From an uncultured bacterium (GTDB lineage Bacteria > Omnitrophota > Omnitrophia > Omnitrophales > Aquincolibacteriaceae), in the NCBI GenBank assembly GCA_964460795.1, contig CAYWRU010000001.1, positions 19,116-83,115 of the forward strand: a stretch of DNA of 64,000 nt. Direction: 5' to 3'. How positions within the stretch are numbered: position 1 is the stretch's first letter; the number at the start of each line of letters is the position of its first letter. Positions 1 to 64,000 of this stretch are shown in pieces. The notes beneath the pieces were generated by a model. The model worked only from the letters and a program-made list of their open reading frames with translations. It was not told the DNA's origin and made no database searches. Position numbers and translations under genes: made by a program.

Positions 1-19
1 GTTTTGGCATCTTGCCACC

Positions 20-352
20 TTAGAGTGCTTGTTTAGTTTGCTTCGGCATAGGCGGACCGTCGAATCGGAAATCAACAAGCGCGGCCTTGCTGCCCAGCAT
101 TGCCTTGACCTGATCGATCACTTGCTGATCGTGCTCGTAGCAATGCACTTGTACGGCGCCGCTTTCGAGGCTGGTTCGAATGGAATCAAACACCAACTGC
201 GCGGCATAGTTCGTAGTTTGCTCCGGCGTACGTTGAATGCGTGATTCATTGCACTTGGCGCCAAGCCAGGCCTCAGTGGCGGCAACGCGTTCACCACGGC
301 CGTGTACCGCGTCCATGTCGATAATGTTTACCTTACCGTCCAGACTTTCCAT
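20..352 (-). CDS. hypothetical protein (110 aa)
   Basis: Track ORF. Co-directional with neighbours, 4-nt gap to the upstream gene. No motif recognised. Confidence 0.5.
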   Translation of the reverse strand: MESLDGKVNIIDMDAVHGRGERVAATEAWLGAKCNESRIQRTPEQTTNYAAQLVFDSIRTSLESGAVQVHCYEHDQQVIDQVKAMLGSKAALVDFRFDGPPMPKQTKQAL

Positions 353-356
353 CGTT

Positions 357-608
357 TCACCTAATTAGTGCAGAGCCGGCCGGAGGGGCAGGCAGTTTAA
401 GTAGCTTGACCTTCGGCGGTGTAATGCCGAAGGTCCAGCAGACGCGGTCGAAGTTAGAGTCAGTGACGCGTGAGACTGTTAATCCCCCGCCTTCGTGTTC
501 ACTGGCTATCATCACGACTTCGCCGGCATCGTTCCGAATCACCACAACGCTTGGGTTGTTGATGACTACGGCGTCCATGCCGAGTCCTTGATGGCACTCT
601 ACCCGCAT
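357..608 (-). CDS. hypothetical protein (83 aa)
   Basis: Track ORF, 1-nt gap to the upstream gene. No motif recognised. Confidence 0.5.
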   Translation of the reverse strand: MRVECHQGLGMDAVVINNPSVVVIRNDAGEVVMIASEHEGGGLTVSRVTDSNFDRVCWTFGITPPKVKLLKLPAPPAGSALIR

Positions 609-609
609 A

Positions 610-1251
610 CTACGCTACTTTCCGAGTCTTCGACAGGATGAGACGCATGGCGTCGGCCTTGTCCACGTTCGCTTCAAGCGCATGCAGCGACGGGTCAAAA
701 GCGTAGCTGCTAGTCTTTTCGCCGCCACCGCCACCGCCGGCCGCTAGAGCCGGAGACGCGCCTTGAATCGGCGAGATGCCGCTGATGGCGCTGCCTGGGC
801 CGGCTTGTTGCGTCTGCGTTTGCTGTTGTGCGAACTGCGTTACGTCGTTGGACGTAGCCACCATTTCGCTAGCAGGGATTTGAATACCGAGCGAGTCAGC
901 AATGCGCGCAAGAATCTTGAGGATCTGCAGCAACGTGACGTTAACGTCGATCTTCGGCTTGATGGGCTCTACGCCGCCGGCTCCACCGCCCGCAGCTGCA
1001 CCGCCGCCTTGGCTAAGGCCTTGAATTTGCTGCTGCATGGATTGGATCATTCCCATAAGGGCGTCCCCACCGCCTCCCCCTGCGGGGGCGCCGCCGGCCG
1101 CAGCTGGGTCAGCAGGAGGTGCACCGGCACCGCCAACAGACGGGTCGGTGGGAGGCGCACCGCCGCCACCGCCGCCAGTCATAGCCGCTTGATCAATGAA
1201 AGCTTCTTTTTGTAGCTGCGAAGCCATTTGCAGCAGTTGCGAATTGAGCAT
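610..1251 (-). CDS. Gly/Ala/Pro/Gln-rich low-complexity protein (213 aa)
   Basis: Contains runs such as GGGGGGAPPTDPSVGGAGAPPADPAAAGGAPAGGGGG and QQQTQTQQ, with a more ordinary segment (DVNVTLLQILKILARIADSLGIQIP). Called on composition only. Confidence 0.55.
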   Translation of the reverse strand: MLNSQLLQMASQLQKEAFIDQAAMTGGGGGGAPPTDPSVGGAGAPPADPAAAGGAPAGGGGGDALMGMIQSMQQQIQGLSQGGGAAAGGGAGGVEPIKPKIDVNVTLLQILKILARIADSLGIQIPASEMVATSNDVTQFAQQQTQTQQAGPGSAISGISPIQGASPALAAGGGGGGEKTSSYAFDPSLHALEANVDKADAMRLILSKTRKVA

Positions 1252-1292
1252 GTAAGAGATCTCCCTATTTCAAGCCAGTATATGGCAGCGCC

Positions 1293-1745
1293 TTACGGCG
1301 CGTAATAGATGTCGCGGACGTTGTCATTCTCGTCCAAATAGATGGTAACGTGGTTGGACACTCCTAGGCACCATTCGGCCTCGTTGTTACGGATAATCCA
1401 CATCGAGTGTGGCTGTAGCCGGAAAACAATATCCTCCCACAATCGGTCGCTGAGCGGCTTCCCAAAATGCCGGCCAAACTGGATACCGCCGCCTTTTTTC
1501 ATTGGGCAGCGTTCGAATCGCTCGTGCTGGCATCCAAGGAATCGGCCCCAGTCGGGCTTACCGTACTTCTTTTCGTCTGCCTCCATCTTAGCCAGGATCT
1601 TGTCCGCCTCTTCCTGGCTAAGCGGTTCGGGGCCGAAATGCACAAGCTGCGGTTTGCCTACGATCACGCCGGGGATGGTGCTTAGATCGAATCCTTCCGG
1701 TAACGTGAAACCTACGTAGTCCTTTTCGCTGCCGTCTTTACTCAT
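1293..1745 (-). CDS. hypothetical protein (150 aa)
   Basis: Track ORF is 1293..1757. I chose the ATG at 1745 because it gives an ATGAGTAA overlap with the upstream stop, the same junction seen at 9086. The ATG at 1757 is also possible. Confidence 0.5.
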   Translation of the reverse strand: MSKDGSEKDYVGFTLPEGFDLSTIPGVIVGKPQLVHFGPEPLSQEEADKILAKMEADEKKYGKPDWGRFLGCQHERFERCPMKKGGGIQFGRHFGKPLSDRLWEDIVFRLQPHSMWIIRNNEAEWCLGVSNHVTIYLDENDNVRDIYYAP

Positions 1746-2589
1746 TGTAGTTCCCATAGTGGCTTCGTAACCCGTGTACTATAGCAGGTTGAGCGGCTGC
1801 GAGCATGTAGGTGGGTAGTCCGACAAACGGAGAAAGACGCTTTGCCAGCGGTAGTTTCTTGCCCGCCGCAGCGGCCGCACTGGCCAAAAGGTTAGAGCCG
1901 CGCCGGGAAGCGTCAAATTCCGTATACAGCATAGGCAGAGCGGCGACGCCGCCGGCGATAGCGTTATCGCGTCCGGTCTCGCTGTCGTTTACCAGATACG
2001 AACCAAGCGACGAAGCGCCAAGAAGACCGCGGCTAAGCGCATGCCCTGTCAGCAATCCTTTGCTTTGCATCGAGTGCCCAAGCTCATGCGCCAGTACGCC
2101 GTTGGTGGGCAGCACGCGTTTACCATTATGCGAGTCCAGGCCGACGGTATTGGTGATAGGGTTGAAGTGTGGACCGGCTTTACTGCGCTCGGCCATCCAT
2201 CGCTGAAAGCGCTGCCAAGCATTACCGCCCTCGGGCATGTTCGCCATTTCGGCGACATTTTCATACGAACGCAGCGTAGGTCCGGCGTCCATGTTATGTA
2301 GCCGCGTGAATTGCATCCACGTGTCTTTCCGGCCTAGCCGATTCCTTGTCGAATCAAAGCGTTGCGGCGTGTGCAGTTTGGTCTGCTTGAGCAGCTGCTT
2401 CAAGATAGCGCGATCATCGCCGGCGCTTGGGTCATAGGCCCCGCCGTTCATGCGCCCAAAGCGCCTAACGATGTTCATAAGACCGCCGGCACCGAGGTCC
2501 ATGGCGACCAACCCGCGCAGATAGCCCAGCGGATCTTTACCTTCTTCCGGCGGCTTAGTAAAGCTATCGACAATGTCTTGAAGCGGCAT
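1738..2589 (-). CDS. putative zinc metallopeptidase (HExxH)
   Basis: 283 aa with a zincin motif, VLAHELGHSMQ. No other family signature recognised. Confidence 0.5.
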   Translation of the reverse strand: MPLQDIVDSFTKPPEEGKDPLGYLRGLVAMDLGAGGLMNIVRRFGRMNGGAYDPSAGDDRAILKQLLKQTKLHTPQRFDSTRNRLGRKDTWMQFTRLHNMDAGPTLRSYENVAEMANMPEGGNAWQRFQRWMAERSKAGPHFNPITNTVGLDSHNGKRVLPTNGVLAHELGHSMQSKGLLTGHALSRGLLGASSLGSYLVNDSETGRDNAIAGGVAALPMLYTEFDASRRGSNLLASAAAAAGKKLPLAKRLSPFVGLPTYMLAAAQPAIVHGLRSHYGNYNE

Positions 2590-2590
2590 C

Positions 2591-2869
2591 CTAACCTCTG
2601 CTTCCTTCGCAACACGATTCGTTAATTCGTCCGCAATCCTTGCATTGCAGTTTGGCTCGAATATCTACCAGTTCGCCGCCGCATGCAAGGCACTTAGTGA
2701 CCGCGCGTTCACAAAGTTGTTCAACCAAGTAGCCGTCATGGCGGCGCTGTTCTTCAACCGGATACGGCAATAAGCAGCCGACAGTCTGATAGGCGAAGAA
2801 TTCAAGCATTACCTCCGGTGTCGGTACGTACTTAATTGGCTCACCAAACTCGTCAAGAATATCAGCCAT
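2591..2869 (-). CDS. small zinc-ribbon protein (92 aa)
   Basis: Start moved to the ATG at 2869, giving a TAATG overlap with the RNAP stop. Cysteine pairs CLACGG...CKDCG. The track's longer N-terminus runs into the RNAP gene. Confidence 0.55.
   Translation of the reverse strand: MADILDEFGEPIKYVPTPEVMLEFFAYQTVGCLLPYPVEEQRRHDGYLVEQLCERAVTKCLACGGELVDIRAKLQCKDCGRINESCCEGSRG
2697..2712 (-). repeat. palindromic element copy (intragenic, 1 mismatch)
   Basis: The plus strand reads gtgaccgcgcgttcac. Lies inside the zinc-ribbon gene and encodes CERAVT. Confidence 0.55.
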
Positions 2870-5800
2870 TACTTCTCCATAATCACAACTTTGTCGCGCA
2901 CGTCGATGTCGCCTCGCTGCCATGCATTCCACACGTCTTGCGGATTGCGGAACACACGCGGGCGACGCTCGCTCTTGCCGGCAGTGGCTGCGTAAAGTCC
3001 GCCCACGTATTCCTGGGTAGGAGCGTGAACGGGAGACTTCATGTCCGACGGGCTCAACAGGTTTCGACTAGGCAGCATTCGATCAATCGCCTCTTTACGC
3101 GCTCGATCATCCACAGGAACGTGGAACTGCATAGCGTCGCCGTCGAAGTCGGCACCAAAGCCTTTCGTCACCAACGGGCTAACGCGCAGCGTTGCGCCCT
3201 TAGTTAGTTTAGGGAAGAAGGCCATGATACCGAAACGGTGAAGTACGGGCGCCCGGTTAAGCAGCACAGGCCGTTCCAGCATTTCAGCTTGCATGGCTTC
3301 CCGCGCTAGTTCCGTCTGGTCTTTTACGTGCCGGGCCGCTTCAACCAGCGGCATTCCGCGGCGAGCTAAGTGCCGGATGATAAAGTGCTTGTAGAGATCC
3401 CAGGCTTTTTCCTCAGGAAGTCCCACTTCATCCATGTCTAGGTTCGGGTCGGGCGTAATGGTTGCTCGTCCAACCAAGTCCACCGTCGAACTAATGAGTC
3501 GGCGCTGGACCGTACCAAGCTTTGGAGACGATCCGAAGATATGTCGCAGCAGGCCGCGGACGTTCTTTTCAACAAGCTTAGGATGCGTCGGATCACCGAG
3601 GCCCGTAACCGCTTTGAACGTGTCGTATACGGCCAAGCGCTCATCACCGACATCATCAATCTGCGTCGACAGTTCCCGCAGATTCTTGTTTGCATCGATC
3701 AGTTCCTTGTATAGGTAGTTTGGATCACTTACCAGCGGCAAGCCGGTATCGGACATGGCGCTGATGGGCCGGAAGCGAGGCGGCAGAACAGGCACGCGAT
3801 TAACGAACCAATCCTTCGGGTGAATGCCGAGAGCTTGCGCGGACTTGAGATAACCGAGTTTGCGGATGGCGTGGTCACGTGCCGTCTTGCGCCCGCCGTG
3901 AATCTCGGCTCTGGCTGTAGCAATCTCTTTGGTGATGTTCATCTTGGACAAAGCCTGGCGAATGCCGCTCGGCCCGCTAGAGCCGTCAGGCAGCTTCTCG
4001 CGGCCGGCCAGGATATCCAGGAACTTCTTTTCGGTAAGGTTGAGCATACGGCGAATAGGCTCTTCCATTACCGGGTTCGGCATAGGCTCGTGCAGCTTTA
4101 CAGCGGCCCAGCGATTGCCGTCGTGCCCGCCTGTTAGCGATGGGTCGAACAAGCCGCCCTTTACCGGCTCCATGCCTTTCTCAAGGCGGACGGTATCGCC
4201 GCTGTTGATATTACGGTCGCCGGCAAGCTCATCGATGTCGCTGTCCGTCATAGCCATAACGTGCAGCTTATTGCCTTCCGGTACTACGTTAATGCCGGCT
4301 GCTTTAAGCTCGTTCACGAACTTGTTGTAGATGAGCGGAATCTGCGGCTTCGGCGGCGTTACGCCCTTCATGAACGCAAGCCAGTAGTCCTCGTTACGCT
4401 GGCCGCGAATAGCGCCGGCATCACGCATGACTTCCAAGGCGCCGTGCGACAGCAGGGCGTTCTGGTCCATTAGCGACATACGCTTGGAACCGGTCTCGCC
4501 GCCCTTGGCCGGTTCGCCGGCCATTGTGTAGCCGCCGGTACCGCGACCCTGAGCTTTGGACTCAGATGTGTGGTGCAGCTTCATGAAGAAGCGGTGACCG
4601 GTAAGTACGGCAGGAATAGCGCGGCCAGTCTCCGGATCGGTAACCGTATCCGTGTCGCTAAGGCCGTGCATCTTCAGCTGATCTTGGACGTGAGCCATCA
4701 CGTCGCTGATCTTGTCGAAGTCCAGGATCTTTTGCGGCTGACCGGTTTGCTTGGCGATCTTGCCCAACGCGGCCTCGGCTACCTGCCCCACGTTAACGCG
4801 GGAGATAAGACCGAGCGGGTTGAGCAGAATATCGAACGCATTGCCCTGGCTGTCCTTCGGCATCTGATCATCCGGAACGATATCGGCAATAACGCCCTTA
4901 TCGCCGTAGCGGCCGGAAAGCTTATCGCCCACCTGCATCTGCGCAATGGACTTAACGAGAACGGTGTGGCCGTTCTTTGTCTTCACTACGTCGGTTACTA
5001 GACCGGGAGCATGATGCTTCCATAGTTCGGTGGCGTCCTCGAATCCGGCTTGGCCTTTGCGGTGGACTTTGTTCTGAGCCGACTCGCGCTCCTTGGCCGA
5101 AAGAATGAGCGGATCGCCGAAGTTAACGACCGTGCCAGGTTTAATAACGCCGTCATCGTCAAGATTCGCAATTGTGTTACGGTCGAACTTAGATGGGAAC
5201 AAGCCTAGATACGTGCGCTTGCCGGTCTTATGCTTGTCCGTCAGTTCGATTCCGTGTTGATACATGTGCTCGCTGGACAGCTTCTTGGCCGCAGCTTCGC
5301 TGATAACGAACGCGTCTTCGTAGTTCGCACCGCGGAAAGGCAGATAGCCGGCGTACAGGTTCTTGCCCAGTGCCGCCGTACCGGTCTTGTCCGTGTAGTT
5401 GCTGTACGCCAACAGCTGGCCTGGTTGAACCTGGTCGCCGATGTTTACGGCAGCGGTATTGTGCACGTACGTTTTACGGTTGTACGGGAAATGGTTGTAC
5501 AGCTGCTTGGTGGACGTAGTGCCGTCTGGATGACTGATCGTCATCGAGTCGTTGTCCATAGCCGTCACCCAGCCCGGCTTATCGGCGCGAATAGCGCCCA
5601 TCTGCCGGCCGTGTAGCTCTTCGAACGATTCGTTCTTACCGGGAGCCAATCCCTGCACTAGCGGAGCTTCTGCATCCACAAGCGGCAAAGCCTGTGTGAG
5701 CATGCGGCTACCCATCGCTACGCGCTGACCTTTAACCGCGCTCTTAAGCGGGATGAGGTTTGCGAGCGGACTGAAGGCATTCTCAAAGTGGGGCAGCGTG

Positions 5801-7332
5801 AGTTCGACCTGGTCCCGCGGCATATATTTGATCTTGCCGCCATGCATCGCAACAACACGTTTACCAGGACGGTCAAGTTCCCCTGGAAACGCGACAGCCA
5901 TGTCGGTAACGTCCTGCGGCGACTTCCATTCGGTGGCTCCGGTTTTGACATTAACGAATGGCGAGTAAATGCGACCGTCGCGACCTTTACGCGTTTGGTT
6001 AGCCAGAAAGATATCAACGCCCGCGCGAAGAGATTCCGGCGTGCGAATGGGGTCCATGAACCCGAGGTGCGATGGCTGGACGGATCGAGCTTCATCAGGC
6101 ACGGCTTCAAGCGATGGAATGCCGCCTTCGCCAAGCCGCGTGATACGGGTGAGCTTGTCAAAAATGTCAGCCGGGTTAATTTCTTCGAGACTCTGTCCCA
6201 GCCCCGAACCCAGCAAGGCTGCTTCCAATTGCGACGTAAGGGCTCCAGGTTGTACGTGCTTAAGGGTCCGCGAGAGGCCGGACTTCCATAGCAGGTTGTG
6301 TCGGATACGGCCCGAATCTTTGGTAAACCGCTCACTAAATAGATCCTCTGGTCCCATGACTACTTGGTTAGCGAGGTGATCGCGGTCGTCCGCTTCTTCC
6401 TCGCCGCGAGATACTTTAAGCAGCTTCTGTGTCAGTCGAAGAAGTGCGGCTTTATCGAGTTTGGCGAACGGCTGCCCCAGTGTTCGTTGTGTGATCTCTG
6501 GATCAAGTTCCATTTCATCCATAGCTGCAAGGAGCTTGGTCCGCTGTGTAGGCTCGTCGTCGGTGTCGGCTCGGCCTTTGGCGAGCTTGTCGTAGAGCTT
6601 ACGCAGTACGATGGGATCATCTTTAAGCATGTTGGAGGCAACAAGCTCAGGACCCCACGCTTCACGTAGTTCTTCGTCCTTTGCGCCCATGATGCGCAGC
6701 AGCGGCATGAGCGGAAGTTTCGCTTGGCCCAGGCGCATGTAGAACTGGCCTTTCGCAGGGTCCAAGAAATAGCGATGGCTAGGTCCCTTACCAGGCATAA
6801 TGTTCGCATGTGCTTCGATCTCTCCGTTGTCTTTGATACGGGTAAATACGCCGGGACGCAGACGCATCTGGTTGCCGAGCGTATATTCGTTACCGTTGTG
6901 GATGAATGTACCGCGGTCTGTAAGATACGGCACTCGGGCCACTGTGGACTTGATCTCGTCCAGTACGTTGCCGGTGGCGTTGTCCTTCAGTCGCCATGTG
7001 CCGCGCAAGCGCCGCCCAAGCGTCTTGCCTTCGAGAATGGCGCGCTTCTGGTCGGCAATGCTGTAATCGTCGGGATCGGCATAGTCCACGTCTGCAAGCT
7101 CCAACGTATGGAGCTTGTTCGTGGCCGGCTTCATAGTGCGAGCGGCTTCCAGGACGTTATCGAAGATAAGCTGCCGGCTTTTGGCCGCATCGCCGAATTC
7201 GCGATAGTCCGAACCGTCCGAAGCCGGCATGGGCTTCATAGGCGGCGCAGCCGGTTGCTGCGGCTTTACGACGGAAGCGGGCGTGGAAGCCATCGGGCGG
7301 GACAGCACAGAGAAGGGTTTATCTGCTGGCAC
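2869..7332 (-). CDS. multisubunit-type RNA polymerase, fused beta-like plus beta' N-terminal-half polypeptide (1487 aa)
   Basis: GTG start. Beta motifs appear in order: LTDRGTFIHNGNEYTL..RLRPGVF, TRLGEGGIP..VQPSHLGFMDPIRTPES, GQRVAMGSRMLTQALPL, GANYEDAFVIS, GDKLSGRYGDKGVI..LLNPLGLISRVNVGQV, FMKLHHTSESKAQGRGTGGY..GEPAKGG. Beta' motifs follow: GGLFDP, VLPPRFRP, NRAPVLHRFGIMAFFP, and GADFDGDAMQFHVP at about 3130-3160. Confidence 0.9.
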   Translation of the reverse strand: MPADKPFSVLSRPMASTPASVVKPQQPAAPPMKPMPASDGSDYREFGDAAKSRQLIFDNVLEAARTMKPATNKLHTLELADVDYADPDDYSIADQKRAILEGKTLGRRLRGTWRLKDNATGNVLDEIKSTVARVPYLTDRGTFIHNGNEYTLGNQMRLRPGVFTRIKDNGEIEAHANIMPGKGPSHRYFLDPAKGQFYMRLGQAKLPLMPLLRIMGAKDEELREAWGPELVASNMLKDDPIVLRKLYDKLAKGRADTDDEPTQRTKLLAAMDEMELDPEITQRTLGQPFAKLDKAALLRLTQKLLKVSRGEEEADDRDHLANQVVMGPEDLFSERFTKDSGRIRHNLLWKSGLSRTLKHVQPGALTSQLEAALLGSGLGQSLEEINPADIFDKLTRITRLGEGGIPSLEAVPDEARSVQPSHLGFMDPIRTPESLRAGVDIFLANQTRKGRDGRIYSPFVNVKTGATEWKSPQDVTDMAVAFPGELDRPGKRVVAMHGGKIKYMPRDQVELTLPHFENAFSPLANLIPLKSAVKGQRVAMGSRMLTQALPLVDAEAPLVQGLAPGKNESFEELHGRQMGAIRADKPGWVTAMDNDSMTISHPDGTTSTKQLYNHFPYNRKTYVHNTAAVNIGDQVQPGQLLAYSNYTDKTGTAALGKNLYAGYLPFRGANYEDAFVISEAAAKKLSSEHMYQHGIELTDKHKTGKRTYLGLFPSKFDRNTIANLDDDGVIKPGTVVNFGDPLILSAKERESAQNKVHRKGQAGFEDATELWKHHAPGLVTDVVKTKNGHTVLVKSIAQMQVGDKLSGRYGDKGVIADIVPDDQMPKDSQGNAFDILLNPLGLISRVNVGQVAEAALGKIAKQTGQPQKILDFDKISDVMAHVQDQLKMHGLSDTDTVTDPETGRAIPAVLTGHRFFMKLHHTSESKAQGRGTGGYTMAGEPAKGGETGSKRMSLMDQNALLSHGALEVMRDAGAIRGQRNEDYWLAFMKGVTPPKPQIPLIYNKFVNELKAAGINVVPEGNKLHVMAMTDSDIDELAGDRNINSGDTVRLEKGMEPVKGGLFDPSLTGGHDGNRWAAVKLHEPMPNPVMEEPIRRMLNLTEKKFLDILAGREKLPDGSSGPSGIRQALSKMNITKEIATARAEIHGGRKTARDHAIRKLGYLKSAQALGIHPKDWFVNRVPVLPPRFRPISAMSDTGLPLVSDPNYLYKELIDANKNLRELSTQIDDVGDERLAVYDTFKAVTGLGDPTHPKLVEKNVRGLLRHIFGSSPKLGTVQRRLISSTVDLVGRATITPDPNLDMDEVGLPEEKAWDLYKHFIIRHLARRGMPLVEAARHVKDQTELAREAMQAEMLERPVLLNRAPVLHRFGIMAFFPKLTKGATLRVSPLVTKGFGADFDGDAMQFHVPVDDRARKEAIDRMLPSRNLLSPSDMKSPVHAPTQEYVGGLYAATAGKSERRPRVFRNPQDVWNAWQRGDIDVRDKVVIMEK

Positions 7333-7340
7333 GTTAGTCT

Positions 7341-7386
7341 CTGATAGCTAAAGAAAAGAAGCGTAGGCGGGTTTCCCCGCCTACGC
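7341..7386 (-). terminator. rho-independent terminator followed by conserved TAGCTATCAG box
   Basis: Minus strand reads GCGTAGGCGGGgaaaCCCGCCTACGC then TTCTTTTCTTTAGCTATCAG. It lies between paralog A and the RNAP gene. Confidence 0.75.
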
Positions 7387-7425
7387 ATTCTAGTGCGAAC
7401 ACGGTATTTGAGCCTAGTCTTTCGA

Positions 7426-8031
7426 CTAGAACCCGACGTTGACCGGGTCCGCGGCCTTTTCCTTGGCTTTCCGATCGTTCTCTTCGAGAAGAGCAATGAC
7501 GCGGTCACATTCGGCATTCACTTCTTCGGGCGTAGCCGGACGCCACGTGGTGCCGTGAGCTTTCGCCTTTTCGGTGTTCGGCGCATAGCAGGGCGCGTTA
7601 TTGCCGCGCCGAAGTATGAAGCCTTTGTCGTCGAACTGGCGGCTGGCGCCGCTGGTGGTGCTGCCTTCGAAGAACGCGACTCGGTTCAAGGCGTAGTCGT
7701 GCTGCGACGAATTTCCGGTCATAACGATCGGAAAGCCCTTCGGAAGGTTGTAGGAACCGCCCGACGTAGCAATTCCGGCCGCTGCCGCCAACTTCTCGGG
7801 ATCAAGATCGAACAGAGCGGCTACGACCTGCACCACTCCCGGTGCGTTGGTCAAGAAGTGGGCCTTGGCGAGCCGGGCGGCTTTGATGGCGCGAGCTTCT
7901 TCAGCCGGCAACAAGGCCTCGGCCACGTCTTCGGCCACGGGCGGTTTGTATTCGGCCAACCGCTGGAGCGCCGTAGCGCGCAGATTGTTGACCTGAATGA
8001 CGGTAAGGGTTACGGGATACTCACTAGCCAT
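7426..8031 (-). CDS. hypothetical protein, tandem paralog A (201 aa)
   Basis: ATG at 8031 with AAAGGA upstream; the track ORF starts at a TTG at 8064. Homologous to the 8117..8752 product: NLRA(T/S)AL, HDY(A/G)LNRVAF, WRPAT.EE(V/I)NAECDR, and a C-terminal GF. Confidence 0.65.
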   Translation of the reverse strand: MASEYPVTLTVIQVNNLRATALQRLAEYKPPVAEDVAEALLPAEEARAIKAARLAKAHFLTNAPGVVQVVAALFDLDPEKLAAAAGIATSGGSYNLPKGFPIVMTGNSSQHDYALNRVAFFEGSTTSGASRQFDDKGFILRRGNNAPCYAPNTEKAKAHGTTWRPATPEEVNAECDRVIALLEENDRKAKEKAADPVNVGF

Positions 8032-8116
8032 GTTCTGCAATCCTTTCAAATAACTGAAATTCAAAACAAACTAACGCATACGTAAATCGAACTCGAACTT
8101 GGACGAACTGAACGAC

Positions 8117-8752
8117 TTAGAAGCCGATACCGGCCGTCTCCGGTTTTACAGTTGCGGCGCGCGCCAACGCCATCGCGCGATCACATTCGGCATTGATCTC
8201 TTCGGCAGTGGCCGGGCGCCACGTGTCTTGATACACGCGGCCGCGCTCGAAGAGCGGAGCATGATTGCCTTTGCCAAAAACGCCCTCATCAGAAAACTGC
8301 CAGCAGTGTCCCTGGCGGGTACCGTCCAAGAAGGCGACTCGGTTCAAGCCGTAGTCGTGACCGTTGACATTGGCGATCATAACGATCGCCATGCACTTGT
8401 CCGCGGGTTCGTCGACGAATCGCGGATACGTGCCGGTATCCGTTTCGGGACCCGTATAAATATCCGCGACTTCTACGCCGGCGATTGCGGCGATGAGATG
8501 GGCCAGACCTTTTTGGTGGCCCGAGCCGAAATGCACAGCGGCTTTTGCCATAGCTGCCGACGCGCGCTTGAACGGCAAGCCTTCTTTGTCAGTGCCCGTG
8601 GGCTTGACTTCAGCCGGCTTGTACGAGCGTTCGGCTTTGACGGTGTTGCACTTATCGACACGCGCAAGTGCCGACGCACGCAGATTCTGAATCTGCGTCA
8701 TGACCAGAGTTCGCGAATACCCGCTAGGCGTCCACATAGGTACAGTCTCCAT
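8117..8752 (-). CDS. hypothetical protein, tandem paralog B (211 aa)
   Basis: Shares blocks with 7426..8031 along its whole length. Its upstream intergenic region carries a terminator plus box. Confidence 0.65.
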   Translation of the reverse strand: METVPMWTPSGYSRTLVMTQIQNLRASALARVDKCNTVKAERSYKPAEVKPTGTDKEGLPFKRASAAMAKAAVHFGSGHQKGLAHLIAAIAGVEVADIYTGPETDTGTYPRFVDEPADKCMAIVMIANVNGHDYGLNRVAFLDGTRQGHCWQFSDEGVFGKGNHAPLFERGRVYQDTWRPATAEEINAECDRAMALARAATVKPETAGIGF

Positions 8753-8818
8753 ACAGTGAAAGTAAGAATAGGTAGCTCTCTACCCATTTACTTTGACACT
8801 GCATGGGGCTGTATTTAG

Positions 8819-8858
8819 CTGATAGCTAAAAGAAAGAGAATCACCGGGCTAAGCCCGG
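8819..8858 (-). terminator. rho-independent terminator followed by conserved TAGCTATCAG box
   Basis: Minus strand: CCGGGC-tta-GCCCGG stem, then TTCTCTTTCTTTTAGCTATCAG. Confidence 0.6.
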
Positions 8859-8876
8859 CAATACTCTAATCTTGTT

Positions 8877-9086
8877 TCACCAGTCTACGGGTACGGTGAT
8901 CCCTTCACGCCAATACCCACTGTCGGGATCGGCGGCACGCGCGGCGAATTCAGCCTTTGCCGCTGTTCGATCTTCGGCTTCGCAGCTATCCACTGCGTAA
9001 GCCACGCTGTCATCGGCATTCGGCCGGCTGCTCCACACTTCCATGGCGCAACCGTCGATCTCAACTAGGTAGTAGGTCTTACTCAT
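8877..9086 (-). CDS. hypothetical protein (69 aa)
   Basis: ATG at 9086 gives an ATGAGTAA overlap with the upstream stop. The track ORF starts at 9107. Confidence 0.5.
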   Translation of the reverse strand: MSKTYYLVEIDGCAMEVWSSRPNADDSVAYAVDSCEAEDRTAAKAEFAARAADPDSGYWREGITVPVDW

Positions 9087-9474
9087 GGCCCACACTCCTA
9101 GCGTCACGCATTGCAGCGTGAGCTTGATCCAAGGCTTGAATTATACTCAGCTCCCAATCGGAGATCTGCTTCCAAGTCATTCCTTGAATATCGAGCAGCT
9201 TCGGTCCGCGCCCTCTGTAGAAGCGCATCACGACGCGTACCCAATGCCGGCCCATCACCTGCGCGAACAGACAATCGATCATAGATCGATAGCTGCGCGC
9301 GGCGTGGCGAAAACCAGGGACGTACTTTAACGCCTTCTGGTATTCGGTTTCACGGAGCAATTCCTCGACATGAGGAAAGATGGTCTCGGTAGCGCCACCG
9401 AAGACCAGCAGCTGACGTTGCTGCAATACCGGAGCTTGAACAAGGCACAAGCTCATGCCGAAGCCTAGACCCAT
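9079..9474 (-). CDS. hypothetical protein (131 aa)
   Basis: Start moved to the ATG at 9474, with AGGAG upstream. The track's N-terminal extension to 9525 is encoded by a terminator hairpin. Confidence 0.5.
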   Translation of the reverse strand: MGLGFGMSLCLVQAPVLQQRQLLVFGGATETIFPHVEELLRETEYQKALKYVPGFRHAARSYRSMIDCLFAQVMGRHWVRVVMRFYRGRGPKLLDIQGMTWKQISDWELSIIQALDQAHAAMRDARSVGHE

Positions 9475-9503
9475 ATGGATCTGATCTCCTGGTCTGTGTG
9501 TCT

Positions 9504-9541
9504 GTGAAAAGAGCCTGCCCGGCACAGACTACCGGGCAGGC
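9504..9541 (-). terminator. candidate rho-independent terminator
   Basis: 10-bp stem GCCTGCCCGG/CCGGGCAGGC. On the minus strand it is followed by CTCTTTTCAC, a short T run. Confidence 0.5.
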
Positions 9542-9649
9542 CCCAATCAACGTGCCGTCCAAGACGGCCCGCGACGAACCGGCCGGTTCATCGCGTGTAA
9601 TCGAGAGATATGAGCCTCTCAAGTACTTTACCGCAATTCGCGGTAATAT

Positions 9650-11122
9650 TTAGCTGCCGTGAGTGCGGCTGGCGATGCTGTCACGCAAGCTCTGCGTTTG
9701 CTGCATGTACTCGTCATATGCCGAGTCCAGTTTACCGCGCAGGCCGCTAAGGTTGACTTGGCCTGCGCCGGCTAAAGCAGGGCGGCTGCCGTGCGAGCCT
9801 ACCATGGAACCAAGACCGGCTCCAAGAATGTCGCCGAGACCAAGTCGACTGAACAGCCTACGGCCTGCTAAGGTCTTGGCGCCTGCCACGCCGAGCAAGC
9901 TGCCGGCCAATCCGCTTAGACCTTCGCTTGTAGATGTTTCACCGCGCGTTAGGCCTTCAATAGGTTTGACGCCTCCGTGGATAAACCCACCGATACCGGG
10001 AACCGCGGCCAGTAGATCTTTGCGATCAAATGATTCCTTTTCCTGCGAAACCGGTTCAGCGTACAGCGGCGACGGTTGCGACTCGTACATCTTACGACGA
10101 CGGGCGCTTTGCGCACGGCGCAGAAGTTCCGACTCTTGACGCTTCTTGAAGTGGTTGTAAACCAGCGCAGCCGTAATGGCTCCGCTTCCAAGGGCACCTA
10201 CGCCGTATGCACCTGTAAGAGCACCGGCGGCGTTTGTGTACGTAGTGGGATCGATGGCCGCGGACGCTAGTTCCGAAAAGCCGGCTGTTTTCTCAAGGGC
10301 GCAGAATTGGTCGTATAGGCGATCAAGCTCTACAGCCGCCGACGAATCGGAAGCAGTTTTGCCTTTGTTCTTGTACTCGTTCATCAGCGCCTGTTCGTAT
10401 TCCGTCTGAGCGCTCTCTAGCTCGCCTTCAAGCTCGGCCTTGCGCCGGGAGTCCAGCAGCTTGTCCGCCACCTTCCAGCCGCCGTAGAGGCCTCCCAGGC
10501 CCGCTGCAAGGCCCGCGGGGATAGCCCAGGGGATTCCGGCCGGGGTCACAGCCTGATCGCCCTGCAGGAAGCTCCCAGGGCCTAATAGGCCACCTTCCTT
10601 ATTCAGCCCGCCCACGAGCGCGCCGATACCGCCTCCGGCGCCAGCGCCGTATTGGGCACCTTCTACACCGAAGCGCTTAATTGCCTGATTGCGCATCTGG
10701 CGAATCGCTTTGTCGCCAAAGATGCCCTTGAAGAAATTCATAACGGATGGCCGGGTGCTGTATAGTCCTCGAAGCAATCCAGCCATTCCGCCCAAGCCTG
10801 CGCCCACGCCAAGGCCGACTGCGCCGCCTGTGAGTGTGCGGCCAATAAGTCCTTGGTCCTCAGCCGTCTTGGCCGGAATCGGAATTTGCATGGAGACAGG
10901 GGCGGATGCCGGCCGCTTTTGCTTCTTAATGTTTCGGCGGTAAAGGCCGTGAAGAGCCGATACGCCGCGAGCCGCAGCCCCTACTCCGGCGAGGCCAAGG
11001 CCGGCAAGGCCGAGGCGACGAAGCGTATTCATTTGCATCTGGCGAGCCGTAGCCAATTGAACGGCATCTTCCAGGGAACCAACCTCAATGGCGGCGGATT
11101 TGAGTAGCGACATGCAAAACAT
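9650..11122 (-). CDS. glycine-zipper-rich membrane-associated protein (490 aa)
   Basis: Repeated small-xxx-small hydrophobic segments (GLAGLGLAGVGAAARG, GGAVGLGVGAGLGGMAGLL, GAGAGGGIGALVGG, AGLAAGLGGLYGG) and a charged coiled-coil middle. Confidence 0.6.
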   Translation of the reverse strand: MFCMSLLKSAAIEVGSLEDAVQLATARQMQMNTLRRLGLAGLGLAGVGAAARGVSALHGLYRRNIKKQKRPASAPVSMQIPIPAKTAEDQGLIGRTLTGGAVGLGVGAGLGGMAGLLRGLYSTRPSVMNFFKGIFGDKAIRQMRNQAIKRFGVEGAQYGAGAGGGIGALVGGLNKEGGLLGPGSFLQGDQAVTPAGIPWAIPAGLAAGLGGLYGGWKVADKLLDSRRKAELEGELESAQTEYEQALMNEYKNKGKTASDSSAAVELDRLYDQFCALEKTAGFSELASAAIDPTTYTNAAGALTGAYGVGALGSGAITAALVYNHFKKRQESELLRRAQSARRRKMYESQPSPLYAEPVSQEKESFDRKDLLAAVPGIGGFIHGGVKPIEGLTRGETSTSEGLSGLAGSLLGVAGAKTLAGRRLFSRLGLGDILGAGLGSMVGSHGSRPALAGAGQVNLSGLRGKLDSAYDEYMQQTQSLRDSIASRTHGS

Positions 11123-11204
11123 CCTTGTTTATCGGGACCGGTGCTCGTGACAGCCTAGCAAATATGAGACGGCTAGGAGTAGAGCAGCTACGGCGTAGTA
11201 CAAG

Positions 11205-11315
11205 CTAGAGGTTATCACTGCTGTGATGTTTCTTAAAAACGTACGCTGCTACCAGGGCGATCTGGATAAGCAGTCCAAGTCCAAGCCATAAGAACGGTGT
11301 AAGCGGACCGATCAT
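11205..11315 (-). CDS. small membrane peptide (36 aa)
   Basis: Found manually, below the track cut-off. The ATG is 1 nt after the upstream stop. Sequence MIGPLTPFLWLGLGLLIQIALVAAYVFKKHH. Confidence 0.35.
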   Translation of the reverse strand: MIGPLTPFLWLGLGLLIQIALVAAYVFKKHHSSDNL

Positions 11316-11316
11316 G

Positions 11317-11682
11317 TTAGTCTCCGTTGGGGCCATTTAGCCGGCTTTGGGGGATTTCCATGTGCGGTTCGAGCCATTCGATGTAGACCACCCAGTTCTT
11401 CTTTTCGCGTATAAACTGTCGCTCTACGAACAAGATCTTGTACCACTTGTTGGCGGCACGATCCAGGATTTGCTTGTATACGGCGCGCTGTTCCGGCACT
11501 GATAAGTCGAACGTATCAACCTGAGCATCGTTAACGCGCTCTGCAAGCGCCTCGTACTGGTCTTCCTTGAGGACTACTGCCTTAGGCCCGCGGAACGGTG
11601 CTCCGTCAGTCTTAGCCCGACCCCAAAAGATCTTATCTTGACCCTCACCGCCAATGTCTAGGTATTTGAGGAACGAACCCAT
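11317..11682 (-). CDS. hypothetical protein (121 aa)
   Basis: Track ORF, 1-nt gap to the upstream gene. No motif recognised. Confidence 0.55.
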   Translation of the reverse strand: MGSFLKYLDIGGEGQDKIFWGRAKTDGAPFRGPKAVVLKEDQYEALAERVNDAQVDTFDLSVPEQRAVYKQILDRAANKWYKILFVERQFIREKKNWVVYIEWLEPHMEIPQSRLNGPNGD

Positions 11683-11683
11683 A

Positions 11684-12112
11684 TTAAATCAATGGACGAC
11701 CACGACGCACATTCTGGTTCTTGGAAGCATGCAAAGACGCCGCCATACGAGCACGTTGAGCCAGACGCTTGTGTTCGTCAATTAGCTCCTTGAGTTTTGT
11801 TTCTTCGACGTCTTCATCGTTAACGTCGGTGAGAGCTGCGGCGCCATAACCAAGCCCGGCGCCTGCGGCAATCGGAAGACCAAGAGCCAAGCCCGTGCCT
11901 AGCCCAGTGGTCGTGTGGTAGAGGTTGTCCAGGATGCCGGCGCGCTTGGTGGCCGTAGCGTCCCATAGTGTGCTTGCCGTAGCGCCCTTAACGGCATTAG
12001 TAAGTTCAGCCTGGGCTTGTTTTACGGCCGCAAGAGTTTCGGCCATGTCAAAGCCCTTATCGGCGCAGCCGGCCAAAAAGGCGGCTTTGAAAGTCTCACG
12101 TCGAGTCAGCAT
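11684..12112 (-). CDS. glycine-zipper protein (142 aa)
   Basis: Contains GLGTGLALGLPIAAGAGLGYGAAAL flanked by helical charged regions. Confidence 0.55.
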   Translation of the reverse strand: MLTRRETFKAAFLAGCADKGFDMAETLAAVKQAQAELTNAVKGATASTLWDATATKRAGILDNLYHTTTGLGTGLALGLPIAAGAGLGYGAAALTDVNDEDVEETKLKELIDEHKRLAQRARMAASLHASKNQNVRRGRPLI

Positions 12113-12133
12113 CCTTGCTCTCCTTCTATCGGC

Positions 12134-12538
12134 CTAAGCCGGAAATTCACTCATCCGCTTAGTAGAAGCTTTTGGAATGTTCATGCCAACGCTGATCTGC
12201 TGCGGCAGCCGGCGGATACGGTCCTTAATCATGCTCGGATCGTCGTAAGAACCCTGCTCTCGGGCCTGCCGGATCACTGCGGGAGCTTTCTCGCAGAATT
12301 CCAGGTCCGATTCCAGATATGGCAGGAATTTGTATTCCGGCGTGTTTCTTTTACTATTCCCAAGACGCAGGCGTTTGCCGTTGAAGTCGGAGATAGCCGC
12401 CACACGCTCGGCAGCCACCCGCCAGTGCATGGCCTCGTAGTAGCCGGTCTTTACGTCCTCAACATGCACTAAGCCGTTCTCGGCCCACACTTTGATGTGC
12501 CGCAGGTTCAGTACGTTGTGTTGCCCTAGTATGTACAT
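12134..12538 (-). CDS. hypothetical protein (134 aa)
   Basis: Track ORF. Its start overlaps the upstream stop by 1 nt. Confidence 0.55.
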   Translation of the reverse strand: MYILGQHNVLNLRHIKVWAENGLVHVEDVKTGYYEAMHWRVAAERVAAISDFNGKRLRLGNSKRNTPEYKFLPYLESDLEFCEKAPAVIRQAREQGSYDDPSMIKDRIRRLPQQISVGMNIPKASTKRMSEFPA

Positions 12539-12729
12539 TACTTGCTCTCGTCCTTTTGGATGTACGGCCGCAGTAGCGAAATAGCCAAGTCACTCAGCTC
12601 TGCGTTGGGTAGGTTGACCGGGTCTGCGGCCGATTGCAGCATGTTTGTAACTTGCTGAATCGTCATGTGGCGCCGCATAAGCTCGGCTGTGACGCACAGA
12701 AGCAATTCCTCGGGCTCGAACTTAAACAC
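12538..12729 (-). CDS. hypothetical protein (63 aa)
   Basis: Track ORF, abutting both neighbours. Confidence 0.5.
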   Translation of the reverse strand: MFKFEPEELLLCVTAELMRRHMTIQQVTNMLQSAADPVNLPNAELSDLAISLLRPYIQKDESK

Positions 12730-12984
12730 TTAGTCGCCTCCGCAGTAATAGCCATATGAATCGTACTTACCTTGTCCGGCCCGACGCAAGCTTTGGTCTT
12801 TGACCGGGTAGAACGGAAGGCCCATGCTCGTTATACGCCACCACTTATCGGTGTCGTCGATGCGCACATAAGCGCCGGGCTCCAGCCCCTCCTGTACGGG
12901 GCACACAAACTGAGTAGTCAGGTCATCACGCTTTACGGACAGCTTGACGTGAAGCTCACGTCGTTCGCCTACATCAAAACACAT
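12730..12984 (-). CDS. hypothetical protein (84 aa)
   Basis: Track ORF. A copy of the palindromic element ends 1 nt before its ATG. Confidence 0.5.
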   Translation of the reverse strand: MCFDVGERRELHVKLSVKRDDLTTQFVCPVQEGLEPGAYVRIDDTDKWWRITSMGLPFYPVKDQSLRRAGQGKYDSYGYYCGGD

Positions 12985-12985
12985 A

Positions 12986-13003
12986 TTGCACGCGCGTTCA
13001 CAA
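12986..13003 (-). repeat. palindromic element copy (TGAACGCGCGTGCAAT on minus strand)
   Basis: The plus strand reads ttgcacgcgcgttcacaa. Abuts the start codon of 12730..12984. Confidence 0.7.
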
Positions 13004-13039
13004 AGTAGCGGTTAGTCTTACACCAGTGTACACGAAATG

Positions 13040-13067
13040 AAAAAAGCCGGCCCATTTAGGACCGGCT
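13040..13067 (-). terminator. rho-independent terminator
   Basis: Minus strand: AGCCGG-tcctaaatggg-CCGGCT followed by TTTTTTC. Lies downstream of 13085..13384. Confidence 0.65.
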
Positions 13068-13084
13068 TTGTGCAGCGCACGGCG

Positions 13085-13384
13085 TTACCCGGCGACCTTA
13101 AGCCGCTCGATACGCCGTTGCTCGACGGGCAGCTTCTTGTAGTCGTCGGTAGACAGGACTTTCTTTTGCTCTTCGCTACGTGTGTCATTCACGTACTTGA
13201 TGGCGGCGTTGAGGCCGGCGGTGATGAGCGGCAGGATGGCCAGACCGAGCGGGCTGGTGATGGCGATGCTCGGAATGACGGACTGCACTACGAACGTGAG
13301 AGCGGCGGCTAGCGCCACTAGACTAGTGTCCTTGAGAATCTTGATCAGATCGGACTTAGTCAATTGGAACGGAAAACTACCCAT
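13085..13384 (-). CDS. small two-helix membrane protein (99 aa), holin-like topology
   Basis: Hydrophobic stretches LVALAAALTFVVQSVIPSIAI and LGLAILPLITAGLNAAI, then a charged tail. Called on topology only. Confidence 0.5.
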   Translation of the reverse strand: MGSFPFQLTKSDLIKILKDTSLVALAAALTFVVQSVIPSIAITSPLGLAILPLITAGLNAAIKYVNDTRSEEQKKVLSTDDYKKLPVEQRRIERLKVAG

Positions 13385-13550
13385 GCTTCTTATCCTTTGC
13401 CTTGGAACGGAGTTCGCCTTCCATTCTAGCTGCTACCTTTAGCATTTCAATGAAGGCGGCTTTTTGATCAGGAGACGCTACTTTCTTAAGCCCGGCCTGT
13501 ACGGCACGCGCCACTCTATCAAGCGTTTCGTATGCTTCGTTTTCTAACAT
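13377..13550 (-). CDS. small helical protein (57 aa)
   Basis: Found manually. The ATG at 13550 is 2 nt after the TAGCTATCAG box. The stop overlaps the next ATG (ATGGGTAG). Confidence 0.45.
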   Translation of the reverse strand: MLENEAYETLDRVARAVQAGLKKVASPDQKAAFIEMLKVAARMEGELRSKAKDKKHG

Positions 13551-13552
13551 GG

Positions 13553-13600
13553 CTGATAGCTAAGAAAAAGCGATGGCGGGGCCGAAGCCCCAACCATCGC
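13553..13600 (-). terminator. rho-independent terminator followed by conserved TAGCTATCAG box
   Basis: Minus strand: GCGATGGttGGGGCttcgGCCCCgCCATCGC, then TTTTTCTTAGCTATCAG. Confidence 0.75.
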
Positions 13601-13636
13601 AGTATAGCCGGCGAGTGCGCACTTGTCAGCTACTAA

Positions 13637-14290
13637 CTACGGCGTCTCGTCTAAGACGGTCGGATTAGCACGAAAGCGACTATGCGGCAGCAGGTGCTGG
13701 ATTGCCCGCATAGGCGCGAATATGTGCTTTCCGGTCAACCACGGCAACTTACTCCACTGTGGAAGCTGGAAGAAGTTGATGCCGCCTACGTCCTTTTCAA
13801 TCGTACCCGCAGCTATCGCTACGAGTGCGTAGAAAACCTTGTCATGATAACAAGCGTCTACCATCTCCAGGCGTGTGAGGCCGAAGAAGTTTACAACGAC
13901 GTCGGGCTTAAGCGAGGCCGGCAACTTACGTGGAAACGTAAGCGTATCTTCCGTATACACGCCGAGAGAGAAATCCCACAGCAGCGGCTCTCTTCGAGTC
14001 GGCTCCTGCGGGAGGTTACTCCTCAGCGCGAAATGCATGGCGTTGAGCAAATGCTTTGCCTCAAGGAATGCATCGCCGGCGTACCTCGGAAAGAAATCAA
14101 GAACTTCGAAGGTGCTGTTTTCGAACGTCTTTGATGCTCGGAGCACGTATCGGCGATACGGTCTCCGCGGCATGTCTACCTTGGACGGAACCAAGGCGGT
14201 TTGATCGGGCTTGGCGAACAAGCCCTTGAAGCCGGTGACGACCGAGGCCATGACGGCCGTCACGGTCTCGATAAAGGAACGGCGATTCAA
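13637..14290 (-). CDS. Tat-signal protein (217 aa)
   Basis: N-terminus MNRRSFIETVTAVMASVVTGFKGLFA contains the twin-arginine consensus (RRxF followed by a hydrophobic stretch). Confidence 0.6.
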   Translation of the reverse strand: MNRRSFIETVTAVMASVVTGFKGLFAKPDQTALVPSKVDMPRRPYRRYVLRASKTFENSTFEVLDFFPRYAGDAFLEAKHLLNAMHFALRSNLPQEPTRREPLLWDFSLGVYTEDTLTFPRKLPASLKPDVVVNFFGLTRLEMVDACYHDKVFYALVAIAAGTIEKDVGGINFFQLPQWSKLPWLTGKHIFAPMRAIQHLLPHSRFRANPTVLDETP

Positions 14291-14291
14291 G

Positions 14292-14858
14292 CTAATCTCC
14301 TCGACCCAAAAGGCCCAATATGCCGGCTGCTCCGAGCATGCCGCGCTTAGTGGGCTCCAAGATGACAGGCTGACCGCGCTCCATGAGAATCACGGACACG
14401 CAGTTGCAGACCCAGTGAACTTCTCCCTCGTACGCCCTGTACCAGCTAAGGTCAGGGTCGTGCTCATTGCGCGCTTTAACGAACGCAAGGTTAGCCGATT
14501 CAAATAAGAGCTTTAATTCCTCCGGCGTCTTCCCACGGCAGGCTTCAAAACCCATCACAGCCCCATGTACCAACCGAGCGTAACACGGCTCCGGATATTC
14601 GCGTTTTACGACTTGAATACCGCGGTCGATTACGCGCTCCTGAAATTCCGCTAGGTCCAACTGCTTTGCCTCCATTCCCAGGTGTTTAAGAGCGACGTAC
14701 ATGTTGCTCTGTGGATTTGCATAAGCGGCTACGTAGGGCCTAACCCTGCATGCCGCCATTGCTTCGAACGTATCGTTCACGCACTCGATCACGAACTTCG
14801 ATACCCGTTGGCACAGATAGAACGGCCACAGCATCGCAAACAGGCATATGCGGACCAT
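14292..14858 (-). CDS. hypothetical protein (188 aa)
   Basis: Track ORF with a hydrophobic N-terminus. No motif recognised. Confidence 0.55.
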   Translation of the reverse strand: MVRICLFAMLWPFYLCQRVSKFVIECVNDTFEAMAACRVRPYVAAYANPQSNMYVALKHLGMEAKQLDLAEFQERVIDRGIQVVKREYPEPCYARLVHGAVMGFEACRGKTPEELKLLFESANLAFVKARNEHDPDLSWYRAYEGEVHWVCNCVSVILMERGQPVILEPTKRGMLGAAGILGLLGRGD

Positions 14859-14875
14859 GGCCGCGCTCTCCTTAG

Positions 14876-15355
14876 CTAGGCTTCGAATTCAACTCCACAC
14901 GTACGATTGATGTCGGACGGCCCTTCAACCAGGCTGATCAGATCATCGCGACCAAACTTGAGGTAGGTCGCCCAGAACTGACCGAGCCACAGGGTTGTTT
15001 CCGTCTCCAGCTTCGTCCACTTGAGCACACGAGTTTTACTCACAGGCTCTTTGGCGAAACGGAAGCCGGCCATCAGCCCCTTCATGCGGATGTACGGCCC
15101 GAACATGCGCGTAGACGTAAACGTCCGCATTTCAATGTCCTTGGCGTACGCTTCAGGGCTTTTACCGTCCACGGCGCAGGCGGTGGACACGATGCCGTAA
15201 CGCGGATCTTCGAACTCCATGACGAAGTTCAGAACCCCGCCTACGCCTTCAGGCAACTGGAGCTTAGGCCCCAGCGCTTGAACACTTTTAACACCGGCAA
15301 CACTGAACAAGGCCGTCGAGCCGGTGACGATGGCCATAAACTCACGCCGATCCAT
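14876..15355 (-). CDS. Tat-signal protein (159 aa)
   Basis: Start moved to the ATG at 15355, with GGAG 9 nt upstream. N-terminus MDRREFMAIVTGSTALFSVAGVKSVQA. Confidence 0.6.
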   Translation of the reverse strand: MDRREFMAIVTGSTALFSVAGVKSVQALGPKLQLPEGVGGVLNFVMEFEDPRYGIVSTACAVDGKSPEAYAKDIEMRTFTSTRMFGPYIRMKGLMAGFRFAKEPVSKTRVLKWTKLETETTLWLGQFWATYLKFGRDDLISLVEGPSDINRTCGVEFEA

Positions 15356-15383
15356 AGCGCCAATCTCCAACAGGGTTAAGTAA

Positions 15384-15866
15384 CTAAAGGCGAACAATCC
15401 CGCCGGTTCCGTTGATCATCTTCATGCAATTGTCGAAACCGGTCAGGCTAAACTGGTGCAGAAACCACTCGCAGGTAAACGGGACGCGGTCTTCGCCTTC
15501 CCACTTGGCCAGGTAATTGAAGATGCGCTCGACATGCTCCGTTTTGCCGCAGTAAGCAAGCGTTACGGCAAGCAACGGCGCTTGAGGATGCATGACCTTG
15601 GTGAAGCTGAGAACACGCGCGCACATCTCGATGGCCAACATCTTGGGATTTGGTCCCCAGATGCCGTCGGACAGTTTGCGCCAGTCATACAAGCCGCCGG
15701 CGCCGGAGATGGTGATACTGAAGCTCGCATCAGGCTCGCCCAACGGATTGTGCTTTTGGTTCTCCGGCTTCTCCACGGGGCCGTACGCATTAAGCACGGC
15801 AGGAGTCAATGCGCCCGAACCGGCAAGCGCTGCGATAAACGTACGACGATCCACGGTAACCTCCAT
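15384..15866 (-). CDS. Tat-signal protein (160 aa)
   Basis: N-terminus MEVTVDRRTFIAALAGSGALTPAVLNA. Confidence 0.6.
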   Translation of the reverse strand: MEVTVDRRTFIAALAGSGALTPAVLNAYGPVEKPENQKHNPLGEPDASFSITISGAGGLYDWRKLSDGIWGPNPKMLAIEMCARVLSFTKVMHPQAPLLAVTLAYCGKTEHVERIFNYLAKWEGEDRVPFTCEWFLHQFSLTGFDNCMKMINGTGGIVRL

Positions 15867-15880
15867 GAAAAGAAAGCTGA

Positions 15881-16189
15881 CTAGATAACTACGAGCGGCA
15901 CAGAAAGCCGTGTAGGAAATGTGTGCCCGTTAACGCACACAGAGTTACCGTCAAGTCGGCGCTCGGTGCTTTCGATATCGCCGGCACAGTGCGGACAGAC
16001 CCGCTTCTTAGCGGTATCGTCTTTGAGACGGGCGTCTTCCGGCTCTTTCGGAGTTTTCGCATCAAGAGACTTAAGACTGTGCTCTACGAAGCGAATAATG
16101 ACTTCTTGCGGAGTCATGGACAACATAACCGCCACCAAACCGATCTTGTCGTCGGTCTGGTCGGAGAACTCTACACAAATTATGCCCAA
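15881..16189 (-). CDS. zinc-ribbon protein (102 aa)
   Basis: TTG start. C-terminal CPHCAGD...CVNGH. A palindromic element lies upstream. Confidence 0.5.
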   Translation of the reverse strand: MGIICVEFSDQTDDKIGLVAVMLSMTPQEVIIRFVEHSLKSLDAKTPKEPEDARLKDDTAKKRVCPHCAGDIESTERRLDGNSVCVNGHTFPTRLSVPLVVI

Positions 16190-16213
16190 GGCTGCACCTG
16201 TTGGTTATAAGGA

Positions 16214-16231
16214 TTGCGAACGCGCGTTCAC
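16214..16231 (-). repeat. palindromic element copy
   Basis: The plus strand reads ttgcgaacgcgcgttcac. Lies directly after the stop of 16231..16416 and about 25 nt upstream of the next start. Confidence 0.7.
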
Positions 16232-16416
16232 TAAGTTGTTAAGTCTTTCTTTTCCTTTCGTAGAGAACGGAACATCGGCATTACGGACTGATGCTGCAGT
16301 TCCACCTCGATCTGGATGGTTTGCGTCGGCTCAGGTTTTCGGTCAGCCTGATAACAGATGTAGAAGAGCGCTGATACCCATGCCAGCGCTATGGACCCGA
16401 TTACGAAATCCTTCAC
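16231..16416 (-). CDS. small membrane protein (61 aa)
   Basis: One TM segment (VIGSIALAWVSALFYICY). ATGA-type overlap with the upstream gene. Confidence 0.5.
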   Translation of the reverse strand: MKDFVIGSIALAWVSALFYICYQADRKPEPTQTIQIEVELQHQSVMPMFRSLRKEKKDLTT

Positions 16417-16754
16417 TTAGTCCCTCCTTGTTTGGCCGGCTCAAGATACGCCGGATCAATGTTTGCCTGCGTGAGAATGCGCCGAAGTTGCGCCGTCATC
16501 GTTTCACAATCGCTATACGCTTGAAGTAGAGCGACCTTGGACTGGTTGTCGGCGATCTCTTTACGAACAGCCAGTTCGTTGCGCAGCTTGGCGATTTCGG
16601 CCATCTGCTCCGCGTGCTGTTGATCCAGTTTGACGTACAGGCCGTGGATCTTTTGATGGATGATCTCGTCAAGCGATTGGTAGCCGGCGCCGGCGCATGT
16701 GACTAGCAAGGCAACGACGGAGAGGAATCCGACGAAGAGGACGGTGGATCGCAT
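16413..16754 (-). CDS. N-terminally anchored coiled-coil protein (113 aa), spanin-like topology
   Basis: Strong SD (AAGGAG, 8 nt, ATG). N-terminus MRSTVLFVGFLSVVALLVTCAG, then a heptad-like helix. Confidence 0.55.
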   Translation of the reverse strand: MRSTVLFVGFLSVVALLVTCAGAGYQSLDEIIHQKIHGLYVKLDQQHAEQMAEIAKLRNELAVRKEIADNQSKVALLQAYSDCETMTAQLRRILTQANIDPAYLEPAKQGGTK

Positions 16755-16996
16755 TCTTGTTTCTCCTTGGGTAACGTGGAATGAAGTTCAGATTCGAACG
16801 TGTCTTCGGTAAAAGCTCGGGCAAATATCTCCCATGACAAGTGGTAAGTGATCGGCTTTTCGCAGTGCCGGCACGGTTTGACGACCGACCTAATCTCTAG
16901 AAACGGTACAACTACGCCGGCGCTGGGATAGTTGTTGATCTTGCCGCAGTACGGACAGGGGCAGTTGTAGTGATTGCCTTGCGTGTGGTTAGGCAT
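16703..16996 (-). CDS. zinc-finger protein (97 aa)
   Basis: CPCPYCGK...CRHCEKP. Overlaps the next gene by 52 nt. Confidence 0.5.
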   Translation of the reverse strand: MPNHTQGNHYNCPCPYCGKINNYPSAGVVVPFLEIRSVVKPCRHCEKPITYHLSWEIFARAFTEDTFESELHSTLPKEKQECDPPSSSSDSSPSLPC

Positions 16997-17013
16997 AATG
17001 GGCCTTGGTTTCG

Positions 17014-17049
17014 CATAGATAAAGAAAAAGGACGGCCTAAATGGCCGTC
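17014..17049 (-). terminator. rho-independent terminator with degenerate box
   Basis: Minus strand: GACGGCC-attta-GGCCGTC, then CTTTTTCTTTATCTATG. Confidence 0.65.
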
Positions 17050-17228
17050 CTTACTCACTTACTGTACCGCACTTGGTGGCCGTATTTAGCCGCCTAGTCG
17101 GTTTTCACGTACTGCCATGTACCCATGAAGTAGACGAACGTGACTCGTGTTGATCCGCCAAACGGATCAGTGTAGCTGAACTCTTGCCCTTCCTTGGGAT
17201 TCTCAGGCCATTGGATTTCGTCCACAGC

Positions 17229-18203
17229 TTAACCTCCAAATGCAATTGGGATCACGTTCTTTGCAATGCCGGCCCACATACCGACCTGCTTCAGCTTGTC
17301 TTGGGTCTCCTGAGGAGCCCCTATCAAACCGCCTAAAATCTTGCCCACGGCCCAGCCGCTCATGTAACCGCTGCCCATGCCGGCGGCAATCATGCCCACG
17401 TCCGCGGGGGTAACAAAGGGATTACCAGTGCGCTTAGCTGCGCCGCCTACAAGGCTGGTGAGAGCGACCTGTTCCGGTAGGTCCAGGCGCCCTGCTACGT
17501 CAGGGTCATGCCACACAATGCGATTAAACGCATCCACAGGGATGACGGGGGTCATCCTGGCTCCGGAGGCCCCGAAGTCGGCCGAGGCCTGCTTGGGCGT
17601 TCCTGAGGGGCCTGTAGGGGCGCTGTCGAGCAGGAAGGGGTCGTTGAAGTCCCGGCCGAGGATGCCGGTGTTAGCCAGGCCCCAGAGGAAGCCGGGCGTA
17701 GCCCCTGCCAAGCCGCCTGCAACGGCCAGGCTCTTGCGCAGCTTGCCTCGGCGCCAGTTGTTGGGCAGGGCCTTCTCGCCCAGGTAGCCGAGGCCGTAGC
17801 CCACGCCGGCACCCAATGCTCCTGAGGTGAGCATCGAGGCCAGCGGGCTTGGGCTGTTTGGAATGCCGAAGGTATCGCCTGGGGTGAGGTTCATGGCCTC
17901 GGTCGTATCCCGGATGAGCGGGCTGTACGCAACCTTGATCCAGTCGAGATCTTCGAGGTAGTAGGGCGGCGACACATTGGTCAACACGTCAGGATGCACG
18001 TCGGCTTTTTTTAGCCATTGGGCGACCTGGGCGTTGTCCTCGTCCTCAGCCGTCATCCACAGGCGGTTGTCCACCGTGTTGATGTATGCGCCGGCGCCTT
18101 TCCAGTACGGGAGTGTGCGAATGGCCGATTGGATGTCTTTTGCCGGTTCGCTTAGGGCATCCGTCAGCGTTTCCACCGCACTGTTCACTTCCATCCAGTT
18201 CAT
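17229..18203 (-). CDS. glycine-zipper-rich protein (324 aa)
   Basis: AAGGA sits 8 nt before the ATG. Contains GALGAGVGYGLGYLG, AVAGGLAGATPGFLWGLANTG and MIAAGMGSGYMSGWAVGKILGGLIG. Confidence 0.6.
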   Translation of the reverse strand: MNWMEVNSAVETLTDALSEPAKDIQSAIRTLPYWKGAGAYINTVDNRLWMTAEDEDNAQVAQWLKKADVHPDVLTNVSPPYYLEDLDWIKVAYSPLIRDTTEAMNLTPGDTFGIPNSPSPLASMLTSGALGAGVGYGLGYLGEKALPNNWRRGKLRKSLAVAGGLAGATPGFLWGLANTGILGRDFNDPFLLDSAPTGPSGTPKQASADFGASGARMTPVIPVDAFNRIVWHDPDVAGRLDLPEQVALTSLVGGAAKRTGNPFVTPADVGMIAAGMGSGYMSGWAVGKILGGLIGAPQETQDKLKQVGMWAGIAKNVIPIAFGG

Positions 18204-18438
18204 GTCGTATTCCTTTGCGTGCCCACTCTTTTTGGTAGTACCGGCCGAGCGGGCTATTGTACAGGTAGTCTGCTCGATCGGCCTCCGTCATTGCCATTAG
18301 TTTAACAGCGGCCCTGTTGCGGCCGATACACATCAATGGCACGTGGCAGGCGCTGCATATCGGGTCGCCGGCACGGTAGTTCAGCGCTCTTCGCACAGCC
18401 TTACCGCACAGCATGCAGGCCCATGTCTGGCTAGTCAT
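18046..18438 (-). CDS. zinc-finger protein with long 3' overlap (130 aa)
   Basis: The ATG at 18438 overlaps the upstream stop by 8 nt. CMLCGK...CSAC. The last 158 nt overlap the 17229..18203 gene, so the true end is uncertain. Confidence 0.4.
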   Translation of the reverse strand: MTSQTWACMLCGKAVRRALNYRAGDPICSACHVPLMCIGRNRAAVKLMAMTEADRADYLYNSPLGRYYQKEWARKGIRHELDGSEQCGGNADGCPKRTGKRHPIGHSHTPVLERRRRIHQHGGQPPVDDG

Positions 18439-18652
18439 CCCAATCCTCATCGTCGTCATCGGGGGTACAGTAGCCTTCCCAGTTGTCTACGCCCAAAGCC
18501 TCAAGATGCCGCAGCAGCTTGGAATCGGCCAATAATTCCAGATACTGCGACTTTGGGATAGTGATCATTTCCGGTTTGACGGTGATGGGTGTTTGGGCCT
18601 CTATTTCCGCGGCTTTGCGGAACTCTTCGGCCACCCTGCGAATATCGCTCAT
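18431..18652 (-). CDS. acidic small protein (73 aa)
   Basis: Track ORF with a C-terminal DDDDEDWDD. Confidence 0.5.
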   Translation of the reverse strand: MSDIRRVAEEFRKAAEIEAQTPITVKPEMITIPKSQYLELLADSKLLRHLEALGVDNWEGYCTPDDDDEDWDD

Positions 18653-18870
18653 TCAGGCTCGTGTTCTATTTTGCGTGTTTCGGATCCTAACGTGAATCCC
18701 GGTAAGGCCGTCCTGGGGTGTACTAAGCTAGGAAACTCGAAGTCATCGCATTCGCAGCCCTCTATCAAGCACAGGCAGTAGCTGCCTGCGGGCCTAGCAT
18801 GCGGCATGAAATGCGTCTCATGGTCTTCGCGCAAATGGCCGCATATAGCGCACTTGGCCTTACTGTGCAT
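18649..18870 (-). CDS. Cys/His-rich small protein (73 aa)
   Basis: CAICGHLREDHETH...CLCLIEGCEC. Confidence 0.5.
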   Translation of the reverse strand: MHSKAKCAICGHLREDHETHFMPHARPAGSYCLCLIEGCECDDFEFPSLVHPRTALPGFTLGSETRKIEHEPE

Positions 18871-19210
18871 CTTCGTCTTTGTCCCGGCCCAGATCGTTGA
18901 AGCCGGTCTTTTCGCCTCGGGCCAGCTTCATACGGGCCAGCCGGATGCATTCCTCAAGCTCGCCCATGACCTCGTACGCCGTTTGGTGCTCTCGGGAGTA
19001 GTCCAGCACCTCGTCTTCGCTCAAGTGCTCGCACAACTTGTTACGAGCCGAGCGGTAGTAGTTGAGCCACTTCTCCATCGTCTGCAGATCCGATTCGCTG
19101 AGGTTGTCCTCGTCCATGCAGATGATGTCGGCCGTAAAGCCGCCAATCAGGCGAATCATGTCGGCCGCATAGTCCCGTTTTGCCTTTTCTTTCGCATCCC
19201 ATTCGGACAT
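18860..19210 (-). CDS. hypothetical protein (116 aa)
   Basis: Track ORF, helical and acidic. Confidence 0.55.
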   Translation of the reverse strand: MSEWDAKEKAKRDYAADMIRLIGGFTADIICMDEDNLSESDLQTMEKWLNYYRSARNKLCEHLSEDEVLDYSREHQTAYEVMGELEECIRLARMKLARGEKTGFNDLGRDKDEDAQ

Positions 19211-19215
19211 TGCAT

Positions 19216-19674
19216 CTACCCTTCGTCAGACTGTTGTTGCTTGGGCCGCAGCGTACCGTCCTGGTACAAACCTACTGTCGGCCCAATATCACGAGGCGGA
19301 TGCGTGAAGCAGTGCAGCAATACCGGCCTGGTGCCGATATGCCCGTCTACTTGAACACACGCACCGCCGAAATCTCCCGGCCCTCGCCGAGGCCGACTTA
19401 ACCAGTGCAAATGGTAGTCGGGCTTAAAACACTTAAGCAGTTCAGTCAGGCACAGTGTGTAGCCGGCCGTGTAACACTTACCATCTAGCCGCCCTCCCAT
19501 GATCTCAACCTCGGTGGGAAAGCAGTAGATTTCCCAAGGGGCGTTGGGCTTATCGTCCGGCGCTTGCCAGTACCAGCGAATTTCACCGGATGTCTCCAGC
19601 GGACTCATGGCCCCGATTACACGATCGATTAAACGCTGCATCCAACGCGGCGTGCTGCTCTTTTCCGGCTGCAT
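19216..19674 (-). CDS. hypothetical protein (152 aa)
   Basis: Track ORF. No motif recognised. Confidence 0.55.
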   Translation of the reverse strand: MQPEKSSTPRWMQRLIDRVIGAMSPLETSGEIRWYWQAPDDKPNAPWEIYCFPTEVEIMGGRLDGKCYTAGYTLCLTELLKCFKPDYHLHWLSRPRRGPGDFGGACVQVDGHIGTRPVLLHCFTHPPRDIGPTVGLYQDGTLRPKQQQSDEG

Positions 19675-19765
19675 GTCATCTTCTCCAGTTTGCCAAAAGC
19701 TATTATACGTTTTTGGCCAAATCTACGAAGAAGATCAGTACGCGTGAGACTGAGGGCCGTATCCC

Positions 19766-20203
19766 CTACGAAAAAATTTCCGGTCCGCCGACCTCCGGTT
19801 CACTCCGGTTCGCCTCAGCCTTCGGATAATGCCGTGCAATGATTCGCTCAATATGGCTCGTCCCGACGTGCACGAGCGGCACTTTCAGAAAAGCGCACGC
19901 ACGGTATACCTCTGCATTGATCTCATCGGCGGCGCGGACTATCCAAGGCTCCGGGATAAACATATAGCCGTCATTGATCTTCTTCAGATCAAGAGGATTG
20001 CCTTGCTCGTCCGTCTGAACGAACCCGTGCAGTCCCCTGTCGGCGGCAATTGATTCGGGCGTTTCTTCGGACTTTCGCCAGATATTGTCGACACGCGAGA
20101 AATACTCGATGTACGAGGATTCTGAGACTTGTCGCCATCGAACGCGTTCATCGTCTCCGGTATTCCAGTACTTCGGCCATTTGTTTAACACGCTATCGCT
20201 CAC
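19766..20203 (-). CDS. hypothetical protein (145 aa)
   Basis: Start moved to the GTG at 20203, with AAGGAG 7 nt upstream. The track's longer N-terminus overlaps the upstream gene. Confidence 0.55.
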   Translation of the reverse strand: MSDSVLNKWPKYWNTGDDERVRWRQVSESSYIEYFSRVDNIWRKSEETPESIAADRGLHGFVQTDEQGNPLDLKKINDGYMFIPEPWIVRAADEINAEVYRACAFLKVPLVHVGTSHIERIIARHYPKAEANRSEPEVGGPEIFS

Positions 20204-20384
20204 TCTGTGTCTCCTTAGCGGTTTGTTCCCGTTCTCTGCACTCATTACTGCGAAACTTATCGCCGTTATCGTCGTTAGACGATCCGCAGTCGTACCTGAC
20301 GTACCAATCACCGGTGGCTAGATGTTCCCAGCATGCGGCGGCTGCTCCGCAATCAGGGCAATTCACGCACTCTCCTTTATCCAA
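20193..20384 (-). CDS. zinc-ribbon protein (63 aa)
   Basis: CVNCPDCG...C...C. Confidence 0.5.
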   Translation of the reverse strand: MDKGECVNCPDCGAAAACWEHLATGDWYVRYDCGSSNDDNGDKFRSNECREREQTAKETQSER

Positions 20385-20811
20385 GCTTTTGTATTCGTTG
20401 GTATTCCTCGTACTCCTCCTGCGTCACCTCTACGTTATCGCCGTTACGGCGGATGAATATCCCCGTGCCGGGGCTAGTCTTCTCAGTACCGGCGTTGAAC
20501 CAGCTGGCAATGACGTTCATCCACTCGGCACGGCAACCCTTGCAAACGCGCAGGTTATACGTCTGCATAGGCCTTAATTCGGCATCCGTACGCACAGTAC
20601 CGGAGGACAGCGTAATGGCCGGCCCGTTAGGCACCTGCAATACGCTGGGCTCCTTGGCTTGTACGTATTCCGCCCCTTCAGGCGGAATAAGCACAACTTG
20701 CCGGTCAAACATGATGCCCAGTTCCTCCATGGCGTAGAAACACGCCATATGCAGCGTACGCAGATCTTCAGTCTCTACGCCGCAGCGGGCGCACATTTTT
20801 GACTCCGGCAT
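20377..20811 (-). CDS. zinc-ribbon protein (144 aa)
   Basis: The ATG at 20811 forms a TAATG junction with the upstream small ORF. CARCG...CKGC. Confidence 0.55.
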   Translation of the reverse strand: MPESKMCARCGVETEDLRTLHMACFYAMEELGIMFDRQVVLIPPEGAEYVQAKEPSVLQVPNGPAITLSSGTVRTDAELRPMQTYNLRVCKGCRAEWMNVIASWFNAGTEKTSPGTGIFIRRNGDNVEVTQEEYEEYQRIQKLG

Positions 20812-20981
20812 TACCAATCTCCTAGTTCGTACAGCCCTACTGATATCCAGCTACGTTTGCCGCTTTTCAGGTCTTCTTCAAGCTTTTTCTTCTTTCGTTC
20901 CAGTTCCTTTTTGCGTGCAATTGCAGCCGCATTGACCCAAACAGCCAGGACTATAACGACAGCCCAAAACAACCAGGTCAT
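20811..20981 (-). CDS. small membrane protein (56 aa)
   Basis: Found manually. ATGA overlap with the upstream stop. Sequence MTWLFWAVVIVLAVWVNAAAIARKKELERKKKK. Confidence 0.45.
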   Translation of the reverse strand: MTWLFWAVVIVLAVWVNAAAIARKKELERKKKKLEEDLKSGKRSWISVGLYELGDW

Positions 20982-21322
20982 GGCTGGGCCTCCTCTTTGC
21001 TGCTGATGTCGTCGACGTGCGTAATACGGAAGCCTTCCAAGCAGCCCAAGCGCAGGCCTTCGTGATCGCAGATGACGATGGTGCCTTCTACGGCTTCTTC
21101 TTTCGACAACTCGTGCTCAAGGCTGCATTCCGGGCACTGCCAGCGATGCACCACCAGTGTTTCCACCGTTATGCCCAGAAGCTCATTCGCGGTGCGGGTC
21201 TTTTTCTTTGCCGGCTTGCCGACAATGCACGCTTGACGCTTGGGTTTGGTTTTGGGTTTACCGGCCTTCATAGTCATTGAAAGCGGTATTCCTCGGGTAT
21301 CGGACGTTTCGCGATCTGCCAT
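20978..21322 (-). CDS. zinc-ribbon protein (114 aa)
   Basis: Basic N-terminus, CPECS...C...C. Confidence 0.5.
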   Translation of the reverse strand: MADRETSDTRGIPLSMTMKAGKPKTKPKRQACIVGKPAKKKTRTANELLGITVETLVVHRWQCPECSLEHELSKEEAVEGTIVICDHEGLRLGCLEGFRITHVDDISSKEEAQP

Positions 21323-21326
21323 GACG

Positions 21327-21503
21327 TTATTCCTCTAAGATTTCCGGCTCTCCAAGACTAGTGACTTCTATCTCCTCGTGTACAAACTCGGCCTCGCCTT
21401 TCTGGAACGCTTTAATCGCTTCTTTGGGCGATTCGGCCGTTACTCTGTACTCTTGCCAACCTGATGCTTTCTCTACGGGGACGATCAGTCGGTAGTTATT
21501 CAC
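21327..21503 (-). CDS. small protein (58 aa)
   Basis: Found manually. GTGA overlap with the upstream stop. Sequence VNNYRLIVPVEKASGWQEYRVTAESPKEAIKAFQKGEAEF. Confidence 0.4.
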   Translation of the reverse strand: MNNYRLIVPVEKASGWQEYRVTAESPKEAIKAFQKGEAEFVHEEIEVTSLGEPEILEE

Positions 21504-21958
21504 TTAGTGCTTTGTTTTAGGTGCTTTCTTACTGTTTCACGTACTTTGTCCACGGCATCGTAATCTTGGCCGTGCATAGCGTCCTGAGCTTGAGCCAGTT
21601 CTATGCCTACTTCGTGCAAAGCATCCGTTAAGCGCGCTACTTCGGCCGTTAGTTTTTGGACGTTGGCGTCGCGCTTCCAAATGGTATGGATAGCCTGCGC
21701 TAAGCCGTAGCCAAAGCCGTTCGTCTTCGCTTCCGCTTCCATTTGAGCGCGGGGCTCAATATCGAATTCGGTTTCGATATGCAGCCATGCGCGTTCACGT
21801 TCCGCTAGCAGCGCATCATGCGCCGCTTTCAATTCGCTATAGTCCCGCTCGCTGTACACCATTTCCGGTTTCTCCGCCCCCGCCGCGCCGTAGTCGGCAA
21901 ATGCGCGGAACGGCTTATGCTGCATCTCGGACACGGCTGCTCCTTTGTTAAAGGTCAA
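21500..21958 (-). CDS. coiled-coil protein (152 aa)
   Basis: Track ORF, helical. Confidence 0.55.
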   Translation of the reverse strand: MTFNKGAAVSEMQHKPFRAFADYGAAGAEKPEMVYSERDYSELKAAHDALLAERERAWLHIETEFDIEPRAQMEAEAKTNGFGYGLAQAIHTIWKRDANVQKLTAEVARLTDALHEVGIELAQAQDAMHGQDYDAVDKVRETVRKHLKQSTK

Positions 21959-22069
21959 AGTAAGAAGGACAAGCGGACGCTAATCCAACCTATTTTCAGA
22001 AACGCTCCAAGCCGGCTTTGCTTAGTCCGGTCCCTGTCACTTCAAATGAGACGCAGTATTTATCGTCGG

Positions 22070-22303
22070 TCATAAGCCTCCCGGCTCCTTCAAAACGGTG
22101 AGGCCGGCGGCTTTGAATCCCACCAGCGTCTGAGTCTTGTCATCCTTGGTAACTAAGCCCCACACGATGGTGTAGGAGCTGCCTGAGTAGCCGACGATTT
22201 CCACCGAGCAGCCTACTACTACGGCCGTAGCGACGGTACCGCCCGGCAAACCGCTGTACACTTCTCCTCGTACGGTACGTCCCATCATGCCTGCGAGAAT
22301 CAT
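22070..22303 (-). CDS. hypothetical protein (77 aa)
   Basis: Track ORF. Confidence 0.5.
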   Translation of the reverse strand: MILAGMMGRTVRGEVYSGLPGGTVATAVVVGCSVEIVGYSGSSYTIVWGLVTKDDKTQTLVGFKAAGLTVLKEPGGL

Positions 22304-22328
22304 GGCTTAGGTCCTTTCCAAGAATGAG

Positions 22329-22967
22329 TTAAAAATCAGTATCGGCTTCTCCTTCGTCCGCTTCGGGCGGATTGGTCAGTTCTTCGTATTCAGGGTTACG
22401 TTCCACTACGTGCACCGGCGCAGTGGGTAGGATGAGGATGTCCGGTTTGTGCGTACACACCGTCAGCCCCATGTCGTAGATAGCTTTGTTGACCATGGGG
22501 CTGTCTTTTTCCGTGTACTTGTCGAAGCTCTCCTGCTTAAGCAGCGCGAAGAACACCATGTCCTGGTCGTTGCCCAGCCGCATGTATCCGAACAGCGGAT
22601 AGTCCTTCGGATCCACCGGATTGTCCGGTCCGCCGGCTACTATTCGCACGCATTTGGACGTTACCGGGCCTTTGTCCAACTGGCAGAAGGCCAGAGAGTT
22701 GGGCGTCGGCGGATTGCGTACGGCAAAGCTGTTATTCGCCAGCGGCCCGCCGATGAACCTGTACACGGATAGGCTTTCCTCGTACGCCAGCTCCGTCTCG
22801 CCCAGTTTGTACAGAGCAAGGCGTTTGCCTTCGTCCAGGTAGACGCCCGTGTATCCGCCTACGGTTATGATGCCTTCAAAAGCACCGGCGGGTACCTCGG
22901 TGCCGTCCATAGGCCCGCCGACCGCAACAAGCATTGCTTCCTTGTTGAATTCTTCCTCAAGAGACAT
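22329..22967 (-). CDS. hypothetical protein with GGPxDG-type motifs (212 aa)
   Basis: Contains VGGPMDGTEVP, IGGPLANN and AGGPDNP. The neighbouring 22972..23205 product shares KGGPYDGK. Confidence 0.55.
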   Translation of the reverse strand: MSLEEEFNKEAMLVAVGGPMDGTEVPAGAFEGIITVGGYTGVYLDEGKRLALYKLGETELAYEESLSVYRFIGGPLANNSFAVRNPPTPNSLAFCQLDKGPVTSKCVRIVAGGPDNPVDPKDYPLFGYMRLGNDQDMVFFALLKQESFDKYTEKDSPMVNKAIYDMGLTVCTHKPDILILPTAPVHVVERNPEYEELTNPPEADEGEADTDF

Positions 22968-22971
22968 GCGT

Positions 22972-23205
22972 TTATTTTCCTTTACACTCTGTTAAGAACA
23001 GATCGCGGGCATCGTGCGGCGCGAATAAGGTTTGGAACACGTACTTGTCCTGAGCTACGTCGTAGCCGTAATGCGCCCACTGCTTGCGGCTTTCGGTCAT
23101 AAGCAGCAATTCGTCGCCTTGTGCCGGCTCATCGCCACTGTACGCGGTCAGCTTTCCGTCGTACGGTCCGCCCTTCAATTCAATCTTGCGATCCATGCTT
23201 GTCAT
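22972..23205 (-). CDS. hypothetical protein (77 aa)
   Basis: Track ORF with the GGPYDG motif. Confidence 0.5.
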   Translation of the reverse strand: MTSMDRKIELKGGPYDGKLTAYSGDEPAQGDELLLMTESRKQWAHYGYDVAQDKYVFQTLFAPHDARDLFLTECKGK

Positions 23206-23226
23206 GCCCCATTGTCTGTGTTGTCG

Positions 23227-23553
23227 TTAAAACTCGGATTCTTCCGCGTGACGTAGATTTACGGTGTGCACCATGGACACTAGCAACTGAGTATTCATGT
23301 CCATGATCACGCAGTGACCGTTGTCAACGCGGTGCTTCTTCATCTTTCCCGCGGAATTAGCCCACTCGCTTTGCGAATAGATGCGAGTGATGAAAACGAA
23401 CATACGTGGTTTCTCTTCGCCGTAGCCGAGATACCCGTAATACTTCTTCTTGTCCTCGTCGCTGTAGTCCTTGATGGTCTCCAGGTCGAGGGTTACGACA
23501 TCGCCGCGGCGAATGCGTTGTTTATCTTTTTTCTTGCTCATACTCTGCGTCAC
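23227..23553 (-). CDS. hypothetical protein (108 aa)
   Basis: Track ORF. Confidence 0.5.
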   Translation of the reverse strand: MTQSMSKKKDKQRIRRGDVVTLDLETIKDYSDEDKKKYYGYLGYGEEKPRMFVFITRIYSQSEWANSAGKMKKHRVDNGHCVIMDMNTQLLVSMVHTVNLRHAEESEF

Positions 23554-23956
23554 CTAATAGCTGATTTGTAAACGTGAGGAAGTGTTGGTTGAGTCTTTCT
23601 CGCTGCATGCCTCTTTGAAACGACTCATACATAAAAAAGAAGACACCGATGAGGAGCATAATAAAGCCGGCAATGCCGCTGGTCGTACGCGGCGATAAGT
23701 TGACGGCTTGGAGCACCAAAGATGATCCTGTGCCGACCAATACAGCGCGTACGACCAGCAGCAACCGTTGCATTACATGACCCTCCAGATAGCGCGTAAC
23801 GTGTAGAAAACGGCCTTGGCGAACATCGCCGTAGGCAAAGACACGGACACTGACGCAAACATGAAACCAACTCCCGAAACTAACTACTAACTTCCTCCAT
23901 GGACACGGATAGTCGTTATCCACAAGCACTTGCTTGTTCCTTCCTTTAAGCCGCAC
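23522..23956 (-). CDS. membrane protein (up to 144 aa; start uncertain)
   Basis: GTG start in the track. Two TM segments (LLLVVRAVLVGTGSSLVLQAV, IAGFIMLLIGVFFFMY). Confidence 0.45.
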   Translation of the reverse strand: MRLKGRNKQVLVDNDYPCPWRKLVVSFGSWFHVCVSVRVFAYGDVRQGRFLHVTRYLEGHVMQRLLLVVRAVLVGTGSSLVLQAVNLSPRTTSGIAGFIMLLIGVFFFMYESFQRGMQRERLNQHFLTFTNQLLGDAEYEQEKR

Positions 23957-23980
23957 GTTTCACATACGGCTGGCGAACAA

Positions 23981-24000
23981 TTGTGAACGCGCGTTCACAA
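23981..24000 (-). repeat. palindromic element, perfect 20-bp copy TTGTGAACGCGCGTTCACAA
   Basis: Read directly from the sequence. Intergenic, 25-44 nt upstream of the 23956 start. Confidence 0.8.
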
Positions 24001-24008
24001 TGTGTACG

Positions 24009-24311
24009 TTATTTGTCTTTGGGCAGCACGATTACGATGGGAATCGTAATAACGTAGCCCCTTGCCGTGTTTTGTTTGTTCAGGCACGCAAGTGCGCGGT
24101 ACGTGTAACCTTCAGAAGTGATGTCGATGAGCCACCATCCGTTGCCGGCATCCATGTTTATCTTGGTGCCCTCCGGCAAATATTGCTTTAGTAGCTCGGC
24201 GTTGCGCTCGCGCTCGATTTGAGTGACTTGCTCGGGCGTCAGCTGAATCTTCGGCTGAGCTTCACAGCCCAGCGCCGTCAGCAGAACCAGGCATGCGATC
24301 AGGTATCTCAT
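24009..24311 (-). CDS. lipoprotein (100 aa)
   Basis: MRYLIACLVLLTALG-C, with lipobox LTALGC. Confidence 0.6.
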   Translation of the reverse strand: MRYLIACLVLLTALGCEAQPKIQLTPEQVTQIERERNAELLKQYLPEGTKINMDAGNGWWLIDITSEGYTYRALACLNKQNTARGYVITIPIVIVLPKDK

Positions 24312-24510
24312 CCTTTTCTTCCTTGAGTTTGAGTTCGGCTTTCTCTTCAGCGCGTGTTACTTCGCCCTTATGCCTTCGCGCATTGCCGCACATTGCACAC
24401 GAGCACTGAGCTAGATGGTCAGCCAATGTGGCCTCTTGATCATGCGGATAGATCTTGCGCGCCTTGGCTTTCATGCGCTTACTGTCTTCGCGTCGTCGTG
24501 CTCGTCCCAT
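24262..24510 (-). CDS. basic Cys-containing small protein (82 aa)
   Basis: The ATG at 24510 is 2 nt after the upstream stop. MGRARRRED...CSCAMCGNARRHKGE. Confidence 0.5.
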   Translation of the reverse strand: MGRARRREDSKRMKAKARKIYPHDQEATLADHLAQCSCAMCGNARRHKGEVTRAEEKAELKLKEEKDEIPDRMPGSADGAGL

Positions 24511-24512
24511 AG

Positions 24513-24716
24513 TTAGGTCCAGGTAATAGTGACATGCTGACTGAGCCAATAAAGCAGGCTTACCCACGCTATGGCCCCTGCGATGACCACAAACTGTTCA
24601 TTATCGCCCAGTGAGCTTCTACCGTTTGTGAACGCGTCAATGAGCTTCGCAACGACGGCTCCGGGAAGGGCCAGCAGGATCATGAGGGCCATGTGCAAAA
24701 AAGGAATGATTTCCAC
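24513..24716 (-). CDS. small membrane protein (67 aa)
   Basis: GTG start preceded by AAGGAG. Two TM segments. Confidence 0.5.
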   Translation of the reverse strand: MEIIPFLHMALMILLALPGAVVAKLIDAFTNGRSSLGDNEQFVVIAGAIAWVSLLYWLSQHVTITWT

Positions 24717-24726
24717 GGCTACTCCT

Positions 24727-24759
24727 TAAAACAACGGAGCCGCAGTGGTTAGCTGCGGC
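24727..24759 (-). terminator. candidate rho-independent terminator
   Basis: Minus strand: GCCGCAG-ctaacca-CTGCGGC, then TCCGTTGTTTTAAGGAG. Confidence 0.5.
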
Positions 24760-24777
24760 CCCGTATAGTGTTACTTG

Positions 24778-25308
24778 TTACCGACCTGCGAACTTCTTTC
24801 GATCGGCGGCGATGTATTCATCCGCCTTAGCGATGACCGCTTCCGTCATCGCCCACGTTACGGAATCATCATCATTGAACCCAGTGATGGTGTCGTGACG
24901 AACAGAGCGCTCGTACTCTTTCTGGTTGTAGTAAGGACTGTGATCCGGACGCGCCATCGCGTCTTTGATGTACTGCGCACTGGTGATCGCTATATCGTTC
25001 TTTTCCTTGAACTTCTCGGGGTACATCTCCTTGATGGCATTGAAGATGAAGTTCTCGTACTTCAAACGCAGTTCTTGGTTGATCTCGTCACGAACCTGCG
25101 TCAAACGATGAGCGGCCCCAAGGAGACAGAACGTACGGGCCTCCGGGCTCCATGGGTCCACTTCATCGCAGTGATCTTCGTCGTAAGCCAAAGCCCCTTT
25201 CACCCAGAAGGTGGCGCTCTTGAGGATGTCCCCAAGTCGCTTGGTGGTGTTAAGGCTTTTGATTACGGTCGGCTTCTTGCTTGCGATCTTCGTCATTTTG
25301 GCGATCAA
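24778..25308 (-). CDS. hypothetical protein (176 aa)
   Basis: Track ORF. Overlaps the upstream ORF by about 59 nt. Confidence 0.5.
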   Translation of the reverse strand: MIAKMTKIASKKPTVIKSLNTTKRLGDILKSATFWVKGALAYDEDHCDEVDPWSPEARTFCLLGAAHRLTQVRDEINQELRLKYENFIFNAIKEMYPEKFKEKNDIAITSAQYIKDAMARPDHSPYYNQKEYERSVRHDTITGFNDDDSVTWAMTEAVIAKADEYIAADRKKFAGR

Positions 25309-25453
25309 TTTCTTGTTCGATCTTGGTTACTATCTGGCGAATGTCATCCGGCATTTCCGCTTCAAGTCCCGAGTAGATCAATTTGCCCTTTTCACGGGCT
25401 ACGATCTTTCCGCAATTCCTGATGATCCAAGTGGCAAAGTCCGATGCGCGCAC
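25250..25453 (-). CDS. hypothetical protein (67 aa)
   Basis: GTG at 25453, with GGGAGG 7 nt upstream and 2 nt after the upstream stop. Confidence 0.45.
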   Translation of the reverse strand: MRASDFATWIIRNCGKIVAREKGKLIYSGLEAEMPDDIRQIVTKIEQEIDRQNDEDRKQEADRNQKP

Positions 25454-25455
25454 TA

Positions 25456-25770
25456 CTATTCCTCCCAATCATCCTCGTCCAACCACTCGCGGTAGGCTTC
25501 GGGATCGTAATCAGGAGGGCCGGCAAGCTCGACATCTTCGAACTTGCTGACATCGTCTTTGTAATCGCAGCCGGTATCAAACCGACTCTTATTCATTTCC
25601 TCGGCATCGTGGACCAACCAACCGATGGTGTCCGCAATGTCTTCAGCCGTTGTCCCTGCGTCTTCGCCGGACTCATCCACCGCTTCCATAACGGTTTCGA
25701 GCGTGGCTACGATTCCTTGGGACTTGATTGCCTCGATAAGAAGCATTTTCAACTCGAAGCTCATACGCAC
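25456..25770 (-). CDS. acidic protein (104 aa)
   Basis: Track ORF with a C-terminal WLDEDDWEE. Confidence 0.5.
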   Translation of the reverse strand: MRMSFELKMLLIEAIKSQGIVATLETVMEAVDESGEDAGTTAEDIADTIGWLVHDAEEMNKSRFDTGCDYKDDVSKFEDVELAGPPDYDPEAYREWLDEDDWEE

Positions 25771-25785
25771 TCCTGCGTAAAGCGG

Positions 25786-26370
25786 TTAATTATCGGAGCT
25801 GTGAGGCCCCGGCGGGTCCGGCATAGGTGCGGTTAAACCCGGTGGATTGGCACGAAGAACCTTGGCAATCTGCTCAAACGTACATACTGTATCGTCGGCA
25901 AGATTGCTGCTGAGCCCGTCATTGAGTTCGACAATGTTGGCTTCGCCGGCGCCATCTGCAAAGAATAGCTGGCGAGCCTTGAAGGCCGCAGACTTACGCA
26001 ATTGCTCCGGAACAATTTCCGGAGCCAGTTTCAAACTTGAATTACCGTGGTTTACGACACCCAGCCATTGTTTGACGCGCCACGGTAGATAGCAGATTTC
26101 CCCGTCAAAGTATTTGAGGCCCTTGCTTATTTCAACAGATAGCGCGTGTTCCGGTTCTTCCTTGATGAATACCTCGCACGCTACGCCTAGGCAGCAGTGG
26201 GTCTCAACAGTCACGCCGTCTTTAAGTTCAACGACGCTGGCTAAGTGTCCTCGGCCCTGTTTGTATTTGCCTGACTCAAGGGCTTCATACCATTTCTCGC
26301 GAGCTTGCTCGGGAGTAAGTCTAAATTTGAGAGTCGGCAATTCGGCGCCTTCAACAACAGGCTCAGGCAT
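25786..26370 (-). CDS. hypothetical protein (194 aa)
   Basis: Track ORF. HCCLGVACEVF segment. No family recognised. Confidence 0.55.
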   Translation of the reverse strand: MPEPVVEGAELPTLKFRLTPEQAREKWYEALESGKYKQGRGHLASVVELKDGVTVETHCCLGVACEVFIKEEPEHALSVEISKGLKYFDGEICYLPWRVKQWLGVVNHGNSSLKLAPEIVPEQLRKSAAFKARQLFFADGAGEANIVELNDGLSSNLADDTVCTFEQIAKVLRANPPGLTAPMPDPPGPHSSDN

Positions 26371-26569
26371 TGGCCGGTTCCTCTTTCTTAGGCGGATTGA
26401 GCCACACGCGACCCTTGGTCACCACTTTCGGGAGCGGCTTACCTAGCCGCTTCTTCAGCGCGGCGCGGGCGTCGCCCGGAGTATGCGCTTCGACTTCATG
26501 CTTGGAACCGTCGACGAATTCGTACGAAAAACGATATAAGCGACGTTCCTGCTTCTTGCTGAACAACAT
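26363..26569 (-). CDS. hypothetical protein (68 aa)
   Basis: Track ORF, 8-nt overlap with the next gene. Confidence 0.5.
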   Translation of the reverse strand: MLFSKKQERRLYRFSYEFVDGSKHEVEAHTPGDARAALKKRLGKPLPKVVTKGRVWLNPPKKEEPANA

Positions 26570-26589
26570 GGGCGTCCTTGTCTTAGTTA

Positions 26590-26913
26590 TTAGGAAAGGT
26601 ACAGGTAAACACCGTATGCGACGGCAGCCATGGCTGCTTCAATCGCAAAGAAAATGCAGGCTACCGTAGGCCATGACGGCTCATACGGTGTTTTGCTTTT
26701 TGTTTCATTCAGGTAATCTTCCGCAGCGCCGACAAGCATATCGTCGTCGATATAAAACAAGTCAGCGTTGGTTTTCGAGGCAAGCATGTAAAGCAATTGC
26801 CCCAAACGAAGACTCGGGTTTTTGCTCCAAACGAGCTTTATCGTGCCTAGCACGCTGGAGATTCTGACGGGATCTCTCCCTTGATCTGGATCTCCATTTT
26901 TCCAAAGTTGCAT
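26590..26913 (-). CDS. hypothetical protein with C-terminal TM (107 aa)
   Basis: C-terminus PTVACIFFAIEAAMAAVAYGVYLYL. Confidence 0.5.
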   Translation of the reverse strand: MQLWKNGDPDQGRDPVRISSVLGTIKLVWSKNPSLRLGQLLYMLASKTNADLFYIDDDMLVGAAEDYLNETKSKTPYEPSWPTVACIFFAIEAAMAAVAYGVYLYLS

Positions 26914-26923
26914 GGTGTAACTC

Positions 26924-26955
26924 TAAAAGTATCGGGGCCGTGGAGGTCCGGCCCC
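26924..26955 (-). terminator. candidate terminator
   Basis: GGGGCCG/CGGCCCC stem. The T run on the minus strand is short (ACTTTTAG). Confidence 0.4.
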
Positions 26956-26973
26956 TGTGTTGAACATCGCTAG

Positions 26974-27402
26974 TTAGGCTACTACCGCCAGGCGCGGACG
27001 CCGGCGGCTTCGCTTTCGGCGCGAATCACGCTTATGCAGAACGGAGTCAATTGCGGCTTTCACGTCATCAGACGTTAGTTCGCAATTGGGAAGCGGGTAC
27101 TCTTTGTCGTAATCAAAGCCTTTGGAAATGTGCTCAGCCAAAGCATCCCAGTTGGAGATGACCTGCGCCACCAACTTCCGTATGGCTGCGTGATCCATTC
27201 CTTTGGAAATGCGCGAGATCCAGTAATCGCGCAGAGGGCGATCTTGAACCTCGTGCTCGCTTAACCAATAAACGAGGCACCCTCGGTTTTCGCTGTAGTC
27301 GTAGAAACGACCACGGATCACCTCGTTTGCCTCCAGAGCCGCACGGAGCTTGATTAGAGTTGCGCTCTTAATGAGCGCAAGCAAAGCCAGCAATTCACTC
27401 AC
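26974..27402 (-). CDS. hypothetical protein (142 aa)
   Basis: Track ORF with a basic C-terminus, RRKRSRRRPR. Confidence 0.55.
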   Translation of the reverse strand: MSELLALLALIKSATLIKLRAALEANEVIRGRFYDYSENRGCLVYWLSEHEVQDRPLRDYWISRISKGMDHAAIRKLVAQVISNWDALAEHISKGFDYDKEYPLPNCELTSDDVKAAIDSVLHKRDSRRKRSRRRPRLAVVA

Positions 27403-27433
27403 TGTTAGAGTCCTTCCATGTTTGACGAGGGAA

Positions 27434-27982
27434 CTAAGCGAAGAAACGATGCCGAGGCGTCTTGGCGATCAGAAGAGCAATGTTCTTCGATTGCTGACGC
27501 GCAACACGCCCGCTGGGCGTATCGAGAGTATCGAGCACGTAATGCATGTCGTACAAGTTGCCGAGTTGATACACGGCGTTGTTACGAAAGCGATCGTTAG
27601 GGAGATACAACTGGTCGTATTTGAACGTGACGTCTGCGTCCACAATACCGAGTCGAACTTCCTTCACGATCCCCTTAGCTTGAGGATCGCAGTACGTGTT
27701 ATCCAATCCTTCGGCAATCCAGCTAGCTACCGCCAATGCGGCAACTTCCGGACACGAAGGACGCACGAGAAACTCTTCAAACCACCGAAGAACTCTGGTC
27801 TTACCGGAGACTTCCATCGTTTCGAGAATCTCGTACATAAACGTAAGCGGATACGGAATATCCACTTCGTCTTCAACCTGCTTCGAACGAAGCGGGCCGG
27901 CGAGGTTGTAGGCCGTAAGGCCAAACTCGACGGCAACCGCACCTGATCCGACCATCGATGCCAGAAATGTCCTGCGATCCAT
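27434..27982 (-). CDS. Tat-signal protein (182 aa)
   Basis: N-terminus MDRRTFLASMVGSGAVAVEFGLTA. Confidence 0.6.
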   Translation of the reverse strand: MDRRTFLASMVGSGAVAVEFGLTAYNLAGPLRSKQVEDEVDIPYPLTFMYEILETMEVSGKTRVLRWFEEFLVRPSCPEVAALAVASWIAEGLDNTYCDPQAKGIVKEVRLGIVDADVTFKYDQLYLPNDRFRNNAVYQLGNLYDMHYVLDTLDTPSGRVARQQSKNIALLIAKTPRHRFFA

Positions 27983-27999
27983 GCAAACTACTCCTTATG

Positions 28000-28647
28000 T
28001 CACATGTCATGTGCGCCATGTTCGCGCATCCACTGGTAGTGATCGGCCAATGCCTTCTCGTAGCTACGCTTCTTCCGGTACTCCAAGTATGGAATCCGCA
28101 TAGCCAATACCATTGGAATTGTGACGGCCAAGTTGTACATCATGTGCACCTCCGGCCGTCGTATCACAAAGAGCCACGGTGTCCAGTTGTGGAACGTGCC
28201 CGGTTTAGCGCCCGGACAGTCGCACTCACCGAAGTGACTCATTTTCAGAAGTCCGCCGAATCCGTCCTCCGGTGTTCCATTAAAGAAACCCAGGAATTGG
28301 ATTACGGATATCGGCGTCGCTGCGCCGAAGAAGTTATGCCCTGCTAACGCTTGACCGAACAGCAGGGTGTGCTCAAAGAAATGCCACGCTTGGATGTATG
28401 TTGCAATCATCCACCACTTGCGCGCTCTTCCGGTAAACACGTTGCGAAAATGATACAGCCCGTACAGCATCATTAGCGCATAGGCCCAATGCAGCACTTC
28501 CGTGTGCATGAGCCACGGATACCAAGTACCCAGCAAACCACGGGAGTCGCCCATCCGCATGCCGTAGACATACAACTGGATGACCTGTGCTATGTGCTCC
28601 GCCAAGTGAGCAATACACAGCGCAACGAACACATAGAACAGCCCCAT
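28000..28647 (-). CDS. His-rich polytopic membrane protein (215 aa)
   Basis: At least 5 hydrophobic helices with His clusters: HLAEH, HTEVLH, WHFFEH, HNFFG. Confidence 0.6.
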   Translation of the reverse strand: MGLFYVFVALCIAHLAEHIAQVIQLYVYGMRMGDSRGLLGTWYPWLMHTEVLHWAYALMMLYGLYHFRNVFTGRARKWWMIATYIQAWHFFEHTLLFGQALAGHNFFGAATPISVIQFLGFFNGTPEDGFGGLLKMSHFGECDCPGAKPGTFHNWTPWLFVIRRPEVHMMYNLAVTIPMVLAMRIPYLEYRKKRSYEKALADHYQWMREHGAHDM

Positions 28648-28663
28648 AGCGAAGATTCCTTTC

Positions 28664-29467
28664 TTAAGCGGACCTAGACATGGTTATAAGCCAATTGTGA
28701 GTGCTATCGTCCTCGACACCTTTAATTGCTTCTGGATCCTTCTGCCTGGATGTAAGCAGATTTTTCAACGGCTCAGCCGCGTAAGCGTTTCCGGTTCTTT
28801 TCAACTCTTCCAGCCGGCGTATCTCAAGATCGCGCGCCAGCTGTCGCTCACGTCGTCGCATCTCCGCAATTTCGTTTTTCAGTCTTGTGTTCTCTAGAAC
28901 AATGTCGTTGTTTTTTCGGACAATGTCGTTGTTTTTTCGGACTTCGTTCTTAACCTTGCTCTCGAGAACATCAACCTTTTCTACGATTTCCGTGAGCGCC
29001 TTAAACGACGATTCGGCCTTAACGGCTTCTTCAGCGTTCTGGCGTCGACGCTTTTCAAAGTGCTGTACCCAGGCTTTCTCAACCGATGTCAGCAGCTTAT
29101 CGCTTTCTTCTTGCCATTCAATCATGGCCTTCTGACACGCTGCGTACACTTCCTCAATGCTGGCGTCGGCAGGGCTTGCCACGATAGGTGCCACTTTTTT
29201 GTAGTAGCAAATAAGGCGAGAAGCCGTGTACACCACTGCCACGCCTCGCCCGCTAGTGCCGGGCATCGGTGCAGCAAAGCTCTCTGCGATCTCGGATCGA
29301 CCTTTCCACGCTACTAGCTCGAACAACTGCAGGGATGCGTAGTCATCCGCGCTAGTCCTTACCGCCATCAGCGGCTCTTTGCCTCCGTTTTTGAGGCGGT
29401 TAACAAGGGCCGGCGTAAGTACGTGAATTGCACGCATAGTACCGGCTGCCAATACAATCTTTCGCAT
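28664..29467 (-). CDS. hypothetical protein with C-terminal coiled coil (267 aa)
   Basis: Track ORF. Contains an internal 7-aa duplication, RKNNDIV x2. Confidence 0.55.
   Translation of the reverse strand: MRKIVLAAGTMRAIHVLTPALVNRLKNGGKEPLMAVRTSADDYASLQLFELVAWKGRSEIAESFAAPMPGTSGRGVAVVYTASRLICYYKKVAPIVASPADASIEEVYAACQKAMIEWQEESDKLLTSVEKAWVQHFEKRRRQNAEEAVKAESSFKALTEIVEKVDVLESKVKNEVRKNNDIVRKNNDIVLENTRLKNEIAEMRRRERQLARDLEIRRLEELKRTGNAYAAEPLKNLLTSRQKDPEAIKGVEDDSTHNWLITMSRSA
28899..28940 (-). repeat. perfect 21-bp tandem duplication
   Basis: acaatgtcgttgttttttcgg x2, in frame, encoding RKNNDIV twice. Confidence 0.9.
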
Positions 29468-29484
29468 CCTGCTTACCTCCGTTC

Positions 29485-29667
29485 CTAGTTGTCTGATTTC
29501 AGATCTTTAAGCGCTTCCTTCTGTTCTTCGGTAGCAAACTTCTCAATGAACTTGCCGGGACCGATTTCTTTCTTTCGTTTATCGGACGCAGTCCAACCGA
29601 ACAGCACGGCTTTTTCGACTAAGTCGTTTAGCGCACTTTCAGCTTTAGTTATCCAACGCCATGCCAT
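29485..29667 (-). CDS. hypothetical protein (60 aa)
   Basis: Track ORF. Confidence 0.45.
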   Translation of the reverse strand: MAWRWITKAESALNDLVEKAVLFGWTASDKRKKEIGPGKFIEKFATEEQKEALKDLKSDN

Positions 29668-29674
29668 GTGTATC

Positions 29675-29869
29675 TCAATTTGCCTTGGGAATCAGCCAAT
29701 TCAGATTGTTGCCTACTTGTTTGTTTTCCAGTTCTTTCACGCGCCGCTTAAGATTTTCGAACTTCACATCCGCTGCTTTCACCACATCCTCTGTAGCTTG
29801 ATACAGCGCTTTGAACCTTGCTTCGAGAATCCTTATGCGATGCTCAAAGTTACCGATACTCTCATCCAT
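29675..29869 (-). CDS. coiled-coil small protein (64 aa)
   Basis: Track ORF. Confidence 0.45.
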   Translation of the reverse strand: MDESIGNFEHRIRILEARFKALYQATEDVVKAADVKFENLKRRVKELENKQVGNNLNWLIPKAN

Positions 29870-30284
29870 CGCTTTCCTCTGCGAGTAGCTTTATGCCGTG
29901 CGGTACGGCTGTGCGACGATCAAGGTCGTACGCGACAAATTTGAATTTTCCTTCGGCCATCTTGTCGTGAGTTCCGTCAGGGTTTTCACGAAAACAAGTG
30001 ACGGCCACGTCAACTGATTTAATGCCGGCTTTGACGACCAACGCATGTACGTGGATCAGGTCTTTGATCTCGGCTCCGGCGAAGAATGTGACATCGGTAA
30101 CCTGTACGGTCACTGCGTCGCGTACGCCTGTAGGAGAACTGTATAAGAATCTCCGTACGGCGCACGCCGCTGCGATATCCATTTCCGAAAGCATCTTGCC
30201 GCCAAACACCATGGGCGGCATGTAGTTTGTATCCTGGGGAAACACGACAAAGCTTCCTTGGAAGCTAGTCAGCGTTGTACTCAT
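29862..30284 (-). CDS. acyl-CoA thioesterase, hotdog fold (YciA-like)
   Basis: 140 aa. FPQDTNYMPPMVFGGKMLSEMDIAAACAVRRF..VTVQVTDVTFFAGAEIKDLIHVHA..SVDVAVTCF..GKFKFVAYD. This parallels the YciA/BFIT pattern (P.DTN..G..FGG.LM..MD.A; V.F..P...GD). Confidence 0.7.
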   Translation of the reverse strand: MSTTLTSFQGSFVVFPQDTNYMPPMVFGGKMLSEMDIAAACAVRRFLYSSPTGVRDAVTVQVTDVTFFAGAEIKDLIHVHALVVKAGIKSVDVAVTCFRENPDGTHDKMAEGKFKFVAYDLDRRTAVPHGIKLLAEESDG

Positions 30285-30957
30285 CTTCGACGCGATCTCC
30301 GAAAGTGCTTACTTCTACCAGACTGGTAGGGACGGGGACTTTACCTTCCAGTACGGCGTGCACCAGTCGGGACACTCGCTCTCGCACTGCGTTGAATTGA
30401 TCCAGATATGGAACAGTGTCAATCAGGTTGGCCGCTTCTTGTACTTTGTTCACCAGCAGCAGCGCAACACAGCAGTTGACTTTGTGGCTTGGATCTTCGG
30501 GGTCCAACTCCATGATGAGCTTGCCGTAGTACACGGCATCGGAAAATCGATTTGTAGCCATGCACTGAGCGCTCAGATCGCGCAGCACCATATCCATAGT
30601 CGTCGATTCAATGAAGCCCGGCGGTTTGCCGCCCACGGCTTCAGCCGCTTCGGCGAGCACTCCGCTTTCGCACAATGTCTTGGCGACTTTGTACGCGTCC
30701 TTGAGAATCAAATACGACGACTCGTTTTGGCCGGCCAGATGATGCGCTTTAGCGGCCAACCACATAGCCGGCACATTTAGCGGGTTCATGAATACTACCC
30801 GCTTTAGGAGCTTTGTAGCTTCTACTAAATCGGTATACATAGCTTCCGTGAGTTCAAAGCCTTGGTCCGGATCGTACGCCTTCTGCAGGATAGGGAACAC
30901 AATCTTCTCCGCCGAATCGAACAGAGCGTTGTGAATTTCCGACATCTCTGGATCCAT
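30265..30957 (-). CDS. helical-repeat (TPR-like) protein (230 aa)
   Basis: Repeated amphipathic helix pairs with A/Y/L spacing. Weak call. Confidence 0.45.
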   Translation of the reverse strand: MDPEMSEIHNALFDSAEKIVFPILQKAYDPDQGFELTEAMYTDLVEATKLLKRVVFMNPLNVPAMWLAAKAHHLAGQNESSYLILKDAYKVAKTLCESGVLAEAAEAVGGKPPGFIESTTMDMVLRDLSAQCMATNRFSDAVYYGKLIMELDPEDPSHKVNCCVALLLVNKVQEAANLIDTVPYLDQFNAVRERVSRLVHAVLEGKVPVPTSLVEVSTFGDRVEDEYNAD

Positions 30958-32072
30958 TAGTCTCCCTTTCTACGCACGCCCAGTGCCACAGGATGCCACG
31001 GCACGGGTTTTTCTGTATTGGTGTAATACGCATATTTGACTTTCATCCATTGGCCGATGTACTCGTTTCGATCTATCCAAGCTTGTTGCTTTTCTTCGAT
31101 AGAGCCCGGCGCATATGCCTCGAATTCATGGCCGGCCTTGGTCACCATTTTGAATGTGACCGTAGCGTTGTGCCCAGGCTTGTAGCCTACGATCAAGAAT
31201 TCGTCGTCCTGGAAAGTCTTTACCTTAAGCAGCGAGGTGGAGCGCTTAGGCTCGTACGGAGCTTTACCGTGTCGAAGCATCGAGCCTTCATAGCCGTTGG
31301 CAATGCGGTGCGCTTGCATAGCAAACAAATCGGCTTCTCCGCCGATGCGCACGGTCGATACAAGCTGGACGCATTTCGGCACTTCAAACAAAACCTTTTT
31401 GCACAGCCAGTCGTACCGTTCTTCAAACGGAGCGTCCATCGGCGTGTCGTACACGTTGTACGTGATCTTCAGCGTGTCGTCGCACGGCTTATCAATAAGC
31501 GAATCAATCTTATTAAGGCTAAAACCGTGGCAATATAGTTCGCCGTCTAGCGCTTCGCCGGCTCTAAGTAGATCGGACAGAACGTCCGAAATATGCGGAA
31601 GGTTGAACACGCTCCCGCGGCGGCTTGTAAGAGAGACGGACTTGCCTTCTTTGCGCGCTATGCACCGATAGCCGTCAAGCTTCGGTTGTTCAAAGGCCGA
31701 GGACCAATCGACCTTATCTTTGTGCTTCTCGTACGGATGCGCTAGCATCGGCGACAGCGCGCGCTTATCGCCGGATGTCTCTACGTCCTCAGCGTAATGG
31801 CTGCGATCGCGCTGATGCTTCCACCGGCTTTGTGCATCCTTAATCGCCTGCTCGTACGGCGTTGTAGCGTTTTTCTTACCTATGTTCTTGCCTTCAAGAA
31901 CAGGAACTATCTGTACCTGCTTTTTACCGCCTTGTAGCCCGTACTCAATTCGAACTGCCGCCGTGCCGTCTTTTGCCTCTAGTGCCTGTACGTGCCATTC
32001 CTGTATCTCGCCTTTGCTTGTCTTTTTGTAAAGCATCGGCAATTTGACTTTCTGAAGCTTCTTAGTAGCCAC
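30957..32072 (-). CDS. ATP-dependent DNA ligase (371 aa)
   Basis: Motif I QPKLDGYRCIA, III ALDGELYCHG, IV YEGSMLRH, V SLLKVK. Start moved to the GTG at 32072 because the track's N-terminal extension is encoded by a terminator hairpin. Confidence 0.85.
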   Translation of the reverse strand: MATKKLQKVKLPMLYKKTSKGEIQEWHVQALEAKDGTAAVRIEYGLQGGKKQVQIVPVLEGKNIGKKNATTPYEQAIKDAQSRWKHQRDRSHYAEDVETSGDKRALSPMLAHPYEKHKDKVDWSSAFEQPKLDGYRCIARKEGKSVSLTSRRGSVFNLPHISDVLSDLLRAGEALDGELYCHGFSLNKIDSLIDKPCDDTLKITYNVYDTPMDAPFEERYDWLCKKVLFEVPKCVQLVSTVRIGGEADLFAMQAHRIANGYEGSMLRHGKAPYEPKRSTSLLKVKTFQDDEFLIVGYKPGHNATVTFKMVTKAGHEFEAYAPGSIEEKQQAWIDRNEYIGQWMKVKYAYYTNTEKPVPWHPVALGVRRKGD

Positions 32073-32083
32073 GGTACTCCTGT

Positions 32084-32114
32084 AAATAAAGAAAGGCGAA
32101 CCATTTGGTTCGCC
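32084..32114 (-). terminator. rho-independent terminator
   Basis: Minus strand: GGCGAACC-aaat-GGTTCGCC, then TTTCTTTATTTAC. Confidence 0.7.
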
Positions 32115-32174
32115 CCTAGAGCTAATAGTAACGCCGTAGGGCGTCAATAATGATGCCGCGATATGGTCTTCAAT

Positions 32175-32768
32175 TTAGTGCGGATTCACCTCTGTCGGCT
32201 TTGCCGGAAACCAGCGCCCTTTGTGGATCACATGAGCGCTTCCGTTCCATCGACTCTTAAACCAAGGCCAAGGTCGCCACTGTTCTTGTTGAGTAGCATT
32301 AGGATCTACGAACTTTACGTACCATCTTCCGTCCTCAGCCTCGTATATGTCGGTAAGAACGATGGCGTGATTGCCCCATATAGGGCGACGGTACTTGTCA
32401 TAGCCGAAAGGTACGGCGATGCACACGATCGGAGTATGGCCTTTTTCAACGGCTTCGGTAAGAAACCAATCGTTGGCTTTATCGCTGTTGTAAGAAAATG
32501 GCGTGTTTGTCTTAAACAGCCAGTACAGCATGTCCTCTTTGGACGCGCCATCGTCTCTACCTGTGCCGTCTATGGTTACCCATTCGCGCATGTTGTGCAG
32601 GTGTGTGAGATTGTTCTCTCGGCCTACCATTTCTAGGCAGCAAAACCAACAAAGCCCGATTCCCACGTCCACATTAGGGACACGGTTCTCGGGCTTTATC
32701 TCTCCGGCTTTAGCCGGCAGGCTAAACGGCAGCGCAAACGCCACCGCGAGAAGCAATCTGTACAGCAT
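32175..32768 (-). CDS. secreted papain-like cysteine peptidase candidate (197 aa)
   Basis: Signal peptide MLYRLLLAVAFALPFSLPAKA. Cys in IGLCWFCC and His in GNHAIVLTD, arranged as a Cys...His pair. Confidence 0.4.
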   Translation of the reverse strand: MLYRLLLAVAFALPFSLPAKAGEIKPENRVPNVDVGIGLCWFCCLEMVGRENNLTHLHNMREWVTIDGTGRDDGASKEDMLYWLFKTNTPFSYNSDKANDWFLTEAVEKGHTPIVCIAVPFGYDKYRRPIWGNHAIVLTDIYEAEDGRWYVKFVDPNATQQEQWRPWPWFKSRWNGSAHVIHKGRWFPAKPTEVNPH

Positions 32769-32770
32769 GG

Positions 32771-33070
32771 CTAATCACCATAGTCTTCGGCTAACCCGAG
32801 CCCCCAGTCTTCATCATCCTCTTCATCGTCTTCAAGCTCAGTAGGCTCGGAGTGGTGATGGCATTCGAACTCTTCCTTGCACTCGCTGCACTTGCAGGTA
32901 TCCGGGTACTTGTAGAAGCTGCCTTCTTCGTAGATCTCAATACCTAGCTCGTCTTTGAGTTCTTCGATGTCCTCTGCCGACAACTCAATAGCCTTGCCGG
33001 CAATGAAGTTCAGTGTGCCGCATTCGGAGCACACCCAACTGTACGCCGGATGCATTTCTGCTTTCTTCAC
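32771..33070 (-). CDS. zinc-ribbon protein with acidic tail (99 aa)
   Basis: CSECGT...CKCSECK, followed by ELEDDEEDDEDW. Confidence 0.5.
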   Translation of the reverse strand: MKKAEMHPAYSWVCSECGTLNFIAGKAIELSAEDIEELKDELGIEIYEEGSFYKYPDTCKCSECKEEFECHHHSEPTELEDDEEDDEDWGLGLAEDYGD

Positions 33071-33861
33071 GGTAAGGCCCTCTTAGGCATGTGGTATCGG
33101 AATCCGGTTCGTTTGTTTCTTACGCTGGCCATGCCTTTGTCTTGACCTACTTCCCATCCGGCCGGATGCCGGCCCATGAGCGTACGTAGCAAGTGATGCT
33201 TGGCCTGGTATTGTTTGGCGTCGCTTAACCGTTTGACCTTCTTCAGTTCATCGACTGATGCGTCCTGTGACTGCTTATCCAGAGATTCTTCGAGTGACAT
33301 TACGAACGCGCGGAGACAATCCGCTTTATAGCTTAGATCGCCCAACGCTTCTGAGATCTTTGCGACCTCGTTTTCTTGCAGTACCTTGGTTTTGCGAATA
33401 GCGAAGGTTAGATGAAACGGAAGCTCTTCACCATTGCGTGTAGGCATCGACGGAAGACCATAGCTGCGCCGTAGAGCAGACAAGTCAGGCGAGCGAATCT
33501 CTACAAACCACACACGGCTTACGCCGTTCCAGCCGGCAGGGTTAACGGTCTTTACCGGGCCAAGCTGATACGTGAATTCGTGGCCCCGTTCGGTGATGGC
33601 GTTTACACCGCCGATGCCCTCTAACTCATCTGGCCGCATGACCGAAATGTGGGCATTTAGAATCCCATCTTTTAGGGGGAGTTCAATACCCGGCTCGCCT
33701 AGCGCGTCGAATAGGCCGCGGGCAATGGCGTTGGGCACCGAGAGTAGTACCCACCCACTCTTCGACGCGTACAGGCGTCCTACGAGCCCATACGTGGATT
33801 CAGCGGCTGCTCCGACCTTGCAGAGACAGCCGTGAGCTTGAGCGATATCGTAAACATCCAT
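33067..33861 (-). CDS. 2H phosphoesterase-superfamily protein with C-terminal extension (264 aa)
   Basis: Two H-x-[ST]-x motifs 79 residues apart: H71-I-S-V and H150-L-T-F. C-terminal roughly 100 aa are helical and basic. Confidence 0.55.
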   Translation of the reverse strand: MDVYDIAQAHGCLCKVGAAAESTYGLVGRLYASKSGWVLLSVPNAIARGLFDALGEPGIELPLKDGILNAHISVMRPDELEGIGGVNAITERGHEFTYQLGPVKTVNPAGWNGVSRVWFVEIRSPDLSALRRSYGLPSMPTRNGEELPFHLTFAIRKTKVLQENEVAKISEALGDLSYKADCLRAFVMSLEESLDKQSQDASVDELKKVKRLSDAKQYQAKHHLLRTLMGRHPAGWEVGQDKGMASVRNKRTGFRYHMPKRALP

Positions 33862-33891
33862 ACCTATATTCCCTGGTTTACCAGATTTGAT

Positions 33892-34236
33892 TTATCGCTG
33901 AATCTTGTTGCCAGGATGATTGATGATCTGAATGTTCTCAAGCCGCTCGATACGCTTGTCGATTTCAGCCAATTTGCCTTTGACTTCTGGCGTTGTAAGG
34001 TCTTCGCGCAGCGCTTTGATTTCCACCCGTACACGCTCTTCAACTTGAGCTGTGCGCTCAATCCAGCGGCGGTCCATGTCAACCAACTCTGACCGCATAT
34101 TCAATTGTACCGAGTAGAGCGAAGCCACTGTCGTAGCCACGCCGGCCACGACAATACCAAGCAAGCTGAAGAACGTCTTTAGATCGAAGGTAACGCGAGT
34201 AAGCGGTCCGTTATTGTGCTCTTGTTCTGCGCTCAT
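33892..34236 (-). CDS. TM plus coiled-coil protein (114 aa)
   Basis: TM segment FFSLLGIVVAGVATTVASLYSV. Confidence 0.55.
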   Translation of the reverse strand: MSAEQEHNNGPLTRVTFDLKTFFSLLGIVVAGVATTVASLYSVQLNMRSELVDMDRRWIERTAQVEERVRVEIKALREDLTTPEVKGKLAEIDKRIERLENIQIINHPGNKIQR

Positions 34237-34239
34237 GTT

Positions 34240-34615
34240 TAACCCTCATGGCTGTCATGCGACCCCTCCGGTATCCCCTAACCGGAGTCCGGCTACTGCG
34301 GTGAACCGCAGCAGTTCGCGGTAACGAATCGGTACAGCTACCGCTCCACCTTACACGCCCCGGCGTCACCATGGCGTGCTTTCCTAGCCAAGCCGGTACA
34401 TCCTGTAACCGGCCCAACCTCCTAACCTGCCAGTACCTTTGGCAAAGTCGCATGAGGCCCATTTATCCTAATCGGCTGGGCCAGACCGTCCTATATAGAT
34501 TATCGGCGCTGCGGCTATCAGCTTCAACCAGCCCGAAGGCCTGTGGGTCATTCTAGGGCACTGAATCCGCAGGCTACTATTGCCCTTTATTCGCGGTATT
34601 ACCCGCCGACAATTG
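34240..34615 (-). ncRNA. candidate structured ncRNA or long structured leader (class unknown)
   Basis: 376 nt without a credible ORF in an otherwise gap-free genome. At least 9 local hairpins of 5-7 bp, including a C(UUCG)G tetraloop on the minus strand. Possible long-range GACCC/GGGTC closure. Confidence 0.4.
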
Positions 34616-35305
34616 TTATTCTTCCCGGCTTAGGTCGTCGAACATAACTTCCAGTTCCATGTCACCGATTCTGTCGCGGAGATCCGCTAGCTCTTTTTCA
34701 AGGAAAGCGATGCGTTTATCCTTCTCGTCACCCTCCTCAATAACTCCGTTGATTCGTTTAGCGTACGAATCAAGTTGGCCGAAGATGTATTCTTCGCGCG
34801 AAGGAATAAAGTCCTTGTTAGTATTCCACGGCTGCGGAACAAGGATGGCGTATCCGCCGGCTTCTCGGAAAGGGTCTACCTTGTGATCGTTGTCGTCTAC
34901 CAAGATAGTCTGCGGTGTAGCGCAGAATTCTTTGCGCGGACCAATCAAGTAATCACGGCAGTTGAATCCGCCGAAATGCTTCTGCATCCACTTGAGCTTG
35001 CCTGAAGCCGAAGTAGGGTGCGCGCTGGACGATGTAAGGAAGATTGTCTCACCTAGCGCTCGACACTCTTTCCACAGACGCTTAGCCCACGGCGTAAGCT
35101 CGATATCCAACCAGAAGTCTTCGCCGGCGGCGTCAATGCGTTTCCAGATGCCTGCTCGCTGCTCGCTTGTCAGGTGGTGCTTGCTCCACTGGCCGATGGC
35201 GTCAACAAGATCGGGCCGCTCTGCAGCCATTAGTCGAGCGGCTGCGCCGCAGAAGTCGCCCATCACTCCGTCAATGTCCAAACAGATTCTCAATTTCTTC
35301 TTCAT
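34616..35305 (-). CDS. HAD-family 5'(3')-deoxyribonucleotidase-like (229 aa)
   Basis: Motif I ICLDIDGVMGDF (DxDxV), motif II FLTSSS, motif IV ILVDDNDHKV. C-terminal coiled coil. Confidence 0.65.
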   Translation of the reverse strand: MKKKLRICLDIDGVMGDFCGAAARLMAAERPDLVDAIGQWSKHHLTSEQRAGIWKRIDAAGEDFWLDIELTPWAKRLWKECRALGETIFLTSSSAHPTSASGKLKWMQKHFGGFNCRDYLIGPRKEFCATPQTILVDDNDHKVDPFREAGGYAILVPQPWNTNKDFIPSREEYIFGQLDSYAKRINGVIEEGDEKDKRIAFLEKELADLRDRIGDMELEVMFDDLSREE

Positions 35306-36195
35306 TTCTTCTCCGAACTTTCTAACTCGTTCTCAACTTCGTCTGGTAATTTGTTCCATAAATCCAGCCCTGACCAGTGTTCGATGAAATCTACATCAAT
35401 GCGGTACTGCTGCGCCCAGGCTTCTCGAAGATCGAGAACCTCGTTAGGCAAGCAATAAGACCATATGTAGGGCTTGTCACCGAACTCTGCGAGCATGCAC
35501 TTAGCAAAGTGCGTTGGTACGGCCACATGATTAGGGCCGATTAGTTTGTACGTTACTGTGTCGTTTTCCGGCTTCCCTTGTTCTTCCGGTAAAGCCGGCA
35601 AGTACATCGGAATTGTGACCACCCAGATTTCTTCAACATCCTCTCGCTCCAGCATGTCTTTGCAATAAAGCTCTAGCCGTCGCCAAGGTCCACGATTGAA
35701 GCTGGGATTCTGCGGAGACACATTACGCAGATTGAACGTGGAGTCAATCAACGGCTGTGTTGCACGATGGGCGTCGGCCGAAGCCAAGTGACCGCGGTCA
35801 TAACCTGATCCGATGTAGTCTTTGAGCGATGCGCGCACTTCAACAGGTACAGAGGTATCTTCGTAGAAGTCACTGTTCTGTCGTTCGCCTAGCCCCTGAT
35901 ACGACTGTCGAGTAATGCGCTCCATTACCCACAAGGCATTGCGAGTACGCGGATCGTATGCAGCCAGGAAATCGCCAATACGCTCATATGCTGGTGACGG
36001 TGCGCCCCATTGAGACACTTTTGCCATAGCATCAGCATCAAACGGCACAGCCGGAGGCGCTTTGATAGCCTCCGGCTGTTGTGCTTTGCTGTCAGAGCTT
36101 ATGGTCTTAACGATGGCGCCTACGATCATCCAGAAGCCCACGAAGGCGCACAAGCAGAATACGATGTGTAAGCCGTGCCATTTACTTTGTTTCAT
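35302..36195 (-). CDS. membrane-anchored DNA/RNA non-specific endonuclease (EndoG/NucA family)
   Basis: ATG at 36195, a 14-nt overlap with the upstream gene. TM segment LHIVFCLCAFVGFWMIVGAIV. Catalytic GSGYDRGHLAS and NVSPQNPSFNRGPWRRLE. Confidence 0.8.
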   Translation of the reverse strand: MKQSKWHGLHIVFCLCAFVGFWMIVGAIVKTISSDSKAQQPEAIKAPPAVPFDADAMAKVSQWGAPSPAYERIGDFLAAYDPRTRNALWVMERITRQSYQGLGERQNSDFYEDTSVPVEVRASLKDYIGSGYDRGHLASADAHRATQPLIDSTFNLRNVSPQNPSFNRGPWRRLELYCKDMLEREDVEEIWVVTIPMYLPALPEEQGKPENDTVTYKLIGPNHVAVPTHFAKCMLAEFGDKPYIWSYCLPNEVLDLREAWAQQYRIDVDFIEHWSGLDLWNKLPDEVENELESSEKK

Positions 36196-37075
36196 AGTTT
36201 TTCCAAAACTCCTCAATGGCCTCTTGCCAGGTAGGCAGCTTAGGCCCGCCGGCGTCTTCAATGAACTTTGTGTTGTCTAGGACCACGCAGCCAGGATGCG
36301 CCCATTCGCTTAGCCCGCTGTCATAGTCGTGTACCGGCACGGGAATCGGTGTAAAGGCAATAGGTCCGCGCGCCAGGTGTTCAGCAAACTGGAAAGCCGA
36401 ACACGAATCCTGATTAGTTACGTTGTAGATGCCTGACAGGAATTCGTTATGGTGCGTAACCAGATACTTGATTGCTTTGGCCAAGTGCGGCAGGTACGTG
36501 AACGAGATCCGATGATCATTAGGCACTTCGAGTTTTCGCGCAATCTGACCACGCTCCAACATGACATGCGCAATAGAACGCTTGCTTGGGCGATCATACG
36601 AATTAAACAGCGTCGATGTACGAAGTACCCAGTAGCGGAAGCCGTTCTTCCAATAGTCGGGACACAAGCATTGGCCCATCCGCAGTACAGCGTGTTCACC
36701 GGCAATCTGTGCAAAGCCTTTCCAACTGCGCGATTTAACGGGAGAGCTTTCAGACAGCAGCTTATTTGTATAGAGACCTGAGAAGACCTTATCAGAGCTG
36801 ATGTTGATGAACTTAGCGCCCACTGCCGCACTGGCTTTGAGCAAGTTATCAACACCTGTGCTCAATACGTCCCACTGATAGTTGTTATCAGAGCCGCAAT
36901 GCGGCGCAGCCGTGTTGATTACAAACTCCGGCCGCAAGCTGTAAACGGCTTCCGTAACCTTGTCAGCCTTGGTGATATCCAATTGCTCACGAGTTTTTGG
37001 AAGCGTATCCGGCAATAGCTTGACCAACGCCTGGCCAAGTTGGCTGTTAGCACCGGTGATAAGGATCTTCGTCAT
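36182..37075 (-). CDS. NAD(P)-dependent sugar reductase/epimerase (RmlD-like)
   Basis: N-terminal Rossmann MTKILITGANSQLGQAL. Length and layout resemble dTDP-4-dehydrorhamnose reductase. Confidence 0.65.
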   Translation of the reverse strand: MTKILITGANSQLGQALVKLLPDTLPKTREQLDITKADKVTEAVYSLRPEFVINTAAPHCGSDNNYQWDVLSTGVDNLLKASAAVGAKFINISSDKVFSGLYTNKLLSESSPVKSRSWKGFAQIAGEHAVLRMGQCLCPDYWKNGFRYWVLRTSTLFNSYDRPSKRSIAHVMLERGQIARKLEVPNDHRISFTYLPHLAKAIKYLVTHHNEFLSGIYNVTNQDSCSAFQFAEHLARGPIAFTPIPVPVHDYDSGLSEWAHPGCVVLDNTKFIEDAGGPKLPTWQEAIEEFWKNYETK

Positions 37076-37093
37076 ATGGTTCCTATTTGATGT

Positions 37094-37324
37094 CTAGCCG
37101 GTAGCGTTGCGGTATTCTTTGCACTTGTGGGCGCCGCTATCTCCGAACAACCTCCAGCCGCGTGATGTTAGCACCCACTGCAGCCCTTGAAGTCCGCAGT
37201 ATCGGCATGTGGGGCTTTTAGGCGTCGACAGCTTTGCGCTGTACGATCCGTCTTCGTAATCGGCCTCCCAATCCCAGTAGTCCTGTAACGACTCATCCAG
37301 GTGGTCGTCTGCATGTTGTCCCAT
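37094..37324 (-). CDS. small Cys-containing protein (76 aa)
   Basis: CRYCGL...H.C. Start/stop junction with the next gene. Confidence 0.5.
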   Translation of the reverse strand: MGQHADDHLDESLQDYWDWEADYEDGSYSAKLSTPKSPTCRYCGLQGLQWVLTSRGWRLFGDSGAHKCKEYRNATG

Positions 37325-38151
37325 TAGTAGATCGTAATTTGCGATGGGTTAATGAACTGCCGATCAAAGCCGGCCTGGGCCATCCCTTGGTGCAAACATA
37401 CGTGCTCACAATCGGTCCCGGCATAGCAGGCGGACTTGTATGCATCCATCCTATAAACGCCTAATCCCCCAAAGCACGATTTAACAGGCACCACTGGATC
37501 GCCCAGGCGCGGCAACCACGGGTTGACTTGTCGCGCCGTCAACGGCGTATAGTCCGGATTGCGAAAGGCCCACACATCGTAGTGAACCCAGTTACCTAGT
37601 TTTCCCTTTGCCCACGAAACTGAGCCCATAAAGTCCCAGTCATTGTGGCCGATGGTATTAGCGATTCCGTCTACGCTCCAACAGCCGCTAAGGTCAGTAT
37701 CAGCTACAATCACGTAGTCGTAGTCGCCGTACTTAGCCAAAGCCTCTTTGCGGCAACGGTTGCGGTAATCAGCCAGATCAGCCATACGGCCAAGCTCTCG
37801 TGTAGCCGGCCAATGTTTGCGATTAAGCTGCTCGCTAATGATGTTCACGCGAGGGCTGATACTAGCCCACTCTTTGAGACGAGCAGGTGTGTCGTCTTTG
37901 CTGTCATTTTCAAAGATCACAACAGCATAGTCTTTGAACTTCTGCCCCGTGGCCTCGATCAACTCAATAGTCTGGTCTAAGCGATCGCCAAGGCTACGAG
38001 CCAAGCCGCAGATAACGACTCGGCTGTTTTCCATGCGCTTGTAGCCTTCCTTGACGTAAGCGTGGTAAGCCTCTTTGTTTGGCTCAAACATGCGGCCGGC
38101 AGGCGGCAGTAGATTGAGCATGTCGAAAGATTGTGCACGCGCGTTCAACAT
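37324..38151 (-). CDS. putative GT-A glycosyltransferase (275 aa)
   Basis: VVIFENDSKDDT and VIVADTDL (DxD). A palindromic element overlaps its start codon. Confidence 0.45.
   Translation of the reverse strand: MLNARAQSFDMLNLLPPAGRMFEPNKEAYHAYVKEGYKRMENSRVVICGLARSLGDRLDQTIELIEATGQKFKDYAVVIFENDSKDDTPARLKEWASISPRVNIISEQLNRKHWPATRELGRMADLADYRNRCRKEALAKYGDYDYVIVADTDLSGCWSVDGIANTIGHNDWDFMGSVSWAKGKLGNWVHYDVWAFRNPDYTPLTARQVNPWLPRLGDPVVPVKSCFGGLGVYRMDAYKSACYAGTDCEHVCLHQGMAQAGFDRQFINPSQITIY
38131..38150 (-). repeat. palindromic element copy
   Basis: The plus strand reads ttgtgcacgcgcgttcaaca. Covers codons 1-7 of 37324..38151. Confidence 0.7.
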
Positions 38152-38152
38152 C

Positions 38153-38815
38153 TTATTCTCCGGCCTTGTCGCGGGCTTCTTTTAGCAACGCTTTTACGAG
38201 CATATGCAGGACTTCGTTTCGCTCCTTTAGGTACGTCAACTGTTCCTTCCGTTCCTCCTCGGGCAAACCAACAAGGTACGCGGCAGTCTTTTCGGCCTCG
38301 ATCATAAGCTGTTCAGGAGTGATCGGCCGGCCTAGGTACGGCTTAAGGATGTCTGGGCGCTGCGTGGACTTTTGCGCGCGCAGTGTTGCTGTAAGGTTGC
38401 CTGACTCGTAATCGCGTAAGATTTTAACAATCTGCCACCGGCTGCGCGTGTAATGCCGACCGTAGCGTTGTCCGAGATCCGTTCGATCGTCAAGGTAGTC
38501 AAAGCTTCGCTCATCGTATGCCCGCTTATGTGTTGGATCGATCCAGAAGTTGCGACTGGTGTAGTGCGGCACTTGTACTGTGATTTCACAGCCGTCGCGC
38601 AGTATCAGGTGCGCTTCGTTGAAGAACGAGATGTAATCATCAAGATGCTCAAGCACGTCGATGGCCAGGATTTCGTCAACCGTGTCGATGGACCACGGCC
38701 AGGGCGTCTTATTCAGATCGTGGACTACATCTACACCTTCGTGGTCAGATACGTCCACGTTGCAATACCCTTCGCGGATATCGCCTCCGCAACCCAGGTT
38801 AAGCTTTAGTGACAT
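38153..38815 (-). CDS. SAM-dependent methyltransferase (220 aa)
   Basis: Motif I LNLGCGGDIREGYCNVD and post-I/II region VDEILAIDVLEHL. Confidence 0.7.
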   Translation of the reverse strand: MSLKLNLGCGGDIREGYCNVDVSDHEGVDVVHDLNKTPWPWSIDTVDEILAIDVLEHLDDYISFFNEAHLILRDGCEITVQVPHYTSRNFWIDPTHKRAYDERSFDYLDDRTDLGQRYGRHYTRSRWQIVKILRDYESGNLTATLRAQKSTQRPDILKPYLGRPITPEQLMIEAEKTAAYLVGLPEEERKEQLTYLKERNEVLHMLVKALLKEARDKAGE

Positions 38816-39612
38816 CGCGTATGCACAACTCCGTATTGGTTGGTAAGGACGCTGGACAGTACAAACTTCTCGTCTTCAGACAAGTGCCATACGCCGTACA
38901 TGTCTGGATCGGCGTATCGCTGCATGATGTGCTTGTGATCCCAAGTATTAGCGCCATGGTAGAACCGCATATACAGTTCCGGTCCCGGCGTCTTACCTGG
39001 GGCATTGTCGATGATCGTCGTCTTAGGAAAGTGATCAAGCAGGAAATGCGAGTCCTCGTGACGGGATTCCGATCGATACCGATACGGACTGCACGATTTG
39101 CGCACGTAGAGGTTGTTGGGCAGGTTTTGGAATGGCACAGGTACTTCGGTCACAATGGCATGCCGTGGGAAGCACACTGTTCCTGGAATGCCTGGAATCT
39201 TACCTGTCCACCGAATGGCATAGGCCGAATCGTTAACAAAGCTATATCGAATCTGCCAGTTCAGGAGGGTGGGCTGATCATACTCGTAGTCAGCCATCTG
39301 AACAGTTATGCGATCTGGGCCGTACCAGTCGTCGTCGTCCCACTGAATACACCAGTCGCCGGCAGCGTTGTCGACGGCTACGTTGCGAAGGTCGCCTAGG
39401 TTGCGACCGCCCGGCAAGAAGATTTCTTTGATTTGGGCGTTGGTACGAAATTCGTCGTCGTCAAGAGTCAACGGCTCGGGGCCGTCGTTGACGATGATTA
39501 GTTCTTTGTTTTCGTACGTTTGCGCTAAGAAAGACCGTATAGCGGCCTTAACGAGATGCTGGCGACCGGGCTTACCCGTCACCATTAGTGCGCTGACTAG
39601 AGGTTGATGCAC
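38806..39612 (-). CDS. family-2-like glycosyltransferase (268 aa)
   Basis: VSALMVTGKPGRQHLVKAAIRSFLAQTYENKELIIVNDG and GDWCIQWDDDDW. Paralogous block in 58846..59508. Confidence 0.65.
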   Translation of the reverse strand: MHQPLVSALMVTGKPGRQHLVKAAIRSFLAQTYENKELIIVNDGPEPLTLDDDEFRTNAQIKEIFLPGGRNLGDLRNVAVDNAAGDWCIQWDDDDWYGPDRITVQMADYEYDQPTLLNWQIRYSFVNDSAYAIRWTGKIPGIPGTVCFPRHAIVTEVPVPFQNLPNNLYVRKSCSPYRYRSESRHEDSHFLLDHFPKTTIIDNAPGKTPGPELYMRFYHGANTWDHKHIMQRYADPDMYGVWHLSEDEKFVLSSVLTNQYGVVHTRCH

Positions 39613-39823
39613 AAGCCGCTCCGTCTAAGAAACAGAATTGGCGGCGTCCTTTCCGTTTCCAGTGTCGTTTGATCGACGCTGGCGCGTCCCCTTGCACGTA
39701 ACAAATTGATCCATCAGTTCGTTGATACTCATCAACTGGCTGATTTAAGTCAAAGCCGGCGTCTTGCATCAAAGCAATAAGGCCGGTAGCTAGGTCCGCG
39801 TCGGGCTGAACAATAAGCATCAT
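39572..39823 (-). CDS. hypothetical protein (83 aa)
   Basis: Track ORF, 41-nt overlap with the next gene. Confidence 0.45.
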   Translation of the reverse strand: MMLIVQPDADLATGLIALMQDAGFDLNQPVDEYQRTDGSICYVQGDAPASIKRHWKRKGRRQFCFLDGAACASTSSQRTNGDG

Positions 39824-39877
39824 GCTGGTTTCTCCCTGCGCCTAATTCTGACCTCACTTCGGTCGATCGTCAATGGG

Positions 39878-39921
39878 CTGAGGGCTAAAAAGAAGGAAGA
39901 CGTGGCCGGGTCGCCCCGGCC
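39878..39921 (-). terminator. rho-independent terminator with degenerate box (TTTTTAGCCCTCAG)
   Basis: GGCCGGG-tcgc-CCCGGCC stem. On the minus strand it is followed by TCTTCCTTCTTTTTAGCCCTCAG. Confidence 0.6.
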
Positions 39922-39967
39922 CCGCCCCCTTTTTACCCGGTTTCTAACGTGTTGCGATCAGGATGGA

Positions 39968-40450
39968 TTACGCCGCGTCTGACAACTGCGCCGAATCTTC
40001 ATCCTGATCTTCTTCTTCGTCGCCTTCGACGTAGCGCAGGGAATCCGTGACATCGTCGTCAAGGTCCCAGTCGGGGTCGTCGTGGCTACTCGGAATGCGA
40101 TCTGCGAACTCGTCCCAATCGATGCCGCGCAAATCGTCTTCGTAGGCAACGCCGGAGGACCGAGCGTATCCTTCGATTTCACGATAATCCGCGTTTTCTT
40201 CATCAAGATCATCGCAATCGGTGAAAACGGGTTTACCGTCTTGTCGAAACACGATCGCATCGACGCGATGATCTGTACCGTACAAAATCCGCTCCATCAC
40301 CAGCCCGTAGCTATCGGGATTCGCTAGGCTGTGGATTTGCATCATTTCTTCCGCTGCAGATTCCTGCTCCGAGAGCTTAGGAATATTGACGACCAGCGGC
40401 TTCTTGGTCGCCTTTAGTGGGGCCTTCTTGCTGGAAACGACTCTCTCCAT
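39968..40450 (-). CDS. acidic protein (160 aa)
   Basis: Track ORF, D/E-rich C-terminal half. Confidence 0.55.
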   Translation of the reverse strand: MERVVSSKKAPLKATKKPLVVNIPKLSEQESAAEEMMQIHSLANPDSYGLVMERILYGTDHRVDAIVFRQDGKPVFTDCDDLDEENADYREIEGYARSSGVAYEDDLRGIDWDEFADRIPSSHDDPDWDLDDDVTDSLRYVEGDEEEDQDEDSAQLSDAA

Positions 40451-40598
40451 AGGGTCGAACCTACTTTCTGCTTAGGATTTCTGGGAAAACCCTGCGGGCT
40501 GACCGGTTCCGCCTCATACGGTTCCGGGGCCATGTACCTTGTTTTTCAAAGATACGTTTAACTCAACACGCTAGATGCGATAGACGCCGGGCGGGGTC

Positions 40599-40766
40599 TT
40601 AGCGCAAGATCTCAACTCTGTACTCGACGCGAGCCGTCAAGTCGCCGTTGGTTCGATTGTCGAACCGGTTCGAGTATTCGGCGCCCAAGCTGAGCGCTTC
40701 TCTCGATGATGTGCAGCCGGCGAAAAGCATAACGATTATCGCGATAGCGATGAAAAACCTACGCAT
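40599..40766 (-). CDS. small lipoprotein (55 aa)
   Basis: ATG at 40766: MRRFFIAIAIIVMLFAG-C, with lipobox LFAGC. The track's 137-aa version adds an implausible N-terminus. Confidence 0.55.
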   Translation of the reverse strand: MRRFFIAIAIIVMLFAGCTSSREALSLGAEYSNRFDNRTNGDLTARVEYRVEILR

Positions 40767-40824
40767 AAAAATCCCCTTGTGACTGAACTGCCGGGTTGTA
40801 ACTGCCAAATTTTTCGAACGCAGA

Positions 40825-41016
40825 CTAGGACTCGATTTCAGCCTCCCGTTCCATCTGAGCATCTTTTCGCCTGTAATGCCGACAATCAGCGCGATCGATA
40901 ATCGGTCGCATCGGCCTGCTGAACAGCAGGTCGTCGTCATCCATGTAATCCACACTTGATGCGTACACCATGTGTGTGATCGGTTCAGGCGAATCATCCT
41001 TGCTTCGTGCAATCAT
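40825..41016 (-). CDS. hypothetical protein (63 aa)
   Basis: Track ORF. Confidence 0.4.
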   Translation of the reverse strand: MIARSKDDSPEPITHMVYASSVDYMDDDDLLFSRPMRPIIDRADCRHYRRKDAQMEREAEIES

Positions 41017-41061
41017 CGTGCCGTCCTTTGGGAAACTAACTACAGGCCATCCGTGTACCCG

Positions 41062-41265
41062 CTAGAGCCTTATGACGTTGATGGCGCATGGCCCGCTACG
41101 TCCTTGACCCATCTCGAAGCTAACTCGATCGCCTAGCTTAAGGTCGTCGAATTGCCGCTCGATAACACCGCTGCCGTTGAAAAATACATCGGACCCTTGA
41201 TCATCAGCTTCAATGAAGCCATAGCCTTTTCCTTGGTTAATGTGTACAACGGTTCCGTAATGCAT
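41062..41265 (-). CDS. cold-shock domain protein (CspA family, 67 aa)
   Basis: ATG at 41265. GTVVHINQGKGYGFIEADDQGSDVFFNGS..LKLGDRVSF carries the RNP1-like KGYGFI and RNP2-like VFF motifs. Confidence 0.85.
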   Translation of the reverse strand: MHYGTVVHINQGKGYGFIEADDQGSDVFFNGSGVIERQFDDLKLGDRVSFEMGQGRSGPCAINVIRL

Positions 41266-41275
41266 AGCAGTCCTT

Positions 41276-41476
41276 CTAACGCGACAACAGTCGTGGCGGC
41301 TGCAAGTGATCGATTGGGTACTCCGGATAGTCGTCCGAGAAATACTCCAACCAATCTTCTTCCGTCCACGCCTCGCTGTCGTCAGACACCACATCCTCTT
41401 CTCCGCTGTCAGGCGGGCATTGTCCACGGATGGCATAAGACAATGTCGTACAGTCCTCTGTGATTTGGTGCCCCAC
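41276..41476 (-). CDS. acidic small protein (66 aa)
   Basis: Track ORF, immediately downstream of the E1-like gene. Confidence 0.45.
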   Translation of the reverse strand: MGHQITEDCTTLSYAIRGQCPPDSGEEDVVSDDSEAWTEEDWLEYFSDDYPEYPIDHLQPPRLLSR

Positions 41477-41491
41477 GCGCTTCCCCTTTGC

Positions 41492-42214
41492 TTAGGTTAC
41501 GACTGGTTCAGCGGCTGCAACTGCCGGCTCAGTATTGGCGTCAAAGTCAGCTACAGTCAATTCGCCGGCCAGCAAGTTGAGACTCATATCGCGGTCTACA
41601 TCGTAACCGCGCAAATATCGAGTGAACTGCTGGATCATAAGGCCGGCGGCGATGCCTGACGTATAGATCGTGCTCCGAGCGGTACAAGCGCCTTGCTGCG
41701 CTTGCTCAGGAGCGAACAACGTCTTCGGATAGTACTTGGCGTCAGGATCACTGCTGACGGCCAGAATACGCATGACTTCTCCAAGCATTCGCCCATCGGC
41801 ATAGAAGCGGCTAGCTTTACCGCCGTTCTCCCAGATGGACTGGCGAACCTTGATCGAATCGACGCAGCAGAACATCTGCGGCTTTGAATACTTGCCGCGA
41901 TATACGTCGTCAATTGCCGTGACTTCACATTCGGGATCAATTTCCAGTAATGCCGCTTTCAGAGCTTCGACTTTCTTCATTCCCACATCCGCAAGGCGGT
42001 AGCCTTGGGTAGTTCGGTTGTGGTCTTCGACAGTGTCGAAGTCGATAATCGTCAAACGCCGAACACCCATGGCGACCAACTGAATGGCCACCTGTCGTCC
42101 GATTGCGCCTACGCCGATTACCGCAATGTTAGCCTCTGCCATCTTCGCCGCCGGGACAAAGCCCGACTGGCGAATGAAACGATCAGTAGGCTTAGTCGAC
42201 GAATCCGTCATCAT
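41492..42214 (-). CDS. ThiF/MoeB/E1-like adenylating enzyme (240 aa)
   Basis: RFIRQSGF..ANIAVIGVGAIGRQVAIQLVAMGVRRLTIIDFDTVEDHNRTTQ, i.e. a Rossmann GxGxxG plus the D..N..R of E1-like enzymes. Overlaps the JAB gene by 23 nt. Confidence 0.8.
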   Translation of the reverse strand: MMTDSSTKPTDRFIRQSGFVPAAKMAEANIAVIGVGAIGRQVAIQLVAMGVRRLTIIDFDTVEDHNRTTQGYRLADVGMKKVEALKAALLEIDPECEVTAIDDVYRGKYSKPQMFCCVDSIKVRQSIWENGGKASRFYADGRMLGEVMRILAVSSDPDAKYYPKTLFAPEQAQQGACTARSTIYTSGIAAGLMIQQFTRYLRGYDVDRDMSLNLLAGELTVADFDANTEPAVAAAEPVVT

Positions 42215-43649
42215 GCCCTCCTAGCATGTGCGCCGACGCCATTTGTCCTTCGGACTCTTCGGCAGCGTCGGCTTGTTGATTGTGGTCAGCAATTTCCTGT
42301 ACTGACATCGAGTTGACTTCGGACTCCCAAGCGGCGAGTTCTCGCTCAAGTTCCGCTTCGTCCTCAGCCTCGTCCGGTTGAATGATGGCGTCGATTTCGA
42401 TGTCGGCATTGCGTTTTTGCTCAGCCTCTTCGAAACGCTCCCAATCAGCGTCTGTGATTTCTTCAAGCGGCTTGTCGCCGAAGAACTTGGAAGCACGCTC
42501 GTTTAGACTGATTGTGCGATCATCGTCGTCATCGTCGTCATCTTCCGAATCCGGAACGGTCGGATCGTCCAAATCACCGATGCTGTACATCGATGTGATG
42601 ACGTCTTCCGCCATTTCTTCCCAGCGAAGGAGTTCGCCTTCCTCCCACTCTTCTTGAGTGAGCGTATGTATGTCCTTCGCATTGAGTTCAGCGATGCGAT
42701 CACCGCGAGCAATCCATGCGCCGGACTCTTCTTTCGCCACACGTCGGAGGATGGTCTTCCAGCCGTCCAGCGTGAGGCTGTCCGGACACGAATTGGCGAT
42801 GTAATCGTCGGCGGCAGCGGCCTTGGCATCTTCTTCGTCTTTGCGTAGACGGCGAGCTTCTTCCGCGTCCTCCGCGCTTACTTGATCCCGATACGTCGTA
42901 ATAGGAGGTAAGCCGCGTGTTTGATAAACGGAAGGAAGCCGGTGCCCTGGGATTCCGTTGACATCAAGGGCTTCTCCGTCATCGGAGAAGATTTGTCCTT
43001 GGCGAACGGCACTGCGACTGATGTGAGGATGCGCGACCCCTTTCGAGGGCGCCGGCGTCCAAACCTCCCGCGAGCAGCAGTCTTCGTACTCAGCAATCCA
43101 TTCGTCATAGTTGACGCCCGGAAATGCGCAATCGGTGGTAACTTCCACCGGCAGCGTCATGGCGTAACCGGGGCCAGCCGTGTACTTAAGCCGGCAATAT
43201 GTATCACCGCCCTTAGCGATGATGAACATGACGGACCAAGCTGGAGCACCAAAGCATTTGGCGAACGTAGCTTCGTCAACTCCGGACGGCGATGGCGAAG
43301 AACCAGGGTGAGTATGGATCCATACTCGGAAGCACTGATCCATCGTGTAGCCAAGTTCGGCCATATCTTCGACGTACGCATTTACTGCGTCTTCGTCGAA
43401 TTCGACGGTAACCGAACTGCACACCTGTTTGATCATCATCACATCTTCGATGAACAGCGGGTTGTCCGCTGCGCCGACACCGAAGAAGCCTACCTCGGTA
43501 TCGCCGAGATCGCGAATGAATTTGAGCTTAGCCCAGGCGTATGGGCTAAAGACGATCTTGTTTCGAAGCTTCGGGGGCTCCGGTACGAAATACTTCGCGA
43601 CCTTCATGGGAGTAACTGATTTGCCCTTCGACGCTACGTTAGGACTCAT
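42192..43649 (-). CDS. JAB/MPN+ (JAMM) metalloprotease with long acidic C-terminal extension
   Basis: Exact JAMM signature: DTE90VGFF...H150-T-H-PGSSPSP-S160-GV-D163 (nt 43275-43316). I chose the ATG at 43649, an 11-nt overlap with the E2-like stop. The track start is 43763. Confidence 0.75.
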   Translation of the reverse strand: MSPNVASKGKSVTPMKVAKYFVPEPPKLRNKIVFSPYAWAKLKFIRDLGDTEVGFFGVGAADNPLFIEDVMMIKQVCSSVTVEFDEDAVNAYVEDMAELGYTMDQCFRVWIHTHPGSSPSPSGVDEATFAKCFGAPAWSVMFIIAKGGDTYCRLKYTAGPGYAMTLPVEVTTDCAFPGVNYDEWIAEYEDCCSREVWTPAPSKGVAHPHISRSAVRQGQIFSDDGEALDVNGIPGHRLPSVYQTRGLPPITTYRDQVSAEDAEEARRLRKDEEDAKAAAADDYIANSCPDSLTLDGWKTILRRVAKEESGAWIARGDRIAELNAKDIHTLTQEEWEEGELLRWEEMAEDVITSMYSIGDLDDPTVPDSEDDDDDDDDRTISLNERASKFFGDKPLEEITDADWERFEEAEQKRNADIEIDAIIQPDEAEDEAELERELAAWESEVNSMSVQEIADHNQQADAAEESEGQMASAHMLGGHDDGFVD

Positions 43650-45078
43650 CGTTGTACTCTCGATGGTTGTATTGGAAGTATGGGGTGTGGCCGTAGGCTG
43701 TTCCGCGCGCTTCTGCGACAGACTCTTGTCTTTGTTCTTCCGACGTTTGTTCTTCCGTCCCATTGGCTTCCTTTGCCTCTTCTGCTTCGTCTACTTCAGC
43801 AATTGCTTCCGCGATTACGGATTCAATTTTGATAGGGGACGACGGAATTGTTAGAGTTTCAGTGGATTCTTGATTCAACGCCTCGGCTTCAGCGTCTTCG
43901 GCAGCTTTCGCTTTGGCTTCAATTTCTTCGTCGATCTGCTCCATGCACCGTTCGCACATGGCCTTGCCGGCAAACTGCTTATGCTCGGGCGCATCTTCCG
44001 GGCATGTCCAGCCGTGCTGATTGGTTTCAGCTAGACAGGCTGTGCAGCATGTCCTGTCGCACTTTGCGCATTTACCAACACAGTCGTCGGAATTCGAGCA
44101 AGTCGACTCAGAGCAAGCGTCGCACGTAGTGCGGCAGTTAGAGCAAAGCGAATTACTGCACCAAACGCAGGTGGCCGTGCAGCCGGCGCACGCGATGCGT
44201 TCATGGCATCCTTGGCACGAGTAATCTTCGCCGTACGTAGGATCGCCACAGTCATCACAATATGGCGCATTATCATCGTCCTCGTCGTCATCGCTTTCAT
44301 CCCAGACGTCCATTTCGTGGTACGCTGCGCCTGGGTTGTACACGCGAAGAATAGCCAACCACATGGTTAGCGCGTCTACGATAAGGCCTTCGTCCAAGGC
44401 GGTAGAGATAACTCCACCATGGTCGCCTTCGCATAGAACGCCGCCAGACATGTGCGGATGATAGTAACCGTGACCGGACCGAGAGTCTTCACTCATTGGC
44501 GTCACGTTCATAGGCCGCGACCGGCTATACTCCCACAGGTTCATGCGGATGCAGAACTGGCCCATATTCATCTTGGCCGGCTTGCCGTTCAGATCCGTGT
44601 AATCAAGCGTAATCTCTTCAGTGATCACCTCGATGTACGTTTTGGCTGCCGTATTACCGCGATAGAATTTGCATGACACGAACGGTACATCGCGCATGTC
44701 GCGCAGCTTTTTGAGATCGTGGAGGATGCCGTTAACATCGGACGAAGCATCAACGAAGCTGTTTCGCCGTTCTAACTCGGAAGCAATGATAACGATCTCC
44801 GCATGCGCATCGCGCAGAGCGTTAACAAGCTTCTGGTTTTCGGCTTTCGCCGCTTCGGCGTCCCCTTTTGACTGCGCCTTTTCCAACGCTGCTGTTAAAG
44901 TTACGACCGTGTCCCAGCGGCTTTCCATCATGCGCCAGTTAATAGGCGTTAGTGGGCTGCTTTTCTGGGCGCCGTACTTATATGTCTCACGTTCCGGAAT
45001 TTGCTCGGCGATTTTCTTGGCCATGAGAAGAAGCTGCTTATCGCTAAGCGTTACTTCTTCAAAGCCGGCTAAAGTCAA
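43639..45078 (-). CDS. E2 (UBC)-like protein fused to CxxC-rich zinc module (479 aa)
   Basis: TTG start with AGGAG upstream. UBC-like core around aa 115-255: FCIRMNLWEY..PMNV..YHPHMSGGVLC216EG..LIVDALTMWLAILRVYNP. Nine CxxC pairs in aa 274-378. Acidic tail. Confidence 0.55.
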   Translation of the reverse strand: MTLAGFEEVTLSDKQLLLMAKKIAEQIPERETYKYGAQKSSPLTPINWRMMESRWDTVVTLTAALEKAQSKGDAEAAKAENQKLVNALRDAHAEIVIIASELERRNSFVDASSDVNGILHDLKKLRDMRDVPFVSCKFYRGNTAAKTYIEVITEEITLDYTDLNGKPAKMNMGQFCIRMNLWEYSRSRPMNVTPMSEDSRSGHGYYHPHMSGGVLCEGDHGGVISTALDEGLIVDALTMWLAILRVYNPGAAYHEMDVWDESDDDEDDDNAPYCDDCGDPTYGEDYSCQGCHERIACAGCTATCVWCSNSLCSNCRTTCDACSESTCSNSDDCVGKCAKCDRTCCTACLAETNQHGWTCPEDAPEHKQFAGKAMCERCMEQIDEEIEAKAKAAEDAEAEALNQESTETLTIPSSPIKIESVIAEAIAEVDEAEEAKEANGTEEQTSEEQRQESVAEARGTAYGHTPYFQYNHREYNDES

Positions 45079-45088
45079 GGTTCTCTCC

Positions 45089-45123
45089 TAGCTAAAAAAG
45101 ACGGGGCGGCTTTCGCCGCCCCG
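45089..45123 (-). terminator. rho-independent terminator with TAGCTA box between Ubl and E2-like genes
   Basis: Minus strand: CGGGGCGGC-gaaa-GCCGCCCCG, then TCTTTTTTAGCTAGGAG. Confidence 0.7.
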
Positions 45124-45162
45124 CCCGTGATTCAACCTAGGCCCGGCTGCTCCGCAGCGGGG

Positions 45163-45420
45163 TTAGGCTACGAGGGCGCCCTCGATCTTTTGCGGCGTCA
45201 CAGTGACGGAGTCGCCGTCCTTCAACGTAGCGCCAGCCGAGGTGCTCTCTCGGTTGACCTTCACGTTGAAACGCTCAAAAGCGACCGAGGCCGACACGCC
45301 GAGCTTCGTCTCCAGAAGCTGGCCTACCGTATAGTTCGCAGGCACTTCGATGTTATCGACACCGCCGCCCGTGTTGCTGTTCAAAAACCGAATCTTGACC
45401 GTTTCGAAACCGCTACCCAT
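45163..45420 (-). CDS. ubiquitin-like beta-grasp protein (ThiS/MoaD-like, 85 aa)
   Basis: VKIRFL..NIEVPANYTVGQLLETKL..FNVKVNRE..ATLKDGDSVTVTPQKIEG-ALVA. The spacing matches the beta-grasp pattern, with a Gly near the C-terminus followed by a 4-residue tail. Confidence 0.6.
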   Translation of the reverse strand: MGSGFETVKIRFLNSNTGGGVDNIEVPANYTVGQLLETKLGVSASVAFERFNVKVNRESTSAGATLKDGDSVTVTPQKIEGALVA

Positions 45421-45491
45421 GATGTGTTTTCTCTTACAAAGTTACTGAATTGTTTTACTGCGTGGGGATGTCCGGTCAATGACATATCCAG

Positions 45492-46151
45492 TTAGAAGCC
45501 CGTTAAACTGACTTTCTTTGGCCGTTGCGCTTTGCGCGTGCTTGGGCCTTTTACCCTATTAGCACGACACCGATACGAACCCGTGCTGTCAAATTCCTCA
45601 GTGAGCCAGCCTTGTCGCCGCAGGTTGTACAACTCTTGTACGGCGATATGTGTTTCAACGGCTTTGCGCTCAAACGCGGAATCGACCTCTGAATTTATCG
45701 GCAGCTTATTACGCTTCTGCAGCCAGGTAACCAACTCCGGCACGTTAGCCTTGTGTCCTACCGCATCGGCGATTTCAGACAAAGTGTGCCATTCGTAATC
45801 CGATCGGAGATACTCCCGAACGGCTTCAGTGGTTATACCGTAATCGCTTTTGGTCTCGCGCTCCTTCACTGGAAGAAACTTTAACGTCAGCGTATTTCCG
45901 GATCCGCGCACTTCTACGCTATGTCCTTTGATAAGCTTTTTAACGTAGTCTTGCGCGAATAATGTGCGACCCATTCGTTGCTTTTGATCGCCTGTCAGCT
46001 TACTACCGTCAATGTTTCGCTTTGGCTCATAATGCCGATAAGCGTGCATCGCTTCTTCTGCCGACATAATCTTAGCGACACGTATAACCGCGTCGCTTTG
46101 ACCGATCCAGTCGTTGCCGATTGCTTCCCTAACTAGTAACTGGTGAGGCAT
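45492..46151 (-). CDS. hypothetical protein, possible winged-helix C-terminus (219 aa)
   Basis: WHTLSEIADAVGH..VTWLQKR and ELYNLRRQGWL. Weak call. Confidence 0.5.
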   Translation of the reverse strand: MPHQLLVREAIGNDWIGQSDAVIRVAKIMSAEEAMHAYRHYEPKRNIDGSKLTGDQKQRMGRTLFAQDYVKKLIKGHSVEVRGSGNTLTLKFLPVKERETKSDYGITTEAVREYLRSDYEWHTLSEIADAVGHKANVPELVTWLQKRNKLPINSEVDSAFERKAVETHIAVQELYNLRRQGWLTEEFDSTGSYRCRANRVKGPSTRKAQRPKKVSLTGF

Positions 46152-47238
46152 TTTTGTTCATCAGTCGTTCGCATGTTGCATGCACTCGACGTATGGCGCT
46201 ATCCATGGTGTTAATTTGCGCCATGTTCATTCCACCCATAGAGCCATACGAGGACATTCGGCTTTCGTACTTGTCGTTCAACTTATCAAACATGCGACAA
46301 GCTTTCATGAACTCGTCAAATGCGATTTCGTCTCGCGATCGTTTCTTTTTGGTTCGGCTTTCAGCTAACGAGCCGGGTTCCTCGTTGGCGTACTTTTCCG
46401 ACAGCGCTTCAGCCACACTAAGCCGAACTTGGACTTCGGCATGCTTGGACACTTCTTTGATCATGGCGTCCAATTGCCGGCCGTTCAAACTGCCTGTCAC
46501 GACGGCGTACGCTAATGCATAGAGCGTTTCATGCTCGTCGCGGAAGCAATACAGGCTGGCTAGCATCTCGTCGGTAAACACCGCGCTATCAGCCTTAATC
46601 ACTTCCATTGCTACCAGCTTGGCGTGAATAGCGTCGGCATGCAGCGAGGCGTAGAGGTCTTCTACTTTTACGCCGCTGGCGTCGGCCGCGTCTGTTGCCG
46701 GCACTTTGTTTTCACAAAGTTCTTTAGCGAACTGCAGGCACTCGTTGTACGTCGGCGGCATACCGTGGGTGCGGTTGGCGTCGCGGGCGAAACGCTTCAA
46801 GAGATCCGGAGTATACGTGCCTTCTTCAAGAACGTACGCTTCGATGTATTCAAACTTAGCCTTGATAGCAGCGGTAATGCGCTGGTTGCCGGACAAAGTC
46901 GAATACATGCCATTGCCTAGCCGTACCAGTACAGGGCGCGGGAATCGATCGTAATTCGGTTTCGCCATGTCGACGAAATACCGAGTTACGGCATCTTTTA
47001 CGATGGTTCCGTCGGGTCGAGGATTGATACCGAGGCTATGTTCCCGGTCAACAGATGTGAGTGGAACGATTTCAATTTTGACTGGAAATCGATATTTAGC
47101 CAGAAGCGACTCGGCCATTAAACATGGCCCCCAGTGCGACTGCACCGAACACTGGGTTTCAAGCGGCAACGTCCGTGTTTGATGAATTTGCGTTGCAGGA
47201 GTTGCGGCAACCAGCCGATCTCCAAGGGTGACGGACAT
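46129..47238 (-). CDS. ParB/Srx N-terminal-domain-like protein (369 aa)
   Basis: SD GAGGAAAA. VKIEIVPLTSVD...PVLVRLGNGMYSTLSGNQRITAAIKA resembles the ParB-type GxxR..A box. Confidence 0.5.
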   Translation of the reverse strand: MSVTLGDRLVAATPATQIHQTRTLPLETQCSVQSHWGPCLMAESLLAKYRFPVKIEIVPLTSVDREHSLGINPRPDGTIVKDAVTRYFVDMAKPNYDRFPRPVLVRLGNGMYSTLSGNQRITAAIKAKFEYIEAYVLEEGTYTPDLLKRFARDANRTHGMPPTYNECLQFAKELCENKVPATDAADASGVKVEDLYASLHADAIHAKLVAMEVIKADSAVFTDEMLASLYCFRDEHETLYALAYAVVTGSLNGRQLDAMIKEVSKHAEVQVRLSVAEALSEKYANEEPGSLAESRTKKKRSRDEIAFDEFMKACRMFDKLNDKYESRMSSYGSMGGMNMAQINTMDSAIRRVHATCERLMNKNASPVTS

Positions 47239-47260
47239 TCGAGAATTTTCCTCGGGTGTG

Positions 47261-47288
47261 AAACAAAAAACGCAGCAATAGCTGCGTT
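47261..47288 (-). terminator. rho-independent terminator
   Basis: Minus strand: AACGCAGC-tatt-GCTGCGTT, then TTTTGTTT. It ends the ORF-free region downstream of the AAA gene. Confidence 0.7.
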
Positions 47289-47607
47289 ACACAATTATTG
47301 TGACGCGCGTAGGAAGAGAATTTAGACCTACGCGAAAGAAAAAATGGGAGCTAGATGGGCACACCTAGGCCGGTTGCGGAAAGGTACGCATTCGTGCCAT
47401 GGTTCTAGATCGGTCGGATGGATCGATGGAGCCCTACCGGAAGGTGAGGCGATCTCTTCTAGTGCCCATCCGGGTCATGTCGCACAGTGGCTTCTCCGGT
47501 ATTGCATGACCGACGTTGTTAGGAAACGTCATAACAAGGATGTATGTAGGATTTACTAACCTCCACTGTATCCTTGCCAGCTCACTCCCACACGTATTGG
47601 AGCCAAC
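47289..47607 (-). ncRNA. candidate structured ncRNA or long 3'UTR (class unknown)
   Basis: 319 nt without an ORF, lying between the AAA stop and a terminator. Long-range 9-bp helix GATGGGCAC/GTGCCCATC plus several 6-8-bp hairpins. Strand not settled. Confidence 0.3.
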
Positions 47608-49002
47608 CTAGGCTAAGTGGTCAATAGCCCGCGCAGCCGCTAGTTCTTCGGTGTCGGCAATTTGATTGGCTATTTCGATACATCTGTTTTGGAACTCGGC
47701 ACCGGTCTCACCATCGCCGGCAGCAACCGCCTTATCGATCATGTCGGGCCAATCCACCAAAATCCGTGTCGCCAGTTTACGGCGCCCGGCTTCATTCAGA
47801 GGCAGCATCTCGACTTTGTAATCGACGCGCCCGTCCCGCACCAAAGCGCTATCCAATTTGGATGCGTCGTTAACGGTAAGAATTACAATAATACCATCGC
47901 GACGTTTAACGCCGTCAATAGTATTGATGAATGTACGAAACGATACGCCGCCGGCGATTGTTTCGTCTTTGTTAAATACGCGGTCTATGTCTTCGAACAA
48001 AGCGATGCACGGAGTGAATGCAGTGACCTTGTTCCAAGCGGCCGTAAACTCATGCGTATGCATGCTGGACAAATCAATAGAGTACAAGCGGAGGTCCAGC
48101 GAATACGCTATAGCTTGAGCAAATGCCGACTTACCGGTACCAGGAAGCCCGTACAATTGCATACCGCGCTGCCACGGCAGTCCGCGGTCTTTGTACCACT
48201 TCTCCGAGCGGAACCAATGCTGTATTCGCTTTAACGCTAATTCAGCCTGATCCGGTAACCACATGTCTTTAATCGGATCGCCGGAGGATTTGTATTGATC
48301 CAAGGTTTTCTTGTCGTGAACAAGCGTTCTTACATGCTCGAACCGACGCAACCCATGGCCCATACCTATCGCCGTAATAAGCTCGTTTACGTCGCCTTGC
48401 CCGCCGCTTTGACCGGACGAAGGCTCGCGGACTACCGTGTTGTTTTGTCCGTAAGATCCAGTTAGATGCGTGATACAGTAGCGCTCTTTAAGCTCAGGGT
48501 CTCTCTTATCCTCATCGGCGGCTAACCTGTTGTAGGCTTCGACAATATGTGCCTCTACGTCGAACGTGCCGCGTAAATAAGTGATGGAGACGCAGTTAGG
48601 CGACCTGGCCGTGCTGCCGGCGGGTGCCGGAGCGACGCCGCCGTTAGATGTACCACTGCCTAAGTGATCAGGTATGGCATTTGTTACCCATACCGGAATC
48701 CAGCCTTTCCAGAACAGAACGCCGGCCGGACCCATTCGCTCAAACGGGATTGTACGATATTTGGACTCTATCGGCACATAAGCTCTATCGGAGCCATAAC
48801 GCGCCGGTCCAAGCTTGGTCGTCTTGTATTTATCTTGAAGCACTACAAGAAGAACGTAACCAACCTGATCGTTTACTTCGGCGGTCATGATGAAGTAGTT
48901 CACTACAGACAACAGCATTAGTCGCGCCCGGCTCCAGGCTGCAATAAGCAAACCAGAGCTAGCGGCGAGAATGCCGACCCAAATTCCTTTTGATGTGTCC
49001 AT
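47608..49002 (-). CDS. BCS1-like membrane-anchored AAA+ ATPase (464 aa)
   Basis: N-terminal TM IWVGILAASSGLLIAAW. Walker A GLPGTGKSAF, Walker B ALFEDIDRVF. VSFRTFINTIDGV and RDGRVDYKVEM resemble Bcs1 (LTFSGLLNALDGV, RPGRVD). Confidence 0.7.
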   Translation of the reverse strand: MDTSKGIWVGILAASSGLLIAAWSRARLMLLSVVNYFIMTAEVNDQVGYVLLVVLQDKYKTTKLGPARYGSDRAYVPIESKYRTIPFERMGPAGVLFWKGWIPVWVTNAIPDHLGSGTSNGGVAPAPAGSTARSPNCVSITYLRGTFDVEAHIVEAYNRLAADEDKRDPELKERYCITHLTGSYGQNNTVVREPSSGQSGGQGDVNELITAIGMGHGLRRFEHVRTLVHDKKTLDQYKSSGDPIKDMWLPDQAELALKRIQHWFRSEKWYKDRGLPWQRGMQLYGLPGTGKSAFAQAIAYSLDLRLYSIDLSSMHTHEFTAAWNKVTAFTPCIALFEDIDRVFNKDETIAGGVSFRTFINTIDGVKRRDGIIVILTVNDASKLDSALVRDGRVDYKVEMLPLNEAGRRKLATRILVDWPDMIDKAVAAGDGETGAEFQNRCIEIANQIADTEELAAARAIDHLA

Positions 49003-49010
49003 CCGAATCC

Positions 49011-49057
49011 ATAGCTAAAGAGTAAGAAAGACGGGGTGGCCGTTTCCGACCACCCCG
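49011..49057 (-). terminator. rho-independent terminator followed by TAGCTAT box
   Basis: Minus strand: CGGGGTGG..CCACCCCG stem, then TCTTTCTTACTCTTTAGCTATGG. Confidence 0.65.
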
Positions 49058-49093
49058 CTTAGTTGTTATCCACACTGCTTCCAGATTTGGCGA

Positions 49094-49921
49094 TTAGCCG
49101 TGCGTGATCATCTGGTTATGCACCGTGCCTTCCGGCGCCGGCGCGGGCAGAGACACGGACTGCATACCGTTTCGGCTAGCGCGGATCTTTTCGAGCAGCG
49201 CGTGCGTATCGGCTTTCTTCGCATCTTCGGCATCCTTCGCTTCAGCAAGCAGGCGATCGGCGCTTTGGCCGTTCATGTCCGCTACGCCGAGCGAAGTATA
49301 GACCTGCGTGTTGAGCGCGGCCTTTGCTTTCTTGTATTCTTCGTCTTCGAAACCGCCGTTGACGGAATCGCCGATAAGAGCAAGGGAGGCGTTGGTCGCG
49401 TTCGAGATCTGCAGGCGAAGTTGCTTGTTTTCGGCGTCTTTCCGTTCGGCATCGATCGCTTCTTTCGCGGCCTTGATGATGAGCTTCTGGTTGCCGACCT
49501 GCGAGGTCAGATTTTCCAGAGTTTTACGCTCTGCCTGGATTCGCTTCTGCAGCGAGTCCAAATCAGCGACGTAGTTCATCAGCGTGCCGTTCTTATCGCC
49601 TTCCGGCGACTGGTCGATCAAATTGATACGGTTGAGAAGCCTCTGTTCCTCTTGCGTCATCTGCGTCAGAGCTTCTTGCGACTGCATCATCATGCCTCGC
49701 AGAGTCCCTAGCGCGATGTCCGCTGCTTTCATTTTTGCAGCCTGTTCATCGATCTTCTGAGCGACTACGGCTGCGGGATCGGTATTGAGAAGCGCATTGC
49801 TTGCTTTACCGATCTTAGCCCGACCAAAGGTCACGATGGACCAGAAGGCCGGACGGTTGAGTACGAAAATCACCGACAAGGCGCCGGCAACAAAAATCAA
49901 AGACGTTTCGATAATACCCAA
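49094..49921 (-). CDS. PspA/IM30-like coiled-coil protein with N-terminal TM (275 aa)
   Basis: TTG start with AGGAG upstream. IGKASNALLNTDPAAVVAQKIDEQAAKMKAADIALGTL parallels the PspA N-terminal helix (NANINALLEKAEDP..). Long heptad region. Confidence 0.45.
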   Translation of the reverse strand: MGIIETSLIFVAGALSVIFVLNRPAFWSIVTFGRAKIGKASNALLNTDPAAVVAQKIDEQAAKMKAADIALGTLRGMMMQSQEALTQMTQEEQRLLNRINLIDQSPEGDKNGTLMNYVADLDSLQKRIQAERKTLENLTSQVGNQKLIIKAAKEAIDAERKDAENKQLRLQISNATNASLALIGDSVNGGFEDEEYKKAKAALNTQVYTSLGVADMNGQSADRLLAEAKDAEDAKKADTHALLEKIRASRNGMQSVSLPAPAPEGTVHNQMITHG

Positions 49922-49946
49922 AACGGAGTCTCCTACTCGTTAAAGA

Positions 49947-49965
49947 TTGTGAACGCGCGTTCAAG
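49947..49965 (-). repeat. palindromic element copy
   Basis: The plus strand reads ttgtgaacgcgcgttcaag. Overlaps the stop of 49961..50269 and lies about 25-45 nt upstream of the PspA-like start. Confidence 0.75.
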
Positions 49966-50269
49966 ATCCGAAGTTTGGAGCGGACTGGGTCCCGCACCCT
50001 GGGCACTGCGTAGCGTACTTGTACTTCATAGTGCCGCATACGCCGCAGCGGGTCTGGTTACCCTGAGCCCCTGTAATAGGATTGGCCCGCTGCTGCTGAC
50101 TGGCTCGGTACGAATTGTCCGCATTGATGAAGCTTTGCATCACGCTTTCGAGGCTTGGCTGCGGTGCCGGCTTGGGCGCCGTAAGACGAGCAACCCCGAA
50201 CCCAATGCCGACCAAAACAACCAACACAAGGACCGCAATGCCGGCCACCACGAACTTGTTGCGAAACAT
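49961..50269 (-). CDS. TM plus zinc-ribbon protein (102 aa)
   Basis: TM VVAGIAVLVLVVLVGIGFGV. C-terminal CGVCGT...CPGCGT. Confidence 0.6.
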   Translation of the reverse strand: MFRNKFVVAGIAVLVLVVLVGIGFGVARLTAPKPAPQPSLESVMQSFINADNSYRASQQQRANPITGAQGNQTRCGVCGTMKYKYATQCPGCGTQSAPNFGS

Positions 50270-50343
50270 AGCTTATCTCCCCAAACTAAGTGCGACCAAT
50301 TCGGGCCGCGCGATGCGGCCGCAAAATGCATGGCCGCTATACG

Positions 50344-51033
50344 TTAATCAGTCAAAACTGCTTCGCGTCGAAGTGCGTAACCGAATTCGACTCGGTACGT
50401 ACTATTGTTTTCGTGCTCAACGAACGCATACTGCACGATGTCGACGCCGTCCAATTGCGTCTTTCGGCTGTAATCCCAAACGGACACGTACCGCTTAGTT
50501 ACTTCATCCGTCTCAACCTTTCCGCTGCCATCGGTATCGGCAATGTCAGTGACCGTGCCCATGATGGCTTTACGTCGGCCGTCAAGTCGCGAGTAATGCG
50601 ATTGGACGCCGTCGGTTTCGATGATGAACTTACCTTCGGGATCTTCTAGAGCGCCGGCAATGCCTGAGTCGGCTTCAGCCTCTTCGTGCAAGTGCAAAGC
50701 GATCAGGTACAGCTTGCCGTACTTTTTGTATGCACGAAGTCGGATAGCTTGGTCCATGCCGTCTTTAGAGCCGATGAGCGAATAATCGCACCACTGCTCT
50801 CCGGAGATGCTGGATTCAAACTGACTCAATTTCGTGACGCGAAACTGGACACCGGTGAAATCGATTCCTTCCAACCTCACGGGGTATCCCACCAACAATT
50901 CCAACGGATTGAAGACAGTGTCTTCTGTCCGCTTAGGCTGGGCGGGTGGAGCGGGCGACGCAGCCGGCTTTGAGCCAAACAACGCCACCAAGAACTTCCA
51001 CCCTCTAACAAGCAGGCTGATAATCCAGGCCAT
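50344..51033 (-). CDS. N-terminally anchored protein of unknown function (229 aa)
   Basis: TM MAWIISLLVRGWKFLVALF, then a beta-rich domain. No motif named with confidence. Confidence 0.55.
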   Translation of the reverse strand: MAWIISLLVRGWKFLVALFGSKPAASPAPPAQPKRTEDTVFNPLELLVGYPVRLEGIDFTGVQFRVTKLSQFESSISGEQWCDYSLIGSKDGMDQAIRLRAYKKYGKLYLIALHLHEEAEADSGIAGALEDPEGKFIIETDGVQSHYSRLDGRRKAIMGTVTDIADTDGSGKVETDEVTKRYVSVWDYSRKTQLDGVDIVQYAFVEHENNSTYRVEFGYALRREAVLTD

Positions 51034-51047
51034 GCGTTCCTTTCGAG

Positions 51048-51620
51048 TTAGAACCCATTACGCGCTTTGGCTACCATGATCACCAAAGCAAGAAGTAGTA
51101 CAGTCAGCAAAACCCATCCAAAGACTTTTGCGGCTTTTTCTTGAGCCGCTTGTTCTTCTGGCGTCAACGGTTTGGGCGGAGCGCTTGATACGGTAGACGA
51201 CGGTTTGTCATCGTCATCGGAATCCCATCCCCAGAAAATCACACTGGGCGAGCTAGAAGTGGATGATCCGCTGCTTGACTTACTTGTCGTCGAAGGCGAA
51301 GAGCTTGTAGTGCTTTTCTTATCGCTCGTAGATCCCCAGGACCATGTGCTTCCGCCGCCGCTGGATTTGGTCGATCCGCTGTAGCTTGGGCTGCTGGACT
51401 TGGTTGAGCCGCCGGAGTAGGTGCTCGACTTGGAGCCGCCTGAATACGTGCTCGACTTAGAGCTGCCCCCGCTGTAGCTGGAGGAGCTTTTACTGCCTCC
51501 GCTATAACTGGACGAACTGCGCGACGACCCGCCCGAATAAGAGCTTTTGCCTGCGCTCCATGCTTCGATCGGGGCAAGGACTAAGGCCACGGACAAAAGG
51601 ACTGCTAGAAACCGATTCAT
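51048..51620 (-). CDS. Ser/Gly-repeat membrane protein (190 aa)
   Basis: Signal peptide, about 6 repeats of S-S-Y-S-G-G-S-x-K-S, DSDDDDK, and a C-terminal TM VFGWVLLTVLLLALVIMV. Confidence 0.6.
   Translation of the reverse strand: MNRFLAVLLSVALVLAPIEAWSAGKSSYSGGSSRSSSSYSGGSKSSSSYSGGSSKSSTYSGGSKSSTYSGGSTKSSSPSYSGSTKSSGGGSTWSWGSTSDKKSTTSSSPSTTSKSSSGSSTSSSPSVIFWGWDSDDDDKPSSTVSSAPPKPLTPEEQAAQEKAAKVFGWVLLTVLLLALVIMVAKARNGF
51336..51551 (-). repeat. coding tandem repeats (about 27-30 nt units, SSYSGGSKS)
   Basis: Imperfect tandem units read in the DNA and in the protein. Confidence 0.7.
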
Positions 51621-51622
51621 CG

Positions 51623-52540
51623 CTACTCCTTAGCGGTGGGGGCAACTGCTGTCGCCGGAACGGTAATGAAAGGAAGCTGCGTGTCACCGCTCATAAATTG
51701 CGGCATTTTGCCGTCCCACTTTTCCAGCGCTCGATACTGGAGAAGAGCCGGTGTAAGAGACTTGGTAATGGAATCGTTAGCCTGGGCTACGCCGAGCGCT
51801 TCGGTCTTTTTGGCTTCAGCCAGACCAGTAGCTTGCTCTTTGGCTTGCTCGGCTTCAGCCTTAATCTGTTCGACCTTTTCACGAGCAGCGGCAGCGGATT
51901 GTTGAGCCTCAATGGTGCGGTTAATAGCCGCTTCGATATTTGGAGGCCAACGCAGCGCGCCGATGAATGTCACCATGTCGATTTCAAAGTCATCACCGAT
52001 TTCTTCAATCAGGCGTTTCTTAGCGTCGACCAGCAACTTTTCGCGACCAGGGCCGTACAGGTCTTTGAGCGTCATCGAGCCGGCAAGGTTGTTGATGGCA
52101 TCGCGGATCTTGCCGCGCATGAACTCACGCACGACCTTTTCCTTGTCTTCAATGCCGCGCAGTTTTACGAAAACGTGCGGGATGCGCTCCCGTTTGATTT
52201 GGTAGTTTGCAGCAACGTCCGCGCCGATCTGCACGCCTTCACAGCTGAACGTGATACCTTCATCCGTGGGCGAGCCCTCGTTGTTATCCTTGGTCCAGAT
52301 GGCTCGGAGCATGTAGTTCGGGTACACGTAGATGCGCGTGGTCCAGTCGTTGTACCATACGCGACCGGTTTCAATCGTGATGTTATCGACACCGCGATCC
52401 TCGCCGTAGAGCGGAACCTTGATGCCGACGTGGCCCGGTTCGATCAGCTCACTGCTGCAGCCGGTGATAACCGGCGTAATAACCATACCACCGACGAGAA
52501 GACCCAAAACAAGGATCACTCGCGCTTTCAGATAATTCAT
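51623..52540 (-). CDS. SPFH/Band-7 (prohibitin/flotillin-like) lipoprotein (305 aa)
   Basis: Lipobox VITGC. GHVGIKVPLYGEDRGV..ETGRVWYN..YVYP is SPFH-like. C-terminal AQQSAAAAREKVEQIKAEAEQAKEQA helix. Confidence 0.7.
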   Translation of the reverse strand: MNYLKARVILVLGLLVGGMVITPVITGCSSELIEPGHVGIKVPLYGEDRGVDNITIETGRVWYNDWTTRIYVYPNYMLRAIWTKDNNEGSPTDEGITFSCEGVQIGADVAANYQIKRERIPHVFVKLRGIEDKEKVVREFMRGKIRDAINNLAGSMTLKDLYGPGREKLLVDAKKRLIEEIGDDFEIDMVTFIGALRWPPNIEAAINRTIEAQQSAAAAREKVEQIKAEAEQAKEQATGLAEAKKTEALGVAQANDSITKSLTPALLQYRALEKWDGKMPQFMSGDTQLPFITVPATAVAPTAKE

Positions 52541-52555
52541 GCCTTCACTCCGTTA

Positions 52556-52771
52556 TTATTCTTTTTCCTTAATCAGTACGCGCAGCAGGGCTCGCACCCA
52601 GTAAACCGCGATAATGATATCCAGAAAGAAGATGCCGATGGTTCCGAGTACGCCGAGCATCGACGTATTACTGGCTCGAGATACCATGTTTGTCGTATAC
52701 GTAGTACCTGCGATGGTACTGATAACGACGAGAATGGCGATAAACGCCAGGCCGATGAGTTTCGGCAACAT
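52556..52771 (-). CDS. small two-TM membrane protein (71 aa)
   Basis: Track ORF. TAATG junction with the upstream small ORF. Confidence 0.5.
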   Translation of the reverse strand: MLPKLIGLAFIAILVVISTIAGTTYTTNMVSRASNTSMLGVLGTIGIFFLDIIIAVYWVRALLRVLIKEKE

Positions 52772-52950
52772 TAGGTAACACTTTCTTTGAGAGCTTTGAG
52801 CTTGAAGCGGGCGCGCTTCAATTTCTCTTTTGTCTTTTTGACCTCATCCTTGCTCACGTTTGCCAGGAAGTTTTCAGAGGCCAAGCGCCGTTCCAGGAAT
52901 TTGACGTACTCCGTTTCGTGCTGCAGTTGCTGCTCAATTCGCTTGTTCAT
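52771..52950 (-). CDS. small helical basic protein (59 aa)
   Basis: Found manually. MNKRIEQQLQHETEYVKFLERRL. Confidence 0.4.
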   Translation of the reverse strand: MNKRIEQQLQHETEYVKFLERRLASENFLANVSKDEVKKTKEKLKRARFKLKALKESVT

Positions 52951-53151
52951 GTTAAACCTCGCGGGGCCTAGGTCTCCGTCCCCCTCAGTCCGTCACGCCC
53001 TAGGCCCCGCGCACAATTTTTACTGTCGGCCGAGAAGAGGCTTCAGATCACAGGCAAACAAGTAATCTAGGTAGTCCCGGAATTCGCTATCAGACATAGC
53101 GCTGATTTCTTCCGGTGAAACTAGATCAAAGTCTCTGCGGCCGACTGCTCT

Positions 53152-54012
53152 CTAGCCGCCGTGGTTTTCGGCAAGCTCGCCAAGCTGCTTCACGCGCTCG
53201 GCCACCTTTTCGTAAGTGTCCTGTTGAAGCGCAACCGCGCCGATCAGGAGTTCTTTCATCTGTGCGAACGTGAAACCGTCCGACAGTTCGACGAGATGCG
53301 TAATCTTCTCGTCGTCCAGTTCACCTTGGCTGAGCTGCGTGACGTACTTTGTCCGAATGTTCTTCGGCACCGGCCCAACTTCAATCTGGCGATCAATGCG
53401 CGACGGGCGATACAGGATACGCGCCGGAATGGCGTTCAGGTCGTTGGCCGTGGCCAAGTACATGATGCCGTTGCGTGTGGTTCCGAAACCGTCGAGGATT
53501 TTCAACCACCAGTCTTCAAGGCGGGCGTTGTTCTTGAGCAACGAATCGAAGTCGTCCATGATCGCCAACATAGGGCGATCCGGCTCGTACTGGTTGAGCT
53601 TGTTGAAGCAGCCGTAGAACCCGTCCGGTTTTTCGTTGACGATGGCGACGAGGCCGTCCATCTTGATGATCTTGCCGGCGAACTGGCGAACGATGGCCGT
53701 TTTGCCTGTGCCAGGAGGGCCGTGCAATACGATGCCGCGTTTGTGGGTGAGGCCCCATTTGCGGTATCGGGGCGCTGCCGCCCAGAAGGCCTTGAACTCT
53801 TGGAAGAGCGTCGTGACGCGTTCGTCGTCGTCGCTTTCCACGAGCATGTCTTCTTGTGCCTTATCTTGTTCGGCGTGTACGTTGCCGAACATATCGCGGG
53901 AGAAACGATAGGCGCCGGCCGGAAGGCGATCCGGCATGCGTTCTTTCTGCTGCAGAGCCGAGGTCATGAAAGAGTTGTCACCGGTCATCTGCCAAGCAAT
54001 CTGCGCGCTCAT
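53152..54012 (-). CDS. classical AAA+ ATPase (286 aa)
   Basis: Walker A LHGPPGTGKTAI, Walker B AIMDDFDSLL, second region of homology YRPSRIDRQIEV. Confidence 0.8.
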   Translation of the reverse strand: MSAQIAWQMTGDNSFMTSALQQKERMPDRLPAGAYRFSRDMFGNVHAEQDKAQEDMLVESDDDERVTTLFQEFKAFWAAAPRYRKWGLTHKRGIVLHGPPGTGKTAIVRQFAGKIIKMDGLVAIVNEKPDGFYGCFNKLNQYEPDRPMLAIMDDFDSLLKNNARLEDWWLKILDGFGTTRNGIMYLATANDLNAIPARILYRPSRIDRQIEVGPVPKNIRTKYVTQLSQGELDDEKITHLVELSDGFTFAQMKELLIGAVALQQDTYEKVAERVKQLGELAENHGG

Positions 54013-54072
54013 TTAGAGACTCCATTCAAATTAAACGGTTCAACTGAATTGCCTATTCAAAGTTGTCGCGGG

Positions 54073-54798
54073 CTATAGCCCGAATGTTTTTGCCAACAAG
54101 TTAACGCTGAGCGTCAACATTGGCTGATGTTTGGGCGAGGAAGCAATGGCTTGCTTGACCTGATCACCTAGCTGCACAGAGTCGCAGATAGGGAAGTAAT
54201 CGCACCAAGAATGCACGGCTGCCGATACGTCAGCGCCTTTATCGCTGACATCTTCGGCAAGTATGCCGGCGGCGATGAGTACGTACTTGTTTCCGTCGTC
54301 TATCTGCTTTTGCAGATTAGGCCGAATGATGTCGTACTGATCCTGTAGCCGAATCTTAAGCAGCTTCTCTCCGATGTAGGCTTTGGAGTGGAGGGCAACT
54401 AATCCGTTTATGTAACGGTTGCCGTCAGCGGCCTCCCAAGGGCCATCGGACATATGCCATGCGACGGCTACGCCGTCCAGCAAGCCTTTGCCTGAAAACG
54501 AAGTAAGAGCAAGCTCATTGGCCTTTTCCTTTGTTAGGACAAAGTTCTGCTTGCCGTTGCAATACCACGACAGCTCGCCTTCCATAAGGTGACACTGTTC
54601 GATGGTAAGCTCGCCGGATGCGAACAAACCCGACGCAATGTACTCGTATAGCGTCAACCCGATGCTTCTGACAAAGTCGACTTCTTTTGGGTCAGTACCG
54701 GCCGGCAGCGATGCCGTGATTGCGCGGTCGGTGAGTCCAAAAGGCGTCGGAACAAACGATTGCTCCATGTGAAATTTCCGTGAGGTATGGATGACCAA
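54073..54798 (-). CDS. hypothetical protein (up to 241 aa; start uncertain)
   Basis: Track ORF with a TTG start. The alternative ATG is at 54768. Confidence 0.5.
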   Translation of the reverse strand: MVIHTSRKFHMEQSFVPTPFGLTDRAITASLPAGTDPKEVDFVRSIGLTLYEYIASGLFASGELTIEQCHLMEGELSWYCNGKQNFVLTKEKANELALTSFSGKGLLDGVAVAWHMSDGPWEAADGNRYINGLVALHSKAYIGEKLLKIRLQDQYDIIRPNLQKQIDDGNKYVLIAAGILAEDVSDKGADVSAAVHSWCDYFPICDSVQLGDQVKQAIASSPKHQPMLTLSVNLLAKTFGL

Positions 54799-54830
54799 AT
54801 ATTGTGACGCCCTAAAGGGCGTTATTTAGT

Positions 54831-55382
54831 CTAATAGGCTCTAACCTCCCATATGACGGCGTTACGGTACGGTATACAACCTACGGCCTTATCAAAGGCG
54901 GAAAACTCAACAGCGCCGTCCGGATGGTCATCTAGAAGCTCCATCAGGTCGTCATAGCTATTAGGCCACAGGTGCCGCTGAAGCAGCATCTTGGCGCGAA
55001 GACCTGTAGCCGTTAGCGAAGCTTTCCTGTTAATGGCGTCACGAAGCGCTATACCGCGTTCCGTGCTGTACTGCAGGTCCAAGCCGGTCGTCTGCCTGGA
55101 AAGCTCTCCCTGGATCAATAAGAGATCGTCAGGGGGCGTTTCATTGAAGTGGAAGTTCTCCGGCGGTTCAACCAAGGGCCACTTCTCTCGAAGCGCGTCT
55201 ACAGGCTGACCGTAAACAAAAAGGCCGGCAGTTTTTACGTGCCGGCAGGAGACCTTCCCGTGATATTCGCTGTCACATAGGGCAGCGTATGTTGTCCAAG
55301 TTCGCAGTTTATTGCCGAAAGCACCTTGTTCGTACATTCGGCGAAACTCGACCTTTGACTTGGGCGTCAAATGTATTGACAT
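54831..55382 (-). CDS. hypothetical protein (183 aa)
   Basis: Track ORF, 16-nt overlap with the upstream HD gene. Confidence 0.55.
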   Translation of the reverse strand: MSIHLTPKSKVEFRRMYEQGAFGNKLRTWTTYAALCDSEYHGKVSCRHVKTAGLFVYGQPVDALREKWPLVEPPENFHFNETPPDDLLLIQGELSRQTTGLDLQYSTERGIALRDAINRKASLTATGLRAKMLLQRHLWPNSYDDLMELLDDHPDGAVEFSAFDKAVGCIPYRNAVIWEVRAY

Positions 55383-55978
55383 AGCCTCTCAAGAAATTCA
55401 GCAGCAGCGTGATCAGGCGACCAGCACTCGATCTTGATGCTGTCTAGTAGCACAATGTCGGGCGTCCAACCCCAACCCTCACCTTTGCTCGGCATAAGTA
55501 CTTCAGCCTCGGCGCGAAGTACTAAGTTGTCGGCAAGCTTTATTGCTTTGTGGATTGCTTCTGAATCCACAATATCAAACTTCCGGCGAATCGCGTCCAT
55601 GATCGTCGTCTCAAGCTGGTGGTAGTTTGTTACCAGCGGCTTCAACGGACGAGGAAGATCAACAAGGTATGCCTCACTTGCGTCGTGCATCAAGCCGGCC
55701 AAAGCCAGCTTTGCGCCCGACGTTCCGCTATCCATAAACATTCCGAACGCGCGTTCAATAAGGTCATGGACATGGCAGCAGTGCTCGGCCACCGAATAAA
55801 ACCTATTCGTGTGGCCGGCATATCGGCACTGCTTAGAAAGAGCCAAGGCAATGTCGGCTACGATGATATCTTCGTTTTTCGGGTTTAAGATATCGAATCG
55901 AACTCCGGAATTGCACTCAATGAAACCGCCCCCATGAAGGTTGCCGGTTACGTCAATCTCTCTAATTACTGCAGTCAT
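55367..55978 (-). CDS. HD-domain phosphohydrolase (YfbR-like 5'-nucleotidase type)
   Basis: H..HD and downstream D: RFYSVAEHCCHVHD and LMHDASEAYLVDLPRPLK. Confidence 0.7.
   Translation of the reverse strand: MTAVIREIDVTGNLHGGGFIECNSGVRFDILNPKNEDIIVADIALALSKQCRYAGHTNRFYSVAEHCCHVHDLIERAFGMFMDSGTSGAKLALAGLMHDASEAYLVDLPRPLKPLVTNYHQLETTIMDAIRRKFDIVDSEAIHKAIKLADNLVLRAEAEVLMPSKGEGWGWTPDIVLLDSIKIECWSPDHAAAEFLERLCQYI
55743..55758 (-). repeat. palindromic element copy (intragenic)
   Basis: The plus strand reads ccgaacgcgcgttcaa. Lies inside the HD gene and encodes IERAFG. Confidence 0.6.
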
Positions 55979-55989
55979 TCATTCTCCAA

Positions 55990-57306
55990 TTACCACCGAC
56001 CGCCTGTATTAGGTACGCCGAACGATGCGCGGTCGTTGAAGTCGCCGCGCTCAGTCAAGATATCGCTGTAGCGTCGAATACACTGAGCCGCATCTTCGCG
56101 GTTCGAGGCAGGAAGGTGTGGGTCTTCGATCTCTCGCAAATACACTTCTTTGTCAGGCGTAATCGGAATTGGCTGAAGGATATCGCTATCCATTCCCTTT
56201 GGCGACACGTAGGCAAGAAAGCCAACAGGGCGCTGGTTCGATCCAAGCTTGATACGAGCGTTGCGCTGCAGTCCGCCTGTGGTATCGAACGGGAGTCCCA
56301 CAATTCGTTCCAGATCGACGGACAGCCAGTGCGTGTGGCCGGAGAGAACCCGGCGATACTGCTCGTTAGGCTGCATCTGACGCTGCTTGACGATGATTTC
56401 GTCCTTTACAGCGTTGATGAAAGATGGGGAATTTGGGCTGGTATTGGAATGCCCGAAGCCGTGACGAACCAAGGCATTGTACGTGCCAACGTCCGCAAGG
56501 TTAGCGGTTACACAGTCCCAGCTTAACTTGAAGTCCACGTTCTCAAGCGGGGCGCATAGGTTCTTAAGCGTCAAGAACAGCGTTTCGGACATGGACACGT
56601 TGTTTGCGTAATCGTGGTTACCACGCATTACATACCAACGAACCGGCGCTTTGGTGATCTTACGAAGGCTAGTAAGGAAGTCAAAAGCCTTAACGGCGCC
56701 GACTTGTACTTGCTCATTTACGTCGCAAGTCACCATGTCCAAATCCTGCTCACGGTAAATACCGCGGCCGGCCACCCAGTCGTCACCGGCTATGATTTGG
56801 ATTCGTTCCGGAAGATACTGTTCCACCAAGACGAGAAACTTCTCATGCAAACAACGACCGCATGATAGGAGATGGTTAGCATCTCCGTAATGGTGATCGG
56901 AAGCACGAAGAGTAAGTACGCCGCCCGTTCGGCTAGTGCTCTCAGCATGTTGAGCCCAGGTAAGTTGTTGACGAAGTCGAGCATTCTCTTGCTCAAGTTC
57001 GTGGATACGGCCGCGATCGGCGGCACGAGTATCGATTGGCGGATTTAAGGCATTAGCCTCAAGAACAGCCTGACGGCGCTGCGCAGTGGTCATCACCGGC
57101 ACGGCCGGCACTGTCGCAACTACTTGTTCTTGTCCTGCTTTCTCAGCGTCCTTGCGCAGCATGTACCAAGCGGTACGAACTGCTGCATACGTCCGGCCCA
57201 AACGAAGAGCACATTGCCCATACGGAACCGGCGGGTCCTGTGTCCGAAGAGAATGCAGAAGATTGAGATCTGCGTCGGACCAAGGAGTGTTCTGAAGATC
57301 AGCCAT
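55990..57306 (-). CDS. Myb/SANT-like N-terminal domain fused to calcineurin-like metallophosphoesterase (438 aa)
   Basis: N-terminus WSDADLNLL..LGRTYAAVRTAWYMLRK. Phosphoesterase motifs LRASDHHYGD, IIAGDDWVAGR, RGNHDY, SGHTHW. Confidence 0.75.
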   Translation of the reverse strand: MADLQNTPWSDADLNLLHSLRTQDPPVPYGQCALRLGRTYAAVRTAWYMLRKDAEKAGQEQVVATVPAVPVMTTAQRRQAVLEANALNPPIDTRAADRGRIHELEQENARLRQQLTWAQHAESTSRTGGVLTLRASDHHYGDANHLLSCGRCLHEKFLVLVEQYLPERIQIIAGDDWVAGRGIYREQDLDMVTCDVNEQVQVGAVKAFDFLTSLRKITKAPVRWYVMRGNHDYANNVSMSETLFLTLKNLCAPLENVDFKLSWDCVTANLADVGTYNALVRHGFGHSNTSPNSPSFINAVKDEIIVKQRQMQPNEQYRRVLSGHTHWLSVDLERIVGLPFDTTGGLQRNARIKLGSNQRPVGFLAYVSPKGMDSDILQPIPITPDKEVYLREIEDPHLPASNREDAAQCIRRYSDILTERGDFNDRASFGVPNTGGRW

Positions 57307-57603
57307 TAAGGTCTCCTGGCTAAGGATGAATTCACACCAAGTATATCAGGTGAATTCATCTCCGCTAGGAGTCGGCTAGAGACTTTCCAAAATAAATTAG
57401 ACGGCGCCCCACCATTCAAGATCTTCTAGATCAAGGTCGCTCGGGTCTTCGTCCATGTCATAGTCGTTACGAATGACGTATTGGTTTACCATGGCTTGGC
57501 TCCTTTGACTGGTTCCCGAAACAGGAACCCAATCTAGGAGCCGGCCGTAGGCTTCTCAACAGGCATTCTTTGTGCCGACAAAATTGCCTTACCTGGACGC
57601 TTA

Positions 57604-57864
57604 TCAGTTGTCCAGATTGCCCATTCGTACTGGCGGATTGGAGAGATTGCGCACAGGGGAGCGACTTGGATTTCGAATAAACCGCCTTGACGCGGCCAAG
57701 ACCGGTGTAGCCAGGTCTTGGGTTTCTTCGTCGCTTTCGTCGTAGAAATGACGGTACAAAAGTACGCAGCGGCCGGCCCCGTACATCGGCGGCTCGACAA
57801 CAAGCGGTGTGAGATCAAAGTGACCGTCGTCGTCAAAAAACCAAAATAGACGCGCTACTGTCAT
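57604..57864 (-). CDS. hypothetical protein (86 aa)
   Basis: ATGA overlap with the upstream stop. Preferred over the alternative-frame ORF 57534..57836. Confidence 0.45.
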   Translation of the reverse strand: MTVARLFWFFDDDGHFDLTPLVVEPPMYGAGRCVLLYRHFYDESDEETQDLATPVLAASRRFIRNPSRSPVRNLSNPPVRMGNLDN

Positions 57865-58841
57865 TGTGAGTCTCGCGAAACAAGCTTACGCCAGTAGCGC
57901 ATGCTTCCGTTGATCGAAGCCTGTACGGTGACGACGGCCGTCTCACCCTCGCCTACACGATCCGTGTTCTCATCGTACTTGTAGCTGCCCGTGCTTCCGA
58001 TTTCGGTCATAGCCGTATTGGATACCAGATCGGAACCGTCGGACCGATTGGTAACGGTGATGCTAGGCGACGTGATGCCGGATGTTTGCATGACGCCGTT
58101 TCGGTACCACGTTACGGTGTATTCGTCTTGGCTGTTGGCATCATCCACCACAAAGTCGACGTACGCGGCGTAGACGTCTTCTTCATCGCCAAGCAAGACG
58201 CCGTTTGTGCCTACGTTACCGCCGGCCGGCATGATAGCCGCACCAGCCGCAGTATACGCAAGAACAGGGCCGGTCGAGCTTACGGTTGGCACATAGGCAG
58301 GTGTGACGACGTACACGCTGGTCGTGTCTGGTGTCGTATTCCAAGCGTTTTCAACCGTAGCTGCTTTCGTAGTGCCGTTGTAGTCCGAAACAATGCGAGT
58401 CTGGCCTACGCCGGTTCCGCTAACGATCGTGACATATGCGCGGTTATACGTATCGTCGGTTGCACTGGCGGTAGCGGCCAAAGTGATGGAGCTAGAAGCT
58501 CCGGCCTGCGCTGTACCATAATGCGGCGAGCGAATCGTATCGTTTACGTCATAAGGCAGGATGTAGATGCTTTCGACCAGTACCGTCTGCGTTACGCCTG
58601 ACAGCGTCACGGAGGCGACTATATGCAGAGTCGTAGAGTTGGCCGTGCTGCTGCTGGTCGCATAAGTTCCGTAGTAGATGCCCGTACCGGCACTGGTGAA
58701 GTTCGTAGGACCGGCTACGGACGAGTACGAGGACGACCTGATGGTAAAGGTCGGAGTTGAGTCGGCGTTTACGTTGGCTCCGGTGTCGTCGTGCGTAGTG
58801 AGAAGAAACGCAACGGTAGTGCCGGCTTTGACGGTAATCAT
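57861..58841 (-). CDS. fibre/receptor-binding-like structural protein, paralog 1 (326 aa)
   Basis: S/T/A/G-rich and beta-rich. The C-terminal roughly 110 aa are homologous to 62703..63329: (E/R)Y(T/A)V.W(Y/F).NGV, SP(S/T)ITVT, G(S)(M/T)RYW.K.VSRDS. Confidence 0.55.
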   Translation of the reverse strand: MITVKAGTTVAFLLTTHDDTGANVNADSTPTFTIRSSSYSSVAGPTNFTSAGTGIYYGTYATSSSTANSTTLHIVASVTLSGVTQTVLVESIYILPYDVNDTIRSPHYGTAQAGASSSITLAATASATDDTYNRAYVTIVSGTGVGQTRIVSDYNGTTKAATVENAWNTTPDTTSVYVVTPAYVPTVSSTGPVLAYTAAGAAIMPAGGNVGTNGVLLGDEEDVYAAYVDFVVDDANSQDEYTVTWYRNGVMQTSGITSPSITVTNRSDGSDLVSNTAMTEIGSTGSYKYDENTDRVGEGETAVVTVQASINGSMRYWRKLVSRDSQ

Positions 58842-58845
58842 AGTG

Positions 58846-59508
58846 CTATCCTTGCATGCCTAATTTCTGAGCCAATGCGACCGAGTAGTTGCGCCACTCC
58901 CACTCCGGCCCTTCCGGATAGACCGAGTTAAAGCTGCGCACCAGACCCAACACCTGCGACACAAAGTGGTACTTCCAACCGAAGTGGATCAGGTAATAAG
59001 CCATTCGCCAGTCGCTGTACCACCAGCCTCGTTCGATTTTATCTGAAATGCTCTGCCAAGCGGTACGTCGAATAGCCCAGAAAGAACCGCCGAGTCTCGT
59101 AACTTGCTCGGGCTTAACGATAGGCTGTCCGCGCTTGAGAATATAGACCGATTTGTCAGTCATGTCTCCGCCAAGCCGCAAAAACAAGGTCGAACCTGAG
59201 ACTAGCCCGACTTCCGGGGACATGGCTTCAAAATTGACCGGCTGGAAATACCACAGGTCGTCATCATCGACGTTTACGACCCAGTCGCCTACGGATTCGT
59301 CCAGTAAGCGGTAGCGCACTTCGCCGGCTTCTTCTGGGTTGTTGGTACCGGGAATGATGCGAACTCTTGGAATGGCGCGTAACTGCGCTAGTTCGTCTTC
59401 GGTCAAAGACGGCGCAGCCGCGATAAGAAACTCGACGTACGCAGGCATGATCCTTATTACGTGGTCGACAGCCTGCATCATTAGATGCGGCTTGCTGGCC
59501 ATCATCAT
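58846..59508 (-). CDS. GT-A glycosyltransferase-like (220 aa)
   Basis: ATG at 59508, 4 nt after the upstream stop. VGDWVVNVDDDDLWY is paralogous to GDWCIQWDDDDWY of 38806..39612. Confidence 0.5.
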   Translation of the reverse strand: MMMASKPHLMMQAVDHVIRIMPAYVEFLIAAAPSLTEDELAQLRAIPRVRIIPGTNNPEEAGEVRYRLLDESVGDWVVNVDDDDLWYFQPVNFEAMSPEVGLVSGSTLFLRLGGDMTDKSVYILKRGQPIVKPEQVTRLGGSFWAIRRTAWQSISDKIERGWWYSDWRMAYYLIHFGWKYHFVSQVLGLVRSFNSVYPEGPEWEWRNYSVALAQKLGMQG

Positions 59509-59512
59509 CAAG

Positions 59513-60214
59513 CTATAGGTACTGCTCAAGTTCCGTTCCTTTCCAGGCAGCGCAAAGTTCATCGTAGTTTGAAATAGCCTCTGGAAGACTGCGCGTAGCT
59601 TGCTTGCGAGTGCGTGGATAAACGTCCATCACCGGCACCTCCAGAAATCGCTGGATAGAGTTAAGCGTGCCGGGAATATCGGCCACCATGTCTTCATAGA
59701 ATACGACCAAATTGGGTCGATCCTTGTAGCGCTCTTGCCACAGCAGCGATTGTTTCAAATCCCAACGAATAAACTTTGCAGCCAAAATTGGATCAACCTG
59801 TACCGCCGGCTCGGGTTCCAGGCTTGGATAGCGATTGCTCCACACCCCGGTTTTGGTAGCGGTAAGACCAGAGACGTAGCCTTTCAAAAGATTCCGTCGA
59901 CGAAGATGCAGCAGTTGGATGTCGCTGCGGTTGTCTACGAAAGTCCAGAAAGCTTCCGAAGGCTCATGTTCTAGCATGCCCGGCGCGCACGGAAGTACCA
60001 CGGCTGTATCGTCCGGAACGGCCAAAGCCTCTCTGTTGAAGCAACGCTCGCCAAGTTGGTAGTTAGTGAGATTGCGGACGAACACGTGTCGCTTTGCCGG
60101 ATCAGGCTCGGAGAACAGTTGCTCATGTGTAAATACGTGCGGGTTCTTTTCCAACGACGTGAGAATGAGAAACGTACCCTTGCGGCCGTTTGTCGCCATT
60201 ACCGTATTAGTCAT
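59513..60214 (-). CDS. sulfotransferase-like protein (233 aa)
   Basis: LHLRRRNLLKGYVS, LVVFYEDMVADIPGTLNSIQRFLEVP and RKQATRSLPEAISNYDEL resemble Stf0/Sulfotransfer_3 blocks. The 5'-PSB loop is not clear. Confidence 0.4.
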   Translation of the reverse strand: MTNTVMATNGRKGTFLILTSLEKNPHVFTHEQLFSEPDPAKRHVFVRNLTNYQLGERCFNREALAVPDDTAVVLPCAPGMLEHEPSEAFWTFVDNRSDIQLLHLRRRNLLKGYVSGLTATKTGVWSNRYPSLEPEPAVQVDPILAAKFIRWDLKQSLLWQERYKDRPNLVVFYEDMVADIPGTLNSIQRFLEVPVMDVYPRTRKQATRSLPEAISNYDELCAAWKGTELEQYL

Positions 60215-60828
60215 AACCAGCTACCTGCCCAGTGATGTACAGCGTAAGCATCCGGAAACTGCTCATGCCGTCGATGATGTTCGTTCCAAGCATATGGATA
60301 GAACAGCTGTGGTCCGTATGCTTTTACGTCCGGTGAGTCTTTGAATTGAGACCAAGCTTCGGTGAGCAGTCCCGGCCCGGTTGATTTGGCTTGATGTAGA
60401 TCAGAAGCGATTCGAGCCGGCAACAGTTCGATGGCCTTTTCCACCAAAGGATGGCCTGGTGCGGCTGCAATAAAGCCGGCCGATAGCATGTTCTCTTGCT
60501 CGCCAGCGCCTACGAAGTCGTATCCGACTAGAAGCGATTCGACGTTACGCTGACACAAGAAGTCAGTATCCAGGTAAACGCCGCCAAACCGGTGCAGTAC
60601 CTCGTAACGTACGATGTCGGACAGCTGTGCCAGGTTTCGAGCCAGCGGCACGGAGTCGGCGTTGCGCATCTCTGCAAGCTGTGCAAGGTCGGACCAGTGC
60701 ACCATGGTCCAATCAGGGTGATGCTCTAACCAGCTGCATCCGTAGTCTACGAACTCTTGCGGCATCGGCTTACCGCCGAGCCACACACGGTGGAAGACCT
60801 TGGGGATTCGTAATTCTCCGTTACCCAT
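60211..60828 (-). CDS. DXD-motif glycosyltransferase (Gly_transf_sug/GT32-like, 205 aa)
   Basis: IPKVFHRVWLGGKPMP..W..HPDW and SDIVRYEVLHRFGGVYLDTDF. Confidence 0.65.
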   Translation of the reverse strand: MGNGELRIPKVFHRVWLGGKPMPQEFVDYGCSWLEHHPDWTMVHWSDLAQLAEMRNADSVPLARNLAQLSDIVRYEVLHRFGGVYLDTDFLCQRNVESLLVGYDFVGAGEQENMLSAGFIAAAPGHPLVEKAIELLPARIASDLHQAKSTGPGLLTEAWSQFKDSPDVKAYGPQLFYPYAWNEHHRRHEQFPDAYAVHHWAGSWL

Positions 60829-61448
60829 CTGCAAAGCTCGTTGGTGTCTGGATGGAACTCTTTACGGATATCGGAATCTGAGAGGTCGGTGATGCAGAGG
60901 TTAGGAGAAGCCACAAACACTCTGTCGTCACCTGAGTACAGCTCGGCCAGTATGGCGTCCGCCGTCTTCTGCAGTTTGACGTATTCGTCGATGATTTTCG
61001 AGTACTCGGACCGAGCTATCAGCATGGCCCAGGTGCCGTATGTGTGACACGGACGATAGAACCCCTCAATACAGCTGGGCACGACACCGCTCCAATCGAG
61101 TTGTGTAGCTCCTAGGTAGACGAGTTTCCAGTCCGGCAATTTGTCCAACCGACTTGCTTCGGTTTTGAAATCACGGTGAAGCAACACATCATCTTCAAAT
61201 ACGGCGATGCGCTCATAGCCTTTGGCCGCTGCATCTTGCAATACGGCGGCGTGAGTCAAAAGACAGCCGGCTGCACCAGGCGTACGCAACGTGTTTGTGT
61301 CGTAGCTGCTTTGTTCAATCAGTTGGCCGTCTATAGCAGAAAACCGCTCGGCAGTTAGGCCGGCGGTTTCTAGCTGCTTTGAAATGTGCATCCATCGGTC
61401 GGTACGGCGGTCTAGATTGACGCCGTAGATATGGTCTACAGGCAGCAT
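60747..61448 (-). CDS. family-25-like glycosyltransferase (233 aa)
   Basis: IYGVNLDRRTDRWMHISKQLETAGLTAERFSAIDG matches the GT25 N-terminal signature. Overlaps the next gene by about 82 nt. Confidence 0.65.
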   Translation of the reverse strand: MLPVDHIYGVNLDRRTDRWMHISKQLETAGLTAERFSAIDGQLIEQSSYDTNTLRTPGAAGCLLTHAAVLQDAAAKGYERIAVFEDDVLLHRDFKTEASRLDKLPDWKLVYLGATQLDWSGVVPSCIEGFYRPCHTYGTWAMLIARSEYSKIIDEYVKLQKTADAILAELYSGDDRVFVASPNLCITDLSDSDIRKEFHPDTNELCRWVTENYESPRSSTVCGSAVSRCRKSS

Positions 61449-62692
61449 TAGCTGTGCCAGCCGCCGTCGTAGTAATTGCCGCCACCGACAATATTGCCGA
61501 GCTTAGTTGATATAAAGCTAAGGTATGTGTTGATGTCACCACTTTGACCGGAATTGCCGCCCTGCGCGTCTGCGCTGTTCAGGACTGTGGAACTTCGAAG
61601 GTAAATATTACCGCCGACAGAGGTATACGCACCTCCACACTGACCACCAGTTGAGCTGAGATTGTAGGCGCACGAGTTGTACAAAGTTATAGGCCCGCCG
61701 TCGCCGCCGTCATTGTCAGGCAAACCAGAGCCACCATTATTGCCGCACGCGCCGCCGCCGGAAGCAAGCGTAGCGCCAGGTAAATAGGTACCATGCGCGA
61801 CAACACTACCACCGGGGCCGCCTACGCCTCCGGAACCGGCTCCAGTCAGGTACATGTCCGGTCCGTCGCCGTTGCCGGCTCCGCCACCGTATGCAGCAAT
61901 AATCGTGCTAGTTAAGGTAGGCGCAGCTGTTACTCCAACGAGATATACGATTCCGCCCGCTCCACCGGTACCGCCGGTTAGTGCACCGCCTCCAGGGCCG
62001 GATGCCGCGGTCCCGGCCCCGCCGTTTGCGTAAATGACCGTAGAATCATTGGCTATGAAACTGTTGTAAACACGTACAGTTCCACCTAGTCCGCCCTCGG
62101 TTCCGGCGCTAGTGCCAGTTAGTGTTCCGCCGCCGCCGCCGGAACAATATACGTTTCCAGATATGATGCAATTGTTGAATTCAATTGAGCCGGCCGAATA
62201 TCCGGTACCATTATTGGCTCCAACGGTACCACTGGCGTAGACCGCCGTAGATGTCAGGCTATTTAGTTTGACTTCACCACCTGAGCCCGCCGTCGGCGTA
62301 GCCAGCACATTAGCGATTTGCAAAGATGACGGCGAACCAAGGTTGGTGACATGAACTGAGTTACTCGCCCCCGTGGTCTCAATAGTGCCGATAGAAGCGT
62401 ATGAATAACCAGTAAGACCGCAAAGTGGCAGGATCGTGATGACGATAGCGCCGGCTGTCGTAATACCGGCATAGGTAGAAGCCTTTGCAGCCAACAAAAA
62501 GAAACGACCACCGTCATCAAATGCCGCCTGCATAGTGGCATAGGGAAGCGAAAGATCGCCGACAGTTCCGGTAGTGTCGTTGCCGTTTACAGCATCAACC
62601 AAGACTGCTCCGTTTACCGGGATGTCGGTAATACCGCCGCCACCGCCGCCGGCTGGAACAAACGCACCACCTGGTGTTCGAATAAAAGGCAT
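61448..62692 (-). CDS. glycine-rich beta-helix-like fibre protein (414 aa)
   Basis: Gly blocks (GGGGGI, GGAGGIVYLVG, GGGAGNGDGPDMYLTGAGSGGVGGPGGSVVAHG, GGSGLPDNDGGDGGPITLYN) alternate with short beta-strand-like segments. ATG overlaps the upstream stop. Confidence 0.55.
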   Translation of the reverse strand: MPFIRTPGGAFVPAGGGGGGITDIPVNGAVLVDAVNGNDTTGTVGDLSLPYATMQAAFDDGGRFFLLAAKASTYAGITTAGAIVITILPLCGLTGYSYASIGTIETTGASNSVHVTNLGSPSSLQIANVLATPTAGSGGEVKLNSLTSTAVYASGTVGANNGTGYSAGSIEFNNCIISGNVYCSGGGGGTLTGTSAGTEGGLGGTVRVYNSFIANDSTVIYANGGAGTAASGPGGGALTGGTGGAGGIVYLVGVTAAPTLTSTIIAAYGGGAGNGDGPDMYLTGAGSGGVGGPGGSVVAHGTYLPGATLASGGGACGNNGGSGLPDNDGGDGGPITLYNSCAYNLSSTGGQCGGAYTSVGGNIYLRSSTVLNSADAQGGNSGQSGDINTYLSFISTKLGNIVGGGNYYDGGWHS

Positions 62693-62702
62693 TGTCTATT
62701 CC

Positions 62703-63329
62703 TTAGCTTCCAGAATCTCGGGATACCCACTTGGACCAGTAGCGCGTCGAGCCGTCGATGGTCGCAGCAACCAATACTTCAGCCTGTTCGCCTGTTGGAA
62801 TGCGCGCTCCGCCTGTAGCCGTACGCACCAGCATTCCAGATGCCACATCCGTCATGGCCTGCGCTGAAATCAAAACAGTGCCGGTCTGCTGTGTAACTGT
62901 GATAGTTGGGGAAACAACTACAGTAACACGTACGCCGTTTTTGAACCACCGTACGGCGTAACGATCAGTCGTATCGTCTTGATCCCGTGTAAACCGAATG
63001 TCAGCCGAGTACAGTACCTCAGCGGCGCCTAGCTTGGTGCCATCGGTATTTTGGTACACGCGGATAGGGGCGGATTCGCACCGATGTGTCGTAGCAGTAT
63101 CGGTCAGATAGACGTCATGCACAGCGATGCACGTGCCGGATTCAAAGATGTGCGCGGTATGCCACCCTGAAATGGACTCAGCGATAGTGGCCGTATACAG
63201 GCCTTTACGGTTTGTGGCTTCCGTGAGCGTGTCACCGGACCCATTGGCGATAGTGTCCGAGCCGTACGGGAAAAGCTTGACCGTAAGCGAGAGAGCCGTC
63301 TCAGCGCGGACTTCTAGAGTTTGAGCCAT
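62703..63329 (-). CDS. fibre/receptor-binding-like structural protein, paralog 2 (208 aa)
   Basis: C-terminal domain homologous to 57861..58841. Confidence 0.55.
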   Translation of the reverse strand: MAQTLEVRAETALSLTVKLFPYGSDTIANGSGDTLTEATNRKGLYTATIAESISGWHTAHIFESGTCIAVHDVYLTDTATTHRCESAPIRVYQNTDGTKLGAAEVLYSADIRFTRDQDDTTDRYAVRWFKNGVRVTVVVSPTITVTQQTGTVLISAQAMTDVASGMLVRTATGGARIPTGEQAEVLVAATIDGSTRYWSKWVSRDSGS

Positions 63330-63369
63330 AGTTCCTCCATAGACGTGAACAGGCGATTACAACAGCATA

Positions 63370-63555
63370 CTAGCTGGGGTCTGTCTCTTTAAGCCCGAAC
63401 ACGAAGGAACCGTCGGTATCAACCTTCATATAGGCCTTGAGCCGACCTGTTCGAATATCGGCGATAAGCGCGCGAATGTCGGCAATTAGCTCATCGGCGC
63501 CAAAGCCGCGAAATACGCCTTTATCAAGAATCGGCTCGGATTTGTTTTCTGACAT
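63370..63555 (-). CDS. hypothetical protein (61 aa)
   Basis: Track ORF. Confidence 0.45.
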   Translation of the reverse strand: MSENKSEPILDKGVFRGFGADELIADIRALIADIRTGRLKAYMKVDTDGSFVFGLKETDPS

Positions 63556-63563
63556 TGCTCACC

Positions 63564-63603
63564 AATAGGTAAAGAAAAGGGCCGTCGAATGACGACCCCT
63601 TTC
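63564..63603 (-). terminator. candidate terminator with degenerate box
   Basis: Imperfect stem GGGgCCGTC-gaat-GACGaCCC. On the minus strand it is followed by CTTTTCTTTACCTATTGG. Confidence 0.45.
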
Positions 63604-63650
63604 TCATGTTACCGCCATCCTAGCCAACAGTCCAGGATGGCAGCGCATCT

Positions 63651-63953
63651 CTAGCTTTGGGCGGTCGCCGCTTCTTGAGCCGACGCCGAAAGCTCTTTCT
63701 GTTCAACGTCCGTAGCCGGAGTTTCAACGACGTGGGTCGCCGGTTCCGTTTCTTCGGTTTCCATGACCACGAGGCCGGCCCGTTTGAGAACGGTGACGGC
63801 TGCGCGATACTGGTCGCTGCCGACCTCGTAGAATCGCAAGAGGTCATGCACCAGCTGCTCACCGCTGTTGGTGCCTTGACTTATTTGCAGGTGAAGCATG
63901 GACCGATTGATCAGCTCCGCCGCCCAGTGGCTGGGAGCGAACTGATCAAACAC
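63651..63953 (-). CDS. hypothetical protein (100 aa)
   Basis: Track ORF. Preferred over the overlapping Arg/Ser-rich frame 63620..63862. Confidence 0.45.
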   Translation of the reverse strand: MFDQFAPSHWAAELINRSMLHLQISQGTNSGEQLVHDLLRFYEVGSDQYRAAVTVLKRAGLVVMETEETEPATHVVETPATDVEQKELSASAQEAATAQS

Positions 63954-64000
63954 GGGCAGGTCGGTTGCCTGATAGCCGGCAGCTAGAAACGCCCCGACGA

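Follow-up and report, generated by a model that had tools for sequence, protein, structure and literature searches.

A predicted E2-like protein with a conserved cysteine module in a four-gene Ubl conjugation cassette on a virus-like contig

The locus and its four-gene cassette

The window (the whole stretch of 64,000 nt that was analysed) carries a complete Ubl cassette in the fixed order Ubl precursor (…KIEG/A…), E2-zinc protein, JAB peptidase and minimal ThiF-type E1. The genes and the intergenic element are given below; a slash marks the predicted end of the mature Ubl.

45163..45420 (-): Ubl precursor, 85 aa, ending ...VTPQKIEG/ALVA; weak ThiS/MoaD matches
45099..45126 (-): intergenic hairpin between Ubl and E2, GC-rich, 12 bp, with a T-run after it; it resembles a terminator or attenuator
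43639..45078 (-): E2-like protein with predicted zinc module, whole ORF, 479 aa (stop included in the coordinates)
42192..43649 (-): JAB/JAMM peptidase, 485 aa, with HTHPGSSPSPSGVD motif; 11-nt overlap of its start with the end of the E2 gene
41492..42214 (-): minimal ThiF/MoeB-type E1, 240 aa, single adenylation domain, with a conserved Cys in GACTARST

The ORF of the E2-zinc protein starts with TTG, 7–8 nt downstream of AGGAG, and the public gene call gives the same 479-aa product. Identity to the planctomycete proteins is 36% for the Ubl, 44% for the JAB peptidase and 48% for the E1. The peptidase ends in an acidic C-terminal extension of ~260 aa. The E1 matched the ThiF domain at E = 5e-23 and has relatives of 215–232 aa. 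Membership of PRTRC (ParB-related, ThiF-related cassette) was considered and rejected: the E1 reached 23 bits with TIGR03736, for which the cut-off is 144.75, and the neighbouring genes had no PRTRC matches.

Conservation of the cassette was assessed in 69 loci from species-representative genomes. The Ubl gene was found upstream in 61 of the 69, the JAB gene downstream in 64 and the E1 gene downstream in 56, with most missing partners falling at contig ends. The Ubl ended in KIEG/A plus 1–12 aa in 59/61 loci, and Gly81 is its predicted mature C-terminus in the window. Hairpins similar to that between the Ubl and E2 genes occurred in the same position in other loci. A universal fifth gene adjoining the cassette was not found, only subgroup-specific neighbours; DUF6573 was present in 5/69 loci and is absent from the window.

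A full HMMER scan (E ≤ 1e-3) returned at least 946 cluster representatives whose matches span the HPH..C region as well as the Cys module. An earlier note on this DNA had drawn attention to the fusion of an E2-like core to a Cys module; with at least 946 clusters sharing it, this is the standard architecture and not peculiar to this gene. Family members are nearly all hypothetical proteins of ~350 aa from Planctomycetota, have no Pfam or NCBIfam model, and reside in variable, mobile-element or defence-type regions of planctomycete genomes. When word-indexed searches for homologues were run with the full protein and a full-length alignment, only the query or one relative was recovered; a trimmed core alignment succeeded. 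We suspect crowding of the candidates by the acidic, low-complexity tails in the full-length searches. For the 479-aa protein itself, Pfam, NCBIfam, PADLOC and PHROGs offered no family, and a text search of the literature returned nothing on DUF6573 or on planctomycete Ubl operons. By these family models and texts, the E2-zinc protein family is undescribed.

The cassette of the window sits in a virus-like contig, probably that of a large phage, and a second contig, of 82 kb, is syntenic with it. Between these two genomes the E2 and JAB proteins share 45–46% identity and the E1 proteins 68%. Faster divergence of E2 and JAB is what one would expect if they were the parts of a conflict system that face the targets. 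The cassette is inherited vertically by a lineage of large virus-like elements that includes the window. GenBank phages had no DNA similarity to the window, tblastn against GenBank phages and PLSDB plasmids gave no match, and the virus-borne clade was not found in IMG/VR and JGI metagenomes with protein patterns and a degenerate DNA pattern. That a virus lineage retains the whole cassette suggests that Ubl tagging is used by viruses as well as hosts in Planctomycetota.

Domain anatomy and the E2-like core

The 479-aa protein begins with a helical N-domain, which is followed by an alpha/beta core that contains HPH-x6-Cys216. An acidic linker then leads to the Cys module, and an acidic tail closes the chain. 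The parts are mapped as follows.

44749..45078 (-): N-terminal helical domain, aa 1-110 (AF2 with MSA, family alignment)
44293..44745 (-): E2-like alpha/beta core, aa 112-262 (AF2 model, hhalign, alignment)
44452..44460 (-): HPH motif, aa 207-209, corresponding to HPN in E2s (family counts, hhalign)
44431..44433 (-): codon of Cys216, the predicted thioester-forming Cys (invariant; paired by hhalign with UBE2D2 Cys85)
44266..44301 (-): acidic linker, aa 260-271, DESDDDEDDDNA; inserted characteristically in the virus-borne clade
43945..44259 (-): predicted zinc module, aa 274-378; nine CxxC and the pair C327x5C333 bring the Cys pairs to ten (sequence, alignment, profile matches)
43642..43944 (-): E/A-rich tail, aa 379-479; helix 376-403, disorder after it (AF2 model)

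AF2 modelled the protein with a pLDDT of 80 when supplied with an MSA and 43 from the single sequence. In the MSA-based model the N-domain helices 13-29, 31-39, 45-70 and 74-109 form a long antiparallel hairpin (pLDDT mostly >84); the domain is common to the whole family in the alignment, and its Foldseek matches are coiled-coil hairpins only. The tail ends in ...RGTAYG followed by 16 aa (HTPYF...), and the C-termini of relatives have a Gly-containing motif, as in ...RVG/EAAVPA, or Gly itself. The anatomy drawn in the earlier note was borne out in these parts: the ORF check and the model reproduced the ORF and its helical N-terminal ~110 aa, the DDDEDDD linker was found as SDDDEDDDN, and the long E/A-rich tail is present as the helix and disordered stretch listed above.

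The core is made up of helix 115-126, six strands between 135 and 194, the HPH loop, Cys216, helices 218-229 and 233-245, and a YNP motif. In the AF2 model this order of helix, strands, loop, Cys and helices is compatible with a UBC fold (helix 1, a four-stranded antiparallel sheet, the active-site loop and the crossover helix). HPH was present in 217/218 family members and HPN in the remaining one, HPH-x6-C in 212/218, and H207, P208, H209 and C216 are invariant or near-invariant across the family. The pattern conforms to the UBC-type motif, in which the catalytic Cys follows an HPN-type motif by 7–10 residues. When the core was aligned with E2 by hhalign, HPH-x6-C was matched to the HPN-x7-C of eukaryotic E2s: HPH fell on HPN, C216 on Cys85, GxFxI on beta3, PYrV on PPKV and YNP on PNP. 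The score was 25.9, as compared with a mean of 12.8 (sd 2.5, maximum 21.2) for 200 column-shuffled queries; the hhalign probability was only 4–16%, against manually entered E2 reference sequences.

Eukaryotic UBC-fold E2s such as UBE2D2 resemble the core in having an HP(N/H) loop 7–9 residues before the catalytic Cys, and in the co-linear beta3 and beta4 motifs and helix ending in (P/Y)NP. They differ in that the family has a second His in place of Asn and the similarity is weak, at profile level only. In addition, the modelled core has one strand more, as well as an additional helix following the Cys, and the last two helices of a canonical E2, at its C-terminus, are missing. When the whole MSA-based model was compared with PDB and BFVD by Foldseek, no E2 was matched; the coiled hairpin dominated the matches, and the top PDB matches were coiled coils, so that the UBC fold of the core is a putative one. 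The core profile had no match among PDB sequences, nor was an E2 family matched in Pfam, NCBIfam, PADLOC or the PDB sequence and profile searches. Assignment as an E2 is likely; it draws on similarity in motifs and profiles, on the topology of the secondary structure and on the logic of the operon.

The lack of an E2 match in fold or family searches would also be expected if the protein were a non-catalytic zinc scaffold or substrate receptor, in which HPH and Cys216 belong to one more site, metal-binding or structural, and the E1 passes the Ubl on directly. An HxH motif and a Cys with Glu or Asp nearby make a plausible metal site, and protein-binding parts (coiled hairpin, zinc fingers, acidic tail) dominate the protein. 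We regard this reading as unlikely, given that the HPH-x6-C spacing and the flanking motifs are co-linear with those of E2s, that one homologue has Asn at H209 and so the canonical HPN, and that the cassette, with its Ubl, E1 and isopeptidase, would otherwise be without a candidate carrier.

Less probable still is that the core is a Cys peptidase or ligase of another fold, for example permuted papain-like or transglutaminase-like, with the Ubl or its conjugates as substrate. In the AF2 model Cys216 lies at the N-terminus of helix 218-229, after a beta-sheet with conserved His residues, an arrangement also found in permuted papain-like enzymes, and here too the missing E2 match in fold searches is accommodated. 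The catalytic His and Cys of papain- and transglutaminase-like enzymes are usually tens of residues apart, but here the distance is 7–9 residues; moreover, no peptidase family was matched and the cassette already contains a JAB peptidase.

The cysteine module

Cysteines are concentrated in the module: 22 of the 25 lie within its 105 residues, and 3 in the other 374. The spacing along the pairs is 2-10-2-5-2-3-2-4-2-3-2-4-5-3-2-4-2-26-2. All nine CxxC pairs of the earlier note lie within nt 43945-44259, and its count grows to ten with the degenerate pair C327-x5-C333, which aligns with an ordinary CxxC in homologues. The same note had held that a module unconserved in homologues would tell against its reading; conservation proved strict. 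Because 20 module Cys are invariant or at least 90% conserved across 55–73 homologues at 22–40% identity, the array is not a product of chance. In natural variants Cys pairs are lost two at a time, and the ten pairs are predicted from the sequence to make up five Cys4 zinc sites.

The first four Cys pairs fit the ligand spacing of B-box1 (2-10-2-5-2-3-2 in the window, 2-11-2-4-2-3-2 in the family), for which the consensus is C-x2-C-x7-10-C-x2-C-x4-5-C-x2-C/H-x3-6-H-x2-8-H and E3 activity has been reported (PMC4162623). The only PDB profile matches of the module, all weak, were cross-brace fingers (MID1 B-box1, TFIIH p44, FYVE, ZZ), with E-values from 0.0017, for MID1 B-box1, to 0.3. The module is like B-box1/RING-like fingers in ligand spacing and in its best PDB profile matches, but unlike B-box1 all eight ligands are Cys, two His being replaced, and the array runs on for six more pairs with spacers of 3–5 residues. 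No Pfam B-box or RING match was obtained; ZZ was hit in one member and FYVE in two, all under the cut-off.

The Cys-rich region of Pfam Siva (PF05458, positions ~116–153), which has been described as B-box plus zinc-finger-like (PMC3935273), was touched by 20/73 family members. The C-terminus of Siva shares with the module a run of CxxC knuckles whose spacers alternate between 4 and 3 residues, but there is no similarity beyond the Cys region. Membership of Siva was rejected, the best E-value being 3.8e-4 and an example reaching 16.5 bits, over the Cys-rich part only, against a gathering threshold of 26.2.

We infer that the module may act in an E3-like manner or as an adaptor. The very high Cys density, a marginal match to PsaC (4Fe-4S; E = 4.3) and a 'metallothionein' entry among the BFVD matches could be taken to indicate Fe-S clusters, or a switch of the enzyme that senses redox state or metal, instead of structural zinc fingers, but this is very improbable: every one of the better matches is a zinc cross-brace finger, AF2 models regular knuckles and strands with pLDDT >90, and a ferredoxin-type arrangement is rejected on the spacing (2-11-2-4-2-3-2-4...), which is unlike the ferredoxin motif CxxCxxCxxxCP.

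Proposed pathway and comparison with known systems

Prokaryotic Ubl conjugation systems (CBASS Cap2, Bil, Bub) have recently been shown to resemble the eukaryotic pathway in the way they work. We propose that the 479-aa protein is probably the E2-like carrier of a self-contained four-gene Ubl conjugation cassette. In the proposed pathway the JAB peptidase would trim the Ubl after Gly81 (KIEG/ALVA), a homodimeric ThiF-type E1 would adenylate this Gly, and the Ubl would move as a thioester onto Cys216 of the E2-like core, just past the invariant HPH loop, before being handed to target proteins. The C-terminal module would hold five zinc ions through its ten Cys pairs, its first half forming a B-box1/RING-like cross-brace finger, and would serve as a built-in docking surface for the target, the E1 or both. 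Such docking would replace what an E3 or the ubiquitin-fold domain of an E1 would provide. The protein is most likely the E2 of a cascade that resembles Bil but is distinct from it, and its integral zinc module would bind a partner or target.

A wider reading, which we put forward tentatively and think possible rather than probable, is that the family represents a further, undescribed class of prokaryotic ubiquitination. A single polypeptide would here be both E2 and E3, its UBC-like core being joined to a zinc array of the B-box/Siva type; the family is common across Planctomycetota, and a lineage of large phages has kept it. The protein's own tail may be a Ubl-like Gly tail. If the JAB peptidase processes this C-terminal tail and the E1 activates it, the E2 itself might become conjugated or tethered.

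The question addressed by these findings is how systems that lack an E3 choose their targets. A large, unannotated family whose predicted E2 always comes with a B-box/RING-like multi-zinc module would be a testable candidate for built-in recognition of the target or E1, and a possible prokaryotic relative of B-box/Siva-type fingers would be added.

Among known systems, Bil (BilABCD) has the same four roles in the same order of Ubl, E2, JAB peptidase and E1 (PMC10557695, PMC11601596). It likewise has no separate E3 gene and occupies variable or defence-type genome regions. In contrast to Bil, the E1 of the cassette is a single ThiF domain of 215–240 aa and falls outside the Bil E1 definition (PMC11601596). 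BilB is a compact E2, whereas the E2-zinc protein adds the helical N-domain and the predicted five-zinc module, and the copy in the window lies in a virus-like genome. Neither the E2 nor the Ubl had a PADLOC match (PADLOC-DB v2.0.0, E ≤ 1). The E1 matched Cap2-type E1-E2 models over their E1 part, and CBASS Cap2 and Bub (6E) share with the cassette prokaryotic Ubl-type conjugation, a ThiF-type E1 and JAB peptidases. Those systems, however, fuse E1 to E2, Ubl to E2 or JAB to E1, whereas the cassette encodes four separate proteins, and Bub has DUF6527 and serine chemistry in contrast to the invariant Cys of the E2 described here.

The E2-zinc protein and the family it defines

The E2-zinc protein belongs to a cassette of four genes lying head to tail on the minus strand, with the following features.

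45163-45420, minus strand: Ubl, 85 aa, beta-grasp-like, with weak ThiS/MoaD matches
45099-45126, minus strand: GC-rich hairpin between the Ubl and E2-zinc genes, 12 bp followed by a T-run; fold z-score -4.9
43639-45078, minus strand: E2-zinc ORF, 479 aa, with a TTG start and AGGAG a few bases upstream
43945-44259 (aa 274-378), minus strand: Cys module with nine CxxC pairs, read from the sequence
start at 43649 (public gene call), minus strand: JAB/JAMM peptidase with an intact HxH-x7-S-xx-D motif
41492-42214, minus strand: ThiF-type E1, 240 aa; Pfam ThiF match, E = 5e-23

The JAB start gives an 11-nt overlap with the E2-zinc gene, whose identical 479-aa product also appears in a public collection, where the contig carrying it is 174.7 kb long. 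The protein also carries HPH (207-209), the counterpart of the E2 HPN motif, together with Cys216, the predicted thioester-forming residue, an SDDDEDDDN linker and an acidic tail. The nine CxxC pairs described in the earlier note lie exactly at those positions in the translated ORF. Nine is not the total, however, since a tenth pair (C327-x5-C333) was found, which aligns to an ordinary CxxC in relatives. The 105-residue module contains 22 Cys, as compared with three in the remainder of the protein.

With aa 1-385 as query, a full HMMER search across 1.84 billion cluster representatives found 946 matches at E<=1e-3, of which 343 reached E<=1e-10. Among them were two full-length relatives (42-45% identity); the remaining proteins, ∼350 aa long, aligned over the HPH region, the Cys module and everything between. 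Every named member comes from Planctomycetota, is annotated 'hypothetical protein' and has no recorded Pfam domain. Residues H207, P208, H209, C216 and W259 and 20 Cys of the module were invariant or at least 90% conserved. Of 218 members, 217 carry HPH and a single one carries HPN; in 212 the spacing to the Cys is x6. Ten CxxC were present in 166 of 220 proteins. This family-wide conservation of HPH..C and the Cys module indicates that their fusion is the defining architecture of the family. The fusion noticed earlier is thus present, but it characterizes a large unannotated family rather than one gene. Of the long members P0005 (733 aa) and P0122 (783 aa), one repeats the entire protein as an internal tandem duplication, and the other appears by eye to be a fusion in which a trypsin-like serine protease region precedes the E2-zinc part.

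The E2-like core and the Cys module

When a 35-member core alignment was compared with UBE2D2 using hhalign, HPH fell on HPN, Cys216 on Cys85 and YNP on PNP. Against eight eukaryotic E2s, whose sequences were entered by hand, GxFxI was also placed on beta3 and PYrV on PPKV (E = 0.0015, probability 16%). None of 200 column-shuffled queries reached the score of 25.9 (mean 12.8, sd 2.5, max 21.2), and of 200 shuffled E2 profiles 199 scored lower. In an AF2 model built from 73 sequences (mean pLDDT 80), the core contains helix 115-126 and six strands, followed by the HPH loop, Cys216 and a further pair of helices. Foldseek with the whole model found no E2 in PDB or BFVD, the PDB matches being coiled-coil only, and an E2 was recognized in none of the sequence libraries searched. 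The core is probably an E2, mainly because the motifs are co-linear and the cassette would otherwise be without a carrier.

The canonical Cys spacing of the family is 2-11-2-4-2-3-2-4-2-3-2-4-2-3-2-4-2-5-2, and variants drop pairs in twos, which fits five predicted Cys4 sites. Pairs one to four conform to the consensus for B-box1 (C-x2-C-x7-10-C-x2-C-x4-5-C-x2-C/H-x3-6-H-x2-8-H), with Cys standing where it has His ligands. Searched against PDB sequences, the module profile matched only cross-brace fingers: MID1 B-box1 (E = 0.0017), TFIIH p44 (E = 0.005), FYVE (E = 0.005) and, further, C1 and the cellulose-synthase, TRAF3 and TRIM21 RINGs. The Cys-rich part of Pfam Siva was touched by 20 of 73 members and ZZ by one, every score being below cut-off. 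In the AF2 model short strand elements precede each knuckle (pLDDT ∼90); the topology may be sequential or cross-braced.

Distribution of the cassette and its probable viral setting

In a survey limited to one genome per species, 69 loci were identified, nearly all of them in Planctomycetota (Phycisphaerae, Planctomycetia); several genomes carry two or three copies. By tblastn, the Ubl lay directly upstream in 61, the JAB downstream in 64 and the E1 downstream in 56; missing partners fell mostly at contig ends. No universal fifth gene was found among the loci. A DUF6573 gene (133 aa, between JAB and E1; L002/L007 9702-10103 and four other loci) occurred in only 5 of the 69 and is absent from the window; the literature search found no paper mentioning DUF6573. 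Flanking genes were mostly unannotated, and those with Pfam matches belong to types associated with mobile elements or defence (serine recombinases, DUF2958, HerA, Wadjet JetD, AbiEii, M78 peptidase, methylase). One locus adjoins CRISPR-Cas I-C and an AAA_5/DUF2357 (McrBC-like) gene pair.

The window appears to be a segment of a large viral genome. Almost every gene is on one strand, and PHROG matches include an RNA-polymerase-beta-like protein, DNA ligase, exonuclease and AAA ATPases; no similarity was found between its DNA and GenBank phages.

2869-7332, minus strand: 1487-aa ORF, several separate stretches of which match PHROG families annotated RNA polymerase beta subunit

Matches split in this way suggest a polymerase of multisubunit type with its parts fused, such as large phages encode.

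Positions 33900-56800 are syntenic over ∼23 kb with an 82-kb contig, L077 (protein identities 29-71%). The block comprises exonuclease, AAA, PspA-like, AAA and ParB-like genes, the Ubl cassette, a cold-shock-domain protein and glycosyltransferases with an epimerase. Identity falls to 45% for the E2 and 46% for the JAB, against 68% for the E1, 71% for the exonuclease and 64% for the AAA protein; the Ubl is 55% identical. Synteny and cassette identities together point to vertical inheritance of the cassette in this virus-like lineage.

Immediately upstream of the cassette lie two further genes.

45492-46151, minus strand: 219-aa protein, a homologue of which (32% identity) also adjoins the cassette in locus L076
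46129-47238, minus strand: 369-aa protein with weak ParB-like PHROG matches

JAB peptidases are 440-485 aa in virus-like contigs versus ∼195-240 aa in planctomycete chromosomes. The extra ∼260 aa, acidic and Trp-rich, had no family match (window extension 42192-42990, minus strand; comparable long genes at L004 12522-13964 and L077 11784-13106). L004, a 112-kb virus-like contig, has two tandem E2-zinc paralogues (391 and 422 aa; 10001-12457) between Ubl and JAB, and a 2OG-Fe(II) oxygenase gene after E1. The only clear Foldseek matches of the E2-zinc model were unnamed viral proteins of 474-522 aa in BFVD (A0A516KZW4, A0A516LAI7 and A0A516LW79; E = 2.8e-6, 1.1e-5 and 7e-3).

Proposed pathway and comparison with known systems

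At 59 of 61 loci the C-terminus of the Ubl reads ...TP(T/V)KIEG|A followed by 1-12 more residues (VTPQKIEG|ALVA in the window), and these additional residues indicate that it is made as a precursor. Hairpins of differing sequence occupy the same Ubl-E2 intergenic place in most planctomycete loci (regions of L007-L073); an uninterrupted stem of at least 8 bp was present in 31 of 58 such regions versus 4 of 58 coding controls. The hairpin may terminate or stabilize a separate, more abundant Ubl transcript.

A C-terminal peptide, A-V-(H/Q)-(P/A)-x-x-(L/V)-G-(E/Q)-A-x-V-(P/S)-A, is conserved in 84 of 218 family members (P0005-P0190), its Gly lying exactly six residues from the end in 68; shuffled tails gave ∼3 matches. 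Virus-clade relatives terminate in Gly itself (LRAGIVG, LRAGLTG, EWISYG), and the window protein ends in RGTAYG plus 16 aa (43642-43710, minus strand). The conserved peptide is loosely similar to the C-terminus of the Ubl, TPTKIEG|A.

In the proposed pathway, JAB would trim the Ubl precursor and the minimal E1 would then adenylate Gly81 of the Ubl, which would be carried by Cys216 and passed on to targets. Because the window E1 is without a ubiquitin-fold domain and the cassette without an E3 gene, we infer that the helical N-hairpin, zinc module and tail are natural candidates for docking the E1 and choosing targets. A cassette carried by a host genome could act in defence or in mobile-element competition; the viral copy could act in counter-defence, exclusion or the modification of host proteins.

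The literature search, the coverage of which did not extend to the 2011 prokaryotic RING-finger survey, found no paper describing the E2-zinc system. CBASS, Bub and PRTRC identities were rejected for the cassette; the ParB-like gene, the 219-aa gene and the ThiF-type E1 recall ParB/ThiF cassettes, but the PRTRC models did not match. By analogy, the cassette would work like Bil, and its gene order is that of BilABCD. It lacks, however, the large three-part E1 that is a defining feature of Bil, and the E2-zinc protein differs from known E2 families in having no sequence match to them.

Follow-up and report, generated by a model that had tools for sequence, protein, structure and literature searches.

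Do nine co-directional genes that encode, among others, a PspA-like protein, an SPFH/Band-7 protein and two AAA+ ATPases form a single unit, and what might they do for the phage that carries them? The genes lie in a stretch of 64,000 nucleotides, here called the window. An ORF check recovered all nine genes of the initial annotation on the minus strand, and two hairpins lie downstream of them:

g1, 53152-54012, minus strand: 286 aa, soluble classical AAA+ ATPase
g2, 52771-52950, minus strand: 59 aa, helical and charged
g3, 52556-52771, minus strand: 71 aa, two hydrophobic segments, two-TM hairpin peptide
g4, 51623-52540, minus strand: 305 aa, SPFH/Band-7 protein with a lipobox
g5, 51048-51620, minus strand: 190 aa, SYSGG-repeat membrane protein, predicted to be exported
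g6, 50344-51033, minus strand: 229 aa, N-terminal helix and beta-rich domain with a DxDxDG loop
g7, 49961-50269, minus strand: 102 aa, N-terminal TM helix and C-terminal CxxC...CxxC ribbon
g8, 49094-49921, minus strand: 275 aa, TTG start, TM-anchored PspA/IM30 protein
Hairpin, 49031..49058, minus strand: GC-rich, followed by a T-rich run, between g8 and g9, terminator- or attenuator-like
g9, 47608-49002, minus strand: 464 aa, membrane-anchored classical AAA+ ATPase
Hairpin, 47269..47288, minus strand: with a T-run, intrinsic-terminator-like, at the end of the gap after g9

The genes g2 and g3 overlap by 1 nt and packing is close from g3 to g6 (gaps of 15 nt for g3-g4, 2 nt for g4-g5 and 14 nt for g5-g6), with wider gaps between g1 and g2 (201 nt), g6 and g7 (74 nt), g7 and g8 (39 nt), g8 and g9 (91 nt) and after g9 (369 nt). 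Between ~9 kb and 63 kb in the window, ORFs of at least 120 aa are nearly all on the minus strand when those nested inside a longer minus-strand ORF are left out. The co-directionality of the nine genes is thus uninformative by itself. The window also encodes a phage-type RNAP beta-like protein of 1487 aa, a ligase, nucleases and a glucosyltransferase, and the contig that bears g6 is 174,705 bp long. The window looks like the non-structural arm of a jumbo phage; we infer this viral origin from gene content, as there is no capsid or tail gene within the 64 kb. A Ubl/E1/JAB-like phage cluster is located ~2 kb from the module.

Transitive and profile evidence supports the assignment of g8 as a PspA/IM30 protein with a transmembrane (TM) anchor. 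On its own, g8 has neither a direct Pfam match nor a sequence match in the PDB, and the assignment is thus transitive. An exhaustive phmmer search resulted in a family of ~35 full-length proteins, 29 of 35 matching PF04012 (PspA_IM30; best 1.8e-15), and the nearest distant relative, P0003 (E 5.7e-24), bears a precomputed match to the same model. The family profile matches Vipp1/PspA structures in the PDB over residues 22-217 (E 1.6e-11), in an alignment that runs from alpha0 through the C-terminal LAxLK-type helix, and hhalign with E. coli YjfJ yields a probability of 90.8%. The protein consists of a TM helix (~3-22), an alpha0-like segment, a DP motif (48-49) and a long helical hairpin. The AF2 model places this hairpin at residues 49-104 and 114-189, with a pLDDT of 74-96 over residues 51-160 (means of 10-residue blocks) and low confidence in the N- and C-terminal thirds. 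A Foldseek search with the model was unspecific: long coiled coils came up, and Vipp1 ranked no higher than 9 (E 0.08).

Like PspA/IM30/Vipp1 (PF04012, bacterial ESCRT-III superfamily), g8 has a DP motif behind alpha0 and, in the model, a long alpha1-alpha2/3 hairpin; the g8 family is very divergent from these proteins. Whereas canonical PspA and Vipp1 are peripheral, 34 of the 35 family members have an N-terminal TM helix, flanked by 0-1 positive charges before and 3-5 after it. The PspA domain is predicted to be cytoplasmic and held at the inner membrane by this helix. In the 11 contexts examined, the TM-PspA family was found only on phage-like metagenomic contigs. PspF, PspB and PspC partners are missing from the module.

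We compared the surroundings of the PspA gene in seven divergent contexts with upstream sequence available (window/L004, L008, L015, L010/L011, L017, L018 and L012/L024). A homologue of g6 (E 1e-9 to 1e-40) is found upstream of the PspA gene in 7/7, either directly or with one small gene in between, and the PspA proteins of these lineages share only 23-30% identity. Furthermore, six of the seven have a g5-type gene upstream of g6. This gene is directly upstream in L004, L008, L015 and L010, and also in L017, where the contig end cuts it and the N-terminus is missing; in L018, one 97-aa gene lies in between. The hairpin after the PspA gene (-25.9 kcal/mol, z = -5.6 by folding) is identical in L004, and hairpins of unrelated sequence are present at this position in L008 (z = -9.4) and L010 (z = -6.7). 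This comparative evidence shows the conserved core to be a putative phage operon, g5-g6-(g7)-g8. Synteny in distant relatives was thus recovered for the PspA gene and its immediate partners, but not for the nine genes as a single kit. With about even confidence, we regard the nine-gene region as a composite of this core, accessory ATPases and a passenger SPFH cassette.

The partners of the TM-PspA differ in how constant they are. By sequence and hydropathy, g5 combines a signal peptide and a C-terminal TM anchor with SYSGG(S/K/R) repeats and an acidic DDDD patch, and its low-complexity region is predicted to be exposed to the periplasm. In g6, the DxDxDG/EF-hand-type loop is DTDGSGKVETDE (residues 166-177); 15 of 16 family members have retained it and one is without it. 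EF-hand Pfam models match 6/7 g6-family members, all below the cut-off (best 9.3e-5). The AF2 model of g6 (pLDDT 87.9, pTM 0.79) has no fold match in the PDB or BFVD, and its loop lies between a beta-strand and a short helix, in contrast to the helix-loop-helix of an EF-hand. Judged from the motif alone, g6 is possibly a calcium-binding protein. It is a new protein, predicted to be beta-rich, and in these contexts the constant partner of the TM-PspA. The proposed anchoring of this 229-aa protein is doubtful, since the N-termini of its homologues are hydrophilic or amphipathic. The third partner, g7, carries the motifs CGVC (75-78) and CPGC (89-92) downstream of an N-terminal hydrophobic helix. 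It has a homologue in L013 (42% identity), and in L008 its position is occupied by a lipobox protein that also has CxxC...CxxC; between the g6 and PspA genes of L015, L010, L017 and L024 it was not found. By this distribution, g7 is an optional member of the module. The true conserved partners, g6 with its calcium-type loop and g5 with its SYSGG repeats, had been overlooked in the initial annotation.

Both g1 and g9 are classical AAA+ ATPases, as had been proposed, with PF00004 matches above the cut-off (2.3e-14 and 5.2e-18, respectively). The Walker A motif of g1 is GPPGTGKT (98-105) and its Walker B motif, LAIMDDFD (149-156), is unusual; the best solved relatives are AFG2 and YjoB, and orthologues occur in L008 (64% identity) and L015 (32% identity, E 9e-41). 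The description of g9 as BCS1-like was borne out for the AAA domain and the TM anchor: a TM helix (~6-24) is followed by Walker A GLPGTGKS (285-292) and Walker B IALFEDID (333-340), and among solved structures mitochondrial BCS1 is the best single-domain match, with 89-91 bits compared to ~47 per Cdc48 domain. The BCS1_N domain was not matched in g9. Orthologues of g9 are present in L008 and L013 (40% identity). The Walker B motif contains 'ED' in all module AAA+ proteins except g1 and its L008 orthologue. AAA+ partners are located beside the core in four lineages, and L015 has two AAA+ genes near the core in a different gene order. At the huge-phage loci L010, L017, L018 and L024, no AAA+ gene was found up to 8-10 kb from the core, thus dependence on an ATPase is not universal. 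The comparative evidence shows g1 and g9 as putative accessory genes, which accompany the core in some lineages only.

A phage-borne PspA/ESCRT-III-like system with ATPases thus holds up, and we compared it to known systems. As with ESCRT-III and Vps4 of archaea and eukaryotes, a polymer-forming protein of the ESCRT-III superfamily adjoins one or more classical-clade AAA+ genes, and some bacteria have TM-bearing PspA/Snf7 homologues with AAA+ partners (Ravi et al. 2024, PMC11237479). However, the module ATPases have no detectable MIT domain, and their closest matches are BCS1 and AFG2/YjoB rather than Vps4. Unlike in both systems, the module is phage-encoded and g9 is itself membrane-anchored; the ABC transporter and OmpA partners of the bacterial operons are missing. 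YjfJ-type PspA operons of Proteobacteria comprise a CesT/Tir-PspA dyad with DUF350/YjfL, the beta-rich proteins DUF4178 or DUF2491, and lipoproteins, for instance DUF1190/YjfM (PMC11237479). As in the phage module, a PspA paralogue is combined with a beta-rich protein inside the cell and with partners that are exported or in the membrane; in addition, the gene directly upstream of the L024 homologue of g6 encodes a DUF350 protein, and the Ser/Gly/Tyr-rich tail of E. coli YjfM recalls the g5 repeats. However, no relation of g6 to E. coli YjfK/DUF2491 could be detected (hhalign probability 1.6%), the phage module contains no CesT/Tir-like gene and no polyamine genes, and the partner is encoded upstream of PspA, unlike in these operons. 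TerD proteins are beta-rich calcium binders. The Jug huge gut phages are similar in that a pspA-like gene lies beside terD (for a TerD-related protein) in a large phage (PMC12880540), whereas g6 has neither a TerD Pfam match nor a TerD fold match.

Could the system serve to counter host defences? It might guard the infected cell against Abi effectors that perforate the inner membrane, or serve as a sink or decoy for defences that use host PspA, for example CBASS cyclases in conjugation with it. Many Abi effectors are membrane-active, and the nearby Ubl/E1/JAB-like cluster would fit such a role. Furthermore, a type II CBASS is dampened by host PspA in its role as a conjugation target, and deletion of pspA slightly improves immunity (PMC11153139). 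We nevertheless consider this reading unlikely, because the module proteins match no PADLOC defence models apart from generic AAA+ similarity, and because the core is common to very different large phages, which is more in keeping with a housekeeping role in infection than with a counter-measure against particular hosts.

It is quite improbable that TM-PspA and the AAA+ proteins bud, tubulate or fuse host membrane for infection-associated vesicles or compartments, or that they carry out or time the disruption of the envelope at lysis. PspA and Vipp1 are in fact able to tubulate membranes and to fuse them, and scission is carried out by ESCRT-III together with Vps4 (PMC7619361, PMC12358876). 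The module would also span the envelope, with g5, g7 and g4 predicted to be exported and g6, g8 and g9 cytoplasmic, and in L008 the place of g7 is taken by a small, Cys-pair-bearing lipoprotein that is loosely o-spanin-like. Yet no endolysin or holin was recognisable in the module or the ten flanking genes scanned, the neighbouring genes belong to DNA and RNA metabolism, and internal membranes are not evidenced in this phage group.

The initial annotation had likened all nine genes to the B. subtilis pspA-ydjGHI operon (ydjFGHI), that is, to one membrane-stress kit in which the SPFH protein recruits PspA, which we find very doubtful. The likeness is that PspA has, as neighbours encoded in the same direction, a Cys-ribbon (Zn-ribbon) membrane protein and an SPFH protein. 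In addition, g2-g6 are tightly packed, and linkage of PspA, Band-7 and ZnR is known in Firmicutes (PMC11237479, PMC8581546). As proposed, g4 is an SPFH protein (PF01145 Band_7, 3e-18) with a lipobox (ITGC at 25-28). Due to its signal peptide and lipobox, it is predicted to be an exported lipoprotein, whereas the PspA domain is predicted to be cytoplasmic with a TM anchor of its own, which makes YdjI-style recruitment unlikely. Furthermore, no TPM (YdjH-like) domain was found among the module proteins with Pfam, and g7 has the TM helix and Cys ribbon ascribed to it, but the ribbon is single and a YdjG-like domain is missing.

The distribution of g4 also separates it from the core. It matches phrog_200 'lipoprotein' (6e-55), and a tblastn search found relatives in 589 phage records, which are without this PspA family; identity is 32-36% to the ten best-matching phage proteins, and 31.5% is the lowest among the 30 matches listed. 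In 7/7 unrelated phages inspected, a two-TM gene of 65-84 aa lies directly upstream of the SPFH gene. With its lipobox and upstream two-TM gene, g4 is an ordinary member of this cassette, without notable difference; relatives in BcepF1, ProddE, RpAliso and others are annotated as HflC/HflK-like lipoprotein or prohibitin. In L008, g1 and g5 do not have the cassette between them, and it was not found near the core in L015, L010, L017, L018 and L024. The linkage of PspA and SPFH is absent from every more distant relative, in contrast to B. subtilis. The comparative evidence shows g3-g4, perhaps together with g2 (coiled-coil-type Pfam matches, all sub-threshold), to be a widespread phage cassette, inserted here with no specific tie to PspA. 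As the SPFH cassette is separate and exported and its linkage is not conserved, the analogy to pspA-ydjGHI fails, and we reject the nine genes as one unit.

Chance adjacency of unrelated early genes in a long co-directional block is highly improbable: ~55 kb of the window are co-directional, and synteny with L008 extends well past the nine genes and is partly general genome collinearity, but the g6-PspA pair, mostly with g5, recurs in the non-collinear L015, L010, L017, L018 and L024, which refutes chance for g5-g6-g8, and the AAA+ linkage recurs in the reordered L015.

We therefore return to the composite region with its TM-PspA core. Polymers of PspA and Vipp1 stabilise and remodel membranes. 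While a large phage goes through its long infection cycle, TM-PspA would polymerise on the host inner membrane and seal or reshape it, preserving the proton-motive force. The g6 protein may act as a stoichiometric regulator or adaptor, possibly responsive to calcium entering via membrane lesions, and g5 and g7 would connect the system with the periplasm. Its AAA+ ATPases may remodel or disassemble the PspA polymer, like Vps4 on ESCRT-III, and through the hairpin behind its gene, PspA, as the structural polymer, would remain in excess over the ATPase. In bacteria, PspA genes are associated with AAA+ ATPases, Band-7, ZnR, DUF350 and beta-rich DUF4178 proteins (PMC11237479), and the PspA systems of bacteria are considered to lack Vps4 (PMC7619361). 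We infer that an uncultivated jumbo phage encodes its own, membrane-anchored version of PspA, which would stabilise the inner membrane of the infected host.

All nine minus-strand open reading frames that the initial annotation had reported between 47608 and 54012 are present, with exactly the coordinates it gave. We refer to them as follows:

53152-54012, minus strand: g1, soluble AAA+ ATPase
minus strand: g2, 59-aa helical protein
minus strand: g3, two-TM peptide
51623-52540, minus strand: g4, SPFH/Band-7 lipoprotein
51048-51620, minus strand: g5, SYSGG-repeat protein
minus strand: g6, 229-aa beta-rich protein
minus strand: g7, Cys-ribbon TM protein
minus strand: g8, 275-aa TM-anchored PspA
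47608-49002, minus strand: g9, membrane-anchored AAA+ ATPase

The assignments of g1 and g9 as classical AAA+ ATPases, of g4 as an SPFH protein with a lipobox, of g7 as a TM protein with a Cys-ribbon and of g8 as PspA-like with a TM helix were all confirmed by the matches and motifs described below. We call g5, g6 and g8, with or without g7, the core. From g2 to g6, neighbouring genes are at most 15 nt apart; the distances are 201 nt between g1 and g2, 91 nt between g8 and g9 and 369 nt between g9 and the next gene. This last, non-coding gap (47239-47607) is unusually long, and a clean hairpin resembling a terminator (47288-47269) closes it immediately ahead of the next gene. Nearly all long open reading frames (at least 120 aa) between about 9 and 63 kb of the window lie on the minus strand, leaving out those nested inside longer minus-strand frames, and thus the shared direction of g1 to g9 carries no weight.

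Further products of the window are an ATP-dependent ligase, nucleases, a glucosyltransferase and a multisubunit RNAP beta-like protein of phage type (1487 aa). Among cultured phages, the latter is most similar to proteins of Salmonella phage Arash and of Vibrio phages of 187 kb, with identities of about 30%. The contig that bears g6 is 174.7 kb long. As no virion genes were found within the window, we infer a 'jumbo phage' source from its gene content. The 7.9-kb module region has no DNA similarity to isolate phages, an NCBIfam search gave no score above the curated cut-offs, and the PADLOC defence models returned only generic AAA+ similarity (IetA, TRIP13). A scan for sigma-70 promoters found none, which is uninformative as the phage has its own RNAP. 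Just downstream of the module, at 41492-45420 (minus strand), lies a ubiquitin-like conjugation-type cluster, whose ThiF gene is also called in the relatives L004 and L008:

within 41492-45420, minus strand: ThiF/E1-like protein, 240 aa (PF00899, 5e-23)
within 41492-45420, minus strand: Prok-JAB-like protein, 523 aa (weak match, 1.8e-3)
within 41492-45420, minus strand: Cys-rich protein, 479 aa (no match)
within 41492-45420, minus strand: ThiS-like beta-grasp protein, 85 aa (3e-3)

We find that g8 is a divergent, TM-anchored PspA/IM30 protein, and its similarity to PspA/ESCRT-III is present at the level of the family. On its own, g8 has no match in Pfam, PHROGs or a PDB sequence search, and a word-indexed homologue search returned only copies of 89-97% identity, so that an exhaustive search and a profile were needed. 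An exhaustive phmmer search over 1.8 billion representatives yielded a family of 35 proteins of about 250 aa each that align end to end; for instance, g8 matches the family protein P0003 over its full length (E 5.7e-24). PF04012 (PspA_IM30) is matched individually by 29 of the 35 members (best 1.8e-15). Furthermore, the family profile detects the Vipp1/PspA chains 6zvr, 7o3w and 8qbw in the PDB at 1.6e-11 to 5e-9, with generic coiled coils ranking next at about nine orders of magnitude weaker. The alignment spans helix alpha0, the conserved DP motif and the C-terminal 'LAxLK'-type helix. Profile positions 27-45 align to Vipp1 residues 5-22, as far as the conserved DP, and by this alignment the family has the N-terminal amphipathic helix alpha0 of PspA/IM30. 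A comparison with E. coli YjfJ gave a probability of 90.8% (hhalign). In the AF2 model of g8, helices 49-104 and 114-189 form a hairpin, with a mean pLDDT per 10-residue block of 74-96 over residues 51-160. Foldseek recovers Vipp1 (7o3w) with this model at E 0.08 and a TM-score of 0.44-0.55, at which the hairpin is indistinguishable from other coiled coils. A TM helix precedes alpha0 in 34 of the 35 members. Positive charges are lacking before this helix, except for a single charge in one member, and number three to five after it. From the helix and its one-sided charge, an anchor of N-out/C-in topology and a cytoplasmic PspA domain are predicted.

The constant partner of this protein is g6, whose family comprises 17 proteins, all of them metagenomic. 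A word-indexed search with g6 found close relatives only. Against isolate phages, tblastn gave no match for g8, for the central PspA-family member P0009 or for the central g6-family member P0043; at this sensitivity, the core is thus not known from cultured phages. Apart from a loop of the DxDxDG/EF-hand type, Pfam finds no domain in g6. This loop, DTDGSGKVETDE at residues 166-177, is canonical, with 12 residues that follow the pattern D-x-[DN]-x-[DS]-G-x-[IV]-x-x-x-E, and is preserved in 15 of 16 aligned family members. EF-hand models in Pfam match six of seven g6-family members, with a best value of 9.3e-5 and all scores under the curated cut-offs. The AF2 model of g6 is confident (pLDDT 87.9, pTM 0.79) and shows a beta-rich body with a helix at the N-terminus. 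Here, the loop is flanked by a beta-strand (157-165) on one side and, on the other, by a short helical turn running into a further strand; the helix-loop-helix arrangement of an EF-hand is absent. Because of these flanks, the loop is a DxDxDG-type loop in a non-EF-hand context in the model, and calcium binding is putative. With this model, Foldseek found no match in PDB and BFVD with a TM-score above 0.25, and lipocalin, GFP-like, OMP-barrel and TerD-like folds were rejected. The initial annotation had described g6 as anchored; this has to be revised at the family level, since the N-termini of the homologues are hydrophilic or amphipathic, and g6 is thus probably cytoplasmic.

To place the module in context, we compared its gene order in relatives on other contigs. 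The close relatives L004-L007 are collinear with the window. Owing to their closeness (89% PspA identity), this collinearity is uninformative and the distant relatives carry the information.

Genes around the PspA gene in the distant relatives (percentages are identities)
L008: PspA 28%; g1 (64%), g5-like, g6 (39%), Cys-ribbon lipoprotein, PspA, g9 (40%); SPFH cassette not between
L013: PspA 27%; g7, PspA, g9
L015: PspA 27%; g5-like, g6 (32%), PspA, 533-aa AAA+, g1-like AAA+ (32%, E 9e-41)
L010/L011, L017, L018: PspA 23-30% where measured; g5-like, g6, PspA; no AAA+ within 8-10 kb
L012/L024: PspA 29%; DUF350 (YjfL family), g6, PspA

The module is syntenic in part. The pair of g6 and PspA is invariant (7/7 lineages with upstream sequence), an exported repeat protein of the g5 type usually precedes it, and AAA+ ATPases accompany it in four lineages, one of which (L015) has an otherwise unrelated neighbourhood. 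The part that did not hold is the SPFH cassette, which is absent from the modules of L008, L015, L010, L017, L018 and L024. A search for g9 in IMG/VR gave no match. In L018, a single 97-aa gene separates the g5-like gene from g6, PspA has no tblastn match, and its open reading frame is frameshifted. At 10800-11288 of this locus, the homologue is called as a 162-aa fragment without the TM helix, and beyond about 100 residues its sequence is degenerate, probably owing to an assembly frameshift and not to a real truncation. The loci L010, L017 and L018 are huge-phage-like, with translation-related genes within 10 kb of the PspA pair: IF3 in all three, ribosomal protein S21 (not seen in L017) and peptide deformylase in L010 and L018, and DnaJ in L017. 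A TPP-dependent enzyme in all three and an IDO-like gene in L018 lie within the same distance.

The two ATPases score above the PF00004 cut-off of 21.2 bits (g1: E 2.3e-14, 54.4 bits; g9: E 5.2e-18, 66.2 bits). Both have a Walker A motif (GPPGTGKT in g1, GLPGTGKS in g9) and a Walker B motif, which reads IALFEDID in g9 and LAIMDDFD, without the usual catalytic Glu, in g1. The Asp-Asp form occurs in g1 of the window and of L008 (7268-8137); the g1 orthologue of L015 and all ATPases of the g9 type have Glu-Asp. Possibly, g1 acts as a slow or regulatory ATPase; it resembles AFG2 and YjoB. The proposal that g9 is BCS1-like stands in so far as it has a single N-terminal TM helix and its best single-domain match in the PDB is mitochondrial BCS1 (89-91 bits versus about 47 bits per Cdc48 domain); the BCS1_N domain (PF08740) was not matched at E up to 1. 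BCS1, like g9, has a Walker B motif of the 'ED' type. Neither g1 nor g9 matches an MIT domain or the Vps4 family, in which they differ from the ESCRT-III/Vps4 system, and CdvC gave a weak generic AAA match of 21-28 bits against a cut-off of 650.

We conclude from sequence comparison that g3 and g4 form a separate, ordinary phage cassette, which is lodged between g1 and g5 in the lineage of the window. The g4 protein matches Band-7 (PF01145, E 3e-18, 66.9 bits against a cut-off of 23.6) and phrog_200 (6e-55) and has the lipobox ITGC at 25-28; no solved structures related to it by sequence were found. With tblastn, g4 matches 589 phage records, with hosts including Staphylococcus, Pseudomonas, Klebsiella, Burkholderia and Caulobacter, and members of the PspA or g6 family were not found in such phages (tblastn, isolate phages). 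These phages, together with the absence of the cassette from distant modules, indicate that it is separate. In all seven phages inspected, the SPFH gene has a lipobox, and a two-TM gene of 65-84 aa lies immediately before it. The two-TM proteins of the isolate phages L001, L002, L003 and L020-L023 have a linker P-[AW]-L-[IVF]-S-x-x-D between the helices, and g3, which has two hydrophobic segments, contains a similar P-x-L-[IV]-S-like linker. The pair occurs across genomes of the podo-, sipho- and myovirus types with very different hosts, and its function seems uncharacterised. Some 3 kb upstream of g1, L008 encodes a 187-aa Band-7 protein (3873-4436) that lacks both signal peptide and lipobox. 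By BLAST, this protein is not related to g4, so that two types of SPFH protein exist in this phage group. The SPFH domain of g4 is predicted to lie on the membrane side opposite the PspA domain. The initial annotation had read all nine genes as one kit. We retain the conserved operon of g6, g5 and PspA and the recurrent AAA+ ATPases; the commonplace cassette, one third of the claimed module, has to be removed.

The remaining core proteins are g5 and g7. The N-terminus of g5 resembles a signal peptide, and SYSGG repeats and a TM helix at the C-terminus follow. The exported region of g5 and those of the homologues in L008, L015, L010 and L018 are made up of repeats of the type [S/G]-Y-[S/G] (KSSYSGGS), with a poly-Asp patch after them in the window, L004 and L015. 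Longer versions in huge phages carry, ahead of the TM helix at the C-terminus, an additional conserved domain (W-x-YHH...NPDLxY...AAYNP). In L024, this domain is a separate short protein of 111 aa, matching the long g5-type proteins in their C-terminal part. In g7, a TM helix is followed by a single ribbon, CGVC...CPGC. A spanin-like reading of g5 and g7 was rejected, as no recognisable endolysin or holin was found in the module or the ten flanking genes scanned.

Just 3' of the PspA gene, we observed a stable hairpin with a T-run in the window and L004 (z = -5.6), in L008 (z = -9.4) and in L010 (z = -6.7). The hairpins recur with unrelated sequences, and a transcription unit may thus end, or be attenuated, at the PspA gene.

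Compared with known systems, the module falls outside the ydjGHI type, although the initial annotation had drawn this analogy. In the Bacillus subtilis pspA-ydjGHI operon, the SPFH protein YdjI is coupled to PspA, whereas the cassette of the window is independent; its SPFH protein is predicted to be exported and the PspA domain to be cytoplasmic. YdjG has a double-ZnR/NTF2-like architecture, whereas g7 has a single CxxC...CxxC ribbon, and with Pfam, none of the nine proteins matched a TPM (YdjH) or YdjG-like domain up to an E of 1. For the YjfJ-type operon, we compared the partner genes: DUF350 precedes the g6 homologue in L024 and is absent from this position in the window, a CesT/Tir-like chaperone was not found in the module of the window, and homology of g6 to YjfK/DUF2491 was rejected (hhalign probability of 1.6% against E. 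coli YjfK). A catalogue of cellular PspA neighbourhoods (PMC11237479) describes TM-bearing PspA/Snf7 proteins with AAA+ ATPases, dyads of CesT/Tir type accompanied by DUF350 and DUF4178, and Band-7, ZnR and TPM proteins (ydjFGHL); among its matching passages listed (12 of 15), none deals with viral genomes. The sole mention of a phage PspA retrieved by full-text searching is a pspA-like gene that adjoins terD in Jug huge phages (PMC12880540). Given this catalogue and this single mention, the system is a new, phage-specific PspA variant with an unreported core of PspA, g6 and AAA+ ATPases.

Our comparison establishes the recurrent AAA+ linkage, the conserved g6/g5 operon, the phage-encoded TM-tethered PspA and the independence of the SPFH cassette. 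The mechanism that we propose builds on the established biology of PspA, Vipp1 and ESCRT-III (PMC7619361, PMC12358876, PMC11237479). By analogy, the PspA domain would polymerise on the cytoplasmic face of the inner membrane and stabilise or reshape it during infection. The partner g6 would be a stoichiometric regulator or adaptor and could sense, with its DxDxDG loop, calcium that enters via lesions; g5 and g7 would link the system to the periplasm, and the membrane-anchored and soluble AAA+ ATPases might remodel the polymer in the fashion of Vps4. In the wound repair by eukaryotic ESCRT-III, ALG-2 has a calcium role, and g6 might, speculatively, parallel it. It is unlikely, in our estimation, that large phages encode a complete calcium-gated, ESCRT-III-like machine for repair or remodelling, in which a TM-PspA polymer is combined with g6 as calcium-sensing adaptor in the role of ALG-2 and BCS1-like AAA+ ATPases in that of Vps4. 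If this holds, the machine would be the first PspA system to combine a cognate disassembly ATPase with a defined trigger, and one encoded by a virus; Vps4 is considered to be missing in bacterial PspA/Vipp1 systems (PMC7619361).

Alternatively, the phage PspA system might serve in counter-defence, which is consistent with host PspA acting as a conjugation sink for CBASS (PMC11153139) and with the Ubl/E1/JAB-like cluster 2 kb from the module. A role in building membranes or in egress is a further alternative. The least supported explanation is the recruitment of PspA by the SPFH protein, as proposed in the initial annotation.

PspA and Vipp1 are now seen as bacterial ESCRT-III proteins. The operon described here is compact, with a permanently tethered PspA, one confidently modelled partner with a calcium-type loop and often two flanking classical AAA+ ATPases. 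In such a genetically isolated system, trigger, effector and remodeller could be tested together, which makes the core experimentally attractive; its functional role we infer by analogy. For annotation, the SPFH lipoprotein and the two-TM peptide can be recognised as a distinct and very common phage cassette outside any Psp system. Lastly, large phages appear to invest in controlling the integrity of the host inner membrane; this matters for how the cell is kept energised in long infections and for the arms race against abortive-infection systems that target membranes.
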